DNA of 60,656 bases, filler included, from Sphacelaria rigidula (taxonomy: Eukaryota), in NCBI GenBank assembly GCA_964200075.2. It is 10 parts of 10 records of this genome, joined end to end, with 100 filler letters (N's around TTAATTAATTAA, not from the genome) between each part and the next. Parts side by side here need not be neighbours in the genome. Positions count along the whole stretch, not along the records: positions 6,077 to 12,052 come from CAXNAA020023069.1; 9 more parts are not named here. One strand, given 5' to 3'. This document shows, piece by piece, positions 1-60,656 of this stretch; position 1 is the first letter of the stretch, and the number at the start of each line of letters is the position of its first letter. A program made the translations under genes and the position numbers. The notes under the pieces are model-generated. The model did no database searches. It was not told the DNA's origin and saw nothing but the letters and a program-made list of their open reading frames with translations.

Positions 1-65
1 AAAGGGATGCGTGGTCAATGGTCAAACGACTAAGGCAAGCAACAAATGAGTACGCCCCCCCCCCC
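1..65 (+). repeat. Short (~80 bp) dispersed repeat with poly-C tail, family A
   Basis: AAAGGGATGCGTGGTCAATGGTCAAACGACTAAGGCAAGCAACAAATGAGTACG(C)n. Copies at ~2323-2410(+), 5911-5976(-), ~29945-30010(+), ~46335-46406(-), ~48030-48106(-) and ~60575-60656(-). Confidence 0.9.
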
Positions 66-161
66 TGTCGTCGCATCGTAGTATTGTGTACAGTATAGAA
101 TGGTCGTGGTAGTGCAGTGCTGAAGGCGTGTGCACTGGGTTGTCTTCAGTAAGGCTCTTGA

Positions 162-248
162 TTAACCCTTAGACCGCGGTGCGAGTAGTCCATCTGGACT
201 ATGTATACTATGTTCGAGTGAATTTTGATGCCGATTCAGCAGGGTCAA
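162..248 (+). mobile_element. Tiny piggyBac-type MITE, internally deleted copy
   Basis: Begins TTAA|CCCTTAGACCGCGG and is homologous to 30762-30873 and 18797-18909. Confidence 0.5.
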
Positions 249-564
249 AAACGTTTTTTCGGTGTTCGAGATCCTTTGTGAGTGCCGTGTGGTGCGGTGT
301 GTTGAGTAGTGAGGCGGGCGGTTTGGGGCCTGTTTGTGCTCTGCTGCTTGACAGCTTTGTTCGCTGGTTTGGTCGATCAGTTAGTGCGCGGGATGGTTGG
401 ATGGGTGCTTGGTCGGTTAGGTTTTGCACATTATGAAGTGATGACTAGACAGGACACGGATACCTCGTTGAAGGGAACTCGAAAAAAGGCCAACTCGATT
501 GGTTTGATTGATTGATTAACTGATTGTCGTACTTTAACTGGTCCCCCAGTGAACCAGCCATGGT

Positions 565-681
565 GATGATCCACATGATCCATATGATGGACGTGTCGTG
601 ATCCACATGATGGACGTATCATGATCCACATGAACGACACGTCATGATCCACATGATGGACGTGTCGTGATCCACATGATG
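565..681 (+). repeat. 23-bp minisatellite (TGATCCACATGATGGACGTGTCA)n, left part
   Basis: About 5 tandem units. The array resumes at 1606-1680 after an insertion. Confidence 0.9.
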
Positions 682-1605
682 CGAGCTGGGCCGGCCATCA
701 GTGATTTTTAAACGAAGAGTGGAGATGCTGTTGGCATTTCGAAGAGTCGGGCGCTGAAATTTTGACAATACATTTTTATTTTCAATCCGCGCAACCCTGT
801 GAGGGGTGTCACCGAAAAAACAAACAAACAGGAAGTCAGAGCGGGTTGAAGTTTCTGCAAAAAGAGGGAAAATGCTCAAGTTCCTAAAAAACATGATGAA
901 AACGATGACAACGCTCCGGCACATACGGGCACTCGCGTTAACCACATCCTTGTGAAGTCTCAGCTAAAAAATACGTGAATTGGGCTTAGCGTCGCACTTC
1001 TTGTGTAACTCCGGTGGTCAACCTGATACAACACCCTCAAATTACGCAGGTAACGAGTTCGAATCCCGACACGATAACAACTTTTTTTGTGCACGCTAAT
1101 CGTGCATAGTCTGTCCTACCTTTGGGTTGCAAATTGTCTCGATATTTTGGTGACGGTCTTGCTTTTGGGGGGGAGGGTATAGCGCAGTTCCAAGTAGTAC
1201 TTCTCCCTCGTGCGGTGATATACGATAGTTGGCTGGGAAGTTCTCTCTCATCATGGAGCTTATGACGAGCTTGATGCCGTATTGCAGCACGACCAGTGTG
1301 CTGTTGCCTGGGCATGTCGGGTGTGCGTGTGCCTATGCGGCGCAACCGACTATCGTAATTTCACCGCATTTTGTGAAACGAAATGTCTCCGGACACGTTG
1401 TCACGCAATGGCAAGATACGTACCCTTTACTTAATACAGTACAATAACGTCATCGCCAAAACTGCGCCAATCAAGCAACGGCGGTGCCGTGTGTTACTAG
1501 GTTAGTCTGCAGTTCACAGCGATATGCTCAAGTCGCGCTGATTTGGGAAACTTGAGAAGTTGTAGTGCAGAGAGAGACTGTAGGATTTACTGCCGGCCCA
1601 GCTCG
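682..1605. mobile_element. Non-autonomous DNA transposon with 14-bp TIR CGAGCTGGGCCGGC, inserted into the minisatellite (probable TA target)
   Basis: Perfect inverted repeats at 682-695 and 1592-1605, flanked by TG/TA. Removing the element restores the 23-bp unit. A related copy lies at ~16741-17259 and a TA+TIR end at ~18072-18088. Confidence 0.8.
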
Positions 1606-1680
1606 TAGACGTGTCATGATCCACATGATGGACGTGTCATGATCCACATGATATACGTGTCATGATCCACATGCTAGACG
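1606..1680 (+). repeat. 23-bp minisatellite, right part
   Basis: About 3 units of the same GACGTGTCATGATCCACATGAT repeat. Confidence 0.9.
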
Positions 1681-2423
1681 TACCCGAGAAGGAGATATAG
1701 AACAAGTCGGATTTCGTTCGGAGATCGGAACATCGGACCATCGGGACGATTGTCGTACTGTTGGATCAGTGCACCTTGTGGAAAAAGCTCGAAAGTGTAC
1801 AGCCACTGTTGTTTTGTCACTGTTGGAACGGGGCTGAAATACTACACGTCATTTCAAGTCCTTGGCATCACGCATTCATATACTCCTTGAAAAGTCAGTG
1901 TACAGGTTTGGGGTTGGGAGAAAAGACGAAAACCACAGGTATACTTATCTCTTATTCCGCCAGAAACAGGCGTGCGGCGCTTTCGGCTAATCACGTGACT
2001 GTGAAACGACCAGCCTATGCTACCCGCGTTTTCTTATGTACGCGATTTGGTGGAAATACGTGCAGGTGTGCCTGGATCTGTCGGGTTTTTTTTTTTTTTT
2101 TTTTTCTTTGACCTTATTTTTGTTTCCTTGCCCGTCACTTTTTTTTGTGTTTGTTTCTTTNNNNNNNNNNTTTTTTCGTTTTCCTCCAGACGGGGTGTGG
2201 GGGCATTACGTGCAGGTGTGCCTGGATCTGTCGGGTTTTTTTTTTTTTTTTTTACCGCGACCACATTTTTGTTTCCTCGCCAGTCACTTGTTGCTGTGTT
2301 TCGTGCTTTCTCCCCTCCTCCTCGTCTCGAACGGAATGTGTGATCAACGTCGATGGTCAAATGACTCAAGGCAACCAACCAATGAGTACCCCCGCCCCCC
2401 CCCCCCCCCTTCGCAACAAACAG

Positions 2424-3959
2424 GTTTTTAGATAAGCTTATTAAAGCCACTGAGGACTTAGACATGGAGTCATTCTCCACGCACTGCTACGAATACGACC
2501 AGGTGAGTGCAACGTTTTGTTTTTGTTGCAAAAGAAACGGTCCGTCCTCTTGGCGCACTTGTTTGATATTATATTTTTGGATGTTGCACGCTATTAAGAT
2601 CATAAATAGCTGGTCCTCGAGGAATCCAACCGTGATCATTGTCCATTATCCATTATCCGCATCGTGCAACGCACCCAAGTTAAACACGCTGATTTACTGG
2701 GAAACATCAATGTACTGGCCGCTGGCGCGGCCAATTTGAACTATACTGGCAAGAGCAGCCAGTTCACAGTCCTAGGAAAGTTGGTTTGCAACATGGGTTG
2801 CGATAGTGCACGGTATCAAACAGTATGAACAAGCGCTGTTTGTCGGCATATGTCGCGTTCGAATAACCCGTCGCTGCTTTCGACGACGAGTTTTAGTGAG
2901 TTTTTGGGGAAGAAACGGCCCAAAATACCCCCCTCCCCGCATTGTAGCATGACTCTGAAACAGTAACTGATGCATGACTGTGCTGTAGCACCGTGAAACC
3001 GCTGCAGCGGCAGCGTCCGTCTGGCAGAAGATCGAGCAGGGAGAGGTTTTCAAGGGTCGGACAAGTATTAATTTATCTGAAAATTATTTGGTTTTAGTGT
3101 AGTTAATTCGACTCGTACGAATCAATCACCTCGGCTTTATTTTCAGCGTTGCAACCTGGGTACACGCAGCCCAGACACGTGGAATGGCACAAACGTTGCG
3201 TGGATACCCCTTGGACCAGCGGTCAACGTTTTTCTCCCTTTTGGGCAATCGGGCCGAAGAAATTGTTTATTTGGTGATTCGTTGTCGTGAGCTCTCGTCC
3301 TAACCGTGGAGGTTTTGCTGCACAAGACTTGAGTTTTAAGAACGGCATTCTTTTTTTTTTTTTTCCTGGTGTAACACTCACAAAAAATGCGTATGCGTTT
3401 CCCTCCCCTCCTGTGTTCGTGGGTTCGGATGGCTTGACCTGAACGCTGAACGCGTAGACGTGAAGACAAGTGGGATTTGATGACAAAATGGAGAGGGATG
3501 TATTACCTTCTTCAATTGCTCACATTGTCACTGTCACTGTCGGGTATTGACGTATCCCCGAGAAATTCACCCGTGGTCATTGGATACGAGATGGGCGTGC
3601 CGGAGGTGAAGGAAGAGCGGAAACATGAGCTATTAGTGAAGGAAACGTGAGAAAGCAGAGAGCTGAAGAAAGGAAGACCAGACAAACGGAGTAATGAATA
3701 AACTTGACGCGACGAAATATTTGGAAACGAGTTGATGTGGAGGCGAGTTATAAGCGACACCTGGTGCTCACGCCATGTGTGTGTCCATTTTCCCTCCCCC
3801 CTCTTTCTCATTTTTTTTCCTCTCCTTTTTTTTTTTCTTACACAGATTTCGAAACTCGACACGTGGAAAACGAAAATGTGCTTGATGACTAAGCGCGGTA
3901 TTAGGGCTGGGGCGGGGCCAGACGAAGATGATGAAGAAGATGATGTGGACTTGACATGA
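2424..3959 (+). CDS. NAPA: Alpha-soluble NSF attachment protein (alpha-SNAP/Sec17), last two exons, 5'-partial: 2424-2502 and 3846-3959
   Basis: Spliced translation FLDKLIKATEDLDMESFSTHCYEYDQ|ISKLDTWKTKMCLMTKRGIRAGAGPDEDDEEDDVDLT* matches the alpha-SNAP C-terminus pattern (EYD-x-ISxLDxWKTxM...acidic...DLT). Splice sites are canonical (cag|, |gtgag; pyrimidine tract + cag|) and phases are compatible. Confidence 0.88.
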
Positions 3960-4923
3960 TGGAAATGAGAACTCCTGGAGGAATTTGTGATGAGCATTGA
4001 TATGTCCCAGTCGTTTCATTAGTTCAAGGATCCATTGGACGTGAATGACATGAGACGATGTTATCAGTGAGCGATACCGCGATCCTACTCTCGTTGTATG
4101 TAGCGTGCAGCATATGCAGGAACTGAAGTAGAGCGGCATTGTAATGCGCCGCCTCTCCGTTGTTTGTGTTGAGTATTCCCACGCTACGAAAAGCATCGCA
4201 AGGGTCCGTTGGGTAGGTAGGGTAAATACCCTGGTTTTTATCTCCCGAATGTTATGTTGCAATGGTTCGATATTCAAAATCTCCCCAAACAGGGAGTAGA
4301 GTTCGCGATACTCTCCCCAGTAACTAGGAATTGTTGAAAGGATGTCGATACTCTATCAAGGTTTCGAGTACTAGAGTCTTTGGTTTTTCAGAAAAATCCA
4401 AATGTTGGACATACTCTGCTCAAGACACCCTTGATAAGTTACGATACTACGCGGTAGCGATGATGCATTTTCGCTCTTGTGGTGCTCCAGTTGTACGTCA
4501 ACATCAATTTGTGCTGGTGCGTTTTTGTTAGTGTCAGAGGGCTCAAGAAGTTGCCTCGCCAGTTTTCATATTGGCCTTGTCTGTCACGGGGCCGTAACGT
4601 TGTAAGTGTCCTATCTTAATCCCGGTGTTATCCGTTGTATTCTAGTGCTTGCATGAGCTGACACTGTAGGGGCTGTTGGTATCAATGTGGAGCACCTGAA
4701 GCGCTCGTGCACACAGTACGATAATAATGCGGATACTTCTTAATCGACCTCTCACGTTGGTGTTGGCGCTACTAAGATCGCATATGAAGTGCCACGAGAT
4801 TCGCGCGTGTCGAAGCAACCGTCTTGGATCATACCGTCCTGGATGTAACCCCTCGGGATCATGGCAATGCATTTTGTGTATGTGACTGTGTGACTCCTTG
4901 TGTGTCCCTTCTGTGAAAAGAGA

Positions 4924-5025
4924 TGTGTGTGTTGTGTTGACGTCCCATCTATTCTGGATGCCGCTCTACCCCTTCCGGTATATGTGGGCGCACCAGCCGG
5001 GGTCACACAGGAGGAAGGCCAACAG
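4924..5025 (-). mobile_element. 3' fragment of tRNA-derived SINE
   Basis: Reverse complement of the 3' parts of 43485-43838 and 59947-60303 (GGCCTTCCTCCTGTGTGACCCCGGCTG...TCCAGAATAGATGGGA). Confidence 0.7.
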
Positions 5026-5910
5026 AGAGATGGGCGCGATATTTGGAACGCTTTTAGGAACGTTCGTAGCAAAAGCAAAGGTTTGGGTTGGGTACGAAGT
5101 GAGACGGGAACGACAGACAGCTCGGTGCTTGAAGTCCTGACTTGGGAGCCGAGGTTACTGCTGTTCCCTTGTTTCAGTGACCCGCGTGTGTTCCGTTTGA
5201 GTCGAGAGTCGTCAGCGTCTACATGCTACTCCTCTCGTTACGCTCCCGCGTAGCCCTTGGCAGGCAACGTCCTTTGATAAGTGTGTCTACGAGTAGCTGG
5301 GCCCCGAATCATCATAATCATCATCAGTACACCAAACAAGAGCGCGGAATTTTCCCGCAGACAGCACTCCTGACCACGCCGTTTGTCCTCATGAGCGTGT
5401 ACATCATCTCCACATGACGTATTTACCCCATTTTTGTGACCCACGGAGCCCTCTCATCGCTAAAAGCGATCAACCATGGCGGAGGTGATTATCCCACCAC
5501 ATGTTCTACGGCAAGAAATATCCCGGGGATGATGGCAAATCGTACCCGAGGTTTGATGTCGAGGCGTTCGTATTCGTCAATACCCTGTACACGTTCCCGA
5601 GGCAATGCCTGGAGATGAATGTATGGACGGGGCATACCTTGTCCCATTCGCTGTAGTGGCGTCCGTATCAATCCCCCCTTGGGCCGAGGAAGAACCCAAA
5701 ATATACGTGTGTGTGGTAGGCGGGGGGGGAAAAGGGGTATACACCTCCTTGGAACGTCTGAGTTATTACACCCCCCCTCCCCCCCTCCCATGTAGTTGAA
5801 TTATCCAGAGGTAACGGTGAAATCCCCTCATGACGACTTTTCCGACCGCGATCTCCTTTCCATAACACTAGATCCCCACCCTCCCGATCGGATCGTTTTT
5901 AATGGTCGAA

Positions 5911-5976
5911 AGGGGGGGGGGGGGCGTACTCATTTGTTGCTTGCCTTAGTCGTTTGACCATTGACCACGCATCCCT
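5911..5976 (-). repeat. Family A short dispersed repeat, reverse copy at contig end
   Basis: Near-exact reverse complement of positions 3-65. Confidence 0.9.
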
Positions 5977-6076
5977 NNNNNNNNNNNNNNNNNNNNNNNN
6001 NNNNNNNNNNNNNNNNNNNNTTAATTAATTAANNNNNNNNNNNNNNNNNNNNNNNNNNNNNNNNNNNNNNNNNNNN
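5977..6076. other. Artificial contig linker (44 N + TTAATTAATTAA + 44 N). Identical linkers at 12053-12152, 18129-18228, 24205-24304, 30281-30380, 36357-36456, 42432-42531, 48507-48606 and 54582-54681.
   Basis: The same 100-bp spacer, with stops in all six frames, recurs every ~6,076 bp. Intervening contigs are 5,976 bp then 5,975 bp, i.e. a size-sorted concatenation. Confidence 0.98.
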
Positions 6077-6315
6077 CGGTACATAAATTATCGAGACGTA
6101 TAGCGTTGCAGTACATCATCCTTGTTACTGCATTCATTGCAACCCATCAAGCCCCCCCCCCCCCCCCCCCATTATGTCGCAACCCATTAGCCCTGCTTCC
6201 TTCTCCGGTTCGGGAGACACACGGCCCCGCCGTACGCGAAGCCAAACAAATAACCGTTCCCGCCACTCCGGGAAAGGCGATGGTCTACCGACAGCTCTAC
6301 GATCACAACCTAAGA

Positions 6316-6495
6316 GCGCTGCTCTATCTACGGGACTTGAAGACCAGTAGCCTGCAACGTCAAGACTGCCTCACGGCGAAACACTCCGTGGCGGCTCGAC
6401 ATCAGGCGCTGCTCTATCTACGGAACTCGAAGACCAGCAGCCTGCAAGTTCAAAAATACCTCACGACGTAACATTCCGTGGCGGCTCGACAGCAG
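6316..6495 (+). repeat. Two tandem 90-bp repeats
   Basis: 6316-6405 and 6406-6495 both read GCGCTGCTCTATCTACGG...TCCGTGGCGGCTCGACA. Confidence 0.85.
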
Positions 6496-6616
6496 TTGTG
6501 GCTGCAACGCCCATGTTCCACGATGAAACATCCTGTGGCGATTCGATGCCGGCTCGTTCCGAAGCACCCTCATCACTGAGCAACGCTCCCCCGGATGCCG
6601 CTGATTCGCGGCTAGG

Positions 6617-9366
6617 ATGGTACCCTCATTTGATCCTATTGCGGTGGCTTCTTCCATGGCGCCTAGGTCGGAGACGATCGACCTTTCGCCAACCCACTCA
6701 AAGCGGCACGCTTTCGACGTTCAACACACTGCCATGGACGTTGCCTCTGTTGGAAGTCCTCACTCTACAACTTCTGGTAGTCCAACGTGCCGCACCTCGT
6801 CATCTGGTCCCGAAACCGTGGTCGAGGCCATGATTTTGGCTCTTCAGAACTCCGCCAAGTCTTCACCTGGCTCCGCTGACGATCCTGGTACAAATCTTGT
6901 CTCGGCACTCAAGACGTTCTGCGATGCCACGCTACGTACTCAGACACGCCCCTCGTACGCGCAAATTGTCCGCGGGGCTCAACCTACAGAGATCGGTGCC
7001 GCACGTCATGACCCCCCAGTCGCCACTGCGCGGTCTATACAACCCCGGGGAGGAAGCCAAGATAGAGATCATTCTCGCCCATCTTCCGCTCCCTATGGAA
7101 GGGGGACCCGCGCCCTCCGCCATCATAACTAGACGCCACGTGAGAGGCAAGACAACAGCATCCATTCTCACGGGGGTAGCCCAGGGCACAGTCATCAATC
7201 CTCACATGGTTCTAGACGATCATCCACCAATAGCCATACAAGTGGTCGCGCTCCGTCCCTTCGTGACTTGCAATGCCGCCAACACTCACGTGATGACCAC
7301 ACTGTGCATGCGGACGATGTCAGAAATATCGTTTCTGATCTATCATCGGACCCAGCTTCCTCGATAGAGAAAGCCAGCGACAACTCTTCCTACGAGCCCC
7401 GACGTCATCATAGATGAGCTCGAGCTAACCGCGATGTCCCATCCCGCTCCCCTGCCGCCACTATCCGCTTGCTCCAACGACAGACTTCAGATCTGCAACG
7501 TTCACTCAAGCAAACTATGGATTTCTCCAAGACTTCGCCCACCAAATCTTCGGCAACGACTGCGGCCACTGCGGCAACGACTGCTGTCCCTGCCGCGACC
7601 ACTACTGCTCCGGCCACTCTCCCTGTCGTCCCGAGCGCCACTGCGGCACCTTCGGCCGCTATGACGACCGCCCTTGCCGCCGCCACTGCCGCCGTCGGCG
7701 GTGCCCACACCGATGACAGGTCTCCGACCGCTGTTACTGCCGCCCCTGCCGCCACCACTGACACCGTTGGCGGTGCCCATACCACTGACAGATCTCCGGC
7801 TAGGCCACAATCCTAGCCGCAGCTAACCGAGGAGTTCTGCCCCACGGGCTACCCTGTGTACCTTTTCATGGAACACGATAGAGAAGCGCAAAACCGCATC
7901 ATCACTCGTTACCGAGCCACCACCCCGGTACCGGTACTACCGGCCACCACTCCGGCGCCGGCACCTGCGGTGACCACACCGGCGCCGGCAGGCGCGGTGC
8001 CGACATCTCACGACGTGTCAGATGACCGCGCCGCCGACGAGAACGCGATCCGCCTCCTCCGTTATGATTTCACCACGCGGCAGGTCAATCTTTAGAGAAA
8101 CGTGGACACCGTCACCGCCGCTCACTCCGCTGCCGTTCGGGCTAACGCCGAACACCAGTCGTTCTTTGAAGCCAGCCAACGCAAGGCTGCGGAGCTTGCG
8201 GCCCATATTAACCGGACCGCTGAGCACGCAGCATCCGCGACGACTTTGCTGAACGACCATCAGGCCGCTCGGGCCCGCGCAACGTCCCTCCACGATCCGC
8301 AGAATCCTCAGCGATCCCCCGCAGCCTCTCCGTCATCGGGCCCGGCTTCTTCATCTGCGGGGTACCGTATTTCCCGTAAGACGGAAGCCGCCATTACCCA
8401 CACAACGATCGATGATCAACCCCGTCTGGCCCTTTCCCCTCACGAGGTCACTTGGCTAGTGCATACTGTGCGGGACTTCTCTGCCGACTTTTCGGTCGAC
8501 AACCCTATCCAAAGTTCCAGGGCCGCTTGGACTGCCGTCCATCATGGGGTTCTCGTTGCCTTGGGTTTACATCTTGACCAAGGCGCACGAGTTCCGGACA
8601 CAGATCCGCACGCCCTGACGCTCGCCCAGCTCGGGGTGCATGCGCAAACTGGCCCCAACAATGGTGCCAGTACCTACAACAGGGCAGCACGTAGCCTTTC
8701 GCAGGCCTTTCGAAACGCTTTTCAGTCGGGCACCTCCGTTGACGATGATAACAACAATGACAATGACACCTGGACTCCGGCCACCGCGAGTTGTCGGTCG
8801 CCAAAACACCACCACGACAATGATGACCATCAGGGCGGCGGACGCGGTGGTCGCCATGACGGTTTCGGATCCTCCAGTGGAGGACGAAAAGGATCTAGCT
8901 CAAGACGAGTGGCTCGGTCCAAACATCATACGACCTGGAAGCGTACGGGTCCCAGCTCGTCGGACAGCTCTTCCAGAAACTCCCGCAACAGGATATGGTC
9001 ATCAACGGACCCGCCGTCGGTCACCTCGATCAATATCAAGCAAGGAACACCTCGTTTGGCTGATGTTTCCTGCGAGTTACTAGGTTTGTCTGATACTAAT
9101 GACAAAGGTCGACTTTTGTCTTCGACCTCGCCCCGGGCTTTAGCTGCCGCCGCGACTAGTCAAGAACAGACTGCAGCTTGTGAGGCCGCAGCAGCTGCTA
9201 AGGCTGAGGCTTCTCGGGTAGCAGCTATTCAGAGAGAGTACATCCAGATGGATATTAAGAAACTTTGCCATATTATAACCATGCCCGCAGTGGACAATGA
9301 GAACTCGGGACAGTTTACCTCGGGTCTAATTCACTCCATCCGTCGTACTGTACGAAATATTCCACA
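6617..9366 (+). pseudogene. Long decayed low-complexity ORF (possible retrotransposon gag/ORF1-like), truncated by the TIR element at 9367
   Basis: ORFs 6617-7132, 7469-7816, 7856-8095 and 8102-9388 are all in one frame, separated only by single stops (TAG 7130, TGA 7415, TAG 7814, TAG 8093). The product is Ala/Thr/Pro/Ser/His-rich with no introns. Family assignment is a guess. Confidence 0.5.
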
Positions 9367-10328
9367 CCCTGGACAAAACAATATCTAATATATATATATA
9401 TATTGCCCACTCAAAATATGTCGACGCGTTGGCTGGTCAAAATATATAGGGCGAGCAATATGATGGCACGAGAGAGGGTCAATATATATTGTGCCATCAA
9501 TATGTCAAGTCTCGTGACATGCAATGTACATCGACCAAACAATATGTCACGACACGCGCCACCTCAATATATTTTGGCCGAGCAACATGTTGGTGCGGTA
9601 AGGCGTTGGTATATATTTGTCAAGTAATATATTGGCTGCCGCACGAGGTCAACATACATTGATGATTCAATATATTCAACACCCGAAGAGCCAATACATA
9701 TTGCCGTCCCAATATGTCGTGCGTTAATGCGTACAATATATGTTGGGCGGACAATAAACGAGGGAATGGATGGTCACAATACATATTCGTGGAGCAAAAT
9801 ATATTGATTTTCAGCACTTAGATTGAAAAGTGTATTGGAATAAGTATGGTGGGCAATTCTATGTTCGCGGGTGCTATTAAAAGATGTATCACCACATGCC
9901 GGAAACGCTCAATATATCCCTCCGCGAGCGTGTTAAATATATACTGGCTGCACAATAGCTATGCGATGAGCGTGCGCAATATATATTGGAAAAATATTAC
10001 TTTTGCATGGTTTGCGTTCAATATCTATTATGGTAACAATATGTTACGTATCGCTTCGACTCAATATAGATTGACACTTCAATACATGCGCGGCTGGCAT
10101 GCACAATATATATCGAATGTTTTCTTCCCGGAGCAAATACATGTCCAATATATTTGTCATGCATTACTTCACGATCATGACACGAGAAATATATGTGTTT
10201 AAAATATATGTTGTTGCTTCCATGTCTCCAAGGACATCTGAACACAAACTATATTGAAAGGACAATATTTATGCTGTCTCCAATATAATGTATTGGTATC
10301 ATATTGGAACATATTGTATTGCCCAGGG
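9367..10328. mobile_element. TIR-bounded non-autonomous element containing a 42-43 bp periodic dual-box array
   Basis: Left end CCCTGGACAAAACAATAT (9367-9384) and right end ATATTGTATTGCCCAGGG (10311-10328) are 16/18 complementary, flanked by CA/TA. Confidence 0.8.
9438..10160 (+). repeat. Array of CAATATATATT-N7-CAATATG-N17/18 units with unique spacers
   Basis: Unit starts at 9438, 9480, 9522, 9565, 9607, 9650, 9692, 9734 and 9777, then 9935, 9977, 10019, 10062, 10104 and 10146. Confidence 0.85.
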
Positions 10329-10523
10329 TATAAGCAACATAGCACCGGTGACCACGGGGGTACCAAAAGAAGCATATCGACCTGCGTTTTATGTCGTCGT
10401 GATGTTTACCAAAGATATGTTGCATGCTGTAAAGGGGATGGGCGGCCCCGTTCCGGTGGTCAGATAGGTATCAGAGGGCATATATAACAGGTCGCCTCTT
10501 CTGCCACCATATTTTCTGACCAG

Positions 10524-10555
<32 letters not shown>

Positions 10556-11257
10556 TGTATCATTTCACTTTTTTCACCACTTTTGCCGAGTTTCCTCAGG
10601 CGGCAAGGCATCTTATCACGCGCTTTCTTTTGCGGTGTATGAAGAAGGTGCAACGGTACATTACCTTTCGGGTTTGGGTGTCATCTGATACCTGTGGCGC
10701 GTGTTCTGGCCATCGAAAGTCGCCCACACTGGCTCTTTTTCGCGGGGTGTTGATCCCAAACCACAAAGGCCTCTTCAAGATGATGGAAAGCTTCGAACAG
10801 GAATCCAATCAACAAAAGCCCGTTCATAGCGGGGTATTTCGTTGCGTTCTCGTTGAGTCGGGAGCACGAAGACAGCGGTTATGCAGCGAATATCACGAGA
10901 ATATGAAAGCAAAGCACTTGAAAACAATTGAACATTGTGTTCGCCTTAGTCAGCAGCAAAAACAAGACCGTGCAATGAGCCATTGGCGAGTTGAACAAGG
11001 CACACACGTGGGCAAAGGTCCTCACTGTGGGTCAGCTGTGTTGGACAAGCGCAGGGGGTGACGAAATCCCCATGATCATGCAATCTGTAACAGAGAGTTC
11101 CCTCAAAGGATGCACCTGTGAAGTACCGGCGCAGGAATGTCCTTGTGACAGGGATGACAGAGATGTCCTTGTGACAAGGATGCATCCCTGCACAAGCACT
11201 TTACAGAGGAGACATTAAGAAATGTACGTAAACAATGGTTGGTACTATGGAGATGCC

Positions 11258-11402
11258 ACCAACCCCAACGCTAACCCTAACGCTAACATCGACCAAGGCA
11301 TACCGAGAACTCTCGGGCAAGGGGGGTGCAGTTGTTTAGGTGAAGCGTGCGTTGTGAGAGCTCAAGTCGACGCCTCTGAGCCGATTTTGGACCAAAACAC
11401 GT
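11258..11402 (+). repeat. Dispersed repeat headed by degenerate telomere-like (CCCTAA/CCCCAA) units; copies at ~38513-38650 and ~17600-17725
   Basis: Shared core CAAGGCATACCGAGAACCCTCGGGCAAGGGG...TGCA...GAGCTCAA.TCGAC...CCGATTT...CAAAAC.CG. Confidence 0.75.
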
Positions 11403-11980
11403 TCTGAACGACCTGGTTTTCTGCTCACCACTGCGCACCTGCCCCAAATCATGAATTTTTTCAGAACTCTCTTCAGTCGGAAACCAAGTAAAATCGAGTG
11501 CCAATCATTGTTTATGTACATTTCTCAGGTCTACCAGTGTTGGGCCAAAAGAAAAAAAGTCAAAGGTGTGCGGATTTTCGCATACAAGAGTGATCGTATA
11601 AATTATCAGCTGGAATCATCGGCAAAGTGGGTGTAGTCCATACGAGCGAGGTGCTCCAGAGGGAGGACCTACGGCTCACCGCCCACGAGCGAGGTGCCCC
11701 GGAGGAAGGACCTACGGCATAATATGCAGCATATCTGAAAAGTGTGTTCGAGACTGGATTGTCGGCACAAGTTGCACATTGAGAACGTCATTGTGTCGCG
11801 CGTTCGGTGGCGTGTATGGTGTTGCTCGGTACGGGTTCCTTGCGGGCCCCATGGTCCAACGATAGGTGTGACCACGCCTCGCGTTCCAGCGCATCACTAC
11901 ACCTAGGGCGTTGTATATGGAGTGTGCAATCTGCCTGGAAAGTAAGCATCTCAATTGCTTTCGACGAAACGACAACGAAC

Positions 11981-12025
11981 AACAAATTGTGCGAATTGAG
12001 GTTTAACTTTGAGATGAGGTTCAAG
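11981..12025 (+). repeat. Dispersed repeat fragment, also at ~54510-54552 (both near contig ends)
   Basis: CAAATTGTGCGAATTGAGGTTTAACT..GAGATGAGG.TCAAG is present twice. Confidence 0.8.
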
Positions 12026-12220
12026 CCTAAAACAGTGCTTTCCTCACACTTTNNNNNNNNNNNNNNNNNNNNNNNNNNNNNNNNNNNNNNNNNNNNTTAA
12101 TTAATTAANNNNNNNNNNNNNNNNNNNNNNNNNNNNNNNNNNNNNNNNNNNNCCTCACGTCGGGCCGGTGGGTGGGTTGGGTGGGGGGGGCGGGGAGGGG
12201 TGGGAAGCAGGGAGAACGGG

Positions 12221-12303
12221 AGGGGGGGGGGGGGGGGGGGGGGTGTACTCATGATCATGCATGCTATAGTCATATGACCATTGACCTCGCATCCCTACAA
12301 AGC
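12221..12303 (-). repeat. Family A variant (subfamily B) short repeat; also at ~30206-30275(-) and 42532-42574(+)
   Basis: Shares GGGATGCG-x-GGTCAATGGTC-N4-GACTA...GAGTAC(C)n with family A but has a different middle segment. Confidence 0.75.
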
Positions 12304-15300
12304 AAAAAAAAAGGAGGGGGGGGGAGGGCAAGCAGTGATCCTCAAGCGACCACTTGACCATTCACTCGTCCGCCTATGAACAAACGACCAGGAGCTGGAG
12401 TCCTATCATGACACATCGTTGGTGTAATTTTAGTCTTGAACGGATGGGTCTTGGAGGCTGGGCTCCGGAGATCTCTGATGGAACTAATCGTAGCGGAACC
12501 GACCACCCCCTTTATCTGCTGTTCCTCATGCCGACATGCGATCTTCAACCCTGAAAGCGCTTACTAATCCAAAGTTCAAATGCCCGCTTCATGACCAAAA
12601 TACAGGGTACTGCATTGTCAACACTGTACCGTACGGTACTGCTCTGTACATTATCCGGATGCCCGCAGCGTGGCCGGGGGAACGCCGATAAAAGAGCCGG
12701 TGTTGAACGCCATCTATTGTATGATGCGATCAATACATGCGGACTCTACTGCTAACAGTGCGCAACATGTACATCCACCTGCTGGAACGTACAAGCAAAT
12801 TCAGAGAGAAACCCACCGAAAACCCACGAAAACAGTACATCAAAAGGCACCACTTCAACACTTCATGCGGCAATACGATCATGGTACCTCCCACCCCGAA
12901 ATGCCATACCATCACCTCGTGCGACGCTCAACGTAGACGATGGGAACACAGCCCTTGCTCCAACCTTTATCGTCCTTGACACTGGTGGCGGCTCATGACG
13001 GCCCACTCGTTGTAAATCCACACCTTCATTCCACCTTAAGCCTGGTTGCAAGAAAGCTGCGGCATCTCTTACTAGAGATAGAACACTCAGCGCCCCGTAC
13101 GCTCTCGTGCGGCACATCGTTCTTCCTTGGGTCATGATGGCATGATGCATGTGGACAGGACGCGGAACGACACTCGATACATTTGTCATTATCTAGAGTG
13201 CCATTATCCAATCGATTACACACCGCGCACATTGCCAAGCTGCTACACGACTACTGTGCGGTGCAGTACAGTGCAGTACAGTGCAGTGCGTCTAGGCTCG
13301 AAACCTAGCATGAGCATGAGGATAGGCTTGGCAACAGCACGAGCTCTTGGTTATGCTAATCGAGGCGCACGGCGGGCGCGGAGGTATGTCTTGTATCTCG
13401 TTTACAGTCGCATATGCAGCAGCGCAGACAGCCAGCTCAGCATCACCGCACGAACACGTTAAAAAGCTGGTGTTGGTATCCTCTACTCTCTGTGATGACA
13501 CACGCCAATGAGGGAGCTGTCTCGCGATATTTTGCACGTGTTGTTAACTCGCTGAAGTGCACATGTGGCACGACGAATGTGGCATAGTTGATTCATCTGA
13601 GTGGAGACGTTCACTTGCAGTTGGGTGGGAGTACCGGAGCCTGTGCTGACGACTGAGAGCCAGTCCTGTACTGTTTGACTACAATAGTGTTGAGCAAATT
13701 TGACTTCACGATGGACGTTCAGCACTAGATCTGGCCTGCTGTCACATACAGCACTGGGCGCCTTGACTATTTTTTTTCAGAAGGGTTTTTTCTCGCGACT
13801 ACTTTTTGATAGGACTCGAAAGTGCTAGAGTTGGCAGATTTCGGTAAAATGAACTGACAATATTTCCCTCCCTAGGGCCCAAGTTGGTGTCATCTGGTTT
13901 TATTGGGCGATATGACCAGATACCCCGCTTATCAGGCGGGTGTTATCAGGCGGGTGTTATTGACAGTTATTTACACTTTTTCGGCTTTAGTGCCATGACT
14001 AGGTAGAGTTAAAAAAAACTGTACATTTACCCACGAGATCGATAGGGACAGGCTCGATCGACCGATAATACCGAAGGATCGGAATCTGGGCTGAAACGTG
14101 TCAGGACCCCGATGACAGGTCAGCCCGTGAGTCACTCAATATTGAGCGCAGATATATATTTTTTCTCGAGATGTGGAACGGGTGCAAGTATCTTCAGATC
14201 CCCGATGTTATGAGCGTTGGCGATCGAAAGAGCCTAAGAAAATCACCAATTACGGAGAAATTACAAAATGAATAGTTCAGGCACTCATTACTGTGGGGGT
14301 AGTATAAGCGTTGGTTCATGTACATTTGGCATACTTGTTACATCTAGATACTGGTACTGTTTTCCTTCCCCTGTGTCGGTCATTTTCCTGATATTTCCCT
14401 AGTTTGCCATCGACATCTCATGTTTGTGGAATGCTACTCGACTAATTTTGAAACTAAACAGCAGACCATGCAAGGCAGAAAGAACATCGACAACAGCGAG
14501 GGCGTCCAGTCAGCCGTTCAATCCTCGGGCGGTAGGAGGGCAACAGCAACGAATACATTCTCTGTCTGCGGAGGGGAGAGTGTTGGAAGAATTTGTCGCG
14601 GTGAGAAGTCTAGATCCTCAGATGCGTGCTGAGTGTGGGGTCACTCCTGATCTGGAATCAGCTTGGGTCGGGTGAGGTAGCACTTACACCGTCGTTGGAC
14701 GTGGTTGCAAGGGGCCCTACAAGATCAACAAGAGACCAGTTCTCCCCCACTCCCCCCGGAGGCCATCGATAATGGAGAGTTTTGGAAAAAAATCTGACCT
14801 TAGGAATATGCGAAAAACAGATGGGTTGTCCACGCTTAAACCCCAGTTTTTTTTTTTTTACCACGTAAGTGTTGACCGTGGGCAACTTTTGAGGGTTTTG
14901 TATTTTCTGTTCCCGATGCCACGTGGTCGGTGTCATGAGTTGAACAGGTACAAGTCGCGCCGTGAATACGTTGTTCGTGAGATTGAGAGTAGAGAACACG
15001 GTTGAGAGTGAGAAGCAGTCAAGTAATGAATGAATAGTTTCGGTTCCAAAATGCCCCTCCTCGAGCCCCGACACGTGTTCCGAAGTAGCCCGCCACTGAA
15101 GCCCTTGATATTCCTGAGTAGGATATTGACGTGTAGCTGTAAGCAAATGGCAGTGATGAGACGAAGAGAAGCACACAGAATGAAAAATTGATCGAAATAA
15201 AGCGAATAATGGAACCCACTCTGAATCAACGCTCTACTCTCAATATCACGAACACATTCTTCGTGCTGTTCTGCGTTTGTGCTCTGCGCGTACCCATGAA

Positions 15301-15636
15301 GTGCTACCCGTACAGCGCGGAAGAGCATCAATACAGTTGCCTGTGCTGCCGCTGTACCGTTGAACACGCGACAGCAGTAGCGTCAACACAGCATCCGGGT
15401 ACGAACCCGGCACAGTTCACAGCGTTGGGCATACAGGCAGTGCACCTCGGTGCCCGCTAGTCGTTCACAAGTCCCGTATCTGTCGGTGTGTGCTACAGAG
15501 CTAGCACAAGTTATGAGAATTGTACTGTTCGTAGTACGTAGCACAAGCGTACACACGCCTGTGTGTGTGCATGTGCATACGTTGAGCAAGCACGTTCATC
15601 CTCAGCAACATACACTAATCAGTAATCCTAGCTGCG

Positions 15637-15903
15637 TGGAGGCGGACGGGGGAGCCGAGACACCTGTCGACCTGGCTGAAGATGAGACGGCAGGTTGGAG
15701 GTCGGCCACTCATGCAGCCGCTACGAGGACATCGAGAAATCGGCCACCCAACGATGGTGTACCTGCGCGAGCTAAGGCAAGCTAGACGTTAAGTGGACAT
15801 TTGGTAGATGTTCTCTTCGCTGCTGCATGAGAGGCCGATTTCTGCCCTTCCGCCTCATCTTCGGCCATATCGGCTGGTTTCTCGGCTCCCCCGTTCGCCT
15901 CCA
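15637..15903. repeat. Diverged ungapped inverted repeat (~117-bp arms, ~33-bp loop)
   Basis: 15637-15753 aligns without gaps to the reverse complement of 15787-15903 (TGGAGGCG.ACGGGGGAGCCGAGA...GAAGATGAG...TCGGCC.CTCATGCAGC). Confidence 0.85.
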
Positions 15904-16740
15904 AGTCTTCCTCGTCGTCTTGAGTGACCCTTATGAACGAGCTGCGATCACCAGCGCTGTCGCATCTGCCATCGCCCCACGTATGATGTCTGTCCTACGG
16001 CTGCGTCCTCTGACCTCCCTCGTTGTGGGGCGGGGTGTCTAGTGCCGTTTCCTGAAACCCCAAGCTGGGCACGAACACTTTGAGGTGGTTTACAACTCAG
16101 AGATTGTTTTGAATTTTTCAAACCTTTCCTGAGTTGCCGGCAACATCTCTCCTCAGAGTTTCGTTTTCAGGATTTCACTAGGGGGATTAGTCATAGCCTG
16201 GCCTTGAATCCCAACTTCTTTAATTATCCCTGAGTTTTCCTGGCCTGTTTCCCCCCCCCCGAAACTCTCTAATGAGGGGGGGAAAACGTGTGCAAAAGCC
16301 TTGTTCTCCCTGCTCCCCCATGACAATACGCAATTGGACAATGCCCTCATCATCAAGGGGTCTCTCATTCGCAAGGAACTCAAAACTGACGAATTCGGTT
16401 GCGTCGGTTCTTCTGGCGGGCCGCACGGGGGGAAGACGACTACTGGATTATGACCTTAGGGTCGCGCAGATCGAAAAATATTTCCCATGTTGCAATCGTC
16501 CAACATCCTCTGCCAGCACACACCCGCACGCACGAGGACGGGAACACATGAGTTCCCGAAAGCGGTCGTGGTCAGCACTATAATACTATGGCTACAATGT
16601 TGGGTAGGGGAATGTTCCATGAGTCAGATGTAATGTAAAACCCTGCGATGCCAAGAGGCATGAAAGTGTCACGATCTAAAAGTTCAAAAACGATGTGCAG
16701 GTTTGAGGTTTAATAACAGTCCCTACTTCGTTTGCCCTTG

Positions 16741-17259
16741 TGCAGCTGGGCCGGGCAACGTTGTTGGCAGATGACGCGCCGCGTAATGTTAGGAGCTGGA
16801 CACTGAAATTTCGACACGAGATTTTTGTCATCAATACGCAGAACACAGTGAAAGCAAAGAAAAAAAATGAACAGGAAGTTGGAGAAAAAATCATTTTCAC
16901 CAACAAAATGAAAATGCCAAAAATTCAAGATCCTTGAAAGAAAAATTGCTCAAAACTCCCAAATTGGGCTGCGCGTGCAACCTTTTCTGTGACACCGCAC
17001 CCCAGTAATCCAAGTGAAACAGGGGACTGCAGGTATGCGGGTTACGGGTTCGAATCTCGGCAGATCTTCTTGTCGCAGAATCTTGTTCTGTCGTTGAAGT
17101 CATATATTATGCAGTACACTGACAAAAAAAATGGCGACAGAGAGTGCATCACCAGGTTGATCTGCAGTTCACGGCGATATACTTTCATCGGGCTGATTCG
17201 GGAAACTGAAAATATTTTGTGCCCGGGGTATGCGCATTCAACGGCCGGCGCAGCTTGTA
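16741..17259. mobile_element. Diverged, shorter relative of the 682-1605 MITE
   Basis: Ends AGCTGGGCCGG / GGCCGGCGCAGCTTGTA. Internal blocks CTGAAATTT.GACA, ACAGGAAGT, GTTCGAATC and TCTGCAGTTCAC.GCGATAT...GCTGATT.GGGAAACT are shared in the same order. Confidence 0.7.
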
Positions 17260-18796
17260 CTCGAATTTGAAAACGCCATGATCCTGCATAATAATGAACA
17301 TATGAGTAAAGAGGGGATTGTGTCCACACAGTTTATGGGCGCGCCTGACCCCCCAAACTGGGCAAAAAAAGTGTCACCGACCAAAATCACGAAAAGACAC
17401 GAACAGATCGACTTTTGGGGCTTATTCAGGCTCGTCGGGTAAAATATCCCTAACGTCATCGGAAGAGAACGACTTGGATCCAAAATTCATGTAAAGGACC
17501 CTACCGTTACTTCCGTTGTTATTCCACATATGTTGCATGCCACTGCGTAGCTTTTCGTCCATGCTTGCGATACGCTGGAATACCAGGAGGCTAGTTGGGT
17601 TGCTCCAACCCAACGCACACCGAGAACCCTCAGGCAAGGGTGGTGCACACATTCTCTGAACAAAGTGAGGCCTTGGTAGACCCCAAATTTGCGCCTGTGG
17701 CGCCGATTTCAACGAAAACACGTTCTGCTCATACGAGGAGCCCACGGGAATGTCAGTGCTACTTGAAATCCGATTGTTGTTGTACACATTCAAACCAAGT
17801 AATATAAACCATGAACATTTGTAGCCCAACGCCTGAAACAGGAACGCTGAACCATTTGTTATTGCGAAATCATATGCTCAATATGCGACAGAACCATATG
17901 TACTGATGAACTACGACGAGGATGGCTCTTACACAGACGAGTGGAGTACAGTCGTCGGGTGTGTCATGTAGGCTGGGCGGATGTTGGTCTATTTCCTCGT
18001 CATGTTCATCGTTCTAGAATTTTATCGGATGAATGACTCGCCCTGTGCAAGCGTATTTGTTGTTCCGTGGGTACGAGCTGGGCCAGCCTAAAAACGGATT
18101 TAAGCTCTAAAAGCAATATCTCATCGACNNNNNNNNNNNNNNNNNNNNNNNNNNNNNNNNNNNNNNNNNNNNTTAATTAATTAANNNNNNNNNNNNNNNN
18201 NNNNNNNNNNNNNNNNNNNNNNNNNNNNTAAAGCGAATGATCAAAGCCACTCTCAATCGTATCATCTACTCTCAATCTCAAGAAAACACTGTTATTTCTG
18301 CCTCGATTTCGGAGTGAAATACGCCTTTTAGCCCATAATCGTGCTTCGCACATACCCTCTGGGGGAGCGGAAAATAGGAAACCCCCCAAAATAGGCGAGA
18401 GGTCGGGGGGGTGAGGTCGTCAATGTGACCATAACTTGTCATGACTTTAGGTCAGGGACAGCAATGTTTTGGAGTTGGACCTCATTTTCACGTACACGGT
18501 GTCATGCCAGAGCAGCGCAAGCGGCCAACATCACTGTCATAGTCATCATGATATCTCCAAGGGGAGTAGCCAAGTCATATACACCTACATATGAAGCGCA
18601 GTCGTGGTGTGTGTCTATCGGGGCTGTGCGTGCACCAAGCTGCATGAAATGAGGAATAAGCAGCAACGCTGATTTCGGGGGAGTCCTATTTCTGAATCTT
18701 AGATGAAAACGAATGTCGCGATGTGAAAACATTCGTGCAACTTTGCGAGTTAACGTCACGAAAAAAAATACTGTTTCATCAAGAACAAGCTCTGCG

Positions 18797-18909
18797 TTCA
18801 ACCCCTTGACCGCAACGGTAGATCATATTGGCCATACGAGTACCTTCATTTTTCAAGTGAAATTAATACTGATTCGACACATGACCTACGCTGGTGGCCA
18901 AAGGGTTAG
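18797..18909. mobile_element. Tiny piggyBac-type MITE, diverged
   Basis: Ends AACCCCTTGACC...GGCCAAAGGGTTA; interior is homologous to 30762-30873. Confidence 0.5.
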
Positions 18910-19932
18910 CCGTGTGAGCACTGGGCTACAAACCGAACTTGAGGGTCCATGTTAACGAGACCAAACTAAAGAAGCGAAGAGCAAAGCAAGCCTCCAAAAA
19001 AATAGCATGCTGATTGGTTGCCGCGACGACCAACCAATGTGCCGCTTTTGAACGCTTGCTTTGCCCTTTGCTCCGTCTTTTGGTTCCGTTGGGATGGACC
19101 CCAGTCATCACCCCCAAGATGGACACTTCAATCCGTTGCTGTCTTACAGTAGTGCTGTTTGACCCTCTGGCAGCGACAAAGCGTTATCTGGTTCTTAATG
19201 GATCATTTTTCTCGCAAACGTGACAATGATTCAACAGATGGCCCACCCTCGAGGTCAAGGGGTTGACAGCAGCAGCTTGTAATTTCCTTTCTTCATCCCC
19301 TCGAGCCCTCCCCCTCGTTGGAACAAGTTCATGGTCTCAAGGAGCCGGCTCTTCTCTCCCCAAGCACATGTCTGACGCTTTGCGGTCGAGAGTTGGACCA
19401 GCACTTCCGCACCCCGTGAAATTTCAAGGAAAATATTTTGATGCCTCCTCACACTCGCAACAGCAGAATGTCTTGTTTACCCATTCTTCAACGCTGTGCA
19501 CACAAAACATGCATCACACATTCTCGTTCCCCCTCGTAGACACCAACACATGGGGGGAAACATACAGAACCCGATGGACATACACATTACTGGGCGACGA
19601 TGATTGCAATTGGTCTACAGTCTCTGATATTCACGTACATTCTCAGCTTCGATCGCACGACGAGCATAAGCTATGTATTCATGTGAAGCTCAAGCCTATA
19701 TACACATGTACTTTTGGGTGTCGTGCCATCTCCCGCACCGCCATCTCGTTTAAAATAACAAGAAATGAGCATGAAGCATTGTTCCATTCATTCACCACAT
19801 GCGCGTCAAATTCTGAACCAAGCAACCATCTGAACCAATAAATAAATAATTCTAACACGTACGAAATAGCATGATTCCGTACGACGCACAACGCATAGAT
19901 ATCGTCTTCTTCCGTGTAAACGCCTGGGCAGG

Positions 19933-22900
19933 TCACAGCTCCGTGGGGAATGTGATGACAGCATCGTCCAAGATTCCAGGGTTGATCTTGATGAATCCGG
20001 CCATGGCGACTGTGCAACAACATGTGAGGGTGTAGGGGATATTTCACAGCCATGTCCTTAGATTCACATCGGCTGCTATCCGAAGATGGAGGTCGTTGTT
20101 TGAGTTGGGTAACCAAAAACAGCGACACTTCATGACGATTGCTCAGCCTACCGCGAACTCTTTGGGGTTTGGGGTTATCTCATTCACCCTGCTGCGCGCA
20201 GACGAGCCCAACGGTGCAGGTTAACACATCACTTCTCCGATTTGACAGGATATACACACAACTACCACAAGGTGCTTCGAACAACTGCATCGTACTACAT
20301 GCGGCCTTCAGCGGGTACAGTACTTCACATTATCCGGAATAACGACACGCGGATCACGTCGGACAAGACCAAACACTCAACTCTCTGTTGGTGCGATTAT
20401 TTCGCACGCAATGGCTGGTTCTATTTGAGACGAAAGTTTGCTGTATCAGCAGCAGGCTCGACTTCCAAAACGAACCTACTCTGGGAATATCATGTCTTTC
20501 GAAACAGCATTAGTTCAAGTGCTTCCGCAGACGAGGAAATGAGATATCCCGAAACATCAGGGTCGCTGCTCGAAATCTCAGAAGCTTGCATTATGGCACA
20601 CTTCGGATAGATTGTGGAAGAACACAAACAGTCGGTTAAACAACTCACCAATGCCGATGGAGATGGCGAGGATCCAGTTTTGCTTGTACGGATTGACGAT
20701 CTCCGCTCTCATTTTTGACTGAGAAAATTGATCAGGGGCCGGTGCTTTCTTCTTGGCCTCCTTCCTCGCGGCCTTCGCGTCGACCTGTGACCACGAACAA
20801 GAGGTGAAGCAACTCTGGTCGTTCAGTCGGGGGATTGGAGTAAGTCCATGACAGAGAGATCACGTTGGTGACGAATCACGACTTGTCAGACAAGCGCGTT
20901 GAAAGCAAACCCGTGCAAGCATATCGACCAAAGCGGCAAGCTGCTGCTGCAGAGCGATTCATATCTAATGGCACATGGGGCGCAAATTTCATGCACTTGA
21001 AACGTTTCCATGCGTTGGTGGGGTACGAGAATCGCAGCAGCTTGCATCGCTAGCACTGCTGTTTTTGCACAAGTACACAGAGCACCGGAATATTCGAGCC
21101 TACGGCGAGGTCTATGGGAAAGAGCAGGAAGGTGTCGCTGCTGCATGGCATGTACCCCGTTGTGAACGTCGAACAAATGCGCCAGTGTCTCCTTGAATTG
21201 GGCACTGGTTAAACTTGAACTCTCGTCACTATACTGTCCACTCGTACGCAGCGATCGACTTGGCTCACGCGGATTGCGTCAAATTTATTCACAAGCAACA
21301 ATATCACCGTGTGGTGTACCGAGCACCGCTTTGTTGACCCCCTGGGGAACATAGGGCGCTTGAACTAGTTTCACAAGGAGGTAGTGTTTCAAGTTCAAAC
21401 GCCTTTTGGTCGGGGTAGGTAGTAGCCATGACGGCGTCACGGTTGCTGGTGCCCTCGAAACTCCATCCGGATACCGATCACTGCTTAATGGCAGAATGCA
21501 CACTGGTGTATTTACTCATTCGTACCCAGTGTTGGATTGTTCACTAGGTAGAGTTTGGGTTGGATTGAGTACTGAATCCAAGTAAAGACGCGGAGGACCG
21601 GCTCCTTTTAGTGGCGGGACACAGATCCTGATGTTTTTGGCGAGGGGTTATCAGGGCACACGGCCGCATCTGTCATGGTTTGGTGATTCCCCTGGCAGCG
21701 TCTCCAAACTCCCAGACATGTGTATGATGCCTAATGCTCGTTCTCTGAAGAGTTATTATCTCGAAAACTGTTTCGAAAAAGGCAAACCGCCAGTGTAGCA
21801 GCAGCACTCATCAAGGATGGTGAAATATTGTAGTCATGGGTGTCTTCGTCACGTGCACCAGATAAAGCTGAAAGTCACCTCGTTGTAGTCGATCCAGTAA
21901 TCCTCGCCCCTGAGAACACTTTCGCGATCGGTTTTCACCAATAGAGGCCGGAGTTCACCTTCTTCCTCCTCCAGTACCCTGAGTATGCCGTCGACAACGT
22001 GAACGATACAGGCGCCATCCAGAGAATAACCGGGAGAAAACACCACGGGCCAAAGACAGTTTGGCGATGTCTAAAGTACTTAACACAATCAAAATGGCCG
22101 TGCCTGTCGTAAAAAGCGCCGAGACACGCAAGATTGGACAGTCCAAGGTACGCTTAACATGATGGCGCGATAAAGCCCCTCAACAATAGCAAACCACTGT
22201 GCCCGTTTTGGAAGGCATTCTTCGACACGAGATAAAAAAAACGGTACTGTAATGTCATGACGCGATCTCCTTGTTGCAAGAGTAGTCTCGACCGAAACAG
22301 AGGTCACGCAATCTAGCACAAGTGCGCTACGCTGGATCAAGAAGAGATTTTGTACAATGACTTCGAATTTTTCTAACGTATCCACGTTGGCTTCGCAACT
22401 GTTCAAGCACCGACCTCCATCGACCTCCAAAAATCGCAGTGGATTACAACAGTTGGCAATATCACTCACTGGCAGACTTTTCAAATTCGAAGTCTCCCAA
22501 CCCTGCATTTCCGGTTCCACCATGCCCTCTGGGCGAACCGTTACAAGGGGCTATCTTGGAAAAGAAGAGGCTCGCGAAAAACTGCGGCCTGATTGATTCT
22601 TCTTGTTGCCACTCGTTTCGAGTCCAGATGAATTTCGACAAGCCCAGCAAGAAACGGTGATGGAACCTAGAATCTACGAACCACGGCGAATACTACCCCT
22701 AACCTTAACATTGTTCACACGTTGATAACGAGATACACGGCGCGCAACACATGGGCCGATAGCCCACAGAGTAGCTGTCGATCAGCTGGTTGATCAAGTG
22801 CTTGGGTTTGTTTCAGTCGGCCATGAAATCAAGTAACCAGACGACCGGGTTGTCTGCTTTCGGACGACTGCGTCGAACTTCGACGCATATTCCTGTTGTT

Positions 22901-23839
22901 CGCCCAATATCGCACCAGCGCCACTGGAAATCCCCATACTGCGGAGGACTGTGGCTATATCCGAAGGTGTCAGGTGACTAGGATGAGGGTCTGAAGACGA
23001 CGGGGCACGCCTTGAAATGTTGGGTGAACGTTTCCAACGGTTACGTTTCATAATCATTTGACAAACACGGACGTTGATCTTATTGGCGTGTGGTTGTTTG
23101 CGCGGCATCTTCTAACTGAAAAGAAAAACAGCGAAGATCATAGGAAGCGTCGGGCATGAGCATTTTGATTGGTCATTCCGCCTCGATTGGTCATCCCTCC
23201 GCGTGATGTCATGGCGACCAATCAGCATGATGCTTCTGGACGCTTGCTGTGCTCTTTTCTGCCTTTTTTGTGCTCCTTGCAATGAGGTCCCAATGACTTG
23301 CCTAATTTTTTCTATTTTGTCCTCCGGTCGCGCGCGAGAGTTATGAATTCGATGGAACTATTTAGGAACAGAAATGACGTTGACCCGTTCTTGCGGGGTT
23401 TCTCGTCTCGGCGCATTTTCTCACGGCCGAAAAAATTGACCAGACATCCCCCGAGCCACGAGGTCGAAGGCCCGAAAAATGTGCGTGTCATGTGTTGAGA
23501 GAGCAACTTGCAGCCAGTTCACACCGAACACCCGGGACTTTCTCCGCCATGTTCACTGCTTTGTCATGTTCCAAATGACGAAAGTAAACAGCCAACTTTG
23601 ACGTACCTTCGCCTCCTGGGTTTGACGCGCTTGAGCTTACTAAGGGGCAGGTTTCTCCGACGCTGACTGTTCGTTTGAAATCTCCCAATATCCGGCGGCG
23701 CGTCGGCCCTATTTATCGGTCGCCGCCTACCAGGAACATTCCCCTCCTTCGTTACAGGCTGCGCCTCCTCCAGAACCTGCGCCGCTGTGCGCACGTCTCG
23801 AAGCAGAGTGGATGTGTCGCCCGCGTCTGCCCGGCCCTC
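19933..23839 (-). CDS. Uncharacterised protein with C-terminal transmembrane helix, 5'-partial. Exons 23839-23607, 21978-21879, 20784-20649, 20009-19933.
   Basis: Four GT-AG exons have matching phases (2, 0, 1), with a CTAAC branch site before the first. Spliced product ends ...RESVLRGEDYWIDYNE|VDAKAARKEAKKKAPAPDQFSQSKMRAEIVNPYKQNWILAISIGIV|AMAGFIKINPGILDDAVITFPTEL*. The last three exons are the most secure. Confidence 0.75.
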
Positions 23840-24476
23840 CTGCCAATACGAATGCCAGTTAGATGCAAGAATCGTCCCGACATACACGACAGCTGTGATG
23901 GATGTAGGATCTTGTCGCCATTGCAGCGCATGTCCTGATACTTGCTGATGTTAAAAATGATACATTAACCCTTTGGGGACTGGGCCTCCAGAACGACCAA
24001 TGCGGCTGGTTAGGAATGACGTGTACTGCATATGCATGGAACAGTGGCTTCATGTTGCTGAAAATCAACGAATTTATGTAACGGCAGGCTTAGATGAAGA
24101 CCGAAATTTTCATCCAACCTATTCTCAGGTACAAACTGTCTCTACTATAATTGGGGTGTTGTGCGCATCAGGCAATGTACAGATGTATCAAGCAGTACCA
24201 ATCGNNNNNNNNNNNNNNNNNNNNNNNNNNNNNNNNNNNNNNNNNNNNTTAATTAATTAANNNNNNNNNNNNNNNNNNNNNNNNNNNNNNNNNNNNNNNN
24301 NNNNGCGGCAGGTGTGGGGGGCGAGGGCGGGGGGGGGGGGGGGCGGGCGGGGGGGGGGGCGTCTCTTGGAGCAATGCTGGAGTCTTCTTTGTCCAACACG
24401 ATTGACATTGAAAAGTGGTGACCTCGTCCATGATGTTCTCTCCACGATCTACCGTACAGTCACCACTCCAACTCAC

Positions 24477-25986
24477 CCGGAGCACTTTAAGCACGGCGAC
24501 CTCGAGCTGATTGAGACGGGCGAGGGTGAAGGAAGGGCACAGCTCGCTGAAGTCCCTGTTCCACATGCTATGGTCGTCCCACACCTTACATATCACACAA
24601 CACACGACACACGACACCATAACACAGCGCCTTATCAACACATAGAAAACAACGGACCGCTCCATGAAGAAAAGGGTCGTGAATTACGCAGGCCATCGAT
24701 CGAGGAACATCATTTTGGTCAATCAGATATTCCTTCGATTTTCTCCTCCGTCTTCCTGACTATTTTAGCATGCGATGACTGTGCACGACAGCGTGATTTG
24801 ATCATATCGCCACCCGAACTTCCGCGTGAATAATTAGAGTGACTGCTTAAAGGCAATCAATCAGATCTATACGTAGTACGTTGCATCATGACAATAAGAT
24901 TCAGGAAGTGGTGTTAGAAAGACGAGCCTACGTCTGTGACCACGGGTTCGAGAGATCGGACTAATGTCCGAAAATAATAACAATAAGTAGTCGCGCACAT
25001 CACCACGAACAACATGTCCCAATACGAAGCGACGGAGACATTCCCTCGTCACCTCGGGGAACTTCGTCGACATACTCGTCCCTCGAGGCCGGAGTTGCTA
25101 CAATATTTATTTTCCCGGTGCAAACCACTTCACGCACGAGCACATGAAGACAAGTTTCTTACGACCGTTCGGTCGACAGGGTGGATCATGTCGGTCTCAT
25201 CAGTCACTCCTCCATGGATTCAACAGATCATCACCCCTGGCGGTCAAGTGCTTTGTTAACACAAAAATGCCGGGTATTCCTCCAGGTCTTCGCTGAACGA
25301 ATGAAGCCCTGCAAAATAGTTTTCGCGGGCTTGTGCAAATTCTCGCGAGAGAATAGAAGCATTGACCACAGTAGCGTGCGCATGCCCCCCCCTCCCCCTC
25401 ATCAACACCTCACCCGACGGGCCACGACGCGCGCTCAGCATACCTTCGACGATAACACGAGCACCGACATCAGCAACGACTTCCAATTTGACGGTCGTGG
25501 CCGCAGCGCTCCCTTCGTCTCCTGCGGCATCGAGGGACAACAATACACCGCGGAACCAATGATGAATCACGAAAAGCCACGATGGGACCAACACACTCCA
25601 AAACATGGGACGTTCACTTGTTCCCCTCTGCTCGTCTTTACACATTATGCTTGACAGGTCACGCTGTTCCCGTGCCCGTGTCCGTGCCATCACACCCCTC
25701 GGCCGCCTCCCACTGATCCCTGCCTGAATCAACCAGCTCGCCAGTTTGCCGATACCCCCGCTCACCTACACCCTCCCTCGGGCCGCGAAGTGCATGTCTC
25801 TGTTTTCAATTTCATAGAAATCGTCCAAAACATTTCGACTTTCAGAGCAGCATAAACCACCCTCTTAGAACGCGAGGAACTTCATCAATATTTTCCACGT
25901 TTGCGCTACGAGTACGCTACGTAACAGGACACACATCGTGTAAATTTTACCTATCACGCCTACCAACGCGTACGTACCTGCTCCCC

Positions 25987-26041
<55 letters not shown>

Positions 26042-29000
26042 CGCGCGCGCCAATGGTCATGGCTCTCGGATGCCGTCCAAATCAGTGCAGAGTTATGTAA
26101 GTCGTTACCGTCAGTTACTTCGCCGGTATGAGTCTGCCGTCAAGGGTGCCCTTGGCACGACGACCCAGGGACTGCTTTCACCGTCTGTATGTGGTCCACC
26201 GGTCTCAACCCGGCAGCCCGTCACATGTCTACGACACAGAACCCCCCCATCACCTTACAGGAGGCGATCACAAATTCATTGTGCCCGCTTCCTGTAAGGT
26301 AAAGGGGGGGTTCTGTGTATGACGGACTGACGGTTTGAGGCCGTTGGACCCCATACAGACGGTGAAAGCAGCCCATGGGTTGTCTGTACCAGGGGCACGC
26401 TTGTCCTATCGACGCCAGTCCGAGAGGAATCTGTGGACGGAGGGCGTGTCTTATCTTACCCAGGATGTGGGTGGCCAACTTGGCTTCGTCGGTACCATCG
26501 GAGATATATCCGATGAGTGACAAGTCCAGGGAAGCGAACTCGAGCTCCTCAACCACACTGTTGTCAAAAACGAGCGTGTCTGTAAATCATCGGTACACCC
26601 TGCCCCGCCCCCCGCTCCTCCCCCGCAGACTCGCGTGTAACAAGTATACCTTCATCAAGCGCTCCACGTAGATGAGAGAGAGGACAATGCAGGCAAACTT
26701 CAGCTGCGTTCGGTGGTACAAATCGCGGTAGTATGCTGTAATTTCGCGAAGCGGAGGGACCTCCTCGCTGGTATGCCCCACCTCCGCCCCCACCCCCGTC
26801 CTGGTGTCGCCCCCCCCCGCCGCCGATCCTGACGTTGGCCTGCGGTTCTTCTCTTTCCGACCTAACGCACTGTCGCTGAAATGTGGCCGCAACTGCACTA
26901 GCTCCGGCATAGCTTCGTCATCGATGACGTCCTGCAGTGGTGTTTCATGTTCAAGATACATTGAATATCCATTCCAAATGAAGCGTTTAGAATAGAGAAA
27001 AGACATCCATCCGGCCGTCCGGTCGGCCGGCTAGCTGGTCGTCTGTCCGCCTTGTCGAAAGCAAGTGCATACGCAGTTTTTTGTACTTCGTTCCGTTGTT
27101 TTAGCGGTGGTGGTCAAGCACCTTCCATCATAACATACCAGCACGTTAAAACATTGTTCGCGCTTGGCGTTCATCAAGCGGTGAGAGCACAAAAATAGGT
27201 GTAGCCAAGAGTTCATGCCGTTTCGGGGTTGCGAAACGCGGCAAGTTTCATTTCCGTCATTTTTTCTTGTATATTTCGACTCGAGAGACGGGGGGTTTGC
27301 TTGTACGCCGACATTGGTGGTGTGGGCGCTGTGTGTCGAAAAAAGGAAAATGCAACGAAACAAGGGATCGACGATGTGAGGGCCGCAGACACGAAAAAAC
27401 AATCTAGCAAACGTCCGAACCTCATGGCCGGAGTCACACCACTCACGACCACGTAAATCACTCTGTTTACCCCGATGATCAGGAGAAACCGTAACGTTGC
27501 ACAGCCAATTGCGGGGCTTGGTACACACATACGCTGCATCACAACAAAGTCTACCCCCATTCAATCCAGTTTCTGCTAGGTGCCCCCAATGAAAAAGAGC
27601 GCAGAAGGTACCACATACAGTGTAATCCCCCACCCGCCCCGTCCCGATCGCGCGCGCCTGACCCACCATATCCCGAGATCATTCATCATCCACAAGGCAC
27701 CGAAAAAAAAACACAACGTCATGTTCGTGAGAGACTGCGCACAGTACTGCAAATCCCTCCAATTCAACAAACAAATCTCATCGATACCAAATACCTACCT
27801 TACAAGGTGGGGGATCGTCAAACACGCTGACATCATTGCCCTGCCACGAGTCCTCCATCAGTCCAACCGCCCGTAGCGCCTCATCCGCAACCGTCGCACC
27901 GGGGGTCTCGGCAAACAACCCCCCCGGATCAGCTCTTGCTCTCACGCCCCGCCCCCCTCCCCTTCCCCCCCGGCTCTCTACCCCAGGCGATTCTCCTTGT
28001 CTGTGCTCCCCGCCGCCGCCGCCATTGTTGGCTTCCTCACCTCCCCCCCCACCACTCTCTTCCCTCCTCCTTTCGTCTTCGTGCAACGAAGCGGCCGAAT
28101 CCGCGACGGCCTCGATCATGTGAGCACGAAACACGGCGCACACGCAGCGAATGGCGGCGTCCAAGTCGGGGTCACTGAGAGTATCGTGCGGCCCGAGGTA
28201 GATCGTCGACGTCGAGTTCCGCCGCGTGAGCTGGGGTGGAAACACGCGATGTGGCATCATCGAGTCGGCCCCGTTTGCCTTCGACGACACGCGTATTCGC
28301 CGCCCGCCACCCACCCCTCCCGCCCCCGGCGTGCCCCCGGTCCCCGCCAGGTCTCCGGCGGCCGCCAGGCCGCCCCCACGGCCGACGCAGCTCGACTGGT
28401 GCGCGTCGCGTCGTGAGCTTGGCGGCGGCGATTGTGGGTGGGGCTGCTGCTGCTGCTGCGGGTGTTGCGATTGCACTTGAGCCGGCTGCGTTGGCGCAGC
28501 CCCCGTGGAGGCCTTGAGCACTCCGTCGTGAGCCGGGGCGTGTTCGGCACTGTGGTTGCTGCTGCCGCTGACGCTGTTACTGCTGCTATCGCTACTCTTA
28601 CCGGGGACTCGGCCGAAGCCGCGGCCGAGCGCGTGGAGCACCGGCGGGCACGTGGAGATGGACGTGGGTGTGGGTGCATTTGGGAAGCCGACGGGGCTGC
28701 CGCTGCCGCCGATCACATGGTGCGGGGACAGGGTGATCTCTAGGTCGGCCAAAGAGCAGGGGCTGGAGACCGGACTGAATGCTGCGGTAAGCTCCGCCAC
28801 GGCCGAGTCTGCGCCGCGGGCGAACAAACCGATATTGAGGCCATGAGAGATGAAGGGTTGAGTGATATTAGTAGGCACGTGCGGCATGCGAACGTGATGA
28901 GTATACCTCAGACTAGCAAAGAGATCCGGCGCATGTGCGTAGCTCAAGACCTAGAACTACGCACACGAGTAAGTCACACTACAGGCAAAATATGTAACGC

Positions 29001-29441
29001 GTGCCATGTACAAATGTGTGAAGCTGTTTACCGGAAACCATGTTGCAGGAGCCGGCCATTTCTTGGTCTTCGTTTTTTCCTTTTTAATAAACAGTGACCG
29101 GTTGGTTCATTTTTCTCCTTTCCAGTTATTTTTCCCGCCATCGTTATATGTTCTGTTTCGTTTTACCTCTCGTTTTTGCTTCAGGGTACTTCGTTTGTTT
29201 AATATTTTCTTCGTCCTTCGCTTTTCTTCAGCTTCCCTTAGCGAATGCTCTCTGTTCTAACCCCCTTGATACAAATATGCACCTCTACGTTGAAGCCACG
29301 GCCAGATATCTCGGAGATGCGTCAGTTTCCGACGATCAATCAATCAATTGATCAATCATCACTCGATCGTAAAAAAAAGAAAAAGATCCGTGAATATCTC
29401 GACCATCGATGAACAGCATCAACACCAACATATATACCACC

Positions 29442-29517
<76 letters not shown>

Positions 29518-29659
29518 CCGTCCGATCACCAAACACAGCTCGACACTCACCATTCATGGTTGAGATCGTCCGGCAGATGATCGCCGCGCCCGTCTGCCGA
29601 GCTCGCCCAGCTTCCGGCGAGCCCACATCGACGTGCTGCTTGCGACGGGTGAACATCAT
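24477..29659 (-). CDS. Cyclin Y-like (cyclin Y/PHO80 group) cyclin, 3'-partial. Exons 29659-29551, 28808-27799, 26931-26650, 25521-25444, 24584-24477.
   Basis: Cyclin-Y motifs occur in order: STSTIYL...TLSDPDLDAAIRCVCAVFRAHM; VPPLREITAYYRDLYHRTQLKFACIVLSLIYVERLMK; LRPRPSNWKSLLMSVLVLSSK|VWDDHSMWNRDFSELCPSFTLARLNQLEVAVLKVLR. All phases are compatible. Exon 1 is less certain. Confidence 0.9.
26141..26403. repeat. Long fold-back inverted repeat in a cyclin intron
   Basis: Arms ~26141-26262 and ~26290-26403 are complementary (e.g. CTGCTTTCACCGTCTGTATG / CATACAGACGGTGAAAGCAG; ACCTTACAGGA / TCCTGTAAGGT). Confidence 0.88.
29442..29516. repeat. Compound (AT)n(CA)n microsatellite in cyclin intron 1
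   Basis: Directly visible. Confidence 0.95.
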
Positions 29660-30761
29660 AGTAAACAAGGACACCAAAGAAATGGAAACGAGAGCAGAGA
29701 AAAACTGCAACACACGAAACCTACCAGTGGAAACAGCGAAAGTATACGCGGGAAACCGTACGGCTGAACAGGCTGCTATCGGACGGGTACAACGTTCCTA
29801 CACCTTACACCTCACAACAACAGAGGTGCCCCCCTTTTATCACTCATCTATCGTTATGCTCATTTTGTTTTTTCTCGTCGTACTCGAAACTCTGCTTCTT
29901 CCCCGGCAATAATTCGTGGTCTTCGGGGGTCAAAATATCTCTCTCCGGTACAATGGTCAAATGACTTAGCCAAGCAATAAATGAGTACGCCCCCCCCCCC
30001 CCCCTCCCCCACACATGACACACCTTGGGCATACCCGCGATCGTCAAGGCCACGTCTTGATATGTTCGAGGTCAAACACATTCCAAAACTCAGTAATAAG
30101 AACCCAAAATTTGGTGGATGAAGCATAGTAGCATGAACAACGTTGGTCAGCTTGCAGGCGAGCTGGGAGTGCATGGCACAGGGAACGAGAAATTAGCCGT
30201 CCCCCTGGGGGGTGTACTAATGACCTTGCATGCCATAGTCATCAGACCATTGACCTCGCATCCCTACAAAGCCGGGACGGNNNNNNNNNNNNNNNNNNNN
30301 NNNNNNNNNNNNNNNNNNNNNNNNTTAATTAATTAANNNNNNNNNNNNNNNNNNNNNNNNNNNNNNNNNNNNNNNNNNNNCTTGCTGGCATATGTGTGTG
30401 ACAGAGAACAGTAGTAGCGGTGACGGGAACATTGCCCTATTTTTTCAACATGGTTTTCAGCGCACAGAGGCACGTCCTGTCCAAAAGGAGAGGCAGAGAG
30501 AAATCGACGTTCGCGATGGCAACAGGCGAGAAGAGACACGGAATTTCTCCGCACGCCGATGCTCTGGCATATGAAAAAATTGGCACATGCTGGCAAGATC
30601 AAGGACGCGAGTCTCTCGAGCGATAGTGGTAATCACCGAGCGGGGACACACAAAGGGCACGGGCAAGGAGCTTCCTCTCTGTCGTTGCTTCTCTCTCTGT
30701 TGAAATCGTCATCGACGCGCGTATACACCGCATTTCGTTGGGTGCACCTAGCCAGAGTTGC

Positions 30762-30873
30762 TTAACCCTTGGACCGCGGTGCCCGTAGTCCATCTGGACC
30801 ACGCGTGTACTTTTCCCAAGTGAATATTGATGCCGATTCAGCAGGTGACCTACTCTCGCGGTCTGACGGTCAA
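30762..30873. mobile_element. ~110-bp piggyBac-type MITE
   Basis: TTAA|CCCTTGGACCGCG ... CGCGGTCTGACGG|TCAA: imperfect TIR starting CCC with a TTAA-like target. Three related copies are in the window. Confidence 0.55.
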
Positions 30874-31699
30874 GTCCTCCTGCGGAGTTTGGGGGGGGGA
30901 AGATACTTTCGCTCTGTGTTACTCTTTCGTATCTTCCCTGCAATAGAGAAATGCGACTTCAGCCCCATTTTAGTGTTGAACCCCAAAATTTAAAATCGGC
31001 TGTTATAATATGTTTGTCGACTGTTAACTTAATATGCGCTCCTTGATCAGTCACAAAACCATCGTGTAGCAGCATCGTTTGCGGCCCTGAGTACGATGCC
31101 ATGGGGCCATGGTGTACATGAGAAAGATATGAAGAGCAGCTACGCCCAAACTTTGCCCATAATGCAAGGTGATGACTCTGCTCCAAATCCCGGAATTTCA
31201 GACATCGGAAGCTGAGTGGTAATGGCGGCGTTTGACTCCAGGCCGGGTGAATTCGGGATCAAGTTTCGTGAACTCCTGCGTCCGTGATCGGGTGTTGCAC
31301 ATGTTCTTCTGCACGTTTTTGCGTGAACACCCCGATTTGAACCATGCCGGGTCCGCACACGTTTCCTTACAGTATTCTCGTATTTTTGGGCAGTTCTGTA
31401 CTGTATACACCATTTCGGCATGACAAGGCGCTTATGTTCGCGATCCAACATTATTGGGCCGTTCATGTACGTTTCGACTGCAGCACGCCTGAGCGCCGGA
31501 CCATCGCAGGTAACGATGCAAGATTGTATAATCCCAACTAAAAACGGGTACCACGTCGGAGTACCAAGGCCACATTTCTTCCAACGGATCGTAGTGAACT
31601 ATACACATGTTGATCAAGTGCAAAAATTATCGGCAACCTCATTCTAAATCGAGGCGACGACCACCGCTGTTCTGCCGTTCATTTGCGCTCAGGATCATG

Positions 31700-34410
31700 A
31701 ACCAGAGGAGCGCATGTCGCAAGAAACCGTGCACATGTTCATCCAAGAGGAGTCCACAAAGGATTACAATGCTATGGAGCGCACCCTTTAACGGATATGA
31801 CAAATGATGCGTCTGGGCGAGCCCAGTGGCCGCGCCCGTGCGGTCTTGGTAGAGGACGAGGAAACGTCCGCTTGTGTTAGGCGTTATTGCCAGAAGCACC
31901 CCGAGTATTTGGAAATGTTGCTGGTATGGCCCGGCGATTTGCACATCCTCTTCCACCTCGCGAAGGCGTCGCTGAAACGCAACTGGGAAGTCGGCGGCAT
32001 TGAACTCGTGGCCAAAGAGCACGGAGGTGACAACGCCAAAGCCGCAGACGGAAGTAGCTACCGGCGGGCGCACCACCACATCACGGTACTGTACGAGTGT
32101 TTCATGATCGTCATCACGGAGGCAGTGCGAGATTAGTTGGGGTCAACACTGCGAGAAGGCGCTCAGGGCGCTCAGCAGGTGAAGAAACGGATCGAGTGCC
32201 GAGCACGAATACACAAAACCTTCAGGTTTTCGTCCCGATTCCTTCTCATAGACTATACCGCATACGCAGGTGTTCGCATGGATGTACGCACCGGAAATCT
32301 CAAGCTGCGGAACGCCTGTTTGCGTGTGACGACGGCGATATACTGCGGATACGGAAAAGACAAATATCAGACGAAAATCGCCGGTCACCTCGAAGACGTG
32401 ACACGCATAACTGACGGCGATCACGAGGCGATGTCGGATATGTTTTCGACGTCATTGGGCGGCGACGCTTTCTCTCGCGTCGCCTTGGACGAGCGGCAAG
32501 AAATAGCCGATCGCGGCTACGAGGGAGCGACGAAAAAAATCACCCGAGATTTCGTGATCAAGCTGGCCGCTATTGTCGGTGCGCGGGAGAGCGCCATCGC
32601 TAAGATCGATGACGCTTTCTTTCCGGGGACAAGGCAGCGCGATGGGGAGGCAATGCTTGTCAAGAAACTTCAGCCTGCCGTCGTCAAGGCCATAAAAGTG
32701 GTACCGGGGTGCCTGGCGTTTCGTGACGACGGCGCAGATGCCCTCGTGGCGCTGGACGGACGGGTGCTCACGAGTCAGGAAGGAGAAGAGATCCTTGACG
32801 TCCCGCGACGCTGTGACGAGCTCTGGGCAGGCGTGATCAAGAGGGTAGTGTTCAAGGACAAGTCGGAGAAAGGCGCGACGAAAACCAAACTGAAGTATTT
32901 CCCCCCCGCGCGCACTAGCAACAAGCCCACGAAAGAGGAGGGGCGATCTTCCGTCTTGAAGAAGAGCGTGAGTAGTATCACCACGCAATCTCTCGAACAA
33001 CATCGCACCCTCACTTCGCTCCTGAGCCATGACCAGGACCTGACGCCGGACGCGTTGATGCGAGCTGTGCTGGAGATCGGGGCTGTTGTGCCGCAGTCCA
33101 TCGCCACCGAGGATGGAGGTATATGACGTAAATGTGCATTTTCTTGCCTCGTGCCTGCATTGTGTCCCGTCAGGACAAGATATCACCAGCCCAGTGAACC
33201 TCACCCGTGATCGCACAAAAGTTTCACATAGAGCGGAGTTCAGTTCGTGCACCATAAGTGTATCGCGCAGAGTACGCACTGCCAAACAACCAGTATGGGT
33301 GCCGCATTGAGGCACGAGGAACGTACTTGGTTTCACACGCTTCCAGTTATTTACGCCCTACGTGCACCTTTCGGGTGACCCCCAATTTACAGTCATTTGC
33401 GAGATTGGCATCCCTCATCGCCATTAAAACAGGATTTCACAGATTCCGGGTAGAGCACCACCTCGGCCGTGCGGCAGCTCACTTGTTACTCACGCGCGGT
33501 GTATAGGTGGTACAGGGCTGATCCCCACGACCCCTGTGCTGAAATCGTTTCACATTGTGGTCACGATTACCATTTCGCGTTCATGGACCGCTTTGCAAAA
33601 CTCCAATGGCAAATTGTGTAGCTACAGCGATTTACGGTTCCTTCCCGGCGGTATGTGCCAGCCCCGTGGCACTGGGCGTACGAGGGAGTAGTGATGCAAT
33701 CCCTCTGTGAACTCAACACCGGGAGTAAATAAACACCACACTGTCGCCCTCATCGCCCCCTCCCACAGTTTTGAGACAAGCCAACAAATTATTGGGGCCG
33801 AGGACCTTCATCGAGAAAACGTGCTCGGATGCCGTCCAAGAACATCCGTTCCATGCATCTGAGGGGCACGCGATAGATTTGCCGTGTGAGCTCCACAAGC
33901 CGCCCCCGCTTGGTATTCTCGCCGGCGGCGACGCAGCCGTCGTGGAATATCATCGTCGGAAGATAATGGCGAACTGCGGTGGTGGTGTGAAGTTTGTTGC
34001 CGTCTGTTACGACAGGGCGGAATTTGTGCCGCCAATGAAGGCGCATGAGCAAGCTGGGAGGTGAGCAAAAGTGGAGACATGCGACCGGGAGTTCGACCCG
34101 AGGAGCACTGGCGGGCTAACCTCCGGTGCAGAGTTTCAGGCATATCTCCGGGTGCCGGGGAACCGATCCGCCATGGCAAGGGCCATCTGCGAGCATACTC
34201 TCGGCCACCCGGGTGCGCTTTTCGCGAAAGGGACGGTGCTGCTATTATGGGGTGGACACTCCCATGATGCGCCCGGCAGATACCCGGGGAGAGGGACAGG
34301 TACAATCTCCGATTGATCACGGATTTATCGCTGGTGACACCTCCTCGGACCGGCGAGGCAAAGCAGGGGGCAATATTGCTCCAATGCTGCCACATGGTGC
34401 TATGGTTTCA
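31700..34410 (+). pseudogene. Academ-like DNA transposase with downstream XPG/PIN-like nuclease region, pseudogenised; intron 33119-33768
   Basis: Motif series AVLVEDE; LLVWPGDLHILFH; GSSYRRAHHHITVLYECF; RTGNLKLRNACL...GKDKY; FSTSLGGDAFSRVALDERQE; DG|VLRQANK; VAVCYDR...MKAHEQAGR; FQAYLRVPGNR follows the Academ consensus order as I recall it. In-frame stops at ~31790, 32134 and 34062. Confidence 0.7.
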
Positions 34411-35020
34411 CCCAGCACGCGGGCGGATGGGCGAGTCGGAGTCGCCGAGACCCTCCGATACGCGCCTGACACCGAGAACACTGCGCCGGGTATACGGAGT
34501 ACCCCTCTACGACTGGCCCCCGCGACTGCATATTTCCCACTGGCCGTTGCGGGTGCGGCATCGAACGGCCTCATGCCCCACCGCATATCCCCGCGAACAC
34601 TCCCCCCGTCCCGTGGTGTGTTACTGGAGACAAAGAGCCGGAGGCGGGTCTCCGGTCGAGAGCGACCTCCAGTGTTCCGATGATTTTGTCTCCGGCGCTG
34701 GGTGTACTCGCTCGATCACAAATACAGCAAATCATACCTGTGCGCAGCACAGGATCTTCATGACGGCGCCCCCGTATCACCTCGCGCTTAAGCAGCATCT
34801 CACTTCAGCATCACTTCCACTCCATCACGCGAGTGTAACCCGTGCCAAATGTCGAACCACCTCGTCCCCGCCCCCGCGCCCCTCGGAATCACAACACGAC
34901 TCCGATGACCAGCCGTAACAAGACTCGGGTCCTGCATCTTCACCCGTTGAGCCCGGTGAGCTCCTGCTATCCCCCGACTCGCTGTCATCCCACTCCTCTA
35001 TTCCAATCCCTTCCGCGAAT

Positions 35021-35128
35021 AACCCTTCAATGAGTGGCCCTTCAATGAGCAACCCTTCAATCTAGGAGCCTCGACTGAGTAACCCATCACTGGATAACTC
35101 TTCGTTCGGCGGCCCTTGACTGGAGAAA
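35021..35128. repeat. Degenerate 15-bp tandem repeat (AACCCTTCAATGAGT-like)
   Basis: About 7 diverging 15-nt units. Confidence 0.6.
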
Positions 35129-38071
35129 CCTAAAGTTGGTGACTCTTCACTTCGTAACCTTTCAGGGGGCGATCCGCGCGTCTCAGGGGCCACGGAAAAG
35201 CAAAGGAGGCCGCGCAAACTTTGCGGATCCACTCAAAAGTGCAGACATCGTCTGTGTCACTTTCCTCGTGATACGTAGTACTGCGCTGCTGCGCTTTTCT
35301 CCATCTATAGATTCTGTGCTTACAACGACGGATCCGAGGTGGTCGCGGGGTGGGGGGTTTTATGAATGGGATACTTGCGACATTCCGCAACGGAGAATAC
35401 ACCTCACGTACTTCACATGCGATGCGAGTGAAGAACGGATCGCGCCGAGGGGTAGAAAACACGAACAGTTGCGTCGTTTGCAGGAGTCGTCTAAGGGGAG
35501 CCCCAGCGTCATTTCGCTGTTGCAGCCATGGAGACACTGGCCATGTCGGTACCATCCTCTTGTGTAACACCCGTGATGCATGATTTCAACACGAGATGAC
35601 ACCAGTTCCGTCGCTTGACTGCATTGCCCCGTGCTTGCCGTCGATCGCGCCTTTTCCGTCAGGTGACCGCAGGGATGGGCGCCGAGGGGTGTCGCGGATG
35701 ATGTAGATAGATTCAGAATGGCGCCAGGCTGAATACGGTTTGCGTCCCTACCTATGCTCAGCGAATTGGTCACCCGTGTTCGAAGCGTTGATTAGGCATT
35801 TGGTGTATATTTCTGCGGCGTTTATGACGGAGTCGGTGAGGGAGGGTCTACCGCGTGTCCTTTGCCGTGCGATTATGCGGTAGCAGGCGCACGCAATAGC
35901 CCGCTATCGATCGACGCCGGAGCGGAGTCCGTCCTGGCGCCGCCACTCAAAATGCAGGTCGCAGTTGTTTTTGTCATGGCTACGGTTAAGGGCTATGTGG
36001 AAATTATTTGAAGAACCAGGTCCCTGCTGGCGACAGTGAAGGCAGGACATAGGTTTGACTTCTTCTGGAAGTGCCATGTCGGGTATATCGTCTTAATTCA
36101 TGGTGCTTCCGACGGGGAAAAACAAAAACACCGGCAAATCTCCTTTCGAACCAACGCTGGCGTGAGCGGAGCGCGCTTCCATGCTCCGACATACGACCGG
36201 ACTGGAATGTTCGAAAACAAAAACGTGCAGTTGTTCACCTCGTCTCAGTCCCCAAAATATCCCCAGACACCTCACGGGGCAGCGTAAAAACAAATCCTGG
36301 ACACGTAAGCCCCAAGATCGAAATTTGGACTTTTTGAGGGGCGGGGGGGGGGGGGGNNNNNNNNNNNNNNNNNNNNNNNNNNNNNNNNNNNNNNNNNNNN
36401 TTAATTAATTAANNNNNNNNNNNNNNNNNNNNNNNNNNNNNNNNNNNNNNNNNNNNGTCTAAAATCGTGAGGAGCCCCTGAACCAGACAAAATTTCGCGA
36501 AAAAAGTGCACCCCTACCGTAGCATTGCTCAGTGTAGCTACCTGCTGCCGGGCTGTGGTAAATAAGCGAATAATGGTGCGCCCCCCTTCCCACCCAATCC
36601 CAACATGCGATCACCCCGCTCATTCGCTGCGGGAGGCATGTTGATGGCGTGGACGCCAGCTGAGCAAACGACCTGACTACAACGAGAAACCCAGTATAGT
36701 ATGACCCTTGGCGGCAACTTGCGTGGTATAAATAGCCCAGCACGACGCGTGATCGATGATGCATGGATGTGCGCGGCAACTGATGGGCCGAAGATTCAGG
36801 ACAGGTGATATATATGTGGGGCGAAGCAGCAGGAAGAAGATTCTTTCGTTTTAAATTTTCGAAAACAACGTTTTTAGATAGATGGAGCGATGCTTCTGCA
36901 GGGAGCACTCGGCATCAGCTTGACATTAGCTCATGTTGATAACATGGGCGCCAGAGGGCACGTCATCCGGCGAACCACCGTTGTGTTGCACTTGGGAGCA
37001 TGGTGTGCAGTGTGGGTAGCGCAGCACGACGCATGATCGCTGTTGCATGTGTGCACGCGATACGTTGACGAAAAAGAAAAACGCAATCGGTGCTGCAGAG
37101 CAGCTGGAAGATTTCTTCGTTTTACATGTTCGGAGACGAAAGACGTGGACCGATCGAACGATGCTTGCTGCGGAAAGCACTCGACGTCAGCTTGCCATGG
37201 GCTAATGATGATAGCATGGGCACCAGCTTGCTGATCGGCTGACGACGCGGCTACAACGAGCAACCCAGCATGCATGGTGTTCGGCAGCATGGTATGCGGA
37301 TGGCCACAAAAAACAAAGTAGCAATCGGTGCAATATTATATTTACAATACAACAGTGCATGTAGCATTCGATGAGAAACAAAAGAATACAGGTGGAAGTA
37401 AAAAAAATGGCTGAATTCGAGAGCGGGTCGAAATACGAAGTGGCGGCAGACATCATTGTGCATACGACGATGTTGCGATATTTTACATTAGTTCATCTTC
37501 GCAACAACAGCTCAGTGCGAGTTGGAATGTTGCGAATCTGTTTTGAATCTTGAATGGTGATACAGACAACAGTAGCAACAACAATGTAAAATACGTGTGT
37601 ACATGTAGACACAACAGTTGTATCAATCACTCGCGATCAGCTGGCCGGCACGCTGCTGCTCTGCTGCTGCTGCTTACCTACCACTACTGCACTGCTTCAA
37701 CTGTACCACTACCACCCACCCATCACTACTACTGTACTTGCTTCTTCCAACCGCGGGTCTGAGCAGGTAATTACCTGTGTGTTGTAATCCCTGAAAACGT
37801 CATACTCTACCGCTCTCGATGCATTTTGCTCACCCTTTTCTTGGTCTAAAGCGCTAAAGGAGCATACCAAAGTCGTTGCTGTTGAAAAGACGAGGGTTGG
37901 TATCATTGGTTCGGGTGTCAAGAAATCTGGGTCGACAAAATTAACACAGCACAAGAGGTGGCACACGAAGGGTAAACATAACCAACTGTTTGAAATCCAC
38001 TCCCGTTTCAAAGGTGCCTGGAGCAGCGGAGCAAGCCAGCAGCCCCAAGGCCTACCCCCTGGTGGCTAATC

Positions 38072-41000
38072 ATGGCCGGTGAGCAAAAACAACAATGTTG
38101 TACTATTGTGTTGAGCATCTTGTCGCAATGCATCGGAGTAGAGCTGCTTTCAGTGTGCTAATTTGCAGTAAGTCAGGTGGGGGCAGTTCGCCGGCTGGAC
38201 CGGGCCTGGCACTGTCCGCGCTTCACGACCAACTGTGACACGATCCGGTGTAGTACATACCCCGATGTGATGGCCCGTGGATCGCCTCAAGATAGACCGG
38301 GTTTGGAGGCACATGAGCGACTCCCGCGCGGATCTGAATGAGGCAACGACTATGGCCAGGCTGTACTGTCGTAGTACTGTATGATGCTCATGTACTGTTA
38401 CACCATCTGTCGGCGTCGATTCACACCCGGATACTCAAGAGTAGGGCTTACTTGATACAGAGGCGAGTTTGCGCGAGTTCGTCGTGAAATCATGGTTGAC
38501 CCATTCTGAATGTAACCCTAACCCCAACCCCAACCCCAACGCAAGGCATACCGAGAACCCTCGGGTAAGAGGTATGCACAGAGCACCCTAACGTGCGTCG
38601 ACAGAGCTCAACTCGACACCGTATGCACCCGATTTGAGCAAAAACGCAGGCTGCCCACGATGAGGGCACTCGGGACTGTCAGCTCTTCGAAGATCCGTAT
38701 GAGATCGTTCAACACTACCACCTGTATCAAGTGTGTTTCGACCGTGTTGAGCTGAGGACGAACTCGCGTAAACTCTACTGTCCGTGGGAGTTTTTCATTA
38801 TCTCAAAGCTCAATCGCGATGCACAGGGGAACTGTGTTCTTGCTCACCTAACTTTGTCGGGTGGAAAAGCGACGATTGCGTCGGCCGAAGATCGTGTTAT
38901 CGGAAATATCTCGTGATCTCGTGTCGCTGGGGTTCTTCGGCGTGGCAGGGTCTGCAACAACAAAAAACGAGTTTAAAAACTCACGTTTCAAGACCGGTAC
39001 CGTAGGGGATATACGGGATATGTCACATGAGGCTGTAAGAAATCCAATCGCCTCCGTTCTATCAATTGCGGTGGCCACCGCGCCGAATATGTTGGCGTTG
39101 AAAATAAAGTGTTCGTCGAGATGTCACAGTAAACGGAATTTTGTGGCAGTCGGTGCCACGCCTTGTTTCAAGGACAAAATCGAGCTTGGGTTTGTGATCG
39201 ACCCGGGCTATATATTCCCCGTAGCCTAACCTACGTTATATTCTGCGTATTTCTCAGCTTAGTGGCATCGCCCCAGTGAGTGCGAGGTATTTCAGGATGT
39301 TCTAGTGCAGGCATTGGTGCACATGACCAATTCACAAAAATCCTCGAGTGGCATAAGTGCATGTACTGTCAAGAATAGTATATGTCTTCGTACTCACAAG
39401 AGGCCGAGACCGTTCTACGACTTTGGCTCCGCGGGTCCTGGCCAATGTGCCCCTCTGTCTGAGGGCAAACAACCGAGCTTATCGATATTTTTGGCGGAAT
39501 CCGCCCCGACTCGGGCAGGTAGCTCATGCTGATTTCGAGGTACAGGTCATCATGGAGGACGAGAGTGATGTCATGACCCTACTCCACAGTTACGCCTTGG
39601 AGCATGAGGAGAGTGAGGTTTAAGTCTACAGAGAGTGCGGTTGCTCACGGTGAATGTTTGCGCGTGCTGCTGTTGATGGAAGTGCGTTACGACTGGTCAC
39701 GATACGTATTATTGGATCTTTGTGGGCCGGCCTCCCGGCTTCGGTAGCACATCATGATCTCCATACCCCGCGACTTCAAGTATGACTCGAGCCCTCAGCT
39801 AAGGCCTTCCATTCTAACTCCCGAAAGATCGCAACTGTCGCGACAGGGAAAATCGTCAGCGGGAAGTCGAGTCAAGAATACACTTGGAAGATTGAGTGAG
39901 CTGCAGGAAAATCTCGCTATGGGTGTCGAGCAATTGCACACGAGCTGTGCGCCATCAGCGCACTGCTTGCAACGAAACCTGGCACACAACAATATCACAA
40001 AGAACTTTTGACGTGGTTTGATTCGATTTTTCGGCAACCAGCGACCGATGTTGTGGGATCTGTACAGCACCGGATTGAGCTGTCCAAGATGCACACCACG
40101 AACGCCTTGAAATACCGGTAGGGGGGAAGACAAAAGCTATAGTATAATAGCGAGTTGTCAGTATTTACTTGACACTGCCCATGGTACTTGAAGGGTGGTG
40201 GTGAACACTTTTTGGTCATGTTTGAAAAAAAATAGGATGTTCTGTTGTAGTGCCGTAGCTGTTCAAATCACAAATAGATGTTGTGTAACCATCGATCGCT
40301 GTGTCGGTGTCAATGCTCCGCATCTCATGTTGCATACCCGTCGCCGGTCCGGGTACAACCAATAAAATGCAGCCGCCGGCGTACCGATCAAGCTCTTGCA
40401 CGAGGGGGAAGGGCACGGAGTCACCGTGGAGATGAGGAACGGGGAAATATACAGGGGGCACTTGAACGATGCAGAGGACACCATGAATTGTTTCATGACC
40501 GGCGGTGAGTGAGCGTATCTCGCACGTTTTTGGTAGGTCTTGTGGAATAGAGGGCTCCTACACGAGAGGAGTCACCGTGTGTTGTGTTGCTCTCTTTCGG
40601 TGCCTTATCCGACAGTACTGATTCGTGGCGTTGGAAAGAAGTACAGTCTGTACTTATCCGCATATGTGACGTATCGTCCCGCTTGAAAGGACTAGTGCAT
40701 TTGGCCCGAACTCGAAATCTTACTTGTGGCGAGGGACTCAGCTGAAGTTCTTGGCCGATAATTTATTTATGTTTCCCATGAGCACGACATGTAAATTCTG
40801 TGGTTTGTTGTTGTTGTTTTATTGCAGACCGGTCCCGCCAGCGAACCCCCTCTCGACCTCTCGCGGGAGACACATTCGATATCATGCAGTTGAACCGATC
40901 AAACAAGATAATTATATTTATTCTGTTCATAGTACATACTGGTGAAAGTGCGCGCAAACGGCGGTACGTTGCTGCTGATGAAGTACCTATGGCCGGGGAG

Positions 41001-41975
41001 ACACCGTTATCCCACACGTTCGTTCTATAAAAACACCTGACAAATCAGCGTAGATTTCATGGCATTACCCGCCAATTTCGCTGCCGTCAAAATTTTTTGC
41101 GAGATCACGGCGTTGCCCGTCAATTGTGAGGATACCCAAGAACACAACGTGGCAAAGCCTTCCCCGCATCATCTCCAGTTGGTAGATGAAATCCTTCGAG
41201 GAACGCCCACAGATGGACAACTTTGTCGATCAGTCAACCATCAGGCAAACATGACACCGATTCAACAGATAGGCACCGTGGGCATATCCGGTTTCATATC
41301 ACATTGTGCAGTGGTGGATGTCATCCGGCATCCCGGTACAGGCGTACATGTACACGGTCGATAACTTGGAGCCGGAGCGCCAAACGATTGCCCCTTCGCT
41401 TGTATTCAACCCGCCACCGCGTCGTTATCTCGGGTGTTGATACTTGACCATCCTAAATTCATCCTTCACCTGCGTCGGGTCTTGAGGTACCAGACGTGTA
41501 AAAAAAGGCAATACGGAAGGAAGTATCATGGCCATGTCTCATTATCCGCCGCGACATTCTTTTGGGGGGGTGTCAGCGCTCCCTCAATCGTCTCATTCTG
41601 CACACCGTACGGATGCTGGTATCTCAGGTGCTGATATGACAAATCAAACCAACAAGCAATCAAGCAACCGAAGCAACCCGTCGGCCAATCGAGCAACCTT
41701 TTTAATTCGGTCTCCGCTCTTGTGTTCGATGTTGCTGAATATCGTGTTCGACATTTATACTTCCCTGCACAGTGACAATGACAGCGAGGGACGGGCGAGT
41801 GAGCAAGCTGGAGCAGGTATACTTGCGCGGTAGCCATATCAAGCTAATTGTCCTCCCAGATGTGCTGAAAAATGCACCTGTGTTCAAGCCCGTACAGAAG
41901 ATGAAGAGCAAGGCGGAGGAATCGGGTGGCGGGCGAGGGGGGGGAGGGAAGAAGTCAAAGAAACCTCAAGCATAG
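38072..41975 (+). CDS. SNRPD3: Small nuclear ribonucleoprotein Sm D3, complete: join(38072..38078, 40373..40504, 41773..41975), 113 aa
   Basis: [85 protein letters not shown]... has the Sm1/Sm2 motifs typical of SmD3. Both introns are phase 1 GT-AG. The 7-nt first coding exon (ATGGCCG|gtgagc) is inferred. Confidence 0.93.
38513..38650 (+). repeat. Telomere-like-headed dispersed repeat, in SmD3 intron 1
   Basis: TAACCCTAACCCCAACCCCAACCCCAAC followed by the core shared with 11258-11402. Confidence 0.75.
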
Positions 41976-42321
41976 CAAACGCCCTAGCAGGCTAATAGCA
42001 CCAAGCAGGGCAGAGGGCAGGGCAGTAGTCTACGGGTTTTCCATTTGTGTGTGTGTGTTGTGTATGTGAAAGCTCTTGTTCGAAGAGTGCTGTAATGCAA
42101 TACTTGTGTTTTTTTTTGGAGATTGAGATGATTTTAGCTGCAAAATGTTCAAGTCAAGAACACGTCAGGTGGTCGAGCGCTCAACCAGAAATGTCGTTTT
42201 GAGACCGTGATCCAGAGGGGAGTTTTGGCGCTTGTGCCCACGTACATGTGTTCCAGGAGCACATGGAAACGTGGTCGGTTACGCGCATTCTTCCGCGTGG
42301 TTTGTTTTCTGTTGTTCCTGT

Positions 42322-42431
42322 CTGTGTTGTGTGTGTTGTCCCATTTATTCTGGGCACCAGTTTACACCTTTCGGTATAAGTGGGCGCATCAGCCGGGGTC
42401 ACGCAGAAGGAAGGTCAACACAGGAGCTTTT
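42322..42431 (-). mobile_element. 3' fragment of tRNA-derived SINE at contig end
   Basis: Homologous to 4924-5025 and the SINE 3' ends. Confidence 0.7.
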
Positions 42432-42579
42432 NNNNNNNNNNNNNNNNNNNNNNNNNNNNNNNNNNNNNNNNNNNNTTAATTAATTAANNNNNNNNNNNNN
42501 NNNNNNNNNNNNNNNNNNNNNNNNNNNNNNNGATGACTATGGCAAGCATGATCATGAGTACACCCCCCCCCCCCTGAGG

Positions 42580-42955
42580 ACATTTTTTCGAAAATTGTCA
42601 TGATTTTTTCCCGTCAACTTTGTTGCAAGAAATTGATCAATCAAGACTATTTTGACTTTTTTCTGTCAATTTTATTACAAGAAATTGATCAATGAACACC
42701 GACGAAAACCGAAAAGGCTGGTGGGCTTCGCGGGGTTTGTATATCTACTTCTCCTCCTTGCCCGCTCTGTCCCGATGACCTCAGATGCCGGACAGCATTT
42801 TTTCGAAAATTCTCCTGATTTTGTTTTCTTTCGTCAGTTTTGTTGCAAGAAATTGATCAATAAATACTGACAAAAACCGAAAAGTCTTGTAGTGAGCTTT
42901 GCGGGGTTTATATATTTGCTCCTGCTCCTTGCCCGCTCTGTCCCGATGGCCTCAG
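42580..42955 (+). repeat. Tandem duplication, ~170-215 bp period
   Basis: CATTTTTTCGAAAATT, CAAGAAATTGATCAAT, AAAACCGAAAAG and CTCCTTGCCCGCTCTGTCCCGATG.CCTCAG each recur. Confidence 0.8.
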
Positions 42956-43484
42956 GTCTCCATGTCAAGGATTTCTGTCCACGGCAGCTGACCGCATCCG
43001 CCAACGCTTCGGCAATAAACCAGGGGACGGATGGCTGGGTTCCCCCCCCCTCCCCCGTCCTCTCAAAAACTCAAATTTTCAATCTTGGGGCGTACGTGTC
43101 GACATTCGTTTTTACGCTGCTCACTGATAAATAGAATGCGATTCTCGAGAAAGACTACTTCAATGTTGCGGCTCCACCGAATTTTCAGTCGGAAGACCTT
43201 CCTCAATCCTCTTCGTGTCCGGGAGTTGGTTCCGCGAGACATGAAGCTGAGCGACTGTGGAACTGCCCCATAATAAGACAGAAGACATGCATCGGCATAC
43301 ACGACGGATTCAAATGGGCTACATCGCAGTCAAACGGGTAATAAAAAATAAAATATAAGGAGGGCCGGATGTATTGTTTCCGGATCGAAGAAGAAAAAGG
43401 TTGGGCGCCCACAGTTTAAACAGAAAGGACGCAACATGCCGTCATCATGACAAAACGATCACTGGAATGTGACATTTGTATATT

Positions 43485-43838
43485 GCCCGTCGCCCCGGTG
43501 GCTCAGTTGGTAACCTCAAAACCCTCTGACGGTTAAGTGGGTGCAGTCACACGATCTAGTATTTTCCCCACGTGATGCCCAACAATGGAGAGCGCCGATC
43601 TGTGTCGTATATACACAACATTCGACTTTACGGTCGATGAGGGAAAGGGACTGCTCCAGAACCACTCTCGCGATAAAAAAATAAGGCAAAGCACCGCAGA
43701 AGAAAGGTGGAGTACTGAAACAAATAAAATAAAAAAAAGTCGTGTGTTGGCCTTCCTCCTGTGTGACGCCCGGCTGATGCGCCCACATATAACGAAAGGT
43801 GTAGACTAGCGTCCAGAGTAGGTGGCATGACACACACG
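43485..43838 (+). mobile_element. tRNA-derived SINE (box A intact, box B region deleted)
   Basis: TGGCTCAGTTGG box A at ~43499; colinear with 59947-60303; CA-rich tail. Confidence 0.72.
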
Positions 43839-46800
43839 CGTATCATGTCATGAATCTCGGCTGACCCCAGTGTGCAGAACGAAAGTCTGCATTATGTGCA
43901 ATCGCGTGTAGCTCGGACAAAAAAACAACACACGCAAGTAATAATATTAACGGTCTGACACGTACATCCAGTTTGGCAAGATTCCAAGTTAAAGAATAGG
44001 ACCACAGAGCGAAACGCCGCCTTTATCTCCAACCATTGTGGTCAACTAGGTTGTTCATTCGGTGCTCTTCGTTTTTTTTTGCACGTTTGCCATGACATGG
44101 CGAGTGAGGAAAGAAGAATGAATAAAAATTTACGACATGAGTTCGCGGGATCCCGTTCGATCTCTCGAGTTTATTACATGCACACCGTTCACGTAACTAG
44201 TCACCTACATCGTTTTTCATGCCCCAGCTTTTACTCTCGCTCTCCCCTCGCCGCCCTCCGTTGTGCCCTTGTACTTATAAGCGTCACTAGTTACTGCCTA
44301 CTTGGCTTCACTTTTCACTCCGGCTCACCCTTTTCTTCCCTTTTCCTCGCTCTTCTCCCTCTCTCTGCCCTGCTTTGTATTCTCGTACATGAAAGCTCTT
44401 CAAAATACACGGTATGGTGGTGATGAATCCGTCAAAACGGACGTGAAGGTGTCGGTGAGCGACGCTGTTGTTGTTGATGATATATCTCGTAACTTCGACA
44501 TGCAAACTCTGAACCGCTACACCAGTTTTGCTGTCGCAGAGAGACACGCACAAATTACCGTGTGCATACACGATGTGCCCCGAGCAGACGCCCCCTCTCT
44601 TCTCTCGCCCCCCCCCCCCCCACTCTTTCAAGCAAAAGCAACATCCACACACACCCTGACAAACGCCTGCACAATCGAACCTACTGAAAACCAGGCACAC
44701 AAATAGTGTATACTGTATAGAAAAATATATGTCCCCCTATCATGCCTGAAAGTCCCCCCGCTCAACAAGTGACGTCATGACCTCGGATGGGACCATCCGA
44801 CGAACAGGGATTGTCGGCAAATTACACTCCTCCAGCACTTTTCTTAGCCCATGCGGAAAAATTGCGTGAAACTTTCCCCTTTTTTCTAATGGAGGACATG
44901 CACCACCCCTCACAATGTTAAACCACGTACGACACACTCACGCAAGACATACATTCGACGCTGCACCTGTTCTCCTCTACAGTACAGTACGCTCTTTCGT
45001 GTTCAATTTTTTTCTTTCATGTATTGTATACCCCCCTTCCTCTCAAGACACCTTGCACGCGCTCAGTCAAGCCAGGCAAGCGAAGGACAAAGAAAACGGA
45101 AAAACAAAACAAAAAGGGCGTTGATTGTCACTAGAGACAAAAAGAGTAATACCACTCACTAAAAGGCGCAACCATGTGGAGGTCAATTAACAAACTAGAA
45201 CTTTCACGAGAATCGACAGCAAAATGCAACCACAGCCACAGCCACAAATATAAATTGATGTATATCATACTCCAGTATTTTTTCTTGTTTATACTTATGG
45301 CACCTTCATTTAACCCAACATATTTTTGCTCCGTCTGCTGTACTTGTCTATCCCCCCCCCTTCCAGCAAACGAGTCAACAGCAAAAACAGCAAGCTACTA
45401 AAGCAGTGAGAAAGAACAAAATAGAACGAGACCTGTTTTCATCATTTTCCCCCGTTTCGGACGTACGTAGTACTGTATTATATGATACAAAACGACCTGC
45501 TGCAACCACCCATCAGACATCCCGGAAACATCCATGAAATAAAAGTCTTATTTCCTTATTTTAGCTCTACAGAGGTTGGCAAGGGGACAAAAAACAAGGC
45601 GAGAAACGAACAGAAAAAAAATCGTGACACCTCAAGGCACGGCCATACAAAGCATACATCCATATCATGCAACCATCTATAACGCTATTACATTAGAAAC
45701 CAGAAATTAAAACAACACACACACACTAGAGGAAAACAGTTCAACACAACCCCCCGAGAGGGGGGATTGGGGATTAAGGCGGGGGGGAGGAGGGCAGGGA
45801 GGGGTGTGATGGGGTGTGTGGGTAACCCCGTCTAAAAATAAGAAACGTGGTATCTATCAAAGGTGCACCCACTTACGACACATACATCACGACTATAGTA
45901 ATGTATTATGTCGAGCCCCCATCATGGTGGGGCCAAAATGAAACACGAGGCTGAACCGGCTAAAATGGGTCGATATTCCCGTTGAACGACTTCACAGCGG
46001 CCTGTCGAACGATGCACAGCGCGCACACACACAAACACACACACACACACACAGGTAGACAAGGTAGCGGGGAGAGGGGGGGGGGGAGGGGGGGGTCAGG
46101 TCAAGTCAGGTCAGTTACCAGATTAACGGGGGGGAAAATGGTGATACGACACACGTCCAATATATCTCTTGATCGGGGTTATCATGCATGAAAACATGCC
46201 AAGCCATGCCGTCGCTTACACTCCCACACTAACGAAAAAGCGACCGAGTTGATTTGATTGATTTTCGCACATGAAGCGGTCCTGCATAGACGTACTCAAG
46301 GTAAATAAAACTTAAACACTCGTTGAAAATAAGTGGGCGGGATACTCATTTGTTGCTCGCCTTAGTCGTTTGACCACTGACCACGCACCCCTTTCGAGAC
46401 GGAGCAGGGGGGAAAAAAAAATATAGGACAGAGTAGATCGAAATAAAAATTAGATGAACGAATAAACTAGAAACGGCCAGCCTCTGCAACATGTACAGAG
46501 AGGTTAATCCGGCAACTGAGCTTGGGCGGGCTGGAGGGAGGGGGCGGGGCGACGTAGGACGTGCGTGAACATGAACAACTGCATGCTCAGCCAAAACGTG
46601 GGCAAAGCAGTCGGTAGCTCTCTTGCTCGTTTATTCTTCCTGAAATCCAACTAGTCGTATCCTTTCCGGCGAACGTTCTAAATCACAGGCATCGGTACAA
46701 GTAAAATCAATTAACGAAGGATGACATATGTCATTCACCGACGACATGGGAGTCTCACGACGGGCTCGATCTACTTCGGACTAAAATACGGTTGATGCAA

Positions 46801-47019
46801 GGCGTCCCGTCTTCCGTCCCCACGCCATGCACATGAGCGCAAACCCCGAACGTTCGCGATTCGATGTCAATGCACGGGCACTCTTGCACTAAAGTATTCA
46901 ACATTATACTTCTTGTCGCAGTCATAAAGTTGACTTGCTAGTAATCGATCCCACTTGTCTCTCACCTACCCCACCTCTTTCCAACGCATAAACCCCCCCA
47001 CCCACCCACCCACACACAC

Positions 47020-47922
47020 CTCGTCTGCTTGGCCTGCCCGGAGCTTCACTAGGTAGGCCTCGGCCGTAGACACGAAGCGAGACAAGTCCGTCTCGGTCCA
47101 CCACGATAACAGGTACTTCTCCGACATGGGGCACTCACAGGCGGACTTTACACAGCGGATGCATGACACGTCTAGGTCGTTGCAGCGGCACGCCACACCC
47201 GTCATGAACAGAGTGTGCTTGCACGTCTTGCACATGCGCTGTTGTTTGTTTTTTGTTATCGGGGGAGTGGAGAGTGGGGAGAGGCAAGGGGGAGGGGGGG
47301 CAGGGACAATCACGCTTCGAGTTTCGTTGTTGTAATGGTGGTGAAGGGGGTCACGGAATGGAGACACCAGTGCGGGCGTTACGAATTAAGGAGAGAGGGG
47401 CAATATGTTGATGACGTCACGGCAGGTGTGAATCAGGCGGAACTCAACATGGCCGGTCGTCGCCGTAAAGCCCAAATCTTGGAACATCTGGGACGCTGCT
47501 CCGGAGCAGCGGCGCACGCACGTGTGGCTGCGTGTTGGTACTTCACAGAAGCTATCACGGTAAATTTTAACGTATTCGAGGATCATTCCCCATAACATAC
47601 AAACATACGAGCAGGAAACACAAAGTAAAACAGAACAGAAACATCAACACCAATATCAACGACGACAATAGCAGCAACAACCTTACGAAATTGAATCTTC
47701 GAAAAAGAAAACAGAAAAGACGAGACGAAGAGACCGGACCGGACCGACTCACTCACCCGTTCGTCATACTCTTCCGTGTCTTGGTCGATGAGACCCAGCT
47801 TAAACCTTGGCAGCTGCAAGCCGGACTTGGATGGATCTTGAGCCCCTTGAAGCTCCAGCGAGCGACGGCCATTAAGCTCCTCGTGCTGCAGGCGCTTCAG
47901 CTCGCGCACCACCAGCTCGCAC
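47020..47922 (-). CDS. KDM5/JARID1-type JmjC histone demethylase, internal exons encoding the zf-C5HC2 region: 47922-47757 and 47238-47020 (partial)
   Basis: CELVVRELKRLQHEELNGRRSL...DTEEYDER|RMCKTCKHTLFMTGVACRCNDLDVSCIRCVKSACECPMSEKYLLSWWTETDL is the post-JmjC helix plus C5HC2 finger spacing. The GT-AG join is phase 0. The JmjC domain itself is not in the window. Confidence 0.8.
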
Positions 47923-48269
47923 CTGCGTCACGAAAAACCCCCAAGGCATTGAACAACCACGTGCGCCCGAGAAAGAAACTAAGCCAAGACCGAACGACAG
48001 GCTGACCTACCGAAATAGGGTAAGGAGGGGGGGCGAGGGGCATACTCATTTGTTGTTCGACTTCGTCGCTTGCCCATTGACCACGGATCCCTTTCGAGAC
48101 GGAGCACCGTCAAATAAGGTGAGGGGGAGGGGGGAGAAGCCACACAGTCATCTACTGGGGACTGCTGTTCACATTTTCGGCTTCTTTTAATGTACTAGAG
48201 TTTCAAAACCGCCAGCACTCCAGCACTTGTACATATGAAGGATCCATATATACTCGAAAAGGTTCCACA

Positions 48270-48506
48270 GGCACCGTAGGTAAGGTGGGTACCCGGTACC
48301 GGTGTTTAGGACATCTCATACCCTACCGATACCGACCAAATCCGGTATTTAGAAATCTCATACCTACGATACCTACGACACCAGGGTATTTCGAGATTTG
48401 AACACCTACCCTACCCGCCCAATCCGGTATTTTCAAATGCCATACCTACGATACCTACGATACCAGCGTGTTCCTCGCTGTCGGCACCTACCCTGCCCGC
48501 CTAATC
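48270..48506 (+). mobile_element. Left end of a TIR element (GGCACCGTAGGTAAG) with an internal TACC-rich ~40/82-bp repeat array
   Basis: Alternating units ACCTACCCTACCCGCCCAATCCGGTATTT and ATACCTACGATACCTACGA. The complementary terminus and the same units occur at ~54805-54933. Confidence 0.7.
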
Positions 48507-49104
48507 NNNNNNNNNNNNNNNNNNNNNNNNNNNNNNNNNNNNNNNNNNNNTTAATTAATTAANNNNNNNNNNNNNNNNNNNNNNNNNNNNNNNNNNNNNN
48601 NNNNNNGTGTAGCAGTCCGAAATCAGCTGTAACGCTCAAATGAGTCGCGTCGTGCTGCACGAAACCAGCTCAAACGGCATTTATGATCATCGTCTCCGTG
48701 CACGGTTTTGGCTGGTTTGGGGGGGGGGGCTATCTCGGCAGCAGTCAGACGACCCAAGACGCTCGCGGTGCAGTAGTTAGTTCTGGGGCAAAAGCTGAGC
48801 AAAGCAGTATGAGCGAGTGTTATTTATCTAGGACAGGCGTGTTGGAACAACCGCTGCTGCTACCGACGACAATTTCAAGTACACTATCATACCAAAAAAA
48901 TAAGGGCCAAAATCCCCCTTACCACCACCCCCGCCCACCCCCCCCCCCCCCCCCCCCCCCTCTGCACCCCCNNNNNNNNNNAAACTTTTCCATAACCATA
49001 CATTCACACAAAAAAAACAGCCACATCACGCCACCCCCCCCCCCCCCCCCCCCCCCCCGCTGTCCTACCGTTGCATTATCCTCTCCACTATCGATTCCAC
49101 GCAA

Positions 49105-52100
49105 GCGCAGACTCGCACGAACTATGGCGTTACTTATTCACCTCGATGCACCGCGGCGTTCAGCACGAAGTGCACGACACTTACGTGGCAGAGGCGACTC
49201 GTCTCGGAGCGGCAGCCGTTAGAATGGCCTATTTTTATCTCACGCTGCGGAAACACCGCCCACACTACAAGATGCGCTCCGGATGCTCGTTTGTGAAGTG
49301 TCATAGCTGCACGCTTCTCCACGACACCCTGAATGGGACAACAGGTGTGAGGGTAACGGCAGACCCCGACACGATGAAGAAGGCCGCAGCGGGGCAAGCT
49401 GAGCATGTGAAGGTGAGAATATCGTGAGCTCATTCTGTATGTAGCGTTCCCACGACAATAAAATGCCGCGAGTAGGCTACGACAGCCCAACCCCCAGAAG
49501 TCATGAGGAGACTCTGGTCTCGTACTCTTGTTGAATAACTTAGTGTTTGTTCAACCGCGAGAAGGACGCACATTGATGCACACAACGACAACTAAATTGC
49601 GCAGTTTTCTGCACCTGGCTGTGCCTCTGGTACGCCGAGGTAGATTCTTCATTTCTCGGCTGTAAACAATCTGTCATCATCACCTCCTATTCATGTATTT
49701 TTAGCATGCATCTTCGCCACCCTCGGCTTGTTCAGGACTCAAGGCCTTTTGTCATCGTACAGTTGCGCCAGTAGGGCGTGGATTTGGACGCCTCGATCGT
49801 CGTGTCCCTCCCCTCGCCCAGCACCATTTCATCATCTTCTGAGGGCACGCTATCCCGCGAGTAGAGTGCCTCATTCGAGCCGCTGGCGGCAGACAGGTCT
49901 TCACGGGCCTAAGCACGCGTATTTGTTGAGGTGTCGTGATCGGGAAGTAAGCTTAACCAATTCCGCAGAGCCTAGTGCACTACCAGCCGCCCCTGAAAAA
50001 GCCGCACGTCGACGTCCCGCCGCTCCTTCAGGTGTTGACGGCAGACCGACAGCGATTGGCCACCATCAGCTCCGGTGCCATTCGAGCAAAGGCCAACATG
50101 GAACCACTGAAGCATGTGTTCATGCAAGCGGACGCGGCAGCCCAAACGGCATTCGCGTTACCGATGTGTTCGCCGTTGACACACGGCACAGACAGGTGAG
50201 AGAGCGGTTATCGCGGCAGCACGGGTAACGAAGCATGCATCCCCCCCCCTCCCTTTGTAATTCAGTCCGATGCGATGGTGTTTCCCTGCATATCTTCAGG
50301 TCGTATGCGTGTGTTGTACATCATTCTGTCATTGTCTGCGCCCCCCCTCGCTTAAAATTTTCCCTCGCTTTTCTTCGGCCCCTAGAATCAGACAATTCCT
50401 TCTACCTTCATTCTCTGCCCCTCATCTCGAAAACCACAAGGGCACCACACAGTATTTTGCGTTTCCCACACCTGCATATACGTTTCGGCGGTGCGGTTGA
50501 CATATAAATGTAGTGTTTCGGGCTTGCACCTACACCGCGGGTCACAACACGATTCATCCACAGGAACGTACATATCTTGAGTATCAGCCACTCCATACCG
50601 TTGGAGGCGTTTCTCCTTCGCTCAGTAAAAAAACGGTTCCTCCCCTTAATGTGATAAGCGATGCCGCGATAGGGATGCACAAACACGCAAAACAGTTATG
50701 GCAGTTCGTGGAATTCTTTCTGTCTCCCCTCACAATCGGAGGAGGTGAGTCCCTGCTCTCCCACGCGATGTGCGCGCACACACGGCATTCGTGAGCCAGA
50801 CACCGCCCGCGATGACTTGCGCACCGCGGGGGACCCAAGCCACTCGGCTATCTTGCTTTCTTATCCGAGCAATCTACTCGGGAGGCCTTTTCGTATCCCG
50901 ACCGAGAGTAACAGAGGAGTTGTTACGGCATTCGTCGTAGCCAGCAACCCCCGAGAATACTGACATTCGCACCCTGACGCCGTCGTTGCTCGCCGCTGTG
51001 CCGGGAGCAGTGTTATTTGCACTTCAATACACCTCGCGCTTACCCGATTATTCGACTTGCACTGCACCGGCGACATACCAGCTTCCATCGATGAGCTGTA
51101 TCTGCAACCCGACAATAGTGTGGGGGAAAATAAAAATCACATCGTGCTGGGATACCTCGGATGTCTTGTGGCCCGTGGGACAATCGGCCGCGCGGAGATT
51201 AATTTCATGATAGTGGGACATACCCACATCATGATAGACCAGGTCTTTTCGAGATGCGTCGGGATTATCCTTGCAGCCAACAGTGACGAGTGGAGGAAAT
51301 CATGTAGCTTTGTGTCACGGGAAAAAATGGTCGTTCCTTATACGAACCGTAGTAAATCCCACCAAGGCGTTGGTTTTATCCAGTACACGAACGGGCCCAC
51401 CCATCAAAAGACCCGCTGATAGTTACATCATCTACCCGCGACCCCGCTGTTCCTCCCCGGGACCACGTCAAACTATATTGCCCGGGTGGCCACTGGGGTC
51501 TGTAACCTGGCCATTTTGGGACCTTATCCACCTTTGGTAAGGTCCGCGGATTGGGTAGACAACTGAAGAGCATTCGCACAGCATGGACAGGATCGAAACA
51601 AAACATGTCCCAGTCTATAGGCGGGTGATTCCCCTGTAGACTGGAACATGCTTTGTTTCGAACCCGTCCATGCTGTGCGAATGCCCTTCAGTTGTCCACC
51701 TAATCCGCGGACCTTACCAAATGTGGATAAGGTCCCAAAATGGCCCGGTTACAGACCCCAGTGGCCACCCGTGTGTAATTTATCCGCGAATACGATGGGG
51801 GGCATGGAGACACCATCCCCGCCGCACTGGAAGGGATAAACGAAATCGTTCGCCTTCAACTGTAATACTGCAGGCGTGATACCGCACCCATCACTCAATA
51901 CTCCAGCCATATTTTGGTATAATTTTTTCGTTCATGTTGTCGTATTTGTTTCAGACGAGATCTCTCAATGCACGAGTACCTCTGCTGTTGTTGACACGGA
52001 TCGCACAAGTCATGCGTTGCCTCCACAGATGCGGTGGGCAAAACCCCAAGAGCAGATGAAATACCGCCTCCGGAAACGATGTTCCACTCCGACACGGTGT

Positions 52101-53499
52101 CCAGATATATGCGCTTTCGAAGCGCCGTAGGTGGACTGGACGTTAATCCACGATGATCCACAGCACACGTACTTACGCTCCTAAATACCATAACATGGGT
52201 TGGACAAACCGGCCTGATTTTGTGCTGGCATACTCAGGGAAAATTTGTTTTATGCGTACAGCGAGGTGGCGATGAGAAGAATTCTAAATGTATATAGCAA
52301 GAACCGACGACAAAATCATTACAACTGTTCACCAGGATTTCCATTCACTGCAAGGGAGTTTGTCTGTTCACGAGAAGGCAGCAGGCAGAAACTTTTCGCA
52401 AGGCATACAAGGCGCTGGAGCTGTTCACCATCACTCTTCGCTCCCTCGGCAACTTCAAAGGAGCTGTCGGTGAGGGTGGTCGTGTGCTGCCCATTCGTGG
52501 CGTGACTCAGCCCCGTTCATTCAAAATCCGCCCAGCGGGGACGGAGCAGGTGACCGTCGGCATGAAGAAGGACATGCATGCTGCAGTCTTCACGGGGAAA
52601 ACGCCCGCCGGGATCTACAAGGGAACCCCTCACCCGCTCTTCCGCATGGGTGTTCCAGATCTGGAGTGTACACCTCCATTCGACCTGGAGGAGGTGGATG
52701 CCGCACAGCGAGATAACATACTGGCTCGCTACAACGCCGTCCAGAGTCGGCTAGCTGCCCTCTACCCCCTCGGTGCGTTGCACCCCCAAGCACCCCAAGT
52801 GGTGACACTGTATCCTGATCGCTGTGTACTGTATTTATTTTGTTTTCGCTGCGGACGGCGGGTTCCAGTTTCTCACCCTTATTTCCCATATCATTTTCCC
52901 CACCGCAGGAGCGTACCCGAGCCCTGAATACCCCAGATGCACAGCCTCCACCCTCCCGTGCGACGCATGTCACGCAGATTTCGACAAGCAGCAGGCCATC
53001 AAGGGCGACATGGCGATGTCCCACCGACTTCTCGCCGCGAAAGGCTCAGTACCGTGGAACCTTTCGTGTCATTGGTTCAAGCGTAATGGCGTGCAGTCAT
53101 CTGGAGGGTCACGAGAAGAGAGAGCGGGGGCAGATGGGGATGTTGATGTAGTCGAGGGATCTGTGGGGGGGGCGGAAGCCGCCTGTCGGTGATGATCCGG
53201 GAAACGTTGGTGTCGCTACGTCAGTGCTAGGTAGCGGGGGCGACGGAGACGGCCATCCAGCAGGGTATATTCCCTCGTTCTACAAGGGACAGTTTCTTTT
53301 CTTTCTCGGTGACAAAGCTCCGTTTTTGGTGCGTAGGGTTACGGACAAGCGCGAGGGGGCCGATGGCGAAGCAGAAGTTCAGGTGCGCTGGTGGTCGCCG
53401 GCCACCTCCGCCAGTCGAAACAACGCTTCTGGCTACAACATCGGCGAATACGGCGAGGGAAAGATCACAGCAGATTACAAGACAGTGGGAAACAGTTGA
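49105..53499 (+). pseudogene. Sola2-like (DUF7869-type) DDE transposase, multi-exon and decayed. Recognisable segments ~49105-49412, 50032-50194, 50690-50744, 51060-51255, 52470-52825, 53260-53499.
   Basis: SFVKCHSC; RAKANMEPLKHVFMQADAAAQTAFALP; LYLQPDNSVGENKNHIVLGYLGCLVARG...FMIVGHTHIMIDQVFSR; IRGVTQPRSFKI; PFLVRRV...VQVRWW occur in the expected order. Stops and frameshifts lie between segments. Confidence 0.78.
51483..51771. mobile_element. Near-perfect palindromic (fold-back) MITE, ~138-bp arms
   Basis: CGGGTGGCCACTGGGGTCTGTAACC...CCAGTCTATAGG is mirrored by CCTGTAGACTGG...GGTTACAGACCCCAGTGGCCACCCG, with a loop of about 12 nt. Confidence 0.85.
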
Positions 53500-54804
53500 G
53501 GGTGTACAATGGGCAGTAATAGCGAGAGGCGAAAGTTAGTGCCGGACGTAGAGTGGATGCAAGCAGAGCTGGTTGTCGCTTCGTGCGAAAAGCTAAACGT
53601 TGGTGACAGGATTCCCAAGCCAGCATTGGATACAATGGAGAAGAGGGCCAGGGGTTGATGCGTAGCATTCCTGTCTTTTCCTTATCGCAGCAGTCGCGGA
53701 AGATCGGGGGTTTCGACCATCATCGTGAGGCCTCGGGTTGCTCGGATGGATCCCTAGGTGATCTGTTGGAGTGCGACCAGAATAATCAAGGGCCCATGCA
53801 CCCGTGACGAGATTGATCTATTTCCTGCCAACAGTTCCTTCCACACTATCGCTCGCCGTAGGGCTATTGTTGTGTCGAGTGTTCACCATTGCAGCGGCAT
53901 GTAAGCTCGAACCCGGTAGAATCCGCACGGATATTAGATATCATTGCCTTCTCTAGAACGCTTTGTCACAATATTCCATGATATCCCATTTTTACATCCT
54001 GATTTGGTATGTGCTCGTCTCCGGGATCGGGAAAAGCTACTTCTCTCCTCAGCACGTCAGTGACGAGCAGCTTGACAACAGTGAGAACATCATGTACAAT
54101 CAATCGCTTTCCCATGAACAAATTGTTGACATGGTTCCCGCTTTTTCTTCAGACCATGGTGGAGTTTGACGCCGTCCGTCGCCCGCAGCTAACCAGGGAT
54201 GGGCAGCATGTGCAACCACGGACGCACCTGCTACTCCTCCCCGAAATTTCACATCAGCGCCGTCGTGCGGTACTCTTAAGGGCTTCTTGATATTCAACTG
54301 CTAGGGTCTTCAAACCTCATTTCATTGATGAACCCTCTTTTGTAGAATTCCCTGCTAGATGCTTGAGAACATGGATGCCGTGGACGTATTAGGTACGAGC
54401 AAACTCGATTCCACCGTACGTTTTCGAGTCGAAATGTTTTTGATAAGACACGGTCTCAGGATTTATTTGAAAATTCGAAAATAGTCCTGAGTTGCTGCGC
54501 ATGTAACAGCAAATTGTGCGAATTGAGGTTTAACTCCGAGATGAGGCTCAAGTGGGCAACCCGACTTGCGAACTGATGTTANNNNNNNNNNNNNNNNNNN
54601 NNNNNNNNNNNNNNNNNNNNNNNNNTTAATTAATTAANNNNNNNNNNNNNNNNNNNNNNNNNNNNNNNNNNNNNNNNNNNNTGGTACGAAGTAGATTGAT
54701 AGTAGATATCACAGATACTCCGTACTAGCCAAGTTGCTGCCTCTTTCCTTGGGCCGCTGCCGTCAGCCAGCCCGAACCGGCCTCAGCGCTCGGGCCGAGG
54801 CCGG

Positions 54805-54933
54805 AGGACCTACTGTACCCGCTCAATCAGGAATTTCCACAACTCATACCTACGATACCCACGCAAACCACGGTATGAGATATCCCCGTAAATACCGGGG
54901 GTACGCTCGGCACCGTAACTTACCTACGGTTCC
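54805..54933 (+). mobile_element. Right end of the TACC-array TIR family
   Basis: CTCATACCTACGATACC unit and terminal CTTACCTACGGTTCC (reverse complement of GG(A/C)ACCGTAGGTAAG). Confidence 0.65.
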
Positions 54934-55942
54934 CGTCAACGATATATAGCTCTTTGGCTCGTACGTACTTGAAAAATCACGAGTAAATACAAGGAATGAC
55001 GGTATCTTTTCGATGACAAATGATCAAGATTACTTGTGCTTAATGACCCAATCACCAGGCATGGATGGATGATCATCGCGCTGAACAACTTGCATTGATT
55101 CACGGCGATTCACTTCCACGAAGATCGTCGTTTCCGTAAACAACCCATCAAACATCTTTGCCGATAGCCTCTACTCAATGAGTAAGAATCTAGCGTGTCA
55201 CCCAACTTATACCGATTCACCTTCATGTACTTCATGTAAAGTGTGCGCACTCGCCAGTCTCTCGTCTACGCAACTTACAGCAATTCACGGCCATGTCCTC
55301 TCGTGTAGACAGTATTCTCACCCGTTTTTCTCTTGTTTCTGTCTGACTGCATGCTCGGGAGAGGGGAACGTATTCACAGACGAGACACGCAAGCACAGGC
55401 GGTTGCGCTTGAAAACCTCCGGACCAAACACGCGAAAACAAGCACGTCGGTTCGTGCACCACAACGGACTAACGTTTCTCTTCATTGTATCTTTGCACAA
55501 GCGCTGTACTGCGACGAGCTAACCCCACCACTATCCGTTTGATATTTTCCCCGCCAGATATATTACCAGAAAGAGAAAAAGACCATCCACGTATCTCAAA
55601 CATACGTACGCAACCAATCGGTCGCCCTTGAATGAAAAGACACGTGCATAGGCAACCAGTCGAAACGACAAAACGCCACAAGCTACCAACAGATGAAATC
55701 AAAATTAAAGTACAAGAACAACGATCAAAATCGATAGATCGCCACAGCATTATAAATGACCCGAACGGCGGACGACGCGATCCCAACACCGCTACCCCAT
55801 AAAAAAGTAGTCAAAAACAATAACTATCTACTACTGCTTGTCACGGAAGAGACCTTTCCCTGCCTAAATAAACACGCACGCACACACTGGGTTGTGATGT
55901 CATGATATCACGATATGGCGCCACACCTCTCTGATCGTAACA

Positions 55943-56621
55943 CCGAACCCACACGCCACTAGAGCTTGGCATGAGGTCGGGAAGCGACACGCAGACCCGT
56001 GACACTCGATCCTTCGCAGCGCGCTTGATGGGAAACTCCGCCGACGCCCCCTCCGCCCACTTCAGCACCCGCTCATCCTCGCCAACGAACCTCCTGGTTC
56101 CTCACGCCGCTGCCGGTACCATGCTTCCGGGCACGAGTTTATCTCTGCTGTCATTTGCTTCGCCGCTACCGTCAGCAGCACTGGCACGAGGGCCAGCATC
56201 ACCAGCAGCACTATTAATAGCACCACCAGCTCTAGCGTCGCCAACACTACTGATGCCAGCACTACCACCACCACTACTGCTGCTGCTGCTGCTTTTGCTG
56301 CTGCTGGCGGCGGAAGCTACGATCGTGGTCGCGACGGCCGACAGAGCGCTGCGGTCAGGTCATGGTGGCGGCGTTAGAATCACTCACTGCTACGGCTGGC
56401 GATGCTCGCGCTGCTTCTCCTCCAGTGGGTGCCGGCGACCTCACCAGCACTTCCCCTGCTGCTCCCACTCCTGGTATGCTTCCGGCCGCGTGAGCCAACG
56501 AAACTAGAGCGATGCCACCCACCACAGTAACATCTGGCATCAAACTCAAGGCCATCGCTGGAGTCGGAGATAGAGAAGCGTCTGGAGCGGATGGAGGAGG
56601 TATGTCGAGCGATGTGCTCAA
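55943..56621 (-). pseudogene. Decayed GC-rich low-complexity coding remnant (Ser/Ala/Gly-rich), unassigned
   Basis: Codon-like trinucleotide periodicity, with a frameshift near 56358 and a TGA near 56102. Ends ...RVLKWAEGASAEFPIKRAAKDRVSRVCVSLPDLMP. Confidence 0.3.
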
Positions 56622-58626
56622 GGGCGGGGGCGGGGTGCAGGGGGGGGGGGGGCATTGTTGCTCCGCGCCTGGCGTTGATGTTCATGGAATCGTGCTTCAT
56701 GCATCCGGCCGTTAGCGCCTGGTCGTGTATCCAGGGACACCGCCACAGCGGGAGACCCTGGCTGTAGCGGAGGCAGGACCACGACCGATCATAGAGAAGA
56801 GGGGGTGCGGGGGAGGGGTCGCAGGGCTTTGTCGTGTGTGGTGACGAAAGGTGGATGCTTTGATAAAGGCAATCAGCATGCTACCACGAACAATCACGAC
56901 ATTGCGTTTTCATCCCTCGTACTCCTTTTTGACTCACGCAAAAAGCTCAACAATATTCCATCATCTCGTCGCCCGCAACAGCTTGTAAAAGAAACTGTGA
57001 CAGCCAACGCGTCGAAACAACTGCAACTCTTTTATGCATTGCATCTCCCCCTGGTGTTTGGACAGCGACACTCCAAATCGCATATTGCCCAAACGACAGA
57101 CGATTCCGGCTCCTAAAACAATGGCCACCGCTACACACGCGGTGATTTCCAGACCCCCGTTTGGCGCATCGTGTACACGTGTTCCCCTCGAATTGTGTTC
57201 GATGTGTAGGCGAGGGCCTGTGTTCTTTTTTGTATCACCTGTCAGGGTAAGATTTACAAGCCGACACGAACGGCTTACATTTGAGAGGGGCGATGGGATT
57301 TAGATACATGCCTCAAAACGTTTTTACCCTCAAAAGGAAGACACGAGTGGCTCACGTGGTGGCACCACTTCAACAGGTGGACAGTGTCATTGGCGTCCAC
57401 GGTTCACATCCGATGGAACGACGGCTCTCTCTCTTTCGTCTATTTCTTTTCCCTTTAATTTTGGCCAAGTTTCCCCCTCAAGATTTCGCCTCGTTTTCCC
57501 CTCGTTTTCTTCTCACGCTCCTTGTCTGGCCCGGTAATAAGGGCTGTGTCGGATGCAGCAGTAAGCGGAGCCCAAATGGGGACTGCAACGCCATCCCCGG
57601 CCACCCCAAACCTACCGCGGGCACAGCCGCGCTCGACACGAGCCTCGCGTACACCAAGCTGTATAGCAATAGCTTGCGAGGCCGTCGTTATCCTGAATAT
57701 AATATATATATATATTATCCCGCGGTAATTATTTTGTTTTCATTTGATTTGTCGAACTTTGAACCCCTTTCCATCCTTGGGACGAGTCTGTGGTCTCAAA
57801 GGATCAAGCCATTTGTCCCCGGTACACGCCTTGCATTTTGCTCTCGCGGATTTGGTTATGACGAACAGCATTCCGGCACCGCGTCAAACTCTCGTCGAAC
57901 GAACTCATTCAACTAGTTCACGGTTAGGACAAATCACGAGTTATACGAGTTTACTCCTCATGACATGACAGGAGTCAACCTGTATTCAAGTGCTGGTCGC
58001 GCATGCACCCGACGGTGAATAACATAAGCAGTACAGTCATCTGAACCGCATACAGATTGAGAGAAACGTACGACAGATGCAAGGCCCATGTCATGAGAGG
58101 ATTCAACGATGTGTCCACTCTTCGTCCCGCACGGAGGCATATGCATGGCATAGATGTAGGTACCATTTACGCCTCATGGTAAGTGTGGGTGGCATGTACA
58201 ATCGATTCATTCTGCATTTTTCTACAGGGGGTTGACATGTGTCCCATGATCTACCCCCTATGACCTGGAGGTAGGAAACAGGTACCGTTGACGGTGTACT
58301 GCACGACACAAGAGCTCAAAGACCTGTATGAATTATAAATGATGTACGTCTCGTATGATTTATTCGGTGAAATGATGAACATGTGTTGAATCACGATTTT
58401 GTTTGTCCTAACCGTGAAGTAGTTTTTGTTTACTCACGCACTCACACTTTCGACGGTGGAAATCAGATACCACGAAGAAAAATTCAACGCATCGAGAATC
58501 GATCCCACGTTCTCTCCACCCTAATGCTGACGGTCGGACCATTACACCATCGGGGCGCGGGGGCAATTGCTGGCCTCAAAAGACCAGCGAAGATAAGTGT
58601 GATCAACTGCATACTAATATCAAATG

Positions 58627-58628
<2 letters not shown>

Positions 58629-58665
<37 letters not shown>
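58629..58665. repeat. (GT)n microsatellite
   Basis: Directly visible. Confidence 0.95.
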
Positions 58666-58669
<4 letters not shown>

Positions 58670-59946
58670 ACTAGCCTAAATGATGAAATAAACGGCTCGA
58701 AATTCGTCTTTGTCGTGCTCCACCGTAGAATATTCTGACCCTGGACTACCAAAGTATAGCAGTGAAATCCGCTCGGTCGGACTTGAACTGGTGCTCGTAT
58801 CACTTGTTACTTGGGAAGCCTGTAGTGTATTCAGATCCGTGCTTGAAAAACGCAGAAAATCCGAATAATGTGTCCTGTACGCACTTGCTGCTCGGCGTTG
58901 GTCTTCCCCTAGAGAACCATTTCCCGCCGCGTAAAGCTTCTTCAAACTTTCTGAGAAGTATGTATTCTCAGATCAAGAGTGCCCATGCTCGAGGGATCCG
59001 CGGGTAATTCTTCAAGGGCCGACCGTGAGTGAAAACCACAGCAATGGATCATGACCCGCTTTGTTCGTGAGCATTCGCGTTGAATACTGACAGTCCCGCG
59101 CAGCTCACGGTGCAACACCGAGAGCCTAGCTCTGCAATAACAGTCGAGGCGGCGAGGTGCGCGCGCAGAAATTATATGCTGTCGAAGGGACACTCGCCAG
59201 GCATTTGACGTATTCGCTAATTTGCCAACAGCCTACCTCAAGCACGAGGCTACCTCCGGCCAACGTATTCGTTCACGTAAATGCTGTGATAGGCGAAGCG
59301 GCTTTAGTTCAACTCCGCCGAATGTCTACCGTAGACCAACTGGCCTGGAGGCCTCCTTTCCTTTCCACTACTGCTATCTATGCCAGAGTCGATATGGCGT
59401 TCGAAGGAACATGATGGAGCCACTCCGTGTTACCGTGGATAACGTGTTACCGTGCATAACGCTGAAGCAAAAATGACCCAGGTATGTTGGGGCATCTTTC
59501 TGCTCAGCCACTCGGCAACGCTGGGTGGCAGGGGGCCGAGAACCAGTGTCCTGTGCTGTCCACCTTCTCTTTTTCTCTCGACCGCTCCCTGCGTACGACC
59601 GGACCCCCCTGTGTACGATCCATTCACCCTATTAAAACAGTTTTAAACGACGATTGTTTCTTCGGTAAAGGCAACAGCAGGAAGTGTGTAGGAGTAAAAA
59701 GAAAAACAAGTGAATATAGTCATTTGGTATTGATCGGGAAATTTTTCGAATACCAACGAAACGCTCTTACTTACTTCGAAGCACATGCTACATTTATCGG
59801 GTGCGATACATTGCATGCTGAATGAGTGCTCCGTGCGATGGCCGCGGTATTTTCACCGTACTGTGCCATCCATCGCGCAAAATAAACACGTCCCGCGATG
59901 CACCGTATCGTGGATAATGTTTCATTTAAAGTGTGCGTGCGCAATA

Positions 59947-60303
59947 GCCGGTCTCCCGGTGGCTCCATTGGTAACCTCGAAACCTTCCCACGGTTGGGTC
60001 GCAGGTTCGACTCTCGGTGAAGTCACACGATCTGGGACTTTTCCTCACACAGTGCCCAATAGTGGAGAGTGACCATGTCGTGGGCACACGAAAAGCAGCT
60101 CCACCGTCGACGAGGGGAAGGGTTCGCTGGACACCTCTCGATACGAAAAATAAGGCAAGCATCGAAGAAGGAAGGTGGCGTCCTGAAACAAGATTAAAAA
60201 CATCCTGTTTTAGCCTTCCTCTGGTGCGACCCTGGCCGATGCGCCCAGATACACCGACAGGCGTAGACTGGCGTCCAGAAGAGATGGGATAACAGCACAA
60301 CAC
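59947..60303 (+). mobile_element. tRNA-derived SINE, apparently full length
   Basis: Box A-like TGGCTCCATTGG (~59960) and box B GGTTCGACTC (~60004) have tRNA-like spacing, followed by a body shared with three other copies and a CA-rich tail. Confidence 0.78.
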
Positions 60304-60574
60304 GACAAGTAGTAGGCAATCACGGCAGCAACAGCGGCGTATCCACGACTACGCAGTCGTACCCTAGTCAACGATTTCGTTAACAAGTGTCAATATAAAT
60401 ACGTTACGGGCAAGTCTCGTCATCCACGCTCGCTACGCCCGCCTCTATACATTGCCGTAATAGTATATTTCATGGCGACCAATCTACAGCTATCTATGTA
60501 AGGGTAGGCGCGAGAAATGAAATGAACCAGAGTTCGAATCACAAATCTCGTGCGGGCGGGGGGCGGGGGGGGGA

Positions 60575-60656
60575 GGAAGGGGGGGGGGCGTACTCATTTG
60601 TTGCCTGCCTTAGTCGGTTGACCATGGATCACGCATCCCTTTCGAGACGGGGCGCG
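60575..60656 (-). repeat. Family A short dispersed repeat at contig end
   Basis: Reverse complement of the 1-65 motif, extended to CGTCTCGAAAGGGATGCG. Confidence 0.88.

Follow-up and report, generated by a model that had tools for sequence, protein, structure and literature searches.

Window positions from about 9362/9366 to at least 10329 carry two short conserved boxes that alternate with variable spacers at a tightly fixed spacing. Here the window is the whole stretch of Sphacelaria rigidula DNA that was analysed, 60,656 nucleotides long. The balance of probability tips slightly towards reading this stretch as a single copy, old and decayed, from a non-coding DNA transposon family of very high abundance, with the boxes as helically phased protein-binding sites. 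Objects of this kind are ordinary, but the interior of this one is unusually regular, and the superfamily may be either a cut-and-paste MITE or a Helentron-derived HINE. The original prediction had offered two readings of the array, a phased protein-binding lattice in a mobile element and a transposon-borne guide array. The first remains the best reading on the contrast between boxes and spacers, the four-turn phasing, the presence of the box core in the terminal repeat and the copy number.

When the sequence is set in register, 17 units of 42 or 43 nt are found at 9395-10187, and together they occupy about 80% of the element. The order within a unit is box 1 CAATATATATTG, 6 variable nt, box 2 CAATATG and 17-18 variable nt. 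Box 1 is a 12-nt palindrome, and all 17 units lie in one orientation. Unit starts are 9395, 9438, 9480, 9522, 9565, 9607, 9650, 9692, 9734 and 9777 in the first set, and 9893, 9935, 9977, 10019, 10062, 10104 and 10146 in the second. The about 15 units in two blocks proposed originally are real, the 15 starts listed then being among the 17, and the fixed spacing holds as well, since all unit lengths are within 42-43 nt. The short spacer had been given as 7 nt; it is 6 nt when box 1 is taken as 12 nt. The features of the element and its surroundings are as follows.

7304-9361, plus strand: left neighbour outside the element, a decayed, truncated member of a multi-copy ORF family, with in-frame stops
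9366-9384, plus strand: left terminal (or subterminal) inverted repeat ACCCTGGACAAAACAATAT, its inner 6 nt being the box core CAATAT
9385-9437, plus strand: terminal unit, box 1 grown to an (AT)8 microsatellite (9388-9405), then the box-2-like CAAAATATG
9438-9818, plus strand: block 1, nine direct units of 42-43 nt, period 42.38 nt by regression
9819-9892, plus strand: inter-block stretch without boxes
9893-10187, plus strand: block 2, seven direct units, period 42.26 nt by regression
10188-10310, plus strand: right subterminal region with irregular box-like motifs
10311-10329, minus strand: right inverted-repeat arm, complementary to the left arm at 17/19
10330-10531, no strand assigned: high-copy stretch beyond the right repeat arm, entered by some other copies

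Block 2 begins 11.73 units after block 1, which places it about 11 nt out of register. Its first unit (9893) consists of box 2 only, and box 2 is decayed in its last two units. Near the right end, box 2 is found inverted (CATATTG) at 10300 and 10310.

The boxes and the spacers behave very differently over the 17 units. Box 1 has a mean pairwise identity of 0.617 against 0.316 in shuffles (z 28) and box 2 one of 0.521 against 0.337 (z 14), and in both cases 0 of 2000 shuffles reach the observed value. Compared column by column, the spacers are at chance, with 0.250 against 0.246 in shuffles for the 6-nt spacer (z 0.3) and 0.266 against 0.254 for the 17-nt spacer (z 1.4). Boxes that are 52-62% identical, spacers at chance and a unit length kept within 1 nt contrast with the even loss of similarity in a decaying tandem repeat. 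The spacers are indeed GC-richer, as had been claimed, with a GC content of 0.53-0.56 against 0.23-0.24 in the boxes. The CpG observed/expected ratio in the array is 1.34, and therefore the GC-rich spacers have not undergone methyl-C decay. In block 1 the AT content gives a power peak at 21.25 nt, the second harmonic of the period, with a value of 4.6 compared with a maximum of 2.7 in 300 shuffles; in block 2 alone the AT periodicity is not significant (1.9 against 2.1 in shuffles). The box words are concentrated in the element. Positions 9367-10328 make up 1.6% of the window and hold 18 of its 39 CAATAT occurrences, and the window count for the element is 15 of 19 for CAATATR and 2 of 2 for perfect CAATATATATTG.

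The spacers had been described as mutually unrelated. This is true of their column-wise identity, but they share more words of at least 6 nt than expected, a weak signal. Inverted shared words number 15, compared with 5.0 ± 2.3 in shuffles (0 of 300 reach this), and direct shared words number 10, compared with 5.2 (12 of 300). Most of the shared words centre on CACGAG/CTCGTG, which occurs 4 times in the element against about 0.8 expected. The long spacers thus carry a weak third motif around CACGAG/CTCGTG.

The family is very abundant. Logan contigs of four runs were aligned to 8600-11100 at an identity of at least 80%, and 7,938 (X1), 7,013 (X3), 7,795 (X4) and 287 (X6) contigs were placed. 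X1, X3 and X4 are DNA runs; X6 may be RNA, and its array contigs are no proof of transcription. No run recorded as RNA contains the stretch. Summed word depth in the array bins (9440-10363) of X1 is 32,880-140,566, compared with 67.8 and 77.7 for exact-match contigs. The corresponding depths are 4,435-25,085 against 7.26 in X3 and 13,741-62,003 against 23.8 in X4. These ratios amount to about 500-3,000 copy-equivalents and are consistent across three runs from two studies, contig depth not being a true copy number. The copy number is about on the order of a thousand. A sensitive blastn search finds no second copy within the 60-kb window, and one copy there together with the high depth means that the family is dispersed.

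Other copies can be aligned to this one over several units at about 83-88% identity, and the alignments take in the spacers. One contig covers 9692-9985 with 48 differences and 0 gaps, and others cover 9861-10142 with 49 differences and 0 gaps, 9415-9604 with 24 differences and 3 gaps, and 9715-9931 with 27 differences and 1 gap. Because boxes make up only 45% of the unit, an identity of 83-88% means that the spacers are common to the copies. Overall divergence among copies is 5-20%. Independently, a database ORF of 141 aa, found on a public contig of 722 bp, matches nt 9834-10034 in frame with 72% amino-acid identity, and this match covers three units plus their spacers. The spacer series is a property of the family and is not copy-specific. 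The spacers called unique in the original prediction are therefore unique within the element but common to other copies. Copies also differ by whole units. A 42-nt skip (9983 to 10026), corresponding to one absent unit, is present in all four runs, further joints among copies skip 83 and 84 nt, and P0004 has a partial unit duplication.

The two arms of the inverted repeat (9366-9384 and 10311-10329) are complementary at 17 of 19 positions in this copy. This is moderately unusual, being reached by 2 of 200 dinucleotide shuffles of 9000-10700. In other copies the majority letter at 10322 is T, which brings the repeat to 18/19. As had been noticed originally, CAATAT lies inside the repeat, its inner 6 nt being the box core. 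On the left side, DNA paralogues of the flank end at 9362-9366 (four contig records), and the match to paralogous proteins ends at nt 9361 in all 8 of the 8 tested. These proteins continue past nt 9361 with conserved sequence, and the left end is a genuine junction. Their continuation is found nowhere in the window at E <0.05; since the left-flank homology is not resumed there, the empty site cannot be reconstructed. The left neighbour is itself decayed and truncated, so that the locus is a repeat junction and not a clean insertion. No Pfam domain is found in the left-flank family, and an assignment to Sel1-kinase was rejected because the long matches are low-complexity.

The right end is less sharply defined. 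Three X4 contigs pass the right arm, reaching 10348, 10486 and 10509 (X4 records 23 and 24 cover 10205-10509 and 10211-10486), and X1 depth right of 10329 is 37,000-54,000, inside the range for the array. No target-site duplication of at least 5 nt is found at the repeat arms; a decayed TA duplication, with CA on the left and TA on the right, is at most what the flanks allow. The description of the array as packaged in a TIR element is upheld by the genuine left junction and the 17/19 repeat, but not by the right arm, which other copies cross, nor by the flanks, in which a duplication of at least 5 nt is missing.

The element codes for nothing recognizable. Its longest open frame, 126 aa from stop to stop, has no Pfam match and is accidental. 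In the 60-kb window, 113 stop-to-stop ORFs of at least 110 aa were scanned with Pfam, giving two matches above the curated cut-off (a zf-C5HC2 exon and DUF7869) and three weak matches below it, a SNAP fragment among them. No transposase, Rep/helicase, Nop, RuvC, HNH or viral gene is found among the 113 ORFs, which agrees with the earlier remark that no effector gene is visible. No binding protein is seen among the window ORFs, and no autonomous partner with the same ends lies within the window. The 19-nt terminal inverted repeats, the high-copy dispersed copies and the absence of coding capacity fit a MITE or other non-autonomous TIR transposon. Of the shared precise ends of such an element, the left one is sharp at 9361-9366, and the right arm is the one crossed by the three X4 contigs.

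Copies that run past the right arm would fit an element moved by rolling-circle transposition. The family could be a Helentron-derived non-autonomous element of the HINE/DINE-1 type, with the 19-nt repeats as subterminal inverted repeats, and we regard this as unlikely but worth serious weight. HINEs are described as having inverted repeats set 2-4 nt in from the 5' end and 38-60 nt in from the 3' end, together with a palindrome near the 3' end, TT as target, a microsatellite, tandem repeats in the centre that make up to half of the element, and huge copy numbers (PMC4067079). The element here is like these in its microsatellite, in the repeats that fill its centre, in its great abundance and in having T where it is inserted, and its inverted repeats may likewise sit slightly inside the ends (PMC4067079). 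The (AT)8 tract and the array would then be the typical microsatellite and central repeats, and a short palindromic 3' tail would lie beyond the right repeat. The left-flank homology ends in TT (9360-9361) and the repeat begins 4-5 nt on, at 9366; (AT)8 comes immediately after the left repeat. The palindromes CACCGGTG (10344-10351) and GGTACC (10359-10364) lie 15-35 nt beyond the right repeat, and a T run is found at 10387-10390. However, the repeat of 19 nt exceeds the described 12-15 nt, and contigs of other copies reach 160-180 nt past the right repeat, beyond a tail of 38-60 nt. The 3' stem-loop is unsupported here, as the fold of 10311-10420 is matched by 175 of 200 shuffles (z +1.12), and no Rep/helicase ORF or partner is found within the window. 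The central repeats of HINEs are also ordinary tandem repeats and not conserved boxes with randomised spacers.

How the boxes came to be conserved can be judged from the differences between copies. The sample is a selected one, the 40 best-supported of 620 difference rows, and it contains 22 positions within units at which this copy departs from the majority. Nine of these 22 (41%) fall in boxes, which are 45% of the unit, and the majority letter is the box consensus at 7 of the 9. The AT-only boxes are therefore not slow-mutating. Boxes have been lost at an ordinary rate since insertion, so the boxes of the founder were cleaner than those seen here. As low mutability does not explain it, the contrast between boxes and spacers must predate the amplification and have arisen via selection in the active lineage on the boxes and their spacing. 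The pattern suggests that the boxes are probably functional sites.

The same counts bear on a functionless origin, in which the array would be an old 42-nt minisatellite within a repeat, its boxes only seeming conserved via slow AT mutation or slippage renewal. Such an origin is improbable. Box 1 is microsatellite-like and has grown to (AT)8 at 9388-9405, and the whole-unit differences between copies (42, 83 and 84 nt) with the partial duplication in P0004 point to slippage or unequal exchange. The share of differences that falls in boxes is, however, the one that length predicts (9/22, in the best 40 of 620 rows), and CpG is not depleted. Units stay at 42-43 nt despite randomised spacers, and the spacers are at chance while the boxes keep their identity. 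Units of a satellite are alike over their whole length, which is not the case here: TRF returns 9 rows and no period-42 array, as expected for units that are less than 70% alike.

For a non-coding transposon with phased binding sites, the geometry of the array is informative. The period of 42.3 bp is about four helical turns, and every palindrome is therefore on the same face of the helix. We expect that the boxes would bind the mobilising protein of the element, through a transposase DNA-binding domain that would sit as a dimer on the palindrome. Box 2 would be a half-site-like 7-nt box paired with each palindrome. The array would load many protein copies cooperatively, like the subterminal repeats of other transposons. 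The lattice probably arose when a 42-nt module was duplicated in tandem within an ancestral element, and selection during the active life of the family would have retained nothing but the boxes and their spacing; this copy would then have decayed evenly once inserted. The box core in the terminal repeat and the flipped box 2 at the right end fit the logic of transposase-bound subterminal repeats. Several observations stand against the transposon reading. Besides the missing target-site duplication of at least 5 nt and the right arm passed by the three X4 contigs, the left-flank homology is not resumed and the inverted repeat is only moderately significant (2/200). The 17 units also point the same way, compared with the mirror-image binding sites usual in cut-and-paste elements.

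Subterminal repeats of CACTA and hAT elements are many short motifs in unrelated sequence that serve as transposase or accessory-protein sites, some of them arranged as inverted dimers. Examples are the 12-bp TNPA subterminal motif of CACTA (En/Spm) and AAACGG of the hAT element Ac. Their motif spacing is irregular, and their sites are mirror-symmetric at both ends. The element described here is like them in that a short motif is repeated amid unrelated sequence, and their inverted dimers are comparable to the palindromic box 1. It is unlike them in that CACTA... termini and the hAT 8-bp duplication are not seen. In the hAT element Herves, the transposase binds a short subterminal motif, CG/AATTCAT, at both ends (PMC3143072). 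A closer likeness is found in the Emigrant MITE of Arabidopsis, for which Lemi1 proteins are reported to bind cooperatively to repeated motifs that are the inner half of the TIR (PMC1636448). Like Emigrant with its pogo-like Lemi1, the element is high-copy and non-coding, and its box core CAATAT is the inner part of the terminal repeat (PMC1636448). In that report each end of Emigrant carries two or three subterminal motifs, compared with 17 dual-box units here, in a 42.3-bp phase and one orientation (PMC1636448). The element also differs from Emigrant in that a TA duplication is at most suggested by CA on the left versus TA on the right, and in that binding is predicted. No published description of the family was found in the literature, which is weak evidence, as sequence motifs are hard to search; the repeat library of the brown-alga genome papers may already contain it.

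A bolder form of the binding-site reading, which we hold to be doubtful, is that the lattice is a protein-filament scaffold, on which a transposase or a host factor would assemble cooperatively, nucleated by the 17 one-face palindromes and their half-sites. If so, the genome would hold tens of thousands of sites with a possible role as sink, boundary or pairing element, and the architecture would be one not known from other transposons. Much less likely than such a scaffold is a eukaryotic array of unit-length small RNAs.

The lattice might instead serve a host DNA-binding protein, for chromatin boundary or attachment, or might have begun as an iteron-like element by which a virus or plasmid was maintained, and have spread later; both are very improbable. 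With palindromic sites evenly spaced along one face of the helix, the array is reminiscent of plasmid iterons and of the EBV oriP family of repeats, and at 17 units per array a family of about a thousand would place tens of thousands of such sites in the genome. However, no viral or replication gene is found near the array among the 113 window ORFs scanned with Pfam, and no similar array appears in the scans of viral or metagenome contigs. In viral contigs the box pattern gives 4 loci, all single chance matches in AT-rich phage DNA with no array, and the terminal-repeat pattern gives 1 isolated match. In metagenome contigs a 21-nt box-plus-spacer word gives 0 matches, and a three-box pattern gives 2 loci of the same 29%-GC sequence, again with no array. 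The divergence of 5-20% among copies and the decaying boxes also argue against present-day host constraint.

The guide-array reading, a transposon-borne TIGR-like guide or small-RNA array producing an RNA of about 42 nt with two spacers per unit, retains hardly any probability and is rejected, because other copies share the spacer series, allowing for ordinary divergence, and the spacers match the window only at chance (at up to 3 mismatches they have 3 matches elsewhere in the window; shuffled spacers average 1.8 and give at most 5). An identical series in all copies was among the outcomes that the original prediction had set as refuting this reading. TIGR arrays are described as two alternating 8-12-nt repeats with two spacers, each about 9 nt long and at most 12, in 36-nt units that yield tigRNAs; both repeats have UG at the start and CCA at the end (box D / box C), and a Nop-domain Tas gene lies adjacent, in prokaryotes and their viruses (PMC12045711). 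What the element has in common with this description is the dual-repeat layout, two alternating short repeats with two fixed-length variable segments, and no other TIGR feature given there (PMC12045711). Here box 1 has 12 nt and box 2 has 6-7 conserved nt, and a unit of 42-43 nt contains one spacer of 6 nt and one of 17-18 nt. The boxes CAATATATATTG and CAATATG are without the UG...CCA motifs, the host is a eukaryote (a brown alga), and no Nop-domain ORF is among the 113 scanned. Block 1 folds slightly better than shuffles on the two strands (z -2.9 and -2.5), which is expected because the boxes are self-complementary. No Rfam match falls in the array; a search of 9000-11300 at E up to 1 gives three weak microRNA/RUF matches, all outside the array and far below gathering scores.

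A guide-array-like layout can thus arise in an ordinary eukaryotic transposon, which calls for caution in pattern-based array scans. Two boxes and their spacing kept over 17 units would be a clean natural footprint of what a mobilising protein reads, and with the partner in hand the element would ease experiments on binding sites and phasing. The repeats of brown algae are poorly described, and a family of about a thousand copies is worth adding to repeat libraries.

ORFs are sparse in the window. One of them, at 10549-11061 to the right of the element, has a single database relative, a Sphacelaria rigidula 'unnamed protein product' that is 75% identical. The runs that contain the stretch are labelled with one coded organism and with 'algae metagenome', and together with this relative they point to a brown alga or something close to it as the host. 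A repeat at 10532-11035 adjoins the element and is even more abundant than the array family.

The long spacers of the 42–43-nt repeat units in the element carry a weak third motif, CACGAG/CTCGTG. It is found in about half of the units, between 9463 and 10187, in both orientations and at no fixed position. The motif might be an additional binding site or a remnant of homology.

Immediately to the left of the element, 7304–9361 is a decayed member of a multi-copy ORF family with in-frame stops. By depth, the family amounts to about 10–40 copy-equivalents (contig depth relative to exact single-copy contigs, not a true copy number), and it has no Pfam domain. The copy is truncated at 9361. Beyond this point, all eight paralogous proteins tested extend into a conserved C-terminal part that the window lacks. 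The frame of the truncated copy runs on into the element and reaches a stop at 9386–9388.

To the right of the element, the repeat at 10532–11035 is even more abundant than the element itself. Contigs of the DNA sequencing run X1 give summed depths of 125,000–420,000 along it, with a lower value (37,653) in the bin 10784–10867. This corresponds to roughly 2–6 thousand copy-equivalents. Differences at 10633–10654 and divergence beyond 11004 are common among the other copies. One ORF belongs to this repeat; it lacks a Pfam domain, and an unnamed protein of Sphacelaria rigidula is 75% identical to it:

10549–11061, ORF of 170 aa

Several other features lie elsewhere in the window. The inverted repeat is located directly downstream of the DUF7869 ORF. 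The two 23-nt repeat blocks have the same orientation, are about 1 kb apart and could represent the repeated termini of a different element.

567–709 and 1585–1704, two blocks of 3–4 tandem units of 23 nt, GACGTGTCATGATCCACATGATG-like
6316–6495, tandem pair of 90-nt units sharing 87% identity
50964–51416, ORF with Pfam DUF7869 (E 2.3e-18)
51483–51771, inverted repeat of 139 nt, 93% complementary, loop of 11 nt

The top "repeat families" of the window are an artefact of N masks and not biology, being regularly spaced paired runs:

5977–6076, then every ~6,076 nt, paired 44-nt N runs (masks)

A short dispersed repeat, probably a small and abundant element of this genome, begins with a long run of G (or C) and then reads CGTACTCATTTGTTGC. 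The window contains at least nine copies, with both orientations represented:

16–65, 2352–2401, 5908–5989, 12238–12303, 29951–30000, 30207–30272, 46324–46405, 48024–48105 and 60572–60653, short dispersed repeat
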